A DNA stretch of 32,000 nucleotides, from assembly GCF_008831045.1 (NCBI RefSeq), contig NZ_WAJS01000006.1, positions 5,513 to 37,512 of the forward strand, written 5' to 3'. The notes under the pieces are model-generated. The model saw nothing but the letters and a program-made list of their open reading frames with translations, did no database searches and was not told where the DNA came from. The DNA is from Adlercreutzia muris. GTDB taxonomy: Bacteria; Actinomycetota; Coriobacteriia; Coriobacteriales; Eggerthellaceae. This document shows, in pieces, positions 1 through 32,000 of this stretch. The position numbers and the translations under genes were made by a program. Within the stretch, counting starts at the first letter, position 1; each line of letters begins with the position of its first letter.

Positions 1-30
1 AACCGGCTCGCCTTTTTCTTGTCTTCTGAG

Positions 31-85
31 TCTGTAACAAATATTTACAGATTTACGAGAAAACTGAAAAAATCTGTTACAGATT
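31..85. promoter_or_regulatory. two operator-like inverted repeats sharing TCTGT/ACAGA half-sites
   Basis: 31-51 is TCTGTAA-N7-TTACAGA with perfect 7-bp arms. 71-85 is AATCTGT-T-ACAGATT with perfect 7-bp arms. Both lie in an AT-rich non-coding stretch at the window edge; the target gene is probably off-window. Confidence 0.35.
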
Positions 86-164
86 CAGAAGAAGAACTTT
101 GCCGTTGCCAAACGATGAGGGTGGCCTGCGAGCTCGATGTGGCTTGATAAGGCAGGGAGCGCAT

Positions 165-1172
165 TTACCGCATGAATGCGTCGGCTTCTTCCAAGTCGCG
201 GGCTTCGCAAGGGATTGGCGTCTTTTCTTCGACCGCGCGTTGGGTGCGCTTCTTCTCGGCGCGCAGGGGCAGGTACTCGCTGATGACGATGCCGGCGAAG
301 ATGAGGGCGAAGCCGGCGAACAACGACGGCGTGAGCACTTCGCCGAGCAGGGCGATGGAGAACACCACGCCGAAGACGCATTCGGTGGAGAGGAAGAGCG
401 ACGCCTGGGCGGGATCGACCCGGGCCACGGCGGCGTTCTGGAGGCCGAGGGCGATGCATGAGGCGAAGACGGTCAGGTAGGCGAGGCTCACCCAGGTATC
501 GGGTGCCAGGTGCGCGAAATCCGGCGTCGGCTCGGTGAGGGCTCCGGCGGCAAAGCCGAGGATGCCGGCCGCTATGAATTGGATGACCGTGAGCACCGTC
601 ATGGAACGGCCGGGGGCGAACTTGGCCGTGTACAGCACGTGCAGGCTGAGGAAGAGCGCCGAGAGCAGCGTGACGAGATCGCCGAAGCGCAGCGAGAACG
701 CGCCGGCGCCCGTGTAGGAGACGCAGGCGACGCCGGCTGTGCAGGCGAGCGCCGCCACGATGTTGAACCGCGTAGGTTTCTTCCGGATGACGAACCAGCT
801 GAAAAACGGGATGATGACCACGTACAGCGTGGTGAGAAACGAGCTGTTGGAGGCAGTAGTGTCGGTGAGTCCCGAGGAGTTCGCCCAGTAGGAGAGGAAA
901 AGCAGCACGCCGAGCACGGCTCCATCGCGCAGATGGCCCGCGCCGTCGGCGGCCAGGCGGTCGCGTAGCTTGCGGAAGCTGACGAGGCCGAGGATGATTC
1001 CCGCGCCCGTGAAGCGCACGCCCACGAGCCAGGAAGGCGGGAACTCGTCTACGGTGGATTTAATGACGACCGTGCCCATGCCCCAGATGGCCGCCGCAAC
1101 GAGCAGCGCCGCTTTGTAGGCCCACGAGGGCAGCCCGTTTTGTTTGAGCTGAGAAAACATAGTGCCGAGCAT
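165..1172 (-). CDS. EamA/DMT-family (drug/metabolite) transporter, about 10 TM
   Basis: The ORF 165..1352 was trimmed to the internal ATG at 1172 (MLGTMFSQLK...). From that point the protein is hydrophobic and has the two-EamA-repeat look (AAAIWGMGTVVIK..., FLSYWANS..., ALGLQNAAV...). The upstream 60 codons are polar junk running into the tRNA promoter. Confidence 0.75.
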   Translation of the reverse strand: MLGTMFSQLKQNGLPSWAYKAALLVAAAIWGMGTVVIKSTVDEFPPSWLVGVRFTGAGIILGLVSFRKLRDRLAADGAGHLRDGAVLGVLLFLSYWANSSGLTDTTASNSSFLTTLYVVIIPFFSWFVIRKKPTRFNIVAALACTAGVACVSYTGAGAFSLRFGDLVTLLSALFLSLHVLYTAKFAPGRSMTVLTVIQFIAAGILGFAAGALTEPTPDFAHLAPDTWVSLAYLTVFASCIALGLQNAAVARVDPAQASLFLSTECVFGVVFSIALLGEVLTPSLFAGFALIFAGIVISEYLPLRAEKKRTQRAVEEKTPIPCEARDLEEADAFMR

Positions 1173-1302
1173 GATAGCACGGCAGCCGTGCGCGGTGCGA
1201 GAAGGTGGGGCAATCCTGAGCTGTCTCGGCTGGTGCACGAGAGGCTTTCGCGGGCTATATATGCAGGAATTGTGCCCTTTTCTGTAAAGTGTTGCTGCTG
1301 GC

Positions 1303-1330
1303 TTGCAATCGTCGCCCAAACGAGTAATAT
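1303..1330 (+). promoter_or_regulatory. sigma70-like promoter for the tRNA-Met gene
   Basis: TTGCAA (1303-1308), a 16-nt spacer, then TAATAT (1325-1330), about 28 nt upstream of the tRNA 5' end. Confidence 0.5.
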
Positions 1331-1357
1331 AAATCCTTGCCCATTGAGGCAACCCAT

Positions 1358-1435
1358 TGCGGGGTGGAGCAGTCTGGTCAGCTCGTCGGGCTCATAACCC
1401 GAAGGTCGTCGGTTCAAATCCGGCCCCCGCGACCA
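1358..1435 (+). tRNA. tRNA-Met (anticodon CAT), initiator type, CCA encoded
   Basis: Cloverleaf read by hand: acceptor TGCGGGG/CCCCGCG, D arm GAGC..GCTC, anticodon loop CTCATAA, T arm GTCGG-TTCAAAT-CCGGC, then A73-CCA. Three consecutive G:C pairs (GGG/CCC) close the anticodon stem, the initiator hallmark. The sequence is near-identical to the E. coli tRNA-fMet body as I recall it. Confidence 0.9.
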
Positions 1436-1445
1436 AGAATTGTCG

Positions 1446-1473
1446 GCCGCCGAGTTCGCTCGGCGGCTTTTTT
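1446..1473 (+). terminator. rho-independent terminator after the tRNA
   Basis: GCCGCCGAG-TTCG-CTCGGCGGC (9-bp perfect stem) followed by TTTTTT. Confidence 0.8.
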
Positions 1474-1568
1474 GTTAGAGCGTAGGCGTTGCGATGGGCA
1501 TGGGGGAGACATTCTGGCCGGGGCTTAGTTGGGCATAGCAGTAGGTACTCTCACTGCAAGGAGCCCTC

Positions 1569-2537
1569 ATGAGCGACATCGAGATCTACGAATCACCCGA
1601 TGGCGAGATTCGCCTGAATGTCCAGCTTGAAGACGAGACCGTTTGGCTGACCCAACGACAGATGTCTGCTCTTTTCGGACGTGATAAGTCAACCATCTCA
1701 AGGCATATTCAGAGTGTGTTTGATGACGGCGAGCTTGAAGCCGATTCAACTGTTGCAAATTTTGCAACAGTTCAAATCGAGGGCGGTCGTGAGGTCGAAC
1801 GCATTGTTGAGCACTACAATCTCGACATGATAATCTCTGTCGGCTATCGGGTAAAATCCCAGCAAGGTGTTGCCTTTCGTCAATGGGCGACCAAGATTCT
1901 CAAGGAGTACGCCGTTAAAGGATTTGCGCTTGATGATCGTCGACTCAAAGATGGTCGTAGTCGCTATTTCCGCGAGTTGCTTCAGCGCGTGCGCGACATT
2001 CGCTCCAGCGAACGCAATCTTTATCAGCAAGTGACGGACATTTACGCCACGGCGATTGACTACGATCCCAAAGCGTCCATCACTCGCACGTTCTTCGCAA
2101 CGGTGCAGAACAAGCTGCACTATGCGGCTCATGAGCACACGGCGGCTGAAGTTATTTACGAACGCGTTGATCGCGATAAGCCGCTGGTGGGCATGACCAC
2201 GTTCGACGGCGACTACGTGACGCGGGCTGACGTTCGCATCGCCAAAAACTATCTCACCGAAAAAGAGTTGCAAACGCTCAACCTGCTCGTGTCCCGTTTT
2301 CTCGATTACGCGGAATTGCAAGCGTTGGAAGAGCGCACCATGACCATGCAGGACTGGATTGAGGAGCTCGACCGAGAGATCATCAACTCGCGGCGCGCGT
2401 TGCTCGAAGGCAAGGGGCTCGTATCGCACAAGCAGGCCATTCAGAAGGCGGAAGCAGAATTTGAGGCGTACCGTGCCCGCGAGATGCGCGAACTGGAGAG
2501 CGATTTCGATCGTGCCATCAAGCAACTAGAGGGGTAG
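1569..2537 (+). CDS. RhuM-family (virulence-associated) protein
   Basis: AAGGAG Shine-Dalgarno. The N-terminus (IEIYESPDGEIRLNVQLEDETVWLTQRQMSALFGRDKSTISRHI...) and the core (MIISVGYRVKSQQGVAFRQWATKILKEY) match the conserved RhuM-family signature from memory. Confidence 0.75.
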   Translation: MSDIEIYESPDGEIRLNVQLEDETVWLTQRQMSALFGRDKSTISRHIQSVFDDGELEADSTVANFATVQIEGGREVERIVEHYNLDMIISVGYRVKSQQGVAFRQWATKILKEYAVKGFALDDRRLKDGRSRYFRELLQRVRDIRSSERNLYQQVTDIYATAIDYDPKASITRTFFATVQNKLHYAAHEHTAAEVIYERVDRDKPLVGMTTFDGDYVTRADVRIAKNYLTEKELQTLNLLVSRFLDYAELQALEERTMTMQDWIEELDREIINSRRALLEGKGLVSHKQAIQKAEAEFEAYRAREMRELESDFDRAIKQLEG

Positions 2538-2767
2538 CGGCCCATCGTTCGTTCGAGAGCCTGTATCGGCTGAACTCACGAGCCAGGGGGCTCGGGACAA
2601 GTTTTGGACGCGTTGAGACATTTGTTCCGGAGATTTCCGCGAAGTCCCCCTCCTCATCCTGTGCCGCCGCCTAAGCCGTGTGGTTGGGAGATGTTCCTGT
2701 TCGGCTTCCTGTTGTTCGTATCGACTTAATATGGGAAGATATTCAGCGTAAACGGACAAAAGGGGTG

Positions 2768-3358
2768 ATGGGCGTGCAAGCTATCGTCGACTTGGCGGAA
2801 TCGAACGGCGGTCTGGTGACGACGGCGCAGGTTGTGGGCGCTGGGATTCCCCGAGCGCGAATCTCGGACATGGTGAAGACGGGCGATCTTGAGCGTGTGC
2901 AGCGCGGTGTCTACTGTTTGGCAGGCGCATGGGAAGACGAATTCCTTGCCACCCAACTCCGTTTCCCCAAAGGCATCCTCTCGGACGGAACTGCGCTCTA
3001 TCTCCACGGTTACGCCGATCGCGTGCCGTTTCAACTCACGATGACCTTCCCGCGCTCGTACGGGGCGACCAAGGCGCGCGAGGCGGGCATCGAGGTGCGC
3101 ACGTGTGCGGATGAGGTGCTCGGTCTGGGACTCACGGCGATCAGGACCCCGTACGGTAACGAGGTGAGCGCCTACGATCTGGAGCGCACGCTCTGCGACA
3201 TCGTCCGGGGACGTCGTGTCGTTGACGTGCAGGTGGTCAATCCGGCGATGAAGCAGTACGCCCGCAGCGGGGGGAAGGACGTTCAGAAGCTGCTGGATTA
3301 CGCGCAAGCACTCGGTGTAGAGAAAAAGATACGCAACTACTTGGAGGTGCTGCTGTGA
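2768..3358 (+). CDS. abiEi: AbiEi-family antitoxin/transcriptional regulator (type IV TA, abortive infection AbiE)
   Basis: Start taken at ATG 2768 (AAAGGGG Shine-Dalgarno). The N-terminal wHTH motif is GGLVTTAQVVGAGIPRARISDMVKTGDLERVQRGVYCL. The stop overlaps the next gene's start as GTGA. A paralogous decayed copy lies at 7558-8145. Confidence 0.8.
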   Translation: MGVQAIVDLAESNGGLVTTAQVVGAGIPRARISDMVKTGDLERVQRGVYCLAGAWEDEFLATQLRFPKGILSDGTALYLHGYADRVPFQLTMTFPRSYGATKAREAGIEVRTCADEVLGLGLTAIRTPYGNEVSAYDLERTLCDIVRGRRVVDVQVVNPAMKQYARSGGKDVQKLLDYAQALGVEKKIRNYLEVLL

Positions 3359-4200
3359 GGACCAAAAATGCAATGCAGCTCAAGGCTATTATTGGCAATC
3401 GCGCCAAGGAGAGCGGGGTACCGCCGCAGTTGGTGATGCAGAACTATCTGCTCGAGAGGTTGCTCGAGCGGATATCTCTCTCATTGTGGCGGAACAAGGT
3501 CGTCGTCAAGGGAGGCATGCTCATCAGCTCGCTGGTGGGGGTTGATAGGCGAAGTACCAAGGACCTCGACGCGACAGTTCGCGGCTTCCCGCTTACCCAC
3601 GAGAGCGCAGAGAGGGCATTCCGCGAGATTGCGGCTGTAGAGGCTGATGACGACTTTTCGTTTGAGTTCGTCCGCACTGAGGATATTCGCGAGGCCGACG
3701 ACTACCCAGGTATACGCGTGCACCTATTGGCCAGCTATGACAAGATGCGTTCGCCTGTCACCGTCGATGTGACTACAGGAGACAAAATTACGCCCGATGC
3801 TGTTGAGTACAGCTACCCACTCATGTTTGACAACCGCTCGCTCTCGCTCATGGCCTACCCGCTCCCTACTACGCTGGCGGAAAAGCTGGAGACGGTTGTG
3901 AGCCGCGGTATCGCGAACACGCGGCCGCGCGACTACTACGACCTGCGCACGCTCTGGCTCACAAGGAAGGCGGAGGTGGAACTGGGTGTGCTCCGGGATG
4001 CCCTTGCGGCTACGTCTGAGAAGCGCGGCTCATTTGGCGGGATGGGTCGCTACCGTGAGGTGATGGCTGAGGTAACTTCTGACGCTGTCATGCAGGATCG
4101 ATGGACGGCGTATGCCCATAGGTATCCGTATGTTGGAAGCATGACCCTCGCTGAGGCGTGCGAGACAGTTGTGGCGATCATGGAGGATATCAGCTGGTAG
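3355..4200 (+). CDS. abiEii: AbiEii/AbiGii-family nucleotidyltransferase toxin (DUF1814)
   Basis: GTG start overlaps the abiEi stop. The N-terminus is NAMQLKAIIGNRAKESGVPPQLVMQNYLLERLLERIS...KGGMLISS...RSTKDLD, typical of AbiEii. The same GTGA junction and N-terminus are conserved in the decayed copy at 7561. Confidence 0.8.
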   Translation: MRTKNAMQLKAIIGNRAKESGVPPQLVMQNYLLERLLERISLSLWRNKVVVKGGMLISSLVGVDRRSTKDLDATVRGFPLTHESAERAFREIAAVEADDDFSFEFVRTEDIREADDYPGIRVHLLASYDKMRSPVTVDVTTGDKITPDAVEYSYPLMFDNRSLSLMAYPLPTTLAEKLETVVSRGIANTRPRDYYDLRTLWLTRKAEVELGVLRDALAATSEKRGSFGGMGRYREVMAEVTSDAVMQDRWTAYAHRYPYVGSMTLAEACETVVAIMEDISW

Positions 4201-4285
4201 GCGCGCTTGCGAATTTGCAGACACCCCCACCGCAGTGACGCGGCACGGAGGCGATGCAACGCGGATCCAAGGTATGGGAAGGAAC

Positions 4286-4756
4286 TTACTTCACCACGGC
4301 GAGGTTCACGCTGGCGAGCAGGCCGGGGATGCTGCGCACGGCGGAGCGGTTCCATTCCTTGGCGCGGTCGGGTAGCTCCTCCCAGGGCACCAGGTAGGGG
4401 CTGCGCTTATGCTCCACGTCCTTGGAAGAACCGTAGCGCCAGCCGGCCTTCTGCCGCTCGCGCAGCCAACGGCGATGCTCCAGAATAGCGAGGCACTCCA
4501 CTTCGCTGGCCGTGAAGGCGGCCACGCAGCGATCGGGATAGCAGCTGCCGGCGGGGAGCACCTCGTAGCCGAGGGTGTCCAGCTTGCGGTGGATGCTGCT
4601 GATGTAGGCGATGGATGAATCGCGCAGGTCGGCAGGAAGGCTGGCAAAAGTGGCGAACTCCTGGTCGGCCTGGGAGGCGATGCGGTCGGCGGTATAGCGC
4701 TGGAACGAGGTGTGCGCCAGCTCGGTGATGACGTCGGTTTTGCCCGCTAATGTCAT
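4286..4756 (-). CDS. RyR (ryanodine-receptor-type) domain protein, two half-repeats
   Basis: The C-terminal half is ECLAILEHRRWLRERQKAGWRYGSSKDVEHKRSPYLVPWEELPDRAKEWNRSAVRSIPGLL, which fits the bacterial RyR (PF02026-like) consensus EH.RW...GW.YG...D...K..P.LVPW.EL....K..NR. The N-terminal half shows the related LP..LR.S.I..I..I..KL..LGY motif. Confidence 0.7.
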   Translation of the reverse strand: MTLAGKTDVITELAHTSFQRYTADRIASQADQEFATFASLPADLRDSSIAYISSIHRKLDTLGYEVLPAGSCYPDRCVAAFTASEVECLAILEHRRWLRERQKAGWRYGSSKDVEHKRSPYLVPWEELPDRAKEWNRSAVRSIPGLLASVNLAVVK

Positions 4757-4921
4757 CGTACTTTCTATTGCAAATGAGTTTTGACGGAGCGCTCTCGGCC
4801 TGATGACTGGTGAAATATTGCTTGGCGGCTTTTACCAAGCCTCCTTTGGTTCATAGATCGATACCCATATTTTCATTAAGGTTATGCAAGGATGCTAAGT
4901 GTTTCGTTTGTCTACTGAGCG

Positions 4922-6253
4922 TCACAGAGCGATTCCATCCTTGACGAGGAGTTCGCGGAGTACATGCGGCGGTGTGGAGGGATTTGAGGCAACGCCTATT
5001 TGTGTCCATGTGTCCAGAGAAAGCTCTTGGAGCACATCTTGCGGTGTGGAAGAATTCCTAGCGATGCATGGGCGTACGCGCCCCTCGCAATCACGTGACA
5101 GTTCGCGGAGCACATCCTGCGGAGCATGGGAGTTACATGCTACGCATCTGCGTACTGGCTCTTCGCTGTCGTGTGAGAGACTTCGGAGCACGTCCTGTGG
5201 TGCCGAGGAACTTCTGGCGGGTATACACCGCATTAGCAGGTCCTCGTCAAGCGAGAGTTCGCGGAGTAGATCGGAGGTAGCAGAAATCTTCTCCGCTGCA
5301 TGCAAGCGTACTTCTCTGAAGCGGTCGCGCATGAGATCCCGAAGTATGTCCCCTGATGCGTTTGGATTATCGGCGACGGCTCTCCGCACGTCCAGTTCAT
5401 TATCTTGGACGAGTATCTGAAGCAGTTCCTGCGGTGCGGAGGGGTTGCGCGCGACGTTACACCGCACGCGCTCGTCGACATCGCGATGCAAAAGGCGGAG
5501 CACGTCCTGGGGTGTGGTGGGATTGCACGCCAGGCTTCCACGTACTTCGGTGTCGCGAGAGAGCTCCCGGAGAACGTCCTGCGGCGCGGAGGGGTTGCGC
5601 GCGACGTTGATCCTCACTCTTTCGTCGACATCACGGTATAAAAGGCGAAATACGTCCTGCGGCGCAGATGGGTTTTCGCCGATACCCATGCGCACCCATT
5701 CGTCGCTATCACGCGCGAGCTCTCGCAGCACATCCTGGGGTGTGGAGGGATTCTGCGCGACTCCCGTGCGTACCAGATCCTCGTTGTCGTGAGAGAGTTC
5801 GCGAAGTATGTCTTCCGGTGCCGATAGGTTTTTTGCTACAGCCCATCGCACATCTGTGGTGCAATCGCTTGAGAGCTCACGGAGGATGTCCGGTGGGGTG
5901 GACGGGCTTTCGGCGATAGATGCGCGAGGCATCCAATCGCAATCGCGTGAGAGTTCACCAAGTAGATCTATTGAGGCAGAGTTGTTGCGAGTCACCGATT
6001 TTCGTACGTAGTGATCACTATCATGAGCAAGCTCCCAGAGTACCTCTTGTGGTGTATTGCGGTTTATAGCGATTCTCGTCCGCACCCCAGCGTTCCGGTC
6101 GTGTGAGAGTTCTCGGAGCGTATCCTCCGGTGTGTTGCGGTTTCCAGCGACGTTTTTCCGCACCTCTTCGTCCCAGTCGTGCGAGAGCGCCCGCAGTATG
6201 TCCTGCGGTGCATTGGGGTTCTGGGCAATTCCGTTTCGTAAATGGTGGTCCAT
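4922..6253 (-). CDS. alpha-solenoid repeat protein, about 17 tandem 26-aa LRV/HEAT-like repeats
   Basis: The ORF was trimmed to ATG 6253 (MDHHLRNGIAQNP..., GAGAGG Shine-Dalgarno). The repeat consensus is VRxxVAxNPSAPQDVLRELSRDxDxx, iterated from the N- to the C-terminus with a 78-nt DNA period. It resembles the leucine-rich-repeat-variant motif. Confidence 0.75.
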   Translation of the reverse strand: MDHHLRNGIAQNPNAPQDILRALSHDWDEEVRKNVAGNRNTPEDTLRELSHDRNAGVRTRIAINRNTPQEVLWELAHDSDHYVRKSVTRNNSASIDLLGELSRDCDWMPRASIAESPSTPPDILRELSSDCTTDVRWAVAKNLSAPEDILRELSHDNEDLVRTGVAQNPSTPQDVLRELARDSDEWVRMGIGENPSAPQDVFRLLYRDVDERVRINVARNPSAPQDVLRELSRDTEVRGSLACNPTTPQDVLRLLHRDVDERVRCNVARNPSAPQELLQILVQDNELDVRRAVADNPNASGDILRDLMRDRFREVRLHAAEKISATSDLLRELSLDEDLLMRCIPARSSSAPQDVLRSLSHDSEEPVRRCVACNSHAPQDVLRELSRDCEGRVRPCIARNSSTPQDVLQELSLDTWTQIGVASNPSTPPHVLRELLVKDGIAL

Positions 6254-6387
6254 GATGCCCGCCTCTCTGCTGCCTGGGATGTGTGGTGAAATGGCGATTC
6301 GTATTATACAATCACAGGGGAACAATTGCATGACGCGAGAGGGCTCGTCGATGTCCTTTTGAGTAATAAGCAGTTGAGGAAAGGGGT

Positions 6388-6972
6388 TTGGCAGAGATGC
6401 TCGAATCACTGCTTGAGACAGGAGCTGCGCGGCTCTACTCCTGCCTTCGTCGTTGGAGAACTGAACGTCGAAGGCGATATTTGAGAAATGCAATATATTT
6501 TGAGACCTCAAGTGAGCAAAATACGAGAACCAAGAAAAGGATAACTCGACTCCTTAAACAGAAGAAGAATATGGTTGCCGAGGATGCGTTCGTTGTCACG
6601 GGAATGCATGTAAACGCTAGTAATCTAGTCTATGAAGCAGCAGTTCTACGCGCGTTTTTTAATAACAAAACTGATCGATTCACTTTTCTTGAATGTACGC
6701 GAATTTTAGCTCTCTATGAGCATACTCTAATTGCCGAATTCGTGAAGTCGATGGGTTCTCGTAAAGAGCCTATTGATGCACTCGCCTTTTCTGGATTATA
6801 TAAGATACGATACAAATCGGGCTATATCCGCACTCGCTATGACGAGTGGGACGATGAGGAAATATTTGAAGAGTACTCCGGAATTAAGTTTGTTGAGGGC
6901 TCTTCGCTATCTTTCTGCGTTAACGGAACCGGGAAAGAGCTTGCAAGGATTCTATCGGAAGTTGACGTTTGA
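6388..6972 (+). CDS. hypothetical protein in AT-rich DNA, no recognisable domain
   Basis: The ORF is open from TTG 6388, with alternative ATG starts at 6397 and 6571. Hand-counted GC is about 33-45% for lines 6541-6720, against about 70% at 12001-12060. It is divergent from the solenoid gene. Confidence 0.45.
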   Translation: MAEMLESLLETGAARLYSCLRRWRTERRRRYLRNAIYFETSSEQNTRTKKRITRLLKQKKNMVAEDAFVVTGMHVNASNLVYEAAVLRAFFNNKTDRFTFLECTRILALYEHTLIAEFVKSMGSRKEPIDALAFSGLYKIRYKSGYIRTRYDEWDDEEIFEEYSGIKFVEGSSLSFCVNGTGKELARILSEVDV

Positions 6973-7039
6973 ACTTGAGTGGATGAAATATCCAATCCTC
7001 TCCAGTTATCGCGGAATTTGCAACAACTGAAGAGGAGCG

Positions 7040-7222
7040 ACTCGAACCGAGCAGGCCCAGACATTCGGCGCCCACGCCGGCGAAGAAGAGGATGCGGGTG
7101 TCTACCCAGTAGTCGACGGCTTTCGCCGCGGCCGAGCCCAGGGCGAAGCCCGCATCCATGGCGTTCACCTCGCGGGGGACCGCCCTGGCTTCTCGCTCGT
7201 GTTTGAAGCCGTAGTGGGGTGA
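7040..7222 (-). pseudogene. internal fragment of a DUF2148/ferredoxin-domain gene, paralog of 8375-8899
   Basis: The minus-strand translation HYGFKHEREARAVPREVNAMDAGFALGSAAAKAVDYWVDTRILFFAGVGAECLGLLGS aligns to the intact CGFATCGEKPASAPCEVNAVDVGIALGAAAAKAADYRVDTRIMFSAGVAAEHLGLLGE. Identity is 31/44 over the core by hand count. Both ends are missing and the Cys ligands are lost. Confidence 0.7.
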
Positions 7223-7226
7223 GGTG

Positions 7227-7561
7227 CTACCTCAAGTACGCCTTGATCACTCCCATAGCCTTCGTCACTGAATCGCAGGTTTCAGGGAATTCGATGCTGG
7301 CCGCATAGGAGTGTGTTTCCAGATATCTGGCCCATAACTTGGTAAGGCCTTCATCTTTTCGGACGGCGGAAAGCGTCTTTTCATAATCTGCGATGACATT
7401 CGCACCACCTCGTTTTTCATAGGTAGCAGCCAAAGCCTGCCCCAGTGTTTCGAGGTTGCATCGCATGCTTAACTTTGAAGCATGAGTTGGGGAGACACAT
7501 TTGCGTCGCGGGCCTTCTTTTTGATTATCGCTTTGAGCTGCATAGCATTGGTCGTTTTCAC
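7227..7561 (-). pseudogene. AbiEii toxin remnant with a large internal deletion
   Basis: The GTG at 7561 gives VKTTNAMQLKAIIKKKARDANVSPQLMLQS, then a stop. In another frame the C-terminal about 75 aa (ALAATYEKRGG...WARYLETHSYAASIEFPETCDSV) matches the tail of 3355-4200. About 175 codons, including the NTase core, are absent. Confidence 0.75.
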
Positions 7562-8145
7562 AGGAGCACCTCCACGTAAGTTCTGATTTTGTTACCCACA
7601 CCAAGTTGGGTAGCGTATTCAAGGAGCTTTGGGATATTTCGCTCGGGTGAGGCGAGGTACGCCTTTACGGCAGGGTTGAAGGTTTGTGTATTGACGACGG
7701 CTTGTCCGCGCACCATATCGCAAAGGGATCGCTCGGCGTCATAGAACTCTCACTCCATTGCCATAGGGGGTTACTGCCGTCGTTTCGCCAAGGGAATGCA
7801 GTTCCTTGCCAACGATTTTCGGAATGATGCCCTCGGTGGTCGCGGATGACAGGTTGTATCCTCGCGGGAAAGTCATGGTGATGCGCTCGGGGGCGCTTTC
7901 GGCGAGCCCCTGCAGGTACAGGGCGGTTTCGTGAGAGAGGATGCCGCGACCAAACCGATGCGAAGCTATGAGGCACTCATCTTCCCAGGCATCGGGGTGC
8001 AGTACAGGCTCCGCGATATGCGAAGCAGTTCCCCGTTTGAGGCCGACCTGGCCAAAGTTGCCCTGGGTATGCCTAAGGTGTCCACATCCGCTGAGGATAC
8101 GAACCCATTTTTTGCCAGGAGTATGTCTTCCACGGCTTGATTCAT
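7558..8145 (-). pseudogene. AbiEi antitoxin, frameshifted at least twice
   Basis: Three frames must be spliced to recover the homolog. They read MNQAVEDILLAKNGFVSSADVDTLGIPRATLARSASNGELLRISRSLYCTP (from ATG 8145), then DAWEDECLIASHRFGRGILSHETALYLQG...TPYGNGV, then FYDAERSLCDMVRGQAVVNTQTFNPAVKAYL...KIRTYVEVLL. The shifts lie near 7991-8000 (a C-run on the coding strand) and near 7745-7756. Confidence 0.75.
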
Positions 8146-8374
8146 GATGCGGTGTCCTTGTGAACGTATGATGCAATAATGCTACACTAAAAATTATATA
8201 CATAGCATAAATATATCAACAAGAGGGACACTGTATCGGCGCAATGCGAGCTTGGGCATTGGTGGCGAAGCAGCTTAGTGGTCCGGGATCTGAATGGGAG
8301 CGGGCATGGTAATCTAAGCGAATATTCGCGCGAAAAAGACGTATAGATTGCCATGAGCAATGGCGGGCGAGTTA

Positions 8375-8899
8375 CTACCCCCTATCGAACAGAGGGCTCT
8401 TGGAGCTGATGCTCACGGGGATGGCGTACACCTGCCCCACGTCCTCGCCCAGCAGGCCCAGGTGCTCGGCGGCCACGCCAGCGGAGAACATGATGCGAGT
8501 ATCTACGCGGTAGTCGGCGGCCTTCGCCGCTGCTGCGCCCAGAGCAATGCCTACGTCCACGGCGTTCACCTCACAGGGCGCAGACGCGGGTTTCTCGCCG
8601 CACGTGGCGAAGCCGCAGCGACCGCAGTTGAGGCCCTGCACCTTGGCGCGGGTGCCCACGAGCACCACGGCCAGGCTCTGGCGCACGCAGTCGGCGTCGC
8701 GCAGGAAGAACTTGTGGCCGCGCTCTTCGCCGATGGCCTCCATGGCGCAGGCGATGCGCTCCTGCTCGTCGCCGTCTGCAACGGCGCATTCCACGATGTC
8801 CACGCCCTTGCCCTTGGGGGCCGTCCGTGCCGCCACGCACATCTTCTGGGCAATGTCGAGGGCCTGGGCCTGACGCAGGTCGCGTTCGTTGTAGATCAA
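8375..8899 (-). CDS. DUF2148 / ferredoxin-domain-containing protein
   Basis: Conserved AARTAPKGKG...CGRCGFATCGE...NAVDVGIALGAAAAKAADYRVDTRIM. The start is uncertain. No in-frame ATG precedes the conserved N-terminus, so I used TTG 8899 behind GGAAAGGCAGGA. The long 5' extension to 9412 is Arg/Pro-rich junk. Confidence 0.65.
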   Translation of the reverse strand: MIYNERDLRQAQALDIAQKMCVAARTAPKGKGVDIVECAVADGDEQERIACAMEAIGEERGHKFFLRDADCVRQSLAVVLVGTRAKVQGLNCGRCGFATCGEKPASAPCEVNAVDVGIALGAAAAKAADYRVDTRIMFSAGVAAEHLGLLGEDVGQVYAIPVSISSKSPLFDRG

Positions 8900-9063
8900 G
8901 GGTTCCTGCCTTTCCAACTCTGAACATACGTTTTGAAGGGCGATTAGGCCACTTTGCAGGGCCCTTCGCTTTTTCCGATTGGCCTTTCGGCCAATGCATG
9001 GTTCAAGGTCCGCCAAGAATCTTACCGCATCTGCCCGCTGGGGGAGACCGGCTGACAGAGGCG

Positions 9064-9537
9064 CTACAGCGCTCCTGCGCGATAGGCTCGGATGGCGGCG
9101 AGGGTCGCATCGGCGAAGTGCTGGATGGCGTCCACTTGAACCCAGCGGCCGTCTTCCCGATAGCGCAGGGAATGCCCTCGGCTGCGGCCAACGCGCAGGT
9201 GCCCGATGGAGAGGGTCACGCTGCCGGGGATCTCCCGGGTTTCGACGTGGGTGCTGATGCTCGAGCCTCCCAGGGCCCAGGCGGCGAGGCCGGCGTCTGA
9301 AATGCTGCCTGTCTCCTGGTAGACGGCCAGGGCCGCCATGGCGCCGAAGCCGTCGTCCTTCTCCTCCGTCTGGTAAACGCGCCTCTCGGTGCGTCCCGGC
9401 AGGCCGGCGCACACGATGTGGGATTGCCTTGTGAAGTGGTAGCGCTCGCCGTTAACCGCGATTCCCCAGGTGAAAACCTCCCACGTGCCGGTTCCGTCCT
9501 TCGCCTGAAAACGTGCGAGTGCTTGCTGTGCGTCCAT
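9064..9537 (-). CDS. hypothetical protein (157 aa), no recognisable domain
   Basis: ATG 9537 is preceded by AAAGGACGG. The amino-acid composition looks natural. It lies directly downstream of, and on the same strand as, the 550-aa gene. Confidence 0.55.
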   Translation of the reverse strand: MDAQQALARFQAKDGTGTWEVFTWGIAVNGERYHFTRQSHIVCAGLPGRTERRVYQTEEKDDGFGAMAALAVYQETGSISDAGLAAWALGGSSISTHVETREIPGSVTLSIGHLRVGRSRGHSLRYREDGRWVQVDAIQHFADATLAAIRAYRAGAL

Positions 9538-9557
9538 GAATCCGTCCTTTCGGAATT

Positions 9558-9619
9558 GCGCCATGGCGCGATTATGGCGCGATTGGCGCGATTATGGCGC
9601 GATTGGCGCGATTTTCGCG
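9558..9619. repeat. iteron-like array: 5 x TGGCGCGAT with alternating 11/9-bp spacing, flanked by small palindromes
   Basis: Copies start at 9564, 9575, 9584, 9595 and 9604. That is a 20-bp unit ATTATGGCGCGATTGGCGCG about 2.5 times. There is a perfect 12-bp palindrome GCGCCATGGCGC at 9558-9569 and CGCGA-TTT-TCGCG at 9607-9619. Confidence 0.85.
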
Positions 9620-9628
9620 TTGCTGCTC

Positions 9629-11281
9629 CTACTTCAGGTAGCGGGTGGAATAGTTGTCGAGGTGCTTGCCGATGTGCGAGACGATGATGCGGCCGGTCTC
9701 TTCGTCGAAGGCGAAGTAGAGGCGCAGGCTGTTGGGGCTGGCGTCATCGTTTCCCTTCGCCAGGTGGGCCTCCGCGTTGATGGCGCGGCCCTGGTAGGTG
9801 TCCTGGTACTGGGTCATGAGCCGGCTGTCCTTGCGGGTCATCTTGCCCGCGCCGCGCTTTAGCTCGAAGGCCGATTGGGCGTTGAACTTCTTGGCGTAGT
9901 CGCCGGCATCGCGCGAGGCGAAAAGGGGGTGGGCGATGGCGCACAGGTCGTGCAGGGCGTTCCAGACCAACGCCGGCTCCGTGATGCAATCGCTCAGCGA
10001 CTGATAGGCGCGATCGGTGAAATCGACGCGATCGCCGTGGTGCGCGCAGAAGAGCCGAAGGATATCTTCATAGGGCAGCGGCCAGCAGTGCAGGTCGTCG
10101 GCGCTTTCTGTCTGCCGTCCCGCCCGGCTGAGCTGGCCCTCGAGGGTCGTCGCCTTCGCCTGGGCCAGATACAGCTCGCTTTCGAGCTCGTCGTTGCGGG
10201 CCTTCAGCTGGTCGTTCTCGTGGTGCAGCTCCTCCAGAAGATCGACGGCGACGGCCTTCTCCTCCTCGGCCGCCTCCGCCATGTCCAGGGCTTCCGAGAC
10301 GGACTCGTCCTTCACCTGCTTGGTGTGAATGAGCCAATCGCGGCGCCGTTTCACCCCGTCGGCCCGCAGCATGGTCTCGTAAAAGTGCACGTCCTGGGCC
10401 AGCGCCCGGCGCAGGATGCCGATGAAATCCTCCTCGCCCATGGCCTCGATGTCTCGGGCCGGGAAGAAGCGGTGGCGGCCCGCGTCGCCGGGCTCTTCCA
10501 CGCGTGGACGGCCGGCGTATACGCGTACGGTGCCATGACAGCAGCGAAAGGCCAGCTCGGGAATGCACGCGCGCATCTCCTGGGTGAATGCCCCGTCCTG
10601 GGAATAGCACACGAAGGCCGAGGGGCCCAAGGCCGCGGCCACCCGTTTCGGGTCTACGGCGAAGGAAGGTTCGTCGCTGCCGGGCTCGAAACGGGGGCTG
10701 ATGTAGACGAGGGGCGTCTCCCGCTCGCCATCGGCGATGAAGTTCCACAGATCTTTGAACTGCCCCACGTGCAGCAAGGTGGGCTCAAGGGACAAAGGCC
10801 GGCCCGAGGCGGTGCTGACGAGACGATCGTTTTCCAGAATGGTCCGGATGAAGCCAGGGAAAGTGAGCTCGGGCTCGGGCTGGCAGGGGCCGAGGAAGCC
10901 CGGCGTGTCGCCATAGGACAGGGCGACGGCCACCGAGCCCGCATCTACGGCCGTCCAGACGAAGGAGATCTCGGTCGTCCAGTGACGCGGGGCCGCACCG
11001 GGCTCCTCGGCGATCTCCTCGATGGTGAGGGCCCAGTGGTTCCCGCCGTCTTCCAGGCACAGCTCCGAACGGAAACGGACGGGGCGGCCTTCCTGGAAGG
11101 GCACGCGGCCTGTTCGCTTGAGGGCGCTCCAGAAGGCCGCTTCTCGGGGAAGGGCCGGGTACTTGCGCGTGGCCCACGCCCGCAGGCTGCACAGAAGGCT
11201 CCACAGGGCATCGTCGCCCTCATCCGTCGTGCGAATGTCGAAGGAGGTTTTGTAGAACATGGTCTTGTTCAGATCGTGCAT
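9629..11281 (-). CDS. large hypothetical protein (550 aa) with a central coiled coil; unknown family
   Basis: The ORF was trimmed to ATG 11281 (GAAGAGG Shine-Dalgarno; MHDLNKTMFYK...). The composition looks natural, whereas the 530-aa antisense ORF is G/V/L/R-rich shadow. Heptad-like acidic/Leu region at aa about 325-390 (nt about 10112-10309). No Walker A or nuclease motif seen. Confidence 0.65.
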   Translation of the reverse strand: MHDLNKTMFYKTSFDIRTTDEGDDALWSLLCSLRAWATRKYPALPREAAFWSALKRTGRVPFQEGRPVRFRSELCLEDGGNHWALTIEEIAEEPGAAPRHWTTEISFVWTAVDAGSVAVALSYGDTPGFLGPCQPEPELTFPGFIRTILENDRLVSTASGRPLSLEPTLLHVGQFKDLWNFIADGERETPLVYISPRFEPGSDEPSFAVDPKRVAAALGPSAFVCYSQDGAFTQEMRACIPELAFRCCHGTVRVYAGRPRVEEPGDAGRHRFFPARDIEAMGEEDFIGILRRALAQDVHFYETMLRADGVKRRRDWLIHTKQVKDESVSEALDMAEAAEEEKAVAVDLLEELHHENDQLKARNDELESELYLAQAKATTLEGQLSRAGRQTESADDLHCWPLPYEDILRLFCAHHGDRVDFTDRAYQSLSDCITEPALVWNALHDLCAIAHPLFASRDAGDYAKKFNAQSAFELKRGAGKMTRKDSRLMTQYQDTYQGRAINAEAHLAKGNDDASPNSLRLYFAFDEETGRIIVSHIGKHLDNYSTRYLK

Positions 11282-11615
11282 GGAAGCCTCTTCTCGGTGC
11301 GATCCCGTCGAGCAGTTACGATGATGGTTTCCATAATAATAGGACGGGGCCTGGGGTCTCAAGAGATTGTGGGCGAAGAGGTGTTTGCAGGTATGGCTGC
11401 GAAAGAGCCGAAGGGGGCCGGCGGCGGTATCAGGCGAATGGGCTGCCTGCGAGCGGGCCCCGCGTGAGGAGTGGCGCGGGGCTCGGGGAGGAAGGGCGGA
11501 AGGGGCCGGGTGGTCGGCTGAGCTGCGGGGTTCGCGCGGTGCCGCCAGTTGCCGGGGAGGTCACGGTTGGCGGCGCGCCGCCCCCGCGGCGGGCGGGGTC
11601 GGGTAGCATGGGGCC

Positions 11616-12356
11616 ATGACCGTATTTGAAGCCCGACATATCGGCGTGCAATACCAGCGCAACGGAGAGCCCTTCGCCCCTTTCTCGGACGTGAGCCTTA
11701 CCTTGGAGGGCGGCCGGATGTACAACCTCACCGGCCCGTCGGGGTCGGGGAAGTCTACGCTGCTGGCGGCCTGCGCCCTCATGCTGCCGCGCTCGGGCGG
11801 ATCCCTTGCCTTGAACGGCGTGCCCTTCGATCGCTTTCATCCCACCGAATGGCGCCGGCGTGTGTGCCTGGTGCCCCAGGCTTCGGCTTTGGTGCCGGGC
11901 ACCGTGCGGGACAATCTGCGGTTTCCCTGGACGCTGAAGGTGAATGCCGGCACGGAGCCGCCGAGCGATGAGTTCCTCGAGGAGCTGCTGGCCCTCGCGC
12001 AGCTTAACGGGGTGACCCTCGACCACAATGCGGCCCAGCTCTCGGGCGGCCAGCAGGCCCGGGTGGCGCTGCTGCGGGCCTTCGCCACGCGCCCGACCGT
12101 GATGCTGCTCGACGAGGTGGAGGCGGCCCTCGATGAGGAATCTGCCGTGGCGGTGAGCCGCCTGACCCGGGCGCTGCTGACCGGCGCCACCACCTGCCTG
12201 CGCATTCGCCACCGGGCCGACGACGGCTACGCCTGCGGAACGTTCACCTTGGCCGATGGCGCGATCAGCTACGAGGCCCATCCCGTGACTGCCGACAACG
12301 CCCCAGTGGCGGGGACGGGGGCCGCGGTCGGGATCCTGGAGGGGGCGAGCCGATGA
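11616..12356 (+). CDS. ABC transporter ATP-binding protein, FetA/YbbL-like
   Basis: Walker A GPSGSGKST, signature LSGGQQARV, Walker B LLDEVEAALD. The stop overlaps the permease start (ATGA). Confidence 0.8.
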   Translation: MTVFEARHIGVQYQRNGEPFAPFSDVSLTLEGGRMYNLTGPSGSGKSTLLAACALMLPRSGGSLALNGVPFDRFHPTEWRRRVCLVPQASALVPGTVRDNLRFPWTLKVNAGTEPPSDEFLEELLALAQLNGVTLDHNAAQLSGGQQARVALLRAFATRPTVMLLDEVEAALDEESAVAVSRLTRALLTGATTCLRIRHRADDGYACGTFTLADGAISYEAHPVTADNAPVAGTGAAVGILEGASR

Positions 12357-13174
12357 CCGGCGGCGTGGTGAACATCGGCTACGGGGAGCTCGTAGGGGCG
12401 AGCCTGCTCATGCTGGTGGCCGGTATCGTGTCGTGGCGGCTGCGGCTCGGTCAGACTCGGCGCATCGCCGTCTCCACGGTGCGAGCCTTCGTGCAGCTTC
12501 TGGCCATGGGGCTTCTGCTCGTGTACCTCTTCCGCTATCAGACCTGGTGGCTCGTGGGGCTCGTGCTCGTGGGCATGTGCATCGCGGCCACGCAGATTGC
12601 CACAGGGCGCACCAAGAACGTCATGGGCGGCCTGTGGGCCGACACCTTCGCCTCCATCACGGTGTCGTCGCTCGTCATCTCGTTCATCGTAGTGGAAGGC
12701 GTTATCCATGCCGATCCGTGGTACAACGCCATGCAGCTCGTGCCCATAACGGGCATGATGCTGGGCAACACGCTGTCCGCCTCGGCTGTGGCCACCGACC
12801 GGCTGCTGTCCTCCATGGATTCGCGGGCGAGCGAGATATACACCATGGTGGCCCTGGGCGCCACGCCGCGCGAGGCGGCGTTTCCCTCCATCAAGGCGGC
12901 GGTGGGCGCGGGTATGACCCCGACGCTCGCTCAGTTGTCGGCTGCGGGCATCGTGCAGATTCCCGGCATGATGTCGGGCCAGATCCTCGCCGGCGCCGAC
13001 CCCATCATCGCGGCGAAGTACCAGATCGTTGTATTGCTCATGGTGTCGGCGGCCACTACGCTGTCCATCGTCGTGATGTGCTTCCTCGCCTACAAGAAGC
13101 GCTTTGCGGCCGAGGGCTACTTCCTCGACCCTGCCCTGCGCGACGATATGGGCTCCCGGGGCTCGGGACGCTAG
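12353..13174 (+). CDS. ABC transporter permease, UPF0014 / FetB(YbbM)-like
   Basis: Polytopic membrane protein with the ITGMMLGNTLSASAVATDRL and TPREA...AAGIVQIPGMMSGQILAG motifs that I associate with the YbbM/FetB family. Translationally coupled to the ATPase. Confidence 0.7.
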   Translation: MTGGVVNIGYGELVGASLLMLVAGIVSWRLRLGQTRRIAVSTVRAFVQLLAMGLLLVYLFRYQTWWLVGLVLVGMCIAATQIATGRTKNVMGGLWADTFASITVSSLVISFIVVEGVIHADPWYNAMQLVPITGMMLGNTLSASAVATDRLLSSMDSRASEIYTMVALGATPREAAFPSIKAAVGAGMTPTLAQLSAAGIVQIPGMMSGQILAGADPIIAAKYQIVVLLMVSAATTLSIVVMCFLAYKKRFAAEGYFLDPALRDDMGSRGSGR

Positions 13175-13332
13175 GCCGGTCTGCCTGCGGCCGAGGCGCG
13201 GCGGGCGAGCGGGCTGCGGCGATGAGCGGGTTATTCCCGTCTGTGATCGGCGTGGAGGGGCTCACGGGGCCCAGAGGTGGTTTACAATAGGCGCCGTCAG
13301 TTTTTAAGTTCTTTGGGAAAGAAGGCTTTACC

Positions 13333-14217
13333 GTGCCGGCACGAACCATGGCTCCGCGCTCCTGCGCCCCCGCGCAGCGGGGGGAGACGGCGCCCGAGAT
13401 CGCACCGGTCGCGGCGCTGCTCACGCGCCGGACGTTTCTAGGGGCGAGCGCCTGCGCCGTGGCAACCCTGCTGACGGGCTGCGGCAGTTCGGAAGCCGGC
13501 GTGCAGGCCCGTCAGATCGCCGAAGTTCCCTGTCCGTACAACTGGGACAACCTCATTTGGGATGGCGGCCGGCCCGTCTACTACGAGAACGACCAGATTT
13601 GCTCCCGGTGGGGCGTGGACGTTTCCGAGCACCAGCACACGGTGGACTGGGAGGCCGTGGCGGGGGCCGGGGCTCAGTTCGCCTTTGTGCGCATCGGCAA
13701 CCGCGGCGCTACCGAGGGCAAGCTGGACGTGGACGAGTTCTTCCTGGCCAACGCCATCGGCGCCCAGGCAGCGGGCATTCCCGTGAGCGCCTATTTCTTC
13801 TCCCAGTCCTTGGACGAGGCGGAGGCCCGCGAAGAGGCCGCCTTCGCCATCGAGCAGCTGCGCGAGGCCGAGCACGAAGGCGTGACCTTCCACATGGTGG
13901 CCTACGACCACGAGCCCGTGGAAATCGAGGGCGCCCGGGCCAACGACTTGCCGCCCGACCAGTTCGCCGCCAACGCGCGGGCTTTCTGCGAGCATATTCA
14001 GAAGGCCGGTTTCTCGCCCATGATCTACGGCAATCAGCAGGATCTCATGCGCCTGTCGGTGGAGGAGCGGGCCACCTATCCGCTCTGGCTCGCCGAGTAC
14101 GGCATCGACGATCCCACGGTGACCTTCAACTTCGCCATTTGGCAGTACACCAACAAGGGCACCGTACCCGGCATCGACACCGACGCCGATCTGAACATCT
14201 GGCTCGAGACCCCCTAG
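13333..14217 (+). CDS. GH25 muramidase (lysozyme), Tat-type signal plus lipobox
   Basis: WGVDVSEHQHTVDWEAV...FAFVRIGNRG...VSAYFFS...IWQYTNKGTVPGIDTDADLNIW is the GH25 pattern. The N-terminus has TRRTFLGASACAVATLLTGC (twin-Arg plus L-x-G-C). The start GTG 13333 is uncertain; ATG 13348 is the alternative. Confidence 0.75.
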   Translation: MPARTMAPRSCAPAQRGETAPEIAPVAALLTRRTFLGASACAVATLLTGCGSSEAGVQARQIAEVPCPYNWDNLIWDGGRPVYYENDQICSRWGVDVSEHQHTVDWEAVAGAGAQFAFVRIGNRGATEGKLDVDEFFLANAIGAQAAGIPVSAYFFSQSLDEAEAREEAAFAIEQLREAEHEGVTFHMVAYDHEPVEIEGARANDLPPDQFAANARAFCEHIQKAGFSPMIYGNQQDLMRLSVEERATYPLWLAEYGIDDPTVTFNFAIWQYTNKGTVPGIDTDADLNIWLETP

Positions 14218-14241
14218 AAGAAACTCAATAGAAGGAGCTTC

Positions 14242-15303
14242 ATGAACATCAACAAGGCCATTCTCCATGTGTTCGACTTCGTGTCCTGCGTGAACGTGTT
14301 CGCCCAGACGGAGATGGACTTGGGCAACAAGACGGCCAAGCGCTACGTGACGAGCCAGGCCAAGCGGGCCGTGGGCAATCTGGACAGCAAGCGCGGCGCC
14401 TTCGCCGAGAACAGCCTGTTCGCCGAGGAGCTGCGGGCCTACTTCCGCGGCGAGCGCGACTTCGTGGGGCTTACCCGGCAGATCGGCGAGTTTTTCGTGG
14501 GCGAGTTGTCGCGTATGGAGAAGACCCCCTCCACCGACCTGCTCATCATCGACTTCGAGGGCGACCTGGACCAAACGGTGCGCGAGATGACCGACGAGGA
14601 GGCCGAGGCCGCCTTCAAGGGCCGCGGCACGCGGTACTTCGCCATCGTATTGCTGGAGGCCCGTCAGGCCTACATGCACGAGGTGGGCTCCAACGATTTC
14701 GGCGATGCGGCCACTACCATCGCGCGGCACCATGCCATTCTGCCGAATCCGTCCCAGAAAGTGGCGTCGTTCGCGCTCATCGACGGCGATGCCATGACCG
14801 TGTGGTTCGTGGACAAGGAGCGCGAGATTGCCGGCGAGAAGCGTTGGCTCATTCCCGACGGCCTGCTGCAGTGCTCCATGGAGGCCTCGAGCAAGGAAGT
14901 GCTCGAGGCCGTGACCACCGTGGTGGAGGAAGTGGCCGAGGAATACGGGGCGAACACGGCCCGGGCGCTCGCCCGCGCGAAGTCCTACGTGGCCGAGAAC
15001 GCCGAGGACTCCGACGAGGTGGACGCCCATGAGCTGGGACGCGAGGTGTTCGCCGACGAGCCGGTGCTCCAGGAGCGCTTCGATCGCGCGGTGGACGCCG
15101 GGGCCATTCCCGAGCGCGTGGTGGTGGAGAAGGCCGTGGCGAAGCGGGTCACCAAGAACCACAAGATTCGCACCGACACGGGCATCGAACTGACCTTTCC
15201 GGCCGAGTACGGCGAGAACCCCGACTTCATCGAGTTCTTCAGCACGCCGGACGGCCGCATCGAGATCGCCCTGAAGAACATCGGCGCCATCGAGAACCGC
15301 TAG
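14242..15303 (+). CDS. nucleoid-associated protein, NdpA/YejK (NA37)-like
   Basis: GAAGGAG Shine-Dalgarno. The N-terminus MNINKAILHVFDF... and the overall length and acidic composition fit the Gram-positive NA37-like family, from memory only. Confidence 0.5.
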   Translation: MNINKAILHVFDFVSCVNVFAQTEMDLGNKTAKRYVTSQAKRAVGNLDSKRGAFAENSLFAEELRAYFRGERDFVGLTRQIGEFFVGELSRMEKTPSTDLLIIDFEGDLDQTVREMTDEEAEAAFKGRGTRYFAIVLLEARQAYMHEVGSNDFGDAATTIARHHAILPNPSQKVASFALIDGDAMTVWFVDKEREIAGEKRWLIPDGLLQCSMEASSKEVLEAVTTVVEEVAEEYGANTARALARAKSYVAENAEDSDEVDAHELGREVFADEPVLQERFDRAVDAGAIPERVVVEKAVAKRVTKNHKIRTDTGIELTFPAEYGENPDFIEFFSTPDGRIEIALKNIGAIENR

Positions 15304-15332
15304 GGGTTTAACGCCAAGACCTTATCAACATT

Positions 15333-15531
15333 ATGGCGATTCTCGCAAGTGCCGAAAAGGAAAACGTCAAAACCGCCATCTCCCAAGTTGAGGCGTTTTC
15401 CCGGGGCATTCGGATTATCGCCGCGGGAGTCTGAGGTGCTCGAGTACCTTTTGAGGGGCTACACCGTTGCCCGTCTCAGGGAACAGCTGTTTATATCGCC
15501 GAACGCGGGAAAGGGGTGGCGCGTGCGATAA
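15333..15531 (+). pseudogene. remnant of a LuxR-type regulator (C-terminal HTH region only, frameshifted and truncated)
   Basis: Frame 1 reads ...AISQVEAFSRG. Frame 2 reads AFGLSPRESEVLEYLLRGYTVARLREQLFISPN and breaks off in mid-HTH, where AT-rich DNA begins (about 15530). There is no N-terminal sensor part. Confidence 0.6.
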
Positions 15532-15627
15532 TACTGAGATATATTTTTGCGTATACGGTATATTTATAGCTTAGTGGTATATTACTTATATAAGCACTCT
15601 TAGAGAATGGACAAGTGAGGTGAAATC

Positions 15628-16779
15628 ATGTGCCAGAACCCCTTTACTCCAGCCTTTGGTGGTAAGCCTCAGCACTTTTTTGGTCGCCGATCTGAGCTTT
15701 CTCTGGTAGGAGACGCTTTGGATAACAGCCTTAGCCCCCATCGCGCTCTCTTCATTACAGGCAACCGCGGGTGCGGAAAAACGGCACTTCTTGAGCAGGT
15801 CTCCGAACTGGCCATAGCTCACAAATGGCTTGCTGTAGATGTTCATGCTGAAGATGCTCTCATGTCTGCCGTGAAAAAACTCGCCGGCGGTACCCAGCGA
15901 GAAGAAACGCGAAACGCGCAACCGGAAGCATTCGGCGTAACGTTGGGGGGAGTGTCCACGACGTTATCTACAAGCTTCACGGGCATCGACCTTTCCGATT
16001 TGATCCAAGAAAAGCTTGATGGATTGCGCTCGCCCAGGGGGATTCTCATTACAGTGGATGAAGCGCAAAAGATGTCGGAGCGCGATGCGGAGGGACTTTG
16101 CACGGGCGCTCAGATGGCCATGCGAAAAGGCTACGCAGTTATGCTCGTGCTGGCCGGTCTGCCCGAATCGAAAGAAAAAATAGCCACTTATCGTGGTTGC
16201 ACATTTATGGAGAGAGCTTTTGACATCAAACTTTCAAGCTTACTCATTGATGAGACCTACGATGCTTTTCGTGGATTACTGGCGCTGAGCACGAACTTGG
16301 TCGCTGACGAAGAGGCCATTGATCATATGGCCCGCTTCAGCTTAGGGTATCCCTACCTTATGCAGCTCATTGGGTTTTACGCTGTCGAAGTAGCTGGTGA
16401 CTGCCAAAAAGGACAGTGGGTATCTGTGGGGCCAGGAGACGTGGCGGTGGCTGAGATGACCGCCTATGCCGCCTATCGCGAAAATGTACTCAAGGCAGCT
16501 TTGCGGCCTGTGCGCAATGGGGTGCGGGGATATCTCCACACTATGGCATTGCTTCTTGATGCTGATGGACGCGCTGAAACGCGGAAGATTGCCGCAGCCT
16601 TGGAAAAGGAGCCGTCTCAGTGCACCATGATGCGCCAGCGACTTATTGACCGACGGCTTATTGTGGCGGATGGCCGCGGATTCGTTCGCTTTAACCTTCC
16701 CTATCTGGGTCAATATCTTCTTGAGGAAGAATTTGCTGACGAAAACGCTACGTCGACGCCAGGTGCATGGTTATTCTAG
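15628..16779 (+). CDS. AAA+ ATPase of the archaeal-ATPase (PF01637-like) type with a C-terminal wHTH
   Basis: NPFTPAFGGKPQHFFGRRSEL...FITGNRGCGKTALLEQV (Walker A), ILITVDEAQK (Walker B), and a C-terminal winged-helix-like segment (TRKIAAALEKEPSQCTMMRQRLIDRRLIV). Sampled lines are 37-52% GC, below the surroundings. Confidence 0.7.
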   Translation: MCQNPFTPAFGGKPQHFFGRRSELSLVGDALDNSLSPHRALFITGNRGCGKTALLEQVSELAIAHKWLAVDVHAEDALMSAVKKLAGGTQREETRNAQPEAFGVTLGGVSTTLSTSFTGIDLSDLIQEKLDGLRSPRGILITVDEAQKMSERDAEGLCTGAQMAMRKGYAVMLVLAGLPESKEKIATYRGCTFMERAFDIKLSSLLIDETYDAFRGLLALSTNLVADEEAIDHMARFSLGYPYLMQLIGFYAVEVAGDCQKGQWVSVGPGDVAVAEMTAYAAYRENVLKAALRPVRNGVRGYLHTMALLLDADGRAETRKIAAALEKEPSQCTMMRQRLIDRRLIVADGRGFVRFNLPYLGQYLLEEEFADENATSTPGAWLF

Positions 16780-16803
16780 TGCTTGTGTTTTAGGGCTCAT
16801 CCT

Positions 16804-16990
16804 CTACCGGCGTAAGTTGCCGAACAGGCCGCGCATGAGCTGGCGGCCGGCCTCGCAGCCAATCTGACCGACGACAGAGTTCGCCGTCTTCGCCATCTGC
16901 TCACGCTGCTTCTGCTCGGCCTTGGCGGCAGCGGCGACTGCGACGGGGCGGCGACTACGGCTCTGCCTTGGCCTCTGGCCGCCAACAGTT
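16804..16990 (-). pseudogene. possible C-terminal remnant of a HerA-like/DUF853 helicase
   Basis: The tail ...KAEQKQREQMAKTANSVVGQIGCEAGRQLMRGLFGNLRR resembles the YjgR/DUF853 C-terminus (...[27 protein letters not shown]) as I remember it. No upstream body exists, because the pdxK promoter and gene follow. Confidence 0.3.
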
Positions 16991-17075
16991 CGCTGGCGTT
17001 CGGAAAAATCTAAGGTCGTGCCTGCGGCGCAAGGGGTAGAATCGGCTGCGATTACCCAGTGGAAGGAGCATTCCC

Positions 17076-17951
17076 ATGACCCATGCGCCCCAGGCAACGG
17101 CCCTCTACGAGCGACGCGAGGGCTATATTCCCCGCGTGGCAGCCATCCATGACCTGTGCGGCTACGGCAAGTGTTCGCTTGGCGTAGCCATTCCCGTGCT
17201 GTCGGCGGCCGGCTGCGATGTGTGCCCGGTGCCCACGGGCCTGTTTTCCAGCCACACGGCCTTTCCCGGCTGGTACATGCACGACACGACCGACATCCTT
17301 GCCGACTACCTGGCCGCCTGGGCCGGCATCGGCGTGGAGTTGGACGCAGTGTACTCGGGCTTTCTCGGCGCGCCCGAGCAGGTGGACATCATCAAGCAGG
17401 TGTGGGACACCTACCCGGACGCGCTGCGCGTGGTGGATCCGGTGATGGCCGACCACGGCAAGGTGTACCCCACCTACACGACCGAACTCGTGGCCGCCAT
17501 GGGCACCCTGGCCGACGGGGCCGACATTCTCACGCCGAACCTCACCGAGGCTGCCATTATCCTGGGTCGCGAATGGGAAGGTGCCGACGTGGACGGGGAG
17601 ACCGTGCGATCTATCATGGGGGCCCTGCGCGAGCGCGGCGCGAAGAACGTGGTGCTGAAGGGTATCGAGCACGGTGACGGCCTCATCCACAACTACGTGT
17701 GGGGTGATTCGGTTGATTTCACCGAGACCACCAACGCGAAACTCCCCTATATGCTCCACGGCACCGGCGACGTGTTCGCCAGCACGCTCCTGGCTGCGGT
17801 CATGGCCGGTCGCGACTTGGCTTGCGCCACGGCCTTCGCGGCCGACTTCACCGCCGACGCCATGGTGGTGTCAGCCAAACAACCCGATTTCGAGGCCCGC
17901 GGTGTCTCCTTCGAGCCCCTCTTGGGGAAGGTGACGGCGCTTTTGGGCTGA
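17076..17951 (+). CDS. pdxK: pyridoxal/pyridoxamine kinase
   Basis: GGAAGGAG Shine-Dalgarno. RVAAIHDLCGYGKCSLGVAIPVLSAAG...VYSGFLG...DPVMADHGKVY...ADILTPNLTEA...HGTGDVFAS is the ribokinase-fold PdxK pattern. Confidence 0.8.
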   Translation: MTHAPQATALYERREGYIPRVAAIHDLCGYGKCSLGVAIPVLSAAGCDVCPVPTGLFSSHTAFPGWYMHDTTDILADYLAAWAGIGVELDAVYSGFLGAPEQVDIIKQVWDTYPDALRVVDPVMADHGKVYPTYTTELVAAMGTLADGADILTPNLTEAAIILGREWEGADVDGETVRSIMGALRERGAKNVVLKGIEHGDGLIHNYVWGDSVDFTETTNAKLPYMLHGTGDVFASTLLAAVMAGRDLACATAFAADFTADAMVVSAKQPDFEARGVSFEPLLGKVTALLG

Positions 17952-17964
17952 GCGAAAAGGAGGT

Positions 17965-18003
17965 GAGGAGGGGCTGCGCGGTGATCCGGTGCAGCCCCTC
18001 CTC
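17965..18003 (+). terminator. GC-rich hairpin after pdxK
   Basis: GAGGAGGGGCTGC, a 13-nt loop, then GCAGCCCCTCCTC (13-bp perfect stem). There is no T-tract, so it is an atypical intrinsic terminator. Confidence 0.45.
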
Positions 18004-18004
18004 C

Positions 18005-18049
18005 TTGACAGCGGTTCTTCTGCCATCTAGAATGTATGACATGTCATAC
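18005..18049 (+). promoter_or_regulatory. consensus-like promoter plus palindromic operator of the DinJ-PIN operon
   Basis: TTGACA (18005-18010), a 17-nt spacer, then TAGAAT (18028-18033). This is immediately followed by the perfect 16-bp palindrome GTATGACATGTCATAC (18034-18049). Confidence 0.7.
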
Positions 18050-18063
18050 GAAAGGTGGTCGCC

Positions 18064-18348
18064 ATGGAATCGGTACTCACGGTGCGTTTGGACGGCGCGG
18101 TGAAGGAGCAGGGGGCCGCAGTCATGCAAAGGTGCGGCTACACGCCCTCGGCGGCAGTGCGGCGTCTGTTCGATTACGCGGTGCGCCACGACGCGCTGCC
18201 TTTCGAGGCTCAGGAAAAGCCCTCTCGTGAGGAGATCCGCCGTCGCGTCGCCGCGTTCGACGCCTGCCATACGACGGGGCCTGCGCTTTCCGACGACGAG
18301 GTTCGTGCCCAGCGATTGGGGGAGCGCTATGGAACTGATGCTCGATAA
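18064..18348 (+). CDS. RelB/DinJ-family antitoxin
   Basis: AAAGGTGG Shine-Dalgarno. MESVLTVRLDGAVKEQGAAVMQRCGYTPSAAVRRLFDYAV is the ribbon-helix-helix DinJ pattern. It overlaps the PIN gene by 20 nt. Confidence 0.7.
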   Translation: MESVLTVRLDGAVKEQGAAVMQRCGYTPSAAVRRLFDYAVRHDALPFEAQEKPSREEIRRRVAAFDACHTTGPALSDDEVRAQRLGERYGTDAR

Positions 18349-18772
18349 CAACATCGTGCTCGACCACATCCAGCGACGCGAGCCCTTCTACGAGCTGTCG
18401 CGGCGTGCGTGCCTGCTCGGCATTGTGGGAGAAGCGAACACCTACATCAGCGTGAGCATGCTGACGGATTTGTTCTATCTGCTGCGGAAGGACTTCGGAA
18501 GTAACGGGGCCCAGGCTATGCTGGAGAACAACCTGTCGTTCTTGAAGCTTGTGAGCGTGACGCCCGAGGATGCTCAGGTGGCCCTTCGCGCACGATGGAA
18601 CGATTTCGAGGACTGTCTGGTGGCCCGCTGCGCCGAGAAGATAGGCGCCGACTACATCGTCACGCGCAATGTGAAGGATTTCGCCGCCTCGAAGGTGGAG
18701 GCGGTTACGCCCGAGGAGTTGTTCACTCGCCTCGAGCAGCAGGGCTTCATCTACGAGGAGATTGACTGGTAG
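18329..18772 (+). CDS. PIN-domain toxin (VapC-like)
   Basis: Trimmed to ATG 18329: MELMLDNNIVLD...FEDCLVARCAEKIGADYIVTRNVKDF, with the acidic PIN residues in canonical order. Confidence 0.75.
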   Translation: MELMLDNNIVLDHIQRREPFYELSRRACLLGIVGEANTYISVSMLTDLFYLLRKDFGSNGAQAMLENNLSFLKLVSVTPEDAQVALRARWNDFEDCLVARCAEKIGADYIVTRNVKDFAASKVEAVTPEELFTRLEQQGFIYEEIDW

Positions 18773-19051
18773 GAGTGGGGAGAGCGAAATCGCGTCTGGG
18801 GAGCGCATTGAACGGCTTAGGACCCTCGGCGAGCAGAAGCGCGCACTTGTGAGTATGGTTCGGGGAAATAGCTTGGGTGCTCTGGACAGAGAATAGGCTT
18901 CCGGTTTCTATTCGTAGAATGCCCCGTTTTCGAACGTTTTCCGATTACTAGTCGGAAAATTTTCGAAATTCGGGATTTATCTGATTACTAGCAAGATAAA
19001 ATAGCACCGTCGGCTACAAGGACCGCTTTAACGGGCAAGGAGGGCGATACC

Positions 19052-20263
19052 ATGATTCGACGACCGTTCTACATGGACAAATTTCGCGATCTGCACTCGT
19101 CCGAGGTAGTAAAAGTCATCGTGGGCGTACGCCGGTGCGGCAAATCGACTTTGCTCAAGCAGTTGCGCAATGATTTGGTGGAACAGGGCGTTTCTCCCGA
19201 GGCCATCATCTATATTGATTTCGAGTTGCCCTCAAATGCTCCCCTTACGGATACCTCGGCGTTTCTTTCCTTTGTCGGCGAGCGAGCGCGACAACAGAGC
19301 CAGTCCTACCTTTTCGTTGACGAGGTGCAGGAGCTTGAAGGATGGGAAAAGGCTATCAACGGGCTTAGGGCTGAGTTCGGGTTGAACATCTATGTGACGG
19401 GATCGAACGCTCGCATGTTCGCGGGAGAGGAGTCGACGTATTTGGCGGGAAGGTATGTGAGCGTGCCCGTATTCCCGTTGTCGCTTGCAGAGTTTTGCCA
19501 ATTTACCAGTGTCGAGGCGTCCGACCCCCGGGCGGTTGAGGGGGCCTATCAACTCTGGCTGCGGGAGGGGTCGTTTCCCGCTGTGGCCCTTGCTCCCAAC
19601 GAGGCGCTCAAACAGGCCCTTCTCGACGGTATTTACGAGTCGGTATTCACGCGCGACATTATCCTGCGAGGTAGAATTCGCAACGAGGCCGCATTCGTGC
19701 GCGTTGCGTCCTTCGTCCTGGAGAACATCGGGAACTTGACATCGGCTTCGGCCATTGAACGGGCGCTGAAATCGGGCGGCCACCGGGTGGGGGCCGAAAC
19801 CGTCGACAGCTACCTGCGCCTTATGCAGAGCGCTCACCTGCTCTATCGCTGCGATCGCTTCGACATACGGGGGAAGGAGCGCTTGCGCACCAACGGGAAG
19901 TACTATGTCGTGGATCCGGGGCTGCGAAATCGCGTCATCGGGTTTCGACAGAGCAATCATGGTCACGTTACCGAGAATATGGTGTACCTTGAGCTCGTCA
20001 GGCGGGGCTACGAGGTAAGTGTCGGAACGCTTCCCGGCTGCGAGATCGACTTCGTGGCGCAGCGGGAAGGAGCGCTCCACTACATCCAGGTGAGCGAGAC
20101 GGTGGCCGACCCTGCAGTTCTTCAGAGGGAGCTTGCTCCTTTCGCGAAGTTGAGGGACGCCCATCCGCGGGTTCTCATCACGAAGGACCGGTCGGACTAT
20201 GGGCAGGAAGGCGTCCGCCACATGAATCTCTTCGACTTCTTGTTGGGCGAGAAGCTGCCATAG
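19052..20263 (+). CDS. AAA ATPase with DUF4143 C-terminal domain
   Basis: AAGGAGGG Shine-Dalgarno. VIVGVRRCGKSTLLKQL (Walker A), YLFVDEVQ (Walker B). The C-terminal half (GHVTENMVYLELVRRGYEV...EIDFV) is typical of the AAA_14/DUF4143 family. Confidence 0.75.
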   Translation: MIRRPFYMDKFRDLHSSEVVKVIVGVRRCGKSTLLKQLRNDLVEQGVSPEAIIYIDFELPSNAPLTDTSAFLSFVGERARQQSQSYLFVDEVQELEGWEKAINGLRAEFGLNIYVTGSNARMFAGEESTYLAGRYVSVPVFPLSLAEFCQFTSVEASDPRAVEGAYQLWLREGSFPAVALAPNEALKQALLDGIYESVFTRDIILRGRIRNEAAFVRVASFVLENIGNLTSASAIERALKSGGHRVGAETVDSYLRLMQSAHLLYRCDRFDIRGKERLRTNGKYYVVDPGLRNRVIGFRQSNHGHVTENMVYLELVRRGYEVSVGTLPGCEIDFVAQREGALHYIQVSETVADPAVLQRELAPFAKLRDAHPRVLITKDRSDYGQEGVRHMNLFDFLLGEKLP

Positions 20264-20385
20264 CTTTCTAGAGACCGTCTGGGGCGCTGGTCGAGAGGGG
20301 CTGAGGCGTTGGCAAGGCGTCGCCCGCATGTCATCATGATGGGACGTTCTTCAGGCCGCCCCTTGGGTCAGGCTGCCTGGTTCTG

Positions 20386-20427
20386 GCAAAAAAGGACGCG
20401 CCCCGCGGGAGGGAATGCGGGGCGCGT
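20386..20427 (-). terminator. rho-independent terminator for the minus-strand flavoprotein ORF
   Basis: On the minus strand: ACGCGCCCCGC, a 10-nt loop, GCGGGGCGCGT (11-bp stem), then CCTTTTTTGCC. Confidence 0.75.
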
Positions 20428-20509
20428 AAGGGGAGGGTAAAGTTCGGGGGCGGATGTCGACCTTGGATCGAGACGGACGGCTTTCAGGCCGTCTCGGTCC
20501 GATCGGCGC

Positions 20510-21820
20510 CTAGTTCTCGGCGGCGTGCTTGCCGGCTACGCGGCCACTGGTCATGGCGTTGCCCATGTTGTTGCCGGCCGAGGGGCAGTTATAAGCGTTG
20601 CCGTAGCGCTCGCCCATGGTGTTGCCCACGGCGTACAGGCCGGGAATCACGTCATTCTTCGACGCGGTGAGCACCTGCATGTTGCCGTTCACGCACAGGC
20701 CGGCCAGCGTGTTCAGGCCCGGGCCGTACAGGTTCGGCGTGTTCTGGGCGGCGATGTAGAAGGGGGCCTCGTCGATGGGGATGAGGTTGTCGGCCGGCTT
20801 GCCGAAGTCGGTGTCCTTGCCGGCGGCGCACAGCTCGTTGTAGCGCTCGACGGCGGCCTTGGCGCTCTCCAGCGCCTCGCCTTCCAGGCCCGCGTTCGCG
20901 AGCACTTCCTCCACCGTGGAGCCCACGAACACGTCGTTGGTCATGGCCATGCCGCGGTTGGCGATTTCCAAACCGCGCACCGTCACGGTGCCGGCCGCGG
21001 GATCGGCGGCATCCATCTGGGCCTGATATTCCTCGATGCCCTCGGGGAATCCCCAGTTGGGAGCGCCGTGATCCAGGCCGCCCGCCTTGATGTAGTCCAT
21101 GTGCTTCTTGTCCATGATGGCGAAATTGCCCTGCATGGCTCCCTCCGGGTTGATGGGCTGGCGCACGGACTGGGCCAGCACCAGGCCGGCAAAGGATTCG
21201 TTCATGAAGCGCTCGCCCTTGCAGTTCAGCCACAGGCAGGGTGTGGATCCCCAGGGGCCGAACGAAATGGAGGGTGCATCGCCGGCTACAGGACGCGGAT
21301 GGCTCTCGATGGCACCGCCGGCCCAGCAGCCCATCTTGTGGCCTGAGCCGTCGCAGTCGGTCATGCCTGTGAGCATCTCGCGATCCACGCCGTGGCGCAT
21401 GGCGTTCTCGGCGCATTCCGAGCACAGCTCCCATACCATATCGGTGTTGGCACCGAAGTCGCCTGTGGCCAGAATGACGCCTTTGGCAGCGTTGAACTGC
21501 ACGTAGTTGCCGTCGGCGTCCTCGGCGATAACCCCGGTTACGGCGCCAGAGTCGTCCGACAGGCAGCGCACGGCAGTCATGCCGCAATGCCACTCGGCGC
21601 CCAGATCCTCGGCGGCGTCGCGGCAGTAGGTCTCGATCTCGGTGAGACGCGACACCTCAGTCAGCCCCGCTTTGCCCACTGGCTGCGCGTTCTGGGTGCC
21701 CACGGTTTGATGCCCTCCGGTAGTCGCGCCGCCTCGCCCCACGCGATCTGGCGGTGCTTTGGGAGGGAACGCGCAGGCGACGGCTCTCGGCGACAGGGTT
21801 GCCGGCGCTGCTGCGCACAA
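20510..21820 (-). CDS. fumarate-reductase/urocanate-reductase-family flavoprotein, N-terminally truncated (probable pseudogene)
   Basis: Homologous to 26123-27757 from about VTGVIAEDADGNYVQFNAAKGVILATGDF...GSGHKMGCWAGG...ERYNELCAAGKDTDFGK...GLYAVGN to the end. It lacks the Tat signal and the GxGxxG Rossmann motif. The first about 60 codons are low-complexity and abut the divergent LuxR start. Confidence 0.6.
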   Translation of the reverse strand: MCAAAPATLSPRAVACAFPPKAPPDRVGRGGATTGGHQTVGTQNAQPVGKAGLTEVSRLTEIETYCRDAAEDLGAEWHCGMTAVRCLSDDSGAVTGVIAEDADGNYVQFNAAKGVILATGDFGANTDMVWELCSECAENAMRHGVDREMLTGMTDCDGSGHKMGCWAGGAIESHPRPVAGDAPSISFGPWGSTPCLWLNCKGERFMNESFAGLVLAQSVRQPINPEGAMQGNFAIMDKKHMDYIKAGGLDHGAPNWGFPEGIEEYQAQMDAADPAAGTVTVRGLEIANRGMAMTNDVFVGSTVEEVLANAGLEGEALESAKAAVERYNELCAAGKDTDFGKPADNLIPIDEAPFYIAAQNTPNLYGPGLNTLAGLCVNGNMQVLTASKNDVIPGLYAVGNTMGERYGNAYNCPSAGNNMGNAMTSGRVAGKHAAEN

Positions 21821-21837
21821 GGAGAAAAGAGCGAGCT

Positions 21838-23412
21838 ATGGCGAAGTCCGCCGATATGCCCGACGCAGTGCCGCGGGCCCCTCGTCCCTTCCGCGGCGAT
21901 GGGGATGGCGCCGATCCGTCACGCGGGATGCTGGCTCTTCTCGTGCTCGGGTTGGGCTGCCTGTTCTCGTCGCTGCTCATCTACTCCGGCACGGTCATCA
22001 GCTTTCTGCGCTTCCCCGTCTTCAGCCTGGCCTTGGGCCCTGCAGGCTTCATGGGGATGTTCGCCGAGACGACGCTTCTGGCGGCTACGCTGATCGCGGC
22101 CGTGCTGGCGGCGATGAGCCTGCGCCGTTCCCGTCCGCTGCCCTTCATGGCCCTCGGGGCCGTGGCGGCCGTGGCGTACCTCTGCTGCGCCCTCGGCTTC
22201 GGTTTTGCCTGCCACTTCGCCGTCGATATCCCGACGGTCTATCTGCTGCTCGGAGCGGCTGCCGCGGTGGCCGACTGCGGGATGGCGCTCGTGTGGGGCC
22301 GCGTGTGCGCACGGCGGTTGCCCATCCGTCTGGCCCTGGTGGTGGTCGGCGCCGCTTCGGCGTTCTCGGCCGTCCTGTGCTTCCTGTACGGATGGCTCCC
22401 GTTGGAGGGAATGCTGGGGCTGCTGTTCGTGTGCTCGGCCGTAGCGGCGGTGGTGCCCCTCGCGGTGCACGAGCCGCCCGCTCCGCAAGGAGAGCCCGCC
22501 GCTGCCGACCGGCCCGCCCTGGCGTCGCTGTTCGATGTGGCCGGCATGCCGAGCCTGGGGCTGGTGGCCTTCGCCTTCGCCATGGCGGTGATGCGCACGG
22601 CCTTCAACGAGGGGCAGGGCGCCTACTTGGGGGCCCTGGCGCTGTCGGGCGCGGGAGTTGTGGCCTTTGCGTTGCTGAAGCGCGGGCCGTTTCTGCTTTC
22701 CGGGGGCCTGCAGCAGACTTTTCTCCCCATCTTCGCCCTGGTCGTGCTTGCCGGCGTCAGCATTACCGCCACGCTTGGATGGGGCGGCGGGGCGTCCGAC
22801 TGGCTCACCTACGGATTGTACTCGATGGCTGCCGTGCTCACCTTGGCCACGCTCTGCGCCGTGGCCCATGCCGGGGAGTTCTCGGCCGACCTCGTGTTCT
22901 CGGTAGCGCTGTGCGCGTTCTGCGGTGCCTCGTTTCTGGGGCAGCAGGTGGGCGGCGCGCTTCCCGACGAGATGATCTCCGTCACGGTCACCCTCACCAC
23001 CATGCTCTACGCCTTCGCGCTCGTGCTGGTATCCCACGTGCGTTGTCGCTCCGAGGCGGATGGTATCCTCGGCGATGCGGGGGCTTCCGGGGAGACGTTT
23101 CCGGTTCCTGCGGTTGGGAGCGGCGCCCCGGTTGCGGGGGCCGAGGAGGCCTCGTTGCCCGATGCAGCACGAGGATGCGAGCCCCTGGGGTTTGCCGGCC
23201 GTTGCGCCGCGCTCGCCGACGCCCACGGCCTGACGGCCCGCGAACGGGAGATCCTCACGTACTTGGCCGAGGGCCACAACGGATCCTACATCGCCAGCGC
23301 CCTGTTCATATCGCCCAACACGGCGCGCACCCACATCCACAACATCTACCGGAAGCTCAACATCTCCTCACGCGAGGACATCCTGCGCCTTACCCGCGAG
23401 CCGCGCTCTTGA
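21838..23412 (+). CDS. membrane-embedded LuxR-family regulator (multi-TM N-terminus plus C-terminal HTH)
   Basis: Long hydrophobic N-terminal region with many predicted TM helices. The C-terminus is LTAREREILTYLAEGHNGSYIASALFISPNTARTHIHNIYRKLNISSREDILRL. The start is uncertain: ATG 21838, or the later M at MLALLV. Confidence 0.75.
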   Translation: MAKSADMPDAVPRAPRPFRGDGDGADPSRGMLALLVLGLGCLFSSLLIYSGTVISFLRFPVFSLALGPAGFMGMFAETTLLAATLIAAVLAAMSLRRSRPLPFMALGAVAAVAYLCCALGFGFACHFAVDIPTVYLLLGAAAAVADCGMALVWGRVCARRLPIRLALVVVGAASAFSAVLCFLYGWLPLEGMLGLLFVCSAVAAVVPLAVHEPPAPQGEPAAADRPALASLFDVAGMPSLGLVAFAFAMAVMRTAFNEGQGAYLGALALSGAGVVAFALLKRGPFLLSGGLQQTFLPIFALVVLAGVSITATLGWGGGASDWLTYGLYSMAAVLTLATLCAVAHAGEFSADLVFSVALCAFCGASFLGQQVGGALPDEMISVTVTLTTMLYAFALVLVSHVRCRSEADGILGDAGASGETFPVPAVGSGAPVAGAEEASLPDAARGCEPLGFAGRCAALADAHGLTAREREILTYLAEGHNGSYIASALFISPNTARTHIHNIYRKLNISSREDILRLTREPRS

Positions 23413-23529
23413 CGGGCGTGGAGCTGTTCGCCGAACAGGGGTGCGGTACAAGCATCGCTCCCGCCCCCGAGGTGGAGGAGACACACTAGCGTGGGGTACG
23501 TCGAGAGACATTCGTGGGCGATAAACAGC

Positions 23530-23562
23530 AGGGCGCCCCGCGACATTCGCCGGGGGCGCCCT
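23530..23562 (+). terminator. GC-rich hairpin downstream of the LuxR gene
   Basis: AGGGCGCCCC, a 13-nt loop, then GGGGCGCCCT (10-bp stem), followed by TTGCC. Confidence 0.4.
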
Positions 23563-23718
23563 TTGCCTGCGTACGTGGTGAGGCGCCCTCTCGATTGAGG
23601 AAGCGCGCGGTTGCGGCGTTAGTTCCGCACGGCGTCCTTGATGAGGTCGTTCAGCTCCTCGTCGGTCAGGTTGTAGCTGTACATAGTGCTGTAGTACGCG
23701 CGGGCGAGAGGTTTTCGG

Positions 23719-24420
23719 ATGCTGTTTCTTTTAACGGGCGAGGTTCAGATAGGGAAGACGCGCTGGCTGGAGAAGCTCGTCGCCGACCTGGCCGAGTGCG
23801 GCGTGCTGTGCGCCGGGGTGCTCGCGCCGGGGCAGTGGGTGGCCTCGGCAGGGGAGCGGGCCGACGGAAACGGCTACGAGAAGCTCGGCATCGACAACGT
23901 GCTCTTGCCCAGTGGCGAGTGCATCCCCTTCGCGCGCCGGGGCGACTTGGCCCGCGCCGACGGCACCTTCGACGAGGGATCCCAGGCCGCCCGGGCGGAA
24001 CTGGCCTGGCATATATCCGACGCGGCCATCGAGCACGTGAACGCCCACTTCGAGAAGCTGCGCTCTCTGGCCTGCGCAGAATCTGTCCCCGAATCGGAAG
24101 GGTCGCCCCGCCTTCGGCGCCCTGGCCTGCTCGTCGTGGACGAGCTGGGCCGTCTGGAAATCTGGCGCGGCGGCGGCCTGACCGAGGCGGTGGGCCTGCT
24201 CGCCGAGGGCCCCTCTGCGGCGTTTCCCCATGCGCTCGTGGTGGTGCGCGACTATCTGGCCGACGACGCCGAGGCCCTGCTCGCCGCCGCGTGGCCCGAT
24301 CGCATTCGCATCGCTCCCGACAAGGAGGGCCGGGCAGCCGTCCTGTCGGCGGCGCGTGCGGCTGAGCTTCTCTCTAGCTCTCTGCCATCAGCAAGTCGAG
24401 CAGTTCTTGGCGGGTGTTGA
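23719..24420 (+). CDS. P-loop NTPase, THEP1/DUF2478-like
   Basis: GAGAGG Shine-Dalgarno. LLTGEVQIGKTRWL (Walker A) and LLVVDELGRLE (Walker B). Small size. The 3' end overlaps the convergent LuxR gene by 47 nt. Confidence 0.55.
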   Translation: MLFLLTGEVQIGKTRWLEKLVADLAECGVLCAGVLAPGQWVASAGERADGNGYEKLGIDNVLLPSGECIPFARRGDLARADGTFDEGSQAARAELAWHISDAAIEHVNAHFEKLRSLACAESVPESEGSPRLRRPGLLVVDELGRLEIWRGGGLTEAVGLLAEGPSAAFPHALVVVRDYLADDAEALLAAAWPDRIRIAPDKEGRAAVLSAARAAELLSSSLPSASRAVLGGC

Positions 24421-25795
24421 TGCCGAGCTTCTCGTAGATGTGGCGCGTATGGGCCTTCGCCGTGCCCTCGGCGATGATGAGCTCGCTGGCCACGCCGGAA
24501 AGCGACTTGCCCTGGGCGAGAAGCTCCAGCACCTCGCCCTCGCGTGGCGTGAGGCGCCCGCGGGCGGCTACTTCCGCGCAACGGTGGGCAATGCGGCCGT
24601 GCTCGTCGTCTTCTGCGGCGCGCTTCCCTAGGAAGGCCAAGCCCCAACGCTCGTCTATCTCGCGCTTGTTCAGCACGAGAAGCGTGACAATCGCGATAAC
24701 GGCGACGGCCGCCACGGATCCCACCGCAGGGCCGAGGGCGCCGAAAAGCCCCTGCCCGTCGAGGGCCTCCGCAGCTCCTCGGCCCACCCAGCTCACGAGC
24801 AGCAGTGCCTCCTCGATGCCGAACAGGAGAAGGGCGCTCACGCCGAAGCGCTTGGCAATGTCGCAGAGGAACAGCAGCACCAGCGCGTTGAACAGCATAA
24901 CGCCGAGCGCGGTGCAGAAGCTGCCGGCCACGCTGCCGCCGATGCCGAACAGCGGCACGATGAGCAGCCCGCAGCAGATGAGCATAGCCGGAGCGCGGTA
25001 GAGCGTCGAGAGCGGTAGTCGGCTGGAAAAGCGCCATACCCACACGAAGAGCAGCACGCCGCCGACGAGGGTGGTCCAGGTGGAGTGGGAGCCGATGAGC
25101 GAGGGATGCTCGGCGCTGATGGCGGCGGAGCTGTAGCTGGCCACCAGCTCGAACAGCGCCAGAATGAGGAAGAACTTCCAGGGAATGAGCCGGCGTCCCG
25201 AAGCGGCGGGACGGTCTTCCGCGGGGATGTGGCAGCGGTAAGACCGGTGGGCGAGCGCTGCGGAAAGCGCGGGAAGCGCGATGAGCACGCCGTAGAGGTA
25301 CTCTTCGCGGAAGCCTTGGAGCAGGAACGTGAGCAGCACGCCGCCGATGATGGTGAGCGCATAGTACAGCGCCACCCGGGCGGCTCCCAGGCAGCTGTAG
25401 ATTTCGCACCACAGGAGAATGAGCAGGGCCGATCCGGCTCCGCCGGCGAGGGTGGCGGGGGCGACGAGGGGTGCTGCGGCTGCGGGCCAGATAACGGCTG
25501 CGGCATTCGCAGTGGCGGAGAAGCCGAGCAGAAGCGCGATGGACGGATACACCCACCGCTTGCTCGCCAGGGGAGCGAGCCGTGAGGAAAGCAGCGCGAC
25601 AGTTACTGCGCACGCCGCGAGTACGATGTCGTAGGAGAGGTGGCCGGCCGCCGTGTTCACCGGCATGGGACAGACGGGGTTCGCATAGGAGAGCGACACC
25701 CAGGCACGCCACAGGGCGAACCCGAGAAACGACAGCGGCATATCTGCTATGGAGGCAAGCGAGCGCGTAGGCTGCGCAGCTGCATCATGGGTCAT
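24374..25795 (-). CDS. membrane-embedded LuxR-family regulator (multi-TM N-terminus plus C-terminal HTH)
   Basis: GAAGGGGA Shine-Dalgarno. Hydrophobic N-terminal about 380 aa. The C-terminus is LTPREGEVLELLAQGKSLSGVASELIIAEGTAKAHTRHIYEKLGINTRQELLDLL. Confidence 0.8.
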   Translation of the reverse strand: MTHDAAAQPTRSLASIADMPLSFLGFALWRAWVSLSYANPVCPMPVNTAAGHLSYDIVLAACAVTVALLSSRLAPLASKRWVYPSIALLLGFSATANAAAVIWPAAAAPLVAPATLAGGAGSALLILLWCEIYSCLGAARVALYYALTIIGGVLLTFLLQGFREEYLYGVLIALPALSAALAHRSYRCHIPAEDRPAASGRRLIPWKFFLILALFELVASYSSAAISAEHPSLIGSHSTWTTLVGGVLLFVWVWRFSSRLPLSTLYRAPAMLICCGLLIVPLFGIGGSVAGSFCTALGVMLFNALVLLFLCDIAKRFGVSALLLFGIEEALLLVSWVGRGAAEALDGQGLFGALGPAVGSVAAVAVIAIVTLLVLNKREIDERWGLAFLGKRAAEDDEHGRIAHRCAEVAARGRLTPREGEVLELLAQGKSLSGVASELIIAEGTAKAHTRHIYEKLGINTRQELLDLLMAES

Positions 25796-26122
25796 GGCGC
25801 GTCCCCTTCTCCCAGCCGATTCCCCAATGGGCGCCGGCGCGCTGCTGAGGGCTGTCGCCCGCCGGCGCGGCTCCGGTATCCGCGCACCATTATAACGTGC
25901 ACTGCGGCTCTCCCTTCTCGGGGCAACGATTTCGACTCAGAGGGCGATCGGGATATTTTCCCAGGAAAACGGGGTGTTTACGAGAAAGGTTTACAAAGAT
26001 AAACAGGGAAAGCGCTGCGCGGTGGATGTGCGGCCGAAGGCAAAGCGGCCATAGTGGAATCGCTCCTGACGCCTTCGCAGAACGTCGGGCAGGGAAGGAA
26101 ACGAGACCATAGGAGGGTTCCC

Positions 26123-27757
26123 ATGCACACCATTGCCAATGTTAACCAGGCTCCTGATTCCGCGTCGCTTACCCGTCGCGGGCTGTTCAAGCTCGGCGGT
26201 TTGGCCACCGCCGTAGCCGCCGGCACCGCCCTTGCCGGCTGCGCGCCCCAACAGGGCACGCCCGTCGCTTCCACGGGCGAGGGCGCTGCGGCCTCCGATG
26301 GCACGCCGAGCTTCCTGGTGCCGCCCGAGCCCATCACCGAGTTCGACGAGACTCGCGATTACGAAGTGGTTGTCGTGGGCGCCGGCGTATCCGGCATGGC
26401 CGCCGCACTGTCTGCCGCCGAGGCCGGCGCGAAGATTGCCTGCGTGCAGCGCGAGGCCACGCCCTCTTCCCAGGGCAACATGGCTGCTGGCGTCGATCTG
26501 AACCAGACGAGCGAGGCCGGCAAGCAGGCGCTCATCAGCTACCTTATCAAGTTGGCCGACCACCGCAGCAACCGGGCGCTCTTGGAGGCCTGGGCCGACA
26601 ACTCCTTCGAGGCCCTGGCCTGGTTCAAAGAGGCCGCCTCGGCCGGCGGCATCGACGTGAACCCCGATGAGCCCCAGGCCGACCGCATGCTGCACATTAA
26701 CGGCTACGACGTGTACCTGCACGCCAACACCTACTTCCGCATCGGCCACGACGAGGTGGTGAAGGCCATCGCCCCGGGCGCCGAGGCCGCGGGCGTTGAG
26801 TTCTTCTACAGCTGCCCGGCCGTGCAGCTTGTCACCGACGAGGCGGGCCGCGTGACCGGCGTGGTGTGCGAGGAAGACGGCAAGCATGTGCTCTTCAACG
26901 CCAGCAAGGGCGTTATCCTGGCCACGGGCGACTACCAGTGCGATCCCGAGATGGTTGCCTACTACTGCCCCGACATCAAAGAGTTCCCGCCGTGCCAGAT
27001 CAATCGTACCGGCGACGGGCACAAGATGGGTGTGTGGGCCGGCGGCGAAATTGAGCCGACCACCCATACGAAGATGATCCACGATGCCCGCGTCGGCCGT
27101 GTGGACACGCCGCATCTGCTGGTGAACGCCAAGGGCGAGCGCTTCATGTGCGAGGGCCCCATGCAGGGCTACCTGAACAATTACGTGCGCGACTACATCC
27201 ACGAGGCCGATGGCGATGCGGCTGCCGGCAACCTGTACACCATCGTGGATGCGAAGTGGCAGGATCAGATTGCGGAATGGAAGGCCATCGATCCGGAGAT
27301 CGATGCCTCCAACTGCATGTGGTACTACGAGGGCAACACCATCGAGGAAGCCTGCGCCGCCATGGCCGCCGACACCGAGAGCGGCGCCTATAAGCTGGAT
27401 GCGGCCGCCGTGCAGGCCACGGTGGACCGCTACAACGAGCTGTGCGCCAAGGGCGCCGACGACGACTTCGGCAAGAATCCCACCTTCATGCGCGCTGTGG
27501 ACACCCCGCCCTTCATGGTGGTGCCCCACGAGTTCGGCATGGGCCTGTCGGCCATCATCGGAGGCTTGCTCATCAACGCCGACAACCAGGTGCTGAAGGC
27601 CGACGAGCACACTCCCATCGAAGGCCTGTTCGCCGTGGGCAACGTGTCCGGCTGCTTCTACGGCGGCGTGGACTACCCCATGGACGTGCTCGGCCTTTCC
27701 ATCGGCCGCGCCATCACCGGCGGCTACCTCGCCGGCAAGCACGTGGCCGCGCTCTAG
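26123..27757 (+). CDS. FAD-dependent fumarate-reductase-family flavoprotein, Tat-exported lipoprotein
   Basis: AGGAGGG Shine-Dalgarno before ATG 26123. The signal is LTRRGLFKLGGLATAVAAGTALAGC (twin-Arg plus lipobox). Also YEVVVVGAGVSGMAAALSAAEAG (GxGxxG), GVILATGDY, GDGHKMGVWAGG, VDRYNELCAKGADDDFGK, GLFAVGNVSG. Confidence 0.85.
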   Translation: MHTIANVNQAPDSASLTRRGLFKLGGLATAVAAGTALAGCAPQQGTPVASTGEGAAASDGTPSFLVPPEPITEFDETRDYEVVVVGAGVSGMAAALSAAEAGAKIACVQREATPSSQGNMAAGVDLNQTSEAGKQALISYLIKLADHRSNRALLEAWADNSFEALAWFKEAASAGGIDVNPDEPQADRMLHINGYDVYLHANTYFRIGHDEVVKAIAPGAEAAGVEFFYSCPAVQLVTDEAGRVTGVVCEEDGKHVLFNASKGVILATGDYQCDPEMVAYYCPDIKEFPPCQINRTGDGHKMGVWAGGEIEPTTHTKMIHDARVGRVDTPHLLVNAKGERFMCEGPMQGYLNNYVRDYIHEADGDAAAGNLYTIVDAKWQDQIAEWKAIDPEIDASNCMWYYEGNTIEEACAAMAADTESGAYKLDAAAVQATVDRYNELCAKGADDDFGKNPTFMRAVDTPPFMVVPHEFGMGLSAIIGGLLINADNQVLKADEHTPIEGLFAVGNVSGCFYGGVDYPMDVLGLSIGRAITGGYLAGKHVAAL

Positions 27758-27868
27758 TCGGCATCGGGGCGGCCGTCGGGTTTCGTACCGCTTCCAAGGG
27801 ACGCGTTCCGCGTCGCCGCTCTCGCGGGGGTGTGCTGCCTGCACCCACATGTTCTCGCCCTCCCCTTG

Positions 27869-27903
27869 GCGAAGGCCCGCTTCCGGCGGGCCTTCGCTTT
27901 CTT
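27869..27903 (+). terminator. rho-independent terminator after the flavoprotein gene
   Basis: GCGAAGGCCCGC, then TTCCG, then GCGGGCCTTCGC (12-bp perfect stem), followed by TTTCTT. Confidence 0.8.
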
Positions 27904-27990
27904 ACGACATTGAAAGCCGTCGTGTAAGGACGGAAGGAGGGAAAGCGGCTATACTGGCGGTAGACCATTTCGATACAGGAGGTATCTGCT

Positions 27991-28419
27991 ATGACCGAAT
28001 CGCAAAATGTGCCGCAGGGTGAGAGCTGCGATCCCTACCAGGGTCAGCAGTCCTATCAGGCTGCGCCCCAGCAGTCCTATCAGGCCCAGCAGCCCTACCA
28101 GGCCAGCTACGAGCAGCCGCAGGTGGCCTATCAGCAGGTGTACGCCCAGCCCGTGGCTCCGGCGGCGCCCGCGGCTCTGTACCCCATGACCGACACCGAT
28201 CGCACGCTGCGCCTCGTGGCGTTCATTTTCGTTATCCTGTCGCTCGTGGGCTCGTGCTGGCTCATCATCCCGCTGGCGTGGATGATTCCCATGGCCGTTA
28301 TCAGCTGGGGCATTTACAAGGGCACCAAGGCCAACACCGTGGCCTTCGGGGTGTGCACGCTGATCTTCTGCTCGCTGGTAGCCGGCATCCTGCTTCTGTG
28401 CTCCAACAAGGACCGGTAG
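27991..28419 (+). CDS. small membrane protein with a Q/Y/P-rich repetitive N-terminus
   Basis: CAGGAGG Shine-Dalgarno. The N-terminal about 60 aa is made of QQ(S/P)YQA-type units. The C-terminal about 75 aa forms two to three hydrophobic helices. Confidence 0.6.
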   Translation: MTESQNVPQGESCDPYQGQQSYQAAPQQSYQAQQPYQASYEQPQVAYQQVYAQPVAPAAPAALYPMTDTDRTLRLVAFIFVILSLVGSCWLIIPLAWMIPMAVISWGIYKGTKANTVAFGVCTLIFCSLVAGILLLCSNKDR

Positions 28420-28460
28420 CCTTTCGCAGGGTGCTCGGTCTTCCCATTGCCGAAACGAAA

Positions 28461-28492
28461 CGCGGGCGCTCCGAGAAAGGGGCGCCCGCGTC
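28461..28492. terminator. hairpin between convergent genes
   Basis: ACGCGGGCGC, a 12-nt loop, then GCGCCCGCGT (10-bp perfect stem). There is a T-rich tail only on the minus strand (TTCGTTTCGG), so it more likely serves the rubredoxin gene. Confidence 0.45.
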
Positions 28493-28529
28493 GTTGTCGG
28501 CTACATTGCAGTAGCCATCGGCGTCGCGC

Positions 28530-28694
28530 TTACTCCTCGTACAGCGAGAAGTCGTCCTTGCCGACGCCGCAGACGGGGCAGACCCAGTCCTCGGGAATGT
28601 CGGCGAAGGCGGTGCCGGGCTCGATGCCGCCGTCGGGATCGCCCACCTCGGGGTCGTAGATGTAGCCGCACACATCGCAGATGTACTTGTCCAT
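28530..28694 (-). CDS. rub: rubredoxin
   Basis: Trimmed to ATG 28694: [54 protein letters not shown]. It has both CxxCG knuckles and is 54 aa. Confidence 0.9.
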
Positions 28695-29099
28695 GGATGG
28701 CCTCTCTTTCAAGGTTGGGGCGGCGTGCTCGTCGCCTCCGGTGCTTGCAGATGCGAGCCCATGATGCCACTGGCCAGCCCGCCACGGCCGCTCCCGACGA
28801 AGCCGAAACCGATTTGTGAAGTAGGGCGCTAGCAGGAAGAAACCCAAGGCAAGCAGGGGGAAACTAACCCGTAACGGCGCAGAAACGGAAATACCAGCCG
28901 AAACCTAATCAATCACTGCCGAGCGCATCATGGGGGGCAGCATTTCCCATGAGGAAGTCCACCGCCGTCCGCAGGGTCGAGCGGGGCTCGCTGTTGCGTA
29001 AGCGCTTTGGCCGTGGCCGGACGCGCCCGCGCCGGCGACTTCCCCATCCGAGAGCGTGATGGCGTCGCGTCCGCGAGACGCGCAGGAAAGGAGCAGGCA

Positions 29100-30458
29100 A
29101 TGGTTACCGCCGAGCAGCAAAAGATTATCGACCGCGCCCAGCTGCAACAGGTGAACGGCTGGCAGCACTTGAAGGTGAAGGGCACTCCCTACGAGTGCGG
29201 CTTCCAAGAGGGCTACCTGCTCGTTGACGAGTACAAAGACGCCCTGCGCGTCTATAAGTTCATGACCTTGGAATCTTTCGGCATGACCTACGAGTGGTTT
29301 GCCGAACAGGCACTGAAGCTGCACCGGGGCATGATTCCCACTCGCTGGCTGGAAGAGCTGCGCGGCATGGCCGAGGGCCTGACGGCCGCCGGCGTGCCCA
29401 CCACCACCGACGACATGATCGCCTGGAACGACTGGATGGAGATCACCGGCTACTGGTGGCCCCAGAACGCCGGGAAGGTCATGAGCCGCCCGCTTATGAA
29501 GACCCACCGCAAGGAGCACTGCTCCGCCATCGTGGCCACCGGTTCGGCCACTGTGGACGGCAAGCCCTATCTGGGCCACGAGAGCTTCGACGAGTTCTGG
29601 AGCGGCCAGTACTTCAACGTGTGCAAGCGCGTGGAGCCCGACGAGGGCTATGCCTTCATCATGCAGGCCTCGGCCCCGTGCATGCTGTCCTCCATGACTG
29701 ATTTCTATGTGACTGCCGCCGGCCTGAACATCACCGAGACCACCCTGGCCGGCTTCGACCGCTACGACGACGCCGGTATGCCCGAGTGGGTGCGCATCCG
29801 CGACGCCGTGCAGTTCTCGGCCACCATCGACCAGTTCGTTGAGCGGCTGAACAAGCAGAACAACGGCGGTTACGCCAACGCCTGGCTCATAGCCGACCAC
29901 AACACCGGCGAGATCGCCCGCTTCGAGCAGGGCCTGGCCTTCACGAGCTTGGAGCGCACCTTCGACGGCGCCTACTTCGGCTGCAACGCCGTGTTCGACC
30001 CGCGCATCCGCAACCTGGAGTGCAAGGACAACGGCTTCAACGACCCGCGCCAGCAGACCGGTGCCCGCCGCCAGCGCTGGATGGAACTGATCGATGCGTA
30101 CTACGGAAAGATCGATCTGGAGGTCGTGAAGAAGATGCTGGCCGACACCTACGATGTGTATCTCGGCTATAACTGCCCGTCGAGCCGCTGCATCTGCGCC
30201 CACTACGACGTGGACCCGCAGTACTACGCCGACGATCCCGATGCCGTGTGGAACATCCCGTTCTACCCGGCCGGCTCCTGCGACGCCAAGGCCGCCGGTC
30301 CCGACGACGTGAAGCATATGAAGATGTGGGGCCGCTACGGCCGGGCCGACGGGGTGGAGTTCGTGGCGCGCGACTTCATGGACCAGCATCCGCTGTGGAA
30401 GTGGATGGATGGCTACCTGCAGGATCGTCCCACCCAGCCCTGGACCCTGTTCGATTAA
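29100..30458 (+). CDS. Ntn-hydrolase-superfamily protein (phospholipase-B-like / peptidase C45-like)
   Basis: GAAAGGAG Shine-Dalgarno before ATG 29100. The candidate nucleophile context is RKEHCSAIVATGSATVDGKPYLGHESFDEFWSGQYFNVCKRV, which resembles the hCSAL...H.tW..Y motif of PLB-like/C45 Ntn hydrolases, from memory. Confidence 0.5.
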   Translation: MVTAEQQKIIDRAQLQQVNGWQHLKVKGTPYECGFQEGYLLVDEYKDALRVYKFMTLESFGMTYEWFAEQALKLHRGMIPTRWLEELRGMAEGLTAAGVPTTTDDMIAWNDWMEITGYWWPQNAGKVMSRPLMKTHRKEHCSAIVATGSATVDGKPYLGHESFDEFWSGQYFNVCKRVEPDEGYAFIMQASAPCMLSSMTDFYVTAAGLNITETTLAGFDRYDDAGMPEWVRIRDAVQFSATIDQFVERLNKQNNGGYANAWLIADHNTGEIARFEQGLAFTSLERTFDGAYFGCNAVFDPRIRNLECKDNGFNDPRQQTGARRQRWMELIDAYYGKIDLEVVKKMLADTYDVYLGYNCPSSRCICAHYDVDPQYYADDPDAVWNIPFYPAGSCDAKAAGPDDVKHMKMWGRYGRADGVEFVARDFMDQHPLWKWMDGYLQDRPTQPWTLFD

Positions 30459-30550
30459 GAAGCCGGGAACCCGGATGCCGCGCCTCTCCACGGCGCTCGC
30501 GTCCTTTCCATATACCGCATTAGCCTATCGAGGATAAAGGAGCATAGATT

Positions 30551-31897
30551 ATGGAAATCTCAAAGGAACAACTTGCGAAGATGGCTCAGGCCTATAAGAA
30601 GGCCGAAACCCAGCATGTGGCCCAGCGCGCCGTCACCAAGAACGGCATTCTGGCGTCGGCCGAGAGCGTGGAGGTGCTCGAGTCCATGAGCCCCAAGAAC
30701 TTCGCGTTCTCCATCGACGTGGACGACCAGGCCGTGGCCAACCAGAAGATGTCCGGCCGCTGCTGGATGTTCGCCTGCCTGAACGTGCTGCGCTTCCATA
30801 TCGAGAAGGAGCTTGACCTGCCCCGTGGCACCTTCGAGCTCTCCCAGGCCTACCTGGCGTTCTTCAGCAAGCTGGAGCGCGCGGCCTGGTTTATGGAGCA
30901 TGCGGTGGCCACCGCCGACAAGGCCCTCGACGACCGCGAGGTGGACTGGCTGTTCAGCGCTCCCATGGCCGACGGCGGCGACTGGGACATGGTGTGCGCC
31001 CTCGTGAAGAAGTACGGCGTGATGCCCCATTCCGCCATGAGCGAGACCCACTGCACCAATGATACCGCCGAGCTGAACACCGTGCTCTCGCACCTGCTGC
31101 GCCAGGATGGCCTGAAGCTGCGCACCCTGGCCCAGGAGGGCAAGGACACCAAGGCGGTTCAAGAGGAGATGCTCACCGAGGTGTACCGCATCCTGGCTGT
31201 CTGCTTCGGCGAGCCTCCGGAGAAGTTCGACTTCACCTACAACGACGCCAAGGGTAAGTACCACGCCGACTTGGGCCTTACCCCGCTGGAGTTCCTGAAG
31301 AAGTACGTGTCCATTGACCTGGACGATTATGTGGGCGTCGTCAACGTGCCGGGCGAGGCGAACCCCTACGGCCGCCTGTATGCCGTGCAGGACTCCGACC
31401 AGATTCCCGAGCGCCGCAACCTGTACCTGAACGTGCCCATGGACGAGCTGAAGGGCTACGTCATCGAGTCGCTCAAGGACGGCGAGCCCGTCTGGTTCGG
31501 CTCCGACGTGCTGCAGCACTGCGATCGCGAGGCCGGCGTCATGGACTTCAACCTGTTCGATCTGGAGTCGCTGTTCGGCGTGAAGTTCACCATGGACAAG
31601 GCCGAGCGCTTCGCCACCCATGAGAGCCTGCCCACCCACGCCATGACCATCGCCGGCGTGGACATCAAGGACGGCAAGCCCACCAAGTGGAAGATCGAGA
31701 ACAGCTGGGGCACCGAGAACGGCGGCAAGAAGACCGGCAACAACGGCTACTTCGTGTGCAGCGACGAATGGTTCGACAACTTCGTCTACGAGGTGGCTAT
31801 CCGCAAGGACCGCCTGAGCCCCGCGCTGCAAAAGGCCCTGGATTCCGACCCGATCATCTGGCCGTTCTGGAACACCTTCAACCCGGTGTCTGCCTAA
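30551..31897 (+). CDS. pepC: aminopeptidase C (bleomycin hydrolase family, peptidase C1B)
   Basis: AAAGGAG Shine-Dalgarno. The active-site context is NQKMSGRCWMFACLNVLR, and the C-terminal HAMTIAGVD...WKIENSWG pattern fits. The length of 448 aa is typical. Confidence 0.85.
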   Translation: MEISKEQLAKMAQAYKKAETQHVAQRAVTKNGILASAESVEVLESMSPKNFAFSIDVDDQAVANQKMSGRCWMFACLNVLRFHIEKELDLPRGTFELSQAYLAFFSKLERAAWFMEHAVATADKALDDREVDWLFSAPMADGGDWDMVCALVKKYGVMPHSAMSETHCTNDTAELNTVLSHLLRQDGLKLRTLAQEGKDTKAVQEEMLTEVYRILAVCFGEPPEKFDFTYNDAKGKYHADLGLTPLEFLKKYVSIDLDDYVGVVNVPGEANPYGRLYAVQDSDQIPERRNLYLNVPMDELKGYVIESLKDGEPVWFGSDVLQHCDREAGVMDFNLFDLESLFGVKFTMDKAERFATHESLPTHAMTIAGVDIKDGKPTKWKIENSWGTENGGKKTGNNGYFVCSDEWFDNFVYEVAIRKDRLSPALQKALDSDPIIWPFWNTFNPVSA

Positions 31898-32000
31898 GGA
31901 CACCCGCCGGCCGCACGCCCATCGCGCAGTCGGCTCCGCGGGCACCCAAGCCCGCACACACTATCCGCTGTCCGGCGGATCGGGACGCGACCGTTCCGCC

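Follow-up and report, generated by a model that had tools for sequence, protein, structure and literature searches.

A probable defence hotspot without an integrase downstream of tRNA-Met in an Adlercreutzia-like gut bacterium

The low-GC block at positions 1436–8374 of the 32-kb window, the whole stretch of DNA analysed here, is probably (probability of about 0.8) what now occupies a chromosomal hotspot for defence and accessory genes located downstream of a tRNA-Met gene in an Adlercreutzia-like gut bacterium from the family Eggerthellaceae, and not a single mobile element. The first-pass annotation had interpreted the block as an integration hotspot or defence island that is old and eroded, and not as an active element. 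Fifteen congeneric species and two close-strain contigs were compared with it, and they support this interpretation. The annotation had also treated the block as one island. The DNA is indeed accessory and linked to the tRNA gene; it is not a single unit, and is composed of at least four layers that differ in age and composition.

The GC content of the block is 55.5%, whereas that of the genome is 65.1%. Windows of 1 kb from the genome have a mean GC fraction of 0.651 with a standard deviation of 0.046, a 5th percentile of 0.561, and a 1st percentile of 0.50. The lowest value inside the block is 42%, at positions 6501–7000. Earlier hand counts of 33–45% GC for 60-nucleotide lines across 6541–6720 and of 70% for 12001–12060 were exact, and the drop starts, as previously noted, directly 3' of tRNA-Met(CAT) (1358–1435) and its terminator hairpin (1445–1468). 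The sliding-window GC and codon-usage analysis that had been suggested as a check shows low GC together with heterogeneous third-position GC (GC3), which is 0.62 for RhuM, 0.70 for AbiEi, 0.71 for AbiEii, 0.85 for the RyR gene, 0.59 for the LRV gene, and 0.40 for the ORFan, relative to a genome mean of 0.83.

The left flank of the variable region is formed by an EamA-family transporter gene (165–1352, minus strand; PF00892, E = 3e-39) and the tRNA-Met gene, both of which are kept in 15 of 15 congeneric species. The EamA gene adjoins the tRNA region in all of them, with nucleotide identities of 75–89%. The tRNA-Met (CAT) gene (1358–1435, plus strand) was identified by ARAGORN and matches Rfam RF00005 with 61.5 bits; three G:C pairs in its anticodon stem are initiator-type features and suggest a tRNA of that type. 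A terminator scan places the hairpin and the T-run at 1445–1477 on the plus strand. Homology to G002, G001, G006, and G011 stops at 1471–1477, and that to G007, G009, and G013 at position 1439. Because the terminator is the last conserved sequence of the flank, the left breakpoint of the variable region is positioned at 1440–1478.

All the contents that had been claimed for the block are present: a RhuM gene, an intact AbiE pair, a gene for a RyR-domain protein, an LRV gene, an orphan gene, a fragment of a DUF2148 gene, and a decayed AbiE module. The PADLOC models applied to the translated open reading frames, another check suggested earlier, identified PDC-S05, AbiEi, and AbiEii within the block and HEC-07 beyond it. 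The description of the block as rich in conflict-system genes holds for RhuM and AbiE and is overstated for the RyR, LRV, and ORFan genes, for which no evidence points to involvement in conflict.

The RhuM-family gene (1569–2537, plus strand) matches PF13310 (E = 1e-105) and the PADLOC single-gene candidate PDC-S05 (E = 3e-140). The matches are full length, covering positions 1–249 of 252 in PF13310 and positions 7–326 of 336 in PDLC04853. Whole or truncated, RhuM adjoins the tRNA or its displaced 3' repeat in 9 of 15 congeners with 67–80% nucleotide identity, and in L067 with 97.6% identity. The 156-residue-long RyR-domain protein is encoded convergently to RhuM and AbiE (4286–4756, minus strand; PF02026, E = 1.6e-12) and resembles RyR repeats from the PDB (RyR1–3 and Bacteroides 3nrt; E = 4e-21). 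The domain match excludes the N-terminal 85 residues, which are unassigned. The codon usage of the RyR gene is native-like, with a GC3 of 0.85 and a codon-usage z-score of +0.9. Nine of the 15 congeners have the gene in whole or truncated form, and its truncation point is identical in L059 and L067, at window position 4521/4522. RhuM and RyR are old residents of the locus, and the RyR gene acts as one of its anchors. That the two genes constitute a widespread two-gene system is unsupported, as every full-length relative of the RyR protein that has a name comes from an Adlercreutzia-type genome, and many of the copies are incomplete.

The intact AbiE cassette comprises the gene of the antitoxin and regulator AbiEi (2678–3358, plus strand; PF13338, E = 1.5e-15; PADLOC AbiEi, E = 4e-68, positions 8–194 of 198) and that of the nucleotidyltransferase toxin AbiEii (3355–4200, plus strand; PF08843, E = 4e-38; PADLOC AbiEii, E = 3e-94). 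The genes overlap by 4 nucleotides, and both are full length according to the Pfam and PADLOC models. AbiEii aligns over its full length with AbiGII (PDB 9hlo_B, residues 6–276, E = 3e-44) and retains the GG...DxD motif. An adjacent pair of full-length AbiEi, with a wHTH and a C-terminal domain, and AbiEii, a DUF1814 nucleotidyltransferase, is the gene arrangement of an AbiE type IV toxin–antitoxin system. Identity over the segment that includes AbiE and RyR (2707–4747) is 98.6% with G001 and 86% with G015. The high identity does not prove a recent transfer of AbiE from G001, because the genome-wide identity between the genome studied here and G001 is itself mosaic, ranging from 83 to 99% across the right flank and two 20-kb samples from unrelated core regions.

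Upstream of the RyR gene, on the same strand, lies a gene for a 443-residue-long LRV solenoid protein (4922–6253, minus strand; PF01816, E = 5e-62) with approximately 17 repeats of 26 residues, corresponding to a period of 78 nucleotides. The repeat search and the repeat register show that the gene carries repeat families D1 and D2. It has no DNA match among the 15 congeneric species; it is 98–99% identical in L059, and the copy in L060 is frameshifted by a one-nucleotide insertion. The identity of relatives to the protein does not exceed 46%, or 50% in one match covering a third of the length; this is the level of repeat similarity. A defence-linked LRV family is unsupported, since the relatives are similar only in their repeats and another Adlercreutzia protein consisting of LRV only is encoded amid housekeeping genes. 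The divergently oriented AT-rich ORFan (6388–6972, plus strand, 194 residues) has no match in Pfam, PADLOC, PHROGs, or the PDB, and none of the 15 congeneric species was found to have it. It has just four representatives among 1.84 billion proteins, and its core, residues 70–190, is 46–59% identical in L067, P0002, and P0030. The ORFan therefore represents a real and extremely narrow family. The AlphaFold model calculated from the four-sequence alignment has a pLDDT of 41.6.

The right part of the block contains remnants of genes. The DUF2148 gene fragment (6920–7231, minus strand; PF09918, E = 9e-10) is homologous over 7047–7196 to approximately codons 113–162 of the 174 codons of the gene, both ends of which are gone. 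Its nucleotide identity is 77–79% to the resident gene at 8448–8598 and 85% to the gene from G004, and it is 99% identical in amino acids in L059. The fragment might conceivably be the 3' end of the gene displaced by a site-specific insertion of the decayed AbiE module; however, the two sequences have approximately 150 nucleotides in common at only 77–79% identity, with exact runs no longer than about 12 nucleotides, and sequence is missing from the fragment at either side. The decayed second AbiE module (7227–8215, minus strand) consists of pieces of AbiEii and AbiEi (PADLOC AbiEi, E = 7e-20; AbiEii, E = 9e-9). Three frames are needed to read its AbiEi (approximately 8181–7558), and its AbiEii retains about 30 N-terminal and 75 C-terminal codons, with the nucleotidyltransferase core deleted. 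The decayed and intact pairs share only 32–57% amino acid identity. The lesions are common to L059, which differs by 10 mismatches in 1.5 kb.

The border at 8374 given by the first-pass annotation is correct in terms of composition. By synteny, it is not the end of the variable region, which continues through DUF2148, gene X, and HEC-07 to approximately 11.4 kb. The intact DUF2148 (ferredoxin-domain) gene (8375–8899, minus strand; PF09918, E = 2e-25; TTG start with a ribosome-binding site at 8899) has a GC3 of 0.84 and marks where the low-GC composition ends on the right. Most congeners have it with 78–84% nucleotide identity, at varying positions and copy numbers. Gene X (9064–9564, minus strand, 166 residues) is a movable shared neighbour with no Pfam or PHROG match, and the order of gene X and DUF2148 differs among congeners. 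The candidate anti-phage gene HEC-07 (9629–11362, minus strand; PADLOC PDLC04161, E = 6e-28) is located in the native-GC part of the variable region and is present in just 4 of 15 congeners and one other genus. The conserved right flank by synteny is a pair of genes encoding an ABC ATPase and a UPF0014 permease (11616–13174, plus strand; PF00005 and PF03649), which adjoins DUF2148 in G007, G009, G014, and G015.

Alignment against the relatives, as had been suggested, shows that the left flank is fixed and that the DNA lying between it and the nearest shared gene on the other side, DUF2148 or X, is swapped from genome to genome, largely for defence genes. The block is not syntenic as a whole in all relatives, and its codon usage is not uniform. 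The interval between the tRNA and that shared gene is shortest in G002, at approximately 1.1 kb, and exceeds 20 kb in G001, G006, and G013. RhuM and RyR are both missing from the site in G002, G007, and G009, and the sole gene between the tRNA and DUF2148 in G002 encodes DUF3990. By contrast, G003, G006, and G014 have RhuM and RyR without the rest of the block. The stop codons of RhuM and RyR abut in G003 and are separated by a 120-nucleotide spacer in L067, and the slot between the two genes is occupied by AbiD in G014, a Type I restriction–modification (R-M) system and AbiE in G001, and AbiE in G015. A second slot, after RyR in window order, contains genes of TIR-domain proteins in G001, G003, and G015, and of a kinase and PP2C in G001. 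The site in G008 includes a weak pVip-like radical-SAM match. Even the sister strain L059 shares just the right two-thirds of the block, and carries a Type I R-M system, AAA_21/DUF4435, and AbiEi to the left of its truncated RyR gene. The nearest relative differs by segment: it is L067 for 1391–2583 (97.6% identity), G001 for 2707–4747 (98.6%), and L059 for 4703–15306 (95.3%, with 98–99% within 5000–8000). More than one recognised defence system is clustered at the locus, with AbiE and PDC-S05 in the block and HEC-07 1.3 kb past it, and the relatives have different defence cargo between conserved flanks (Type I R-M, AbiD, TIR, and AAA_21/DUF4435), as is characteristic of a hotspot.

In agreement with the first-pass annotation, neither an integrase nor a duplicated tRNA 3' end was detected. 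There is no PF00589 integrase in the 32-kb window, and the sole match on contig C6 is weak and located approximately 56 kb past the window end. The tRNA 3' end occurs only once in a 25-mer search of the whole window allowing up to three mismatches, and a BLAST search of the whole genome did not find it again. A repeat search of positions 1–12000 and a mismatch-tolerant search for the tRNA 3' end identified neither an attR remnant nor direct or inverted repeats at the ends of the block. The genome contains no close homologue of the tRNA-Met-targeting integrase, with the best match being 40% identical over 63 residues. The block therefore cannot be mobile by itself. No transposase had been noticed either, and because all coding space in 1436–8374 is assigned to other genes, the block presumably does not hide an intact transposase gene. 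Of the features of an integrase island, the block has the atypical composition and the presence/absence polymorphism beside a tRNA, and lacks the integrase and the direct repeat of the tRNA. In four relatives (G004, G006, G010, and L067), a tRNA 3' repeat of 45–50 nucleotides, starting at the equivalent of window position 1388–1391, is present at the site. Three of these repeats have a tyrosine-integrase gene beside them (G006:C2:174361–174960, G004:C7:32949–33485, and L067:2835–4046), and the integrases of G004 and L067 are 95% identical. The last 45–50 nucleotides of the tRNA gene are the attachment site for integrase elements in the relatives.

The hotspot may be fed in two ways. Tyrosine-integrase elements would enter at the last 45–50 nucleotides of the tRNA, as they do in the relatives, and cargo would be gained, swapped, and truncated by recombination at the anchors provided by the tRNA terminator, RhuM, RyR, DUF2148, and gene X. 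The second route, an exchange of cassettes by homologous recombination, is suggested by breakpoints that genomes share and by the mosaic pattern of identities. One layer, of old residents, would consist of RhuM (PDC-S05) and the RyR gene convergent with it, and the AbiE toxin–antitoxin (abortive infection) cassette would have lodged between their stop codons. The LRV and ORFan pair would be a lineage-specific layer, as would the wreckage that has the same form in the sister strain: the DUF2148 fragment and the second AbiE with its toxin core deleted and antitoxin frameshifted. A fifth layer, past the low-GC part, would comprise DUF2148, gene X, and the HEC-07 defence gene. Judging from family membership, RhuM, AbiE, and HEC-07 are likely to be the working parts, functioning as independent anti-phage genes. 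It is conceivable, and rather improbable, that the convergent RhuM–RyR pair is a docking site at which AbiE, AbiD, and Type I R-M were repeatedly and precisely inserted between the stop codons without an ordinary integrase, or that LRV and the ORFan are an undescribed conflict module, or both.

The tRNA adjacency, low GC, and absence of mobility genes could also have resulted from one acquisition of an integrative element, a genomic island or satellite, which later lost its integrase and attR, and integrase elements do target the same tRNA in relatives. However, such a single degenerate element is unlikely, because GC3 spans 0.40–0.85 inside the block, three segments have three different nearest relatives, RhuM and RyR stand without the rest in three congeners, and searches of the 15 congeneric species found neither LRV nor the ORFan. 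Furthermore, the integrase elements of G006 and L067 are located upstream of the displaced tRNA 3' copy, with RhuM outside the element. Less likely still is an active mobilisable element that depends for excision and movement on a recombinase acting in trans, supplied by another locus of the genome, or on a helper phage or ICE. In Escherichia coli hotspot #37, there are defence islands that lack an integrase and whose mobility is unknown (PMC10121019); however, the block lacks terminal repeats, the genome lacks a homologue of the tRNA-Met-targeting integrase, the pseudogenes in the block have been inherited for a long time, and the sister strain has only part of the block. The least credible possibility is that the region is native and vertically inherited without horizontal turnover, and that its low GC reflects local gene content. 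Many congeners have RhuM and RyR in synteny, with a divergence similar to that of the EamA flank, and the codon usage of RyR is native, but both genes are missing from the site in three congeners, AbiE, LRV, and the ORFan occur in few genomes, and close strains already differ in their contents.

The hotspot reading relates the locus to known systems. AbiE is reportedly a type IV toxin–antitoxin abortive-infection system, as Dy and colleagues are said to have described in 2014. The overlap of the gene of the AbiEi wHTH antitoxin with that of the AbiEii (DUF1814) nucleotidyltransferase and the GG...DxD motif are shared with it; in the putative system here, by contrast, the same block contains a second copy that is dead, with its toxin core deleted. 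Salmonella SPI-3 is a genomic island with rhuM that is integrated at the tRNA gene selC. Like such islands, the locus lies beside a tRNA gene, is low in GC and mosaic, and contains pseudogenes and a RhuM-family gene; by contrast, the block has no integrase and no direct repeats, and its cargo is related to defence and toxin–antitoxin functions rather than virulence. A PDC-S05/RhuM representative protected E. coli B from T7, T5, and T4 (bioRxiv 10.1101/2024.09.26.614923). The genes described here match the PADLOC models of PDC-S05 and HEC-07 strongly (E = 3e-140 and 6e-28), but they are distant, actinobacterial members, and the protection was reported for one PDC-S05 representative in E. coli. 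Hotspot #37 of E. coli (Hochhauser et al. 2023, PMC10121019) likewise has fixed flanks and highly variable defence cargo, and the hotspots described in that study include many occupants without detectable mobile-element genes, tRNA loci, and AbiE among the cargo. Pseudomonas aeruginosa also has hotspots dedicated to defence systems (cited in PMC10121019). The locus differs from hotspot #37 in belonging to another phylum (Actinomycetota, Eggerthellaceae), in its flanks, EamA/tRNA-Met and ABC/UPF0014, and in the internal anchors RhuM and RyR that split it into slots, as sampled in 15 species and two strain contigs.

With its mixture of anti-phage genes and remnants and no integrase, the locus is an ordinary patchwork and adds a new example to a known kind. 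The current understanding is unchanged, given how well hotspots of this sort have been described in Proteobacteria. The analysis provides a mapped tRNA-linked defence hotspot, in which all mobility genes have been lost yet the cargo is still turning over, in a little-studied genus of gut actinobacteria. It also offers a short list of genes, with RhuM/PDC-S05, AbiE, and HEC-07 as candidate defence genes and the RyR protein, LRV, the ORFan, and gene X as their neighbours.

The block at positions 1436–8374 of the Adlercreutzia muris genome (G000) is best read as an eroded hotspot or defence island rather than an active mobile element. This reading, put forward in the first-pass annotation, is upheld by cargo that varies among relatives and by the lack of an integrase and of attachment-site (att) repeats. 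The block adjoins a tRNA-Met(CAT) gene (1358–1435), which we take to be of the initiator type from the three G:C pairs in its anticodon stem. The drop in composition starts past this gene and its terminator hairpin (1445–1468), directly where the annotation had placed it, and the accompanying hand counts of GC content are exact on recount (33–45% per 60-nucleotide line at 6541–6720 and 70% at 12001–12060). The GC content of the block is 55.5% on average and 42% at 6501–7000. That of the host genome (2.77 Mb in 94 contigs) is 65.1%, and 1-kb windows genome-wide have a mean of 0.651, a standard deviation of 0.046, a 5th percentile of 0.561, and a 1st percentile of 0.50. Two more dips, to approximately 50–55% GC, lie downstream of the block at 15250–16500 and 18500–19500 and are probably separate small insertions.

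Profile searches, PADLOC, and a repeat search recover all the genes that had been named in the block. RhuM, the PADLOC candidate PDC-S05, is encoded at 1569–2537 on the plus strand (PF13310, E 1e-105; PADLOC PDC-S05, E 3e-140). It is followed on the same strand by the antitoxin AbiEi (2678–3358), with full-length model matches, and the toxin AbiEii (3355–4200), which overlaps AbiEi by 4 nucleotides, can be aligned over its whole length to PDB 9hlo_B ‘AbiGII’ (E 3e-44), and retains the GG...DxD motif. Dy et al. reportedly described AbiEii in 2014 as a nucleotidyltransferase toxin kept in check by AbiEi, an autorepressor and antitoxin. The remainder of the block contains a RyR-domain protein (4286–4756, minus strand), an LRV solenoid of approximately 17 repeats of 26 residues each (4922–6253, minus), an ORFan without a match in Pfam, PADLOC, PHROGs, or the PDB (6388–6972, plus), a DUF2148 fragment (6920–7231, minus), and a second, decayed AbiE (7227–8215, minus), in which the antitoxin is spread over three frames and only the ends of the toxin are left. 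The GC3 values of these layers are 0.62 for RhuM, 0.70 for AbiEi, 0.71 for AbiEii, 0.85 for RyR, 0.59 for LRV, and 0.40 for the ORFan, with a genome mean of 0.83; the codon usage of RyR is native (z = +0.9). A conflict role of RyR, LRV, and the ORFan is without support.

Signs of mobility, which the first-pass annotation had not seen, are missing here as well. There are no Phage_integrase matches within the 32-kb window (G000:C6:5513–37512) and nine elsewhere in the genome. The 3′ end of the tRNA does not recur in the 32 kb when 25 nucleotides are searched with up to three mismatches, and neither the repeat search nor whole-genome BLAST brings up a copy. The coding space of the block is fully assigned, and therefore there should be no space for an intact transposase. 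The situation is different in relatives. EamA and tRNA-Met, which form the left flank, are found in all 15 congeneric species (G001–G015), and the last 45–50 nucleotides of the tRNA are present in a second copy in G004, G006, G010, and the metagenome contig L067; a tyrosine integrase is located at most about 1 kb from the repeat in G004, G006, and L067. The 403-residue-long tyrosine integrases of G004 (L040:6338–7549) and L067 (2835–4046) are 95% identical, and each adjoins the 45–50-nucleotide repeat. This integrase marks one element family targeting tRNA-Met across Adlercreutzia species. These repeats and integrases show that this family, which is absent from G000, truly uses the tRNA 3′ end for attachment; the G000 genome has no close homologue of the G004/L067 integrase. 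In G010, RyR is inverted immediately upstream of the tRNA (L050, G010:C1, 7070–7954), with a 4.7-kb insert between EamA and the tRNA, and the corresponding insert in G013 is 10.6 kb long. In some species, variability therefore also affects the sequence upstream of the tRNA.

The contents of the locus differ across species and across close strains. The interval from the tRNA to DUF2148 in G002 is 1.1 kb long, with DUF3990 as its sole gene. The gaps after the tRNA are 1.4–2.8 kb in G007, G009, G011, and G012, 7 kb in G008, 10.7 kb in G015, and more than 20 kb in G001, G006, and G013. In nine of the 15 congeners, RhuM is the immediate downstream neighbour of the tRNA or of its displaced 3′ copy, with 67–80% nucleotide identity, which is comparable to the 75–89% of the EamA flank; the RhuM of L067 is 97.6% identical. 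In G006 and L067, RhuM is not part of the integrase element, which is located upstream of the displaced tRNA end, and RhuM is therefore older than these insertions. RyR is present, whole or truncated, in nine of the 15 congeners, and all named full-length relatives of the protein are from Adlercreutzia-type genomes.

RhuM and RyR meet stop codon to stop codon in G003 and are separated by a 120-nucleotide spacer in L067. The same position is occupied by AbiD in G014, by Type I R-M and AbiE in G001, and by AbiE in G015 and G000, where the insertion begins at approximately 2583 and stops at the RyR stop codon. The convergent RhuM/RyR junction thus behaves as a cassette slot. RyR itself is broken at the identical point, 4521/4522, in two independent contigs, L067 (5601–5836) and the sister-strain contig L059 (8088–8322), and is truncated at 4403–4447 in G005, G008, and G012, which suggests repeated breakage in the 5′ half of the gene. 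The core identity of G000 (L068 and L069, from G000:C1 and C3) to G001, G003, G009, G012, and G015 is mosaic, with neighbouring segments at 83% and 99%, a pattern that points to extensive recombination between species of the genus. A recent transfer of AbiE from G001 is not claimed; the identity of G000 and G001 is mosaic, 83–99%, in unrelated regions.

LRV and the ORFan have no DNA match among the 15 congeneric species and are collinear, at 98–99% identity, in the sister assembly (L059; GCA_948835945.1). The sister contig also shares the DUF2148 fragment, the decayed AbiE, DUF2148, and two further genes, X (9064–9564, minus strand, no family) and Y; to the left of its truncated RyR are Type I R-M, AAA_21/DUF4435, and AbiEi. 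The decayed AbiE of the sister strain has identical frameshifts and the identical deletion in its toxin, with 10 mismatches over 1.5 kb; the wreckage is inherited, not recent. Since the decayed and intact AbiE share just 32–57% protein identity, the former is a separate acquisition and no duplicate. The DUF2148 fragment has 77–79% nucleotide identity over approximately 150 nucleotides to the resident gene (8375–8899) and is nearer to the G004 gene (85%) than to this resident copy (77%). The segments of the block have different nearest relatives. The relatives of LRV are similar at the repeat level only, and another Adlercreutzia LRV protein is located among housekeeping genes. LRV is called as two ORFs (269 and 181 residues) in metagenome contigs L060–L063, with a 1-nucleotide insertion at window position 5828 in L060, and the 181-residue piece recurs in several more mouse-gut contigs; part of the population thus carries LRV as a pseudogene. 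The ORFan family has four representatives among 1.84 billion proteins, the closest homologue being annotated Adlercreutzia caecimuris, which puts G000 in or near that genus. The core of the ORFan is kept at 46–59% identity, and it is therefore a real gene; the predicted structure (pLDDT 41.6) is unusable.

Position 8374 is a compositional border and also a breakpoint relative to G002, G007, and G013–G015, with homology from 8375 on. Congeners differ in how DUF2148 and X are ordered and in how many copies they have: the order is X-DUF2148-ABC in G007, G014, and G015 and DUF2148-X-Y-ABC in G000, and G009 has two DUF2148 copies. A tandem TGGCGCGAT(T) array with alternating 9/11-nucleotide spacing lies between X and Y in G000 (9555–9619); such arrays, variable in copy number and usually adjoining DUF2148, are also present in G001, G004–G007, G010, and G015. 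Y, found in only a few congeners, is a candidate HEC-07 defence gene encoded by a 577-residue ORF (9629–11362, minus strand; PADLOC E 6e-28), which is taken as the real gene because the overlapping plus-strand ORF of 530 residues is less conserved. Owing to the HEC-07 match, defence content reaches past the right border of the block. Judged by synteny, the variable region extends beyond 8374 and is bounded on the right by the ABC/UPF0014 pair, a conserved flank that starts at 11616. The proposal of an island at 1436–8374 stands as to a hotspot at the tRNA and gives way to a layered, longer variable region as to its unity and extent.

Two defining features of an integrase-borne island, the integrase and the att repeats, are absent from the block; it has those by which defence hotspots are recognized. 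The conserved anchors may be sites where recombination exchanges and trims cargo, and RhuM, AbiE, and HEC-07 would be independent anti-phage genes. In E. coli B, a RhuM-domain representative of PDC-S05 brought the plating of T7 and T5 down approximately 1000-fold (bioRxiv 10.1101/2024.09.26.614923). The closest known precedent for the block is a dedicated defence hotspot of E. coli. Eighteen E. coli hotspots are at tRNA loci, 68% of the occupied cases of hotspot #37 are without a detectable mobile element, and two similarly dedicated hotspots have been noted in P. aeruginosa (PMC10121019). The locus is a hotspot of a known kind and a new example in an under-studied genus of gut actinobacteria.

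What the first reader, a model, noticed from the sequence alone, without database searches (positions are those of the whole stretch)
9064..11281. Two-gene cassette of unknown function: a 550-aa multidomain coiled-coil protein with a RelE/ParE-like tail, plus a 157-aa partner
The 550-aa protein has no motif I can place: no P-loop, no nuclease or HTH signature. It does have clear modularity:
- an N-terminal region of about 170 aa;
- a middle region of about 150 aa (…PLVYISPRF…GTVRVYAGRP…);
- a strongly heptad-like acidic coiled coil at aa about 325-390;
- a C-terminal domain ending AEAHLAKGNDDASPNSLRLYFAFDEETGRIIVSHIGKHLDNY.

That ending loosely recalls the H.L.G...R(I/L).Y..D.....I.I..IG.H core of RelE/ParE-fold toxins. 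A small co-oriented gene follows after a 91-bp spacer filled with an iteron-like array. A large sensor or scaffold with a toxin-like tail plus a small partner is a common layout for conflict systems. Every functional statement here is inference.
Basis: inference. Interest (0 to 1): 0.7.

Follow-up and report, generated by a model that had tools for sequence, protein, structure and literature searches.

The report
HEC-07 anti-phage gene, no partner
The 550-aa gene is a distant gut-actinobacterial member of HEC-07, a single-gene anti-phage family already described as carrying a RelE-like RNase domain, and the small gene next to it is an unrelated neighbour placed there by a lineage-specific rearrangement.

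Summary
On the minus strand there is a 550-aa ORF (9629-11281), a 91-bp spacer with five AATCGCGCC repeats, and a 157-aa ORF (9064-9537).

The large protein is not an orphan. It matches the PADLOC HEC-07 model end to end (E 6e-28). HEC-07 is a single-gene "Hma-embedded candidate" defence system (Payne et al., bioRxiv 2024). That preprint reports reduced phage plaquing and describes a RelE-like C-terminal domain.

A confident model of the C-terminal domain (pLDDT 92) gives almost only RelE, YoeB, HigB and HP0892 toxins as top PDB hits. By sequence this domain is homologous to the C-terminal domain of Menshen NsnC (37 of 41 family members hit NsnC models). It keeps a conserved His-Arg-His set (H506, R520, H540). 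No Pfam RelE/ParE family matches.

The "partner" idea fails:
- small157 is absent from 26 of 28 loci outside the window's own lineage, and is 2-3 kb away in the other two.
- It occurs in other genomes without HEC-07.
- It is frameshifted in one genome whose HEC-07 is identical.
- Its adjacency here results from recombination between two repeat arrays.

Verdict: a new, divergent member of a known kind. The tail call is right and the two-gene cassette is wrong.

The parts
9629..11281 (-). HEC-07-family gene, 550 aa plus stop. A single-polypeptide candidate anti-phage protein.
   Evidence: The ORF is shown. PADLOC HEC-07 model PDLC04161 matches at E 6e-28, covering aa 76-544 against profile positions 84-551 of 553. 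There are 93 full-length homologs.
11333..11362 (-). Sigma-70-like promoter match (TTGAGA-18-TATTAT) about 50 bp upstream of the HEC-07 ATG.
   Evidence: It is the only promoter-like site in 8900-11700, against 0.3 expected. This is a consensus match only, and function is not shown.
10862..11281 (-). N-terminal globular domain (aa 1-140), a beta-sheet packed with helices. Presumed sensor or regulatory head.
   Evidence: The model has pLDDT mostly above 90 here. Invariant residues are K40, W51, W83, E89, R99 and D125. The domain aligns to the tested P. aeruginosa HEC-07 by hhalign. Payne et al. call it AdoMetDC-like. My whole-model Foldseek search gave only weak Bet v1/START/TBP-like hits.
10367..10855 (-). 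Middle alpha/beta domain (aa 143-305), ending in the RRALAQDV motif.
   Evidence: The model is. Invariant or near-invariant residues are R187, G250, H270, R271 and R291-V298. Payne et al. call it thioredoxin-like without a CxxC motif; I did not test this independently.
10124..10363 (-). Eighty-residue continuous helix (aa 307-386), an acidic heptad coiled coil. Presumed oligomerisation stalk.
   Evidence: DSSP assigns helix 307-386. One heptad register holds, with 74% hydrophobic a/d positions.
9632..10072 (-). C-terminal RelE-like (BECR-fold) domain (aa 404-550), homologous to the Menshen NsnC C-terminal domain (PB-BECR1). Presumed RNase effector.
   Evidence: The domain model has pLDDT 92 and pTM 0.88. 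Foldseek top hits are RelE-family toxins. 37 of 41 family members hit NsnC model PDLC03899, best E 3e-13.
9764..9766 (-). Codon for H506, the first His of the candidate H-R-H catalytic set.
   Evidence: It is invariant in 66 sequences. The codon was read. The H-R-H triad is described for PB-BECR1 in PMC12065111.
9722..9724 (-). Codon for R520, the Arg of the candidate H-R-H set.
   Evidence: It is at least 90% conserved. The codon was read.
9662..9664 (-). Codon for H540, the second His. I infer that it corresponds to the conserved H543 noted for the tested HEC-07.
   Evidence: It is invariant. Payne et al. note H543. The codon was read.
9564..9613 (.). Tandem array of five AATCGCGCC units at alternating 9- and 11-bp spacing. 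It is a recombination junction and not part of the HEC-07 gene.
   Evidence: The array is shown by TRF and exceeds chance. The same array sits at other gene junctions in L001, L002, L003 and L027. The homology breakpoints fall inside it.
9064..9537 (-). small157, a conserved Eggerthellaceae hypothetical protein (157 aa). It is an adjacent gene, not a partner of HEC-07.
   Evidence: It has 77 homologs at 50-96% identity. No library matches it. It does not co-occur with HEC-07 outside close relatives.

Best explanation
The 550-aa gene is a divergent gut-Actinobacteria/Firmicutes member of the HEC-07 family, a stand-alone single-polypeptide anti-phage system.

Shown here:
- It matches the HEC-07 profile end to end.
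- It has the same four-part build: an N-terminal domain, an alpha/beta middle domain, a long coiled coil, and a C-terminal RelE-like BECR domain.
- The C-terminal domain is sequence-homologous to the effector domain of Menshen NsnC and keeps an invariant or near-invariant His506-Arg520-His540 set.
- The gene has no conserved neighbour and sits in variable, often defence-rich contexts.

Inferred:
- The two N-terminal domains act as the sensor or regulator.
- The coiled coil dimerises the protein.
- On phage infection the BECR domain is released or activated and cleaves RNA. By analogy with RelE, YoeB and YafQ the likely target is mRNA on the ribosome. This would shut down translation and abort the infection.
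- No separate antitoxin is needed, because inhibition is built into the same chain.

The small downstream gene and the repeat array are not part of the system.
For: - Family match: PADLOC HEC-07 PDLC04161 scores E 6e-28 over aa 76-544 against profile positions 84-551 of 553, and three other HEC-07 models also hit.
- Prior description: Payne et al. describe HEC-07 as a single-gene system with a RelE-like C-terminus and a conserved His, and report that 7 of 9 HEC systems, all but HEC-01 and HEC-09, reduced plaquing in E. coli.
- Link to the tested protein: hhalign of the family profile against the tested P. aeruginosa protein gives probability 95%, E 4e-8, over 262 colinear columns.
- Structure: the full-length model has pLDDT 89.9 with four modules. 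The C-terminal domain model has pLDDT 92, and RelE-family toxins fill the top Foldseek ranks.
- NsnC homology: 37 of 41 members hit NsnC models at their C-terminal end, best E 3e-13. PMC12065111 assigns NsnC-C to the BECR superfamily with an H-R-H triad.
- Conservation: H506 and H540 are invariant and R520 is at least 90% conserved in 66 sequences.
- No partner: no conserved neighbour in 23 genome loci or 5 further loci.
- Context: the neighbourhoods include McrBC/AbiTii and Dnd clusters. The window itself carries AbiE and RhuM/PDC-S05 close by, with PDC-S01 about 8 kb away on the other side.
- Swappable heads: the same coiled-coil plus BECR module is fused to other N-terminal regions, including Sel1 repeats, DUF6933 and NsnC-like bodies.
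Against: - The tested protein is only a remote homolog: 16% identity by hhalign and no BLASTP hit. Only its first 399 aa were available to me, so the C-terminal comparison with it is indirect.
- No Pfam RelE/ParE/YoeB/HigB/YafQ model matches any family member.
- RNase activity, the trigger, the target and an abortive-infection outcome have not been shown for any HEC-07. The preprint reports no HEC-07 mutants.
- I could not confirm the AdoMetDC-like or thioredoxin-like assignments.
- This copy is not embedded in an Hma system.
Confidence: 0.75

Rival explanations
1. One reading: a two-gene conflict cassette in which the 157-aa protein is the antitoxin, immunity protein or partner of a large toxin-tailed sensor.
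For: In this lineage the two genes are co-oriented and 91 bp apart with no terminator-like site between them. The arrangement is stable across several assemblies. RelE-type toxins usually come with a small antitoxin (established knowledge).
Against: - small157 is absent from 21 of 23 genome loci with HEC-07, including the 90% and 74% identical copies. It lies 2.3-3.2 kb away, behind other genes, in the other two. It is absent from 5 more HEC-07 loci.
- small157 homologs occur without HEC-07 in L024, L026 and L027.
- The adjacency here corresponds to a deletion between the two arrays seen in L002.
- L035 has an identical HEC-07 protein but a frameshifted small157.
- The tested HEC-07 was handled as a single-gene system.
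Confidence: 0.04
2. It is a true HEC-07-family defence protein, but the RelE-fold domain is not an RNase. It could act like ParE toxins, which share the fold but poison gyrase, or it could be only a binding module, with the effector activity elsewhere in the protein.
For: The RelE/ParE fold includes non-nuclease members (established knowledge). PfiT, from the PfiAT toxin-antitoxin complex, is among the top hits. The N-terminal and middle domains also carry invariant polar residues (K40, E89, R99, D125, H270, R271) that could form an active site.
Against: The invariant His, Arg and His lie on the strands of the BECR sheet. This matches the H-R-H triad proposed for PB-BECR1, which sits at positions comparable to the H-D-H triad of YafQ. 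RelE, YoeB, HigB and HP0892 RNases dominate the hits. The module is kept intact when the N-terminal heads are swapped.
Confidence: 0.12
3. It is not a defence gene but a housekeeping or stress-response RNA-processing factor of Eggerthellaceae.
For: The G+C content (about 65%) matches the host core. Some homologs sit among metabolic genes (L028, L032). There was no match in the plasmid collection.
Against: - The gene is patchily distributed. L027 has the same chromosomal backbone without it.
- Its position differs among close relatives.
- Homologs are scattered across Eggerthellaceae, Atopobiaceae, Oscillospiraceae, Ruminococcaceae and Lachnospiraceae.
- Several copies lie in defence islands.
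- A family member has reported anti-phage activity.
Confidence: 0.05

Closest known systems
HEC-07 (Hma-embedded candidate 07; Payne et al., bioRxiv 10.1101/2024.01.29.577857; PADLOC-DB v2 models PDLC04158-04161)
   Same: Both are single genes of about 550 aa. The window protein matches the HEC-07 profile end to end. The order of modules is the same, including a RelE-like C-terminal domain with a conserved His (H540 here, H543 in the tested protein). The N-terminal and middle domains align colinearly with the tested P. aeruginosa protein.
   Different: The window protein is only about 16% identical to the tested protein and BLASTP does not detect the relationship. It comes from gut Actinobacteria/Firmicutes rather than Pseudomonas. 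It is not embedded in an Hma system. It lies in a chromosomal hotspot between an ABC/UPF0014 transporter operon and DUF2148.
Menshen NsnC C-terminal domain (PB-BECR1; PMC12065111)
   Same: The C-terminal domains are homologous at the sequence level, and 37 of 41 family members hit NsnC models. Both have the BECR fold and the same candidate H-R-H catalytic set.
   Different: NsnC is about 300 aa, has an inactive-PIN-like N-terminal domain and works with NsnA (ParB-DUF262) and NsnB (ABC ATPase). Here there is no NsnA or NsnB. The N-terminal two-thirds is unrelated to NsnC, and a coiled coil is inserted.
Type II toxin-antitoxin RNases of the RelE superfamily (RelE, YoeB, YafQ, HigB, HP0892)
   Same: These toxins are the best structural matches for the C-terminal domain. 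A His near the C-terminal end of the last strand is conserved, as in YoeB, YafQ and HP0892 (the literature cited, plus my own knowledge).
   Different: Those toxins are proteins of about 85-110 aa neutralised by an adjacent antitoxin. Here the domain is about 150 aa with an insertion and is fused to about 400 aa of other domains. It has no cognate antitoxin gene and matches no Pfam RelE/ParE-type family.
Fused toxin-antitoxin defence proteins such as CapRel(SJ46) (analogy from my own knowledge, not tested here)
   Same: Both would be single polypeptides in which a toxin domain is held inactive by another part of the same chain and released by a phage cue.
   Different: The toxin type is different (a tRNA-pyrophosphorylating RelA/SpoT homolog there, a BECR RNase fold here), and so are the domain order and the sensor. 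There is no sequence or fold relationship.

Membership tests
HEC-07 (PADLOC / Payne et al. 2024) | Full-length match to the HEC-07 profile HMMs | tested here: met
   PDLC04161 scores E 6e-28 over aa 76-544 against positions 84-551 of 553. PDLC04160, 04159 and 04158 also hit.
HEC-07 (PADLOC / Payne et al. 2024) | Homology to the experimentally tested P. aeruginosa protein (WP_033943166.1) | tested here: met
   hhalign of the family profile against its first 399 aa gives probability 95%, E 3.9e-8 and 262 colinear columns. BLASTP alone finds nothing. The C-terminal 150 aa of the tested protein were not available to me.
HEC-07 (PADLOC / Payne et al. 2024) | Multidomain build ending in a RelE-like domain with a conserved catalytic-type His | tested here: met
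   RelE-family toxins are the top hits. H540 is invariant.
HEC-07 (PADLOC / Payne et al. 2024) | N-terminal AdoMetDC-like domain and middle thioredoxin-like domain | tested here: inconclusive
HEC-07 (PADLOC / Payne et al. 2024) | Single-gene system with no obligatory partner | tested here: met
   No neighbour is conserved beyond close relatives in 23 loci or in 5 further loci.
HEC-07 (PADLOC / Payne et al. 2024) | Embedded inside an Hma (helicase-methylase-ATPase) system (the discovery context, not strictly defining) | tested here: not met
   The flanking genes are an ABC/UPF0014 transporter operon on one side and small157 and DUF2148 on the other.
HEC-07 (PADLOC / Payne et al. 2024) | Protection against phage | not testable with these tools
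   Protection is reported only for the P. aeruginosa representative expressed in E. coli.
RelE/ParE superfamily (BECR fold) toxins | RelE-like alpha/beta fold with an antiparallel sheet | tested here: met
   Foldseek against the PDB returns RelE1/RelE2 (probability 0.94-0.95), E. coli RelE (target-normalised TM 0.52-0.57), YoeB, HigB and HP0892 (TM 0.57). E-values are only 5e-3 or weaker.
RelE/ParE superfamily (BECR fold) toxins | Sequence membership in a curated RelE/ParE/YoeB/HigB/YafQ/Gp49 family | tested here: not met
   None of 41 C-terminal domains hits any such Pfam family at E <= 1. The profile finds no RelE-family chain among PDB sequences.
RelE/ParE superfamily (BECR fold) toxins | Adjacent cognate antitoxin gene | tested here: not met
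   small157 does not co-occur with HEC-07, and no other conserved small neighbour exists.
RelE/ParE superfamily (BECR fold) toxins | Ribosome-dependent mRNA cleavage | not testable with these tools
   This needs biochemistry.
PB-BECR1 domain (Menshen NsnC-C) | Sequence match to the C-terminal part of NsnC models | tested here: met
   Window protein: PDLC03879 scores 5e-5 and PDLC03899 scores 1.7e-4, both at the C-terminal end of the profile. Family: 37 of 41, 31 of 41 and 29 of 41 members hit three NsnC models, best E 3e-13.
PB-BECR1 domain (Menshen NsnC-C) | Conserved H-R-H set | tested here: met
   H506 and H540 are invariant and R520 is at least 90% conserved. That they are spatially equivalent to the NsnC triad is inferred, not superposed.
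Menshen system (NsnABC) | NsnA (ParB-DUF262) and NsnB (ABC ATPase with DUF3696) encoded alongside | tested here: not met
   No DUF262 or DUF3696 gene is present. The neighbouring ABC ATPase (11616-12356) belongs to a UPF0014 permease operon that is also present where HEC-07 is absent.

The most novel reading that the evidence does not exclude
HEC-07 and Menshen NsnC may be two outlets of one polymorphic effector module: a coiled-coil stalk plus a PB-BECR1-type RNase domain that is repeatedly fused to interchangeable N-terminal heads. Heads seen here include the HEC-07 two-domain head, Sel1 repeats, DUF6933 and NsnC-like bodies. If so, the N-terminal head would replace the antitoxin of classical RelE systems as both inhibitor and phage sensor. 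This gut clade would then offer a compact, antitoxin-free model of how a RelE-type RNase is gated. Separately, in Adlercreutzia/Enterorhabdus the 9/11-bp AATCGCGCC arrays may act as recombination joints that shuffle single-gene cassettes (HEC-07, AlbA_2, small157, DUF2148) within one chromosomal hotspot.
Probability: 0.35. Interest if true: 0.5.

Novelty: new member of a known kind. Interest (0 to 1): 0.3.

Why it matters
The finding turns an apparent orphan "toxin-tailed scaffold plus partner" into a recognisable member of a known anti-phage family, and it removes a false two-gene model.

What this adds beyond the published description:
- It extends HEC-07 from Pseudomonas to human and mouse gut Eggerthellaceae and Clostridia.
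- It links the HEC-07 C-terminal domain by sequence to the Menshen NsnC effector domain.
- It gives a concrete set of residues to mutate (H506, R520, H540).
- It shows that the effector module is combined with different N-terminal heads.

The mechanism of HEC-07 has not been tested. These points therefore make it more testable, but none of them is surprising to a specialist in phage defence.

Tried and rejected
- Pfam, NCBIfam and PHROGs gave nothing useful for either protein.
- The profile of the C-terminal domain against PDB sequences gave only a chance-level hit. The profile of small157 against PDB sequences gave nothing.
- Whole-model Foldseek against the PDB was dominated by weak Bet v1/START-like matches to the N-terminal domain and hid the C-terminal signal. 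This was solved by modelling the C-terminal domain alone.
- BLASTP against the tested P. aeruginosa HEC-07 gave no hit. Only 399 of its 549 residues were recoverable from the supplement.
- An all-against-all comparison of ORFs within 5 kb of HEC-07 in 24 loci found no non-homologous but positionally conserved partner.
- tblastn against plasmids gave no match. tblastn against phages gave one unannotated 6.8-kb faecal contig at 24% identity, which is too weak to claim phage carriage.
- I considered and rejected a Menshen system, because NsnA and NsnB are absent.
- I considered and rejected the array as an iteron or operator belonging to a cassette, because the same array sits at different gene junctions in related genomes.
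Full report
**1. Observation**

Both genes lie on the minus strand. The large ORF runs 9629-11281 and gives 550 aa from the ATG (MHDLNK...). The frame is open upstream to a TTG at 11362, but homologs start at the same Met.

The small ORF is 9064-9537, 157 aa from the second in-frame ATG. That start has a Shine-Dalgarno-like AAAGGACGGA upstream. It also matches the length of the homologs and independent gene calls in other assemblies.

The 91-bp spacer holds five AATCGCGCC units at alternating 9- and 11-bp spacing. There are six copies in the window against about one expected, and no shuffle reaches six.

- a domain at aa 1-140;
- a domain at aa 143-305;
- one continuous helix at aa 307-386;
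- a disordered linker at aa 384-397;
- a domain at aa 404-550.

The helix keeps one heptad register over 80 residues, with 74% hydrophobic a/d positions against 39% overall, and it is acidic. Pfam and NCBIfam give only coiled-coil noise.

**2. What the large protein is**

PADLOC-DB gives a full-length match to HEC-07. Model PDLC04161 scores E 6e-28 over aa 76-544 against profile positions 84-551 of 553, and three other HEC-07 models also hit.

HEC-07 is one of nine "Hma-embedded candidate" systems of Payne et al. (bioRxiv 10.1101/2024.01.29.577857). The preprint states the following:
- It is treated as a single-gene system.
- It has an AdoMetDC-like N-terminal domain, a thioredoxin-like second domain without CxxC, and a C-terminal domain resembling the RelE-family toxin HP0892 with a conserved His543.
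- Seven of the nine systems, all but HEC-01 and HEC-09, reduced plaquing of E. coli phages.
- No HEC-07 mutants or biochemistry are reported.

The tested protein is from Pseudomonas aeruginosa NCTC13717, and its first 399 residues are in the supplement. BLASTP against the window protein finds nothing. The family profile aligns to it colinearly over both N-terminal domains, with probability 95%, E 4e-8, 262 columns and 16% identity. Shared motifs include APRxWxTEIGF against ARRDWITEVGV. The window protein is therefore a remote but genuine family member.

**3. The tail**

The C-terminal 153 residues were modelled alone (41 sequences, pLDDT 92, pTM 0.88) and searched against the PDB with Foldseek. 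The top ranks are almost entirely RelE-superfamily toxins:
- M. tuberculosis RelE2 and RelE1 (probability 0.94-0.95);
- E. coli RelE (target-normalised TM 0.52-0.57);
- T. thermophilus RelE, YoeB and HigB;
- HP0892 (TM 0.57).

Sequence evidence is stronger for a specific relative. 37 of 41 family members hit Menshen NsnC model PDLC03899 (best E 3e-13), and 31 and 29 hit two further NsnC models. The hits are always at the C-terminal end of those models. Li et al. (PMC12065111) name that NsnC domain PB-BECR1. They place it in the Barnase/EndoU/Colicin/RelE superfamily with YafQ as the nearest structure, and they propose an H-R-H catalytic triad.

In my alignment H506 and H540 are invariant and R520 is at least 90% conserved, together with Y522, G538 and a GxMTRKD motif. 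In contrast, none of the 41 domains hits any Pfam RelE/ParE/YoeB/HigB/YafQ model at E <= 1. The profile also finds no RelE chain among PDB sequences.

It is not membership in a curated RelE/ParE family.

**4. The supposed partner**

I fetched 23 genome loci encoding relatives at 97-30% identity. They come from Adlercreutzia, Enterorhabdus, Paraeggerthella, other Eggerthellaceae, Atopobiaceae, Oscillospiraceae/Ruminococcaceae and Lachnospiraceae. The window is evidently from an Adlercreutzia/Enterorhabdus genome.

The evidence against a partnership is as follows:
- tblastn finds small157 in only two of the 23 loci. In A. caecimuris it is 2.3 kb downstream, behind DUF2148 and an AlbA_2 gene. In A. 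mucosicola it is 3.2 kb downstream, behind a second DUF2148 copy. It is absent from the 90% and 74% identical loci and from all more distant ones.
- Five further metagenomic HEC-07 loci also lack it.
- small157 homologs at 58% identity sit in unrelated contexts without HEC-07. L027 has the same ABC/UPF0014 - DUF2148 - AlbA_2 - small157 backbone with no HEC-07 at all.
- An all-against-all comparison of flanking ORFs found no other conserved neighbour.
- The exact window arrangement is fixed in one lineage, with several NCBI assemblies and many metagenomes. One of these (L035, GCA_009927985.1) has a 1-bp insertion that frameshifts small157 after codon 79, while its HEC-07 protein is 100% identical. 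This is suggestive, but a homopolymer assembly error is not excluded.

small157 itself is a real and conserved gene, with 77 homologs at 50-96% identity. It has no match in Pfam, NCBIfam, PADLOC, PHROGs or PDB profiles. Its function remains unknown, and it is not part of this system.

**5. The array**

The same AATCGCGCC array occurs at different junctions in related genomes:
- between DUF2148 and AlbA_2 in L001 and L027 (8-9 copies);
- directly after the HEC-07 stop in L002 and L003;
- between DUF2148 and small157 in L002.

blastn shows that the homology breakpoints between the window and these loci fall inside the arrays. The window equals L002 with the roughly 3.1 kb between its two arrays removed. 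The HEC-07/small157 adjacency is therefore a recombination product. The array is a junction or recombination-prone repeat, not an iteron set of a cassette. No terminator-like site lies in the spacer, and a promoter-like site lies upstream of HEC-07. Co-transcription in this lineage is therefore possible but says nothing about function.

**6. Context and family structure**

The window carries several defence or candidate-defence genes:
- between tRNA-Met (1358-1435) and the HEC-07 gene: RhuM/PDC-S05, a complete AbiEi/AbiEii pair, and AbiE remnants lying between a full and a partial DUF2148 copy;
- on the other side of HEC-07, at 19052-20263: a PDC-S01 AAA_14/DUF4143 gene.

Diverged homologs lie next to McrBC plus AbiTii (L030), next to a Dnd cluster (L029), or alone among housekeeping genes (L028, L032).

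A full HMMER scan with the C-terminal profile finds 2,854 representatives at 50% clustering with E <= 1e-3, and 171 with E <= 1e-30. The domain is always at the extreme C-terminus. Most short hits are fragments. Several proteins, however, keep the coiled coil plus C-terminal module behind different N-terminal regions: Sel1 repeats (P0231), DUF6933 (P0242), NsnC-like bodies (P0297, P0304) or unannotated regions. This is the pattern of a conserved effector with exchangeable heads.

**7. Mechanism**

Shown:
- family membership;
- the four-part architecture;
- the BECR/RelE-like fold;
- homology to NsnC-C;
- the conserved H-R-H set;
- the absence of a partner;
- the variable, defence-rich context.

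Inferred:
- The N-terminal domains sense infection and hold the effector inactive.
- The coiled coil dimerises the protein.
- On activation the BECR domain cleaves RNA, probably ribosome-bound mRNA as for RelE, YoeB and YafQ, and this stops translation.

Rivals:
- a two-gene toxin-partner cassette (about 0.04);
- a non-nuclease use of the RelE fold (about 0.12);
- a housekeeping role (about 0.05).

**8. Novelty and verdict**

HEC-07 is already in PADLOC and in a preprint, and its RelE-like tail has been described. This copy is a divergent member from gut Actinobacteria. The additions here are:
- the sequence link to PB-BECR1 and Menshen;
- the conserved triad residues;
- the swappable heads;
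- the disproof of the partner;
- the array-mediated rearrangement.

The finding is a new member of a known kind, with interest about 0.3.

Noticed in passing
window 9564-9613; L001 10359-10438; L002 9670-9687 and 12819-12836; L003 9670-9718 and 11493-11510; L027 3383-3484: The AATCGCGCC array (alternating 9- and 11-bp units, so a 20-bp period of about two helical turns) varies from 2 to 9 copies. It sits at different gene junctions in related Adlercreutzia/Enterorhabdus genomes: DUF2148|AlbA_2, HEC-07|AlbA_2, DUF2148|small157 and HEC-07|small157. Homology breakpoints fall inside it. It may be a recombination joint for single-gene cassettes, or an operator.
   Followed up: partly
window 7047-7196 (-) versus 8375-8950 (-): A partial second copy of the 3' end of the DUF2148 gene (about 71-77% identity to DUF2148 genes in related loci) lies 1.2 kb beyond the full gene. 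Remnants of an AbiEi gene (7739-8203) and an AbiEii-like ORF (7227-7622) lie between the two copies. This looks like the scar of an insertion bounded by a duplicated target. In A. mucosicola (L002), HEC-07 itself is flanked by two DUF2148 copies.
   Followed up: partly
window 1358-6972: A lower-G+C stretch (47-59%, against about 65% for the host) lies next to tRNA-Met (1358-1435). It carries RhuM/PDC-S05 (1569-2537), a complete AbiEi/AbiEii pair (2678-4200), a RyR-domain protein (4286-4756, -) and a 529-aa leucine-rich-repeat-variant/HEAT protein (4922-6511, -). It is probably an integrated defence island.
   Followed up: partly
window 15628-16779 (+) and 19052-20263 (+): Two further candidate defence-type ATPases lie in lower-G+C patches. 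One is an AAA_16/STAND-like ATPase. The other is an AAA_14/DUF4143 protein that matches PADLOC PDC-S01 at E 7e-141. AAA_14/DUF4143 genes also flank the HEC-07 homolog in L030.
   Followed up: no
L035 5745-6216 (GCA_009927985.1): small157 carries a 1-bp homopolymer insertion (TTT to TTTT) that frameshifts it after codon 79, in a genome whose HEC-07 protein is identical to the window's. It is either a natural knockout or an assembly error.
   Followed up: partly
proteins P0231, P0242, P0259, P0257, P0297, P0304: The coiled coil plus BECR module of HEC-07 is found behind unrelated N-terminal regions: Sel1 repeats, DUF6933, NsnC-like bodies and unannotated regions. This suggests head-swapping within a larger polymorphic family that bridges HEC-07 and Menshen NsnC.
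   Followed up: partly
phage-collection record MT839861.1, 1056-2693 (-): A 6.8-kb unannotated 'Bacteriophage sp.' contig from human faeces encodes a full-length relative (24% identity, 97% coverage, E 2e-45). Whether the contig is really viral was not checked.
   Followed up: no
L001 10439-11926; L027 3504-4922; L038 2815-4275: A SLFN_AlbA_2-domain protein of about 470-495 aa occupies the slot between the array and small157 in genomes that keep the presumably ancestral order. It is missing from the window and truncated in L002.
   Followed up: no
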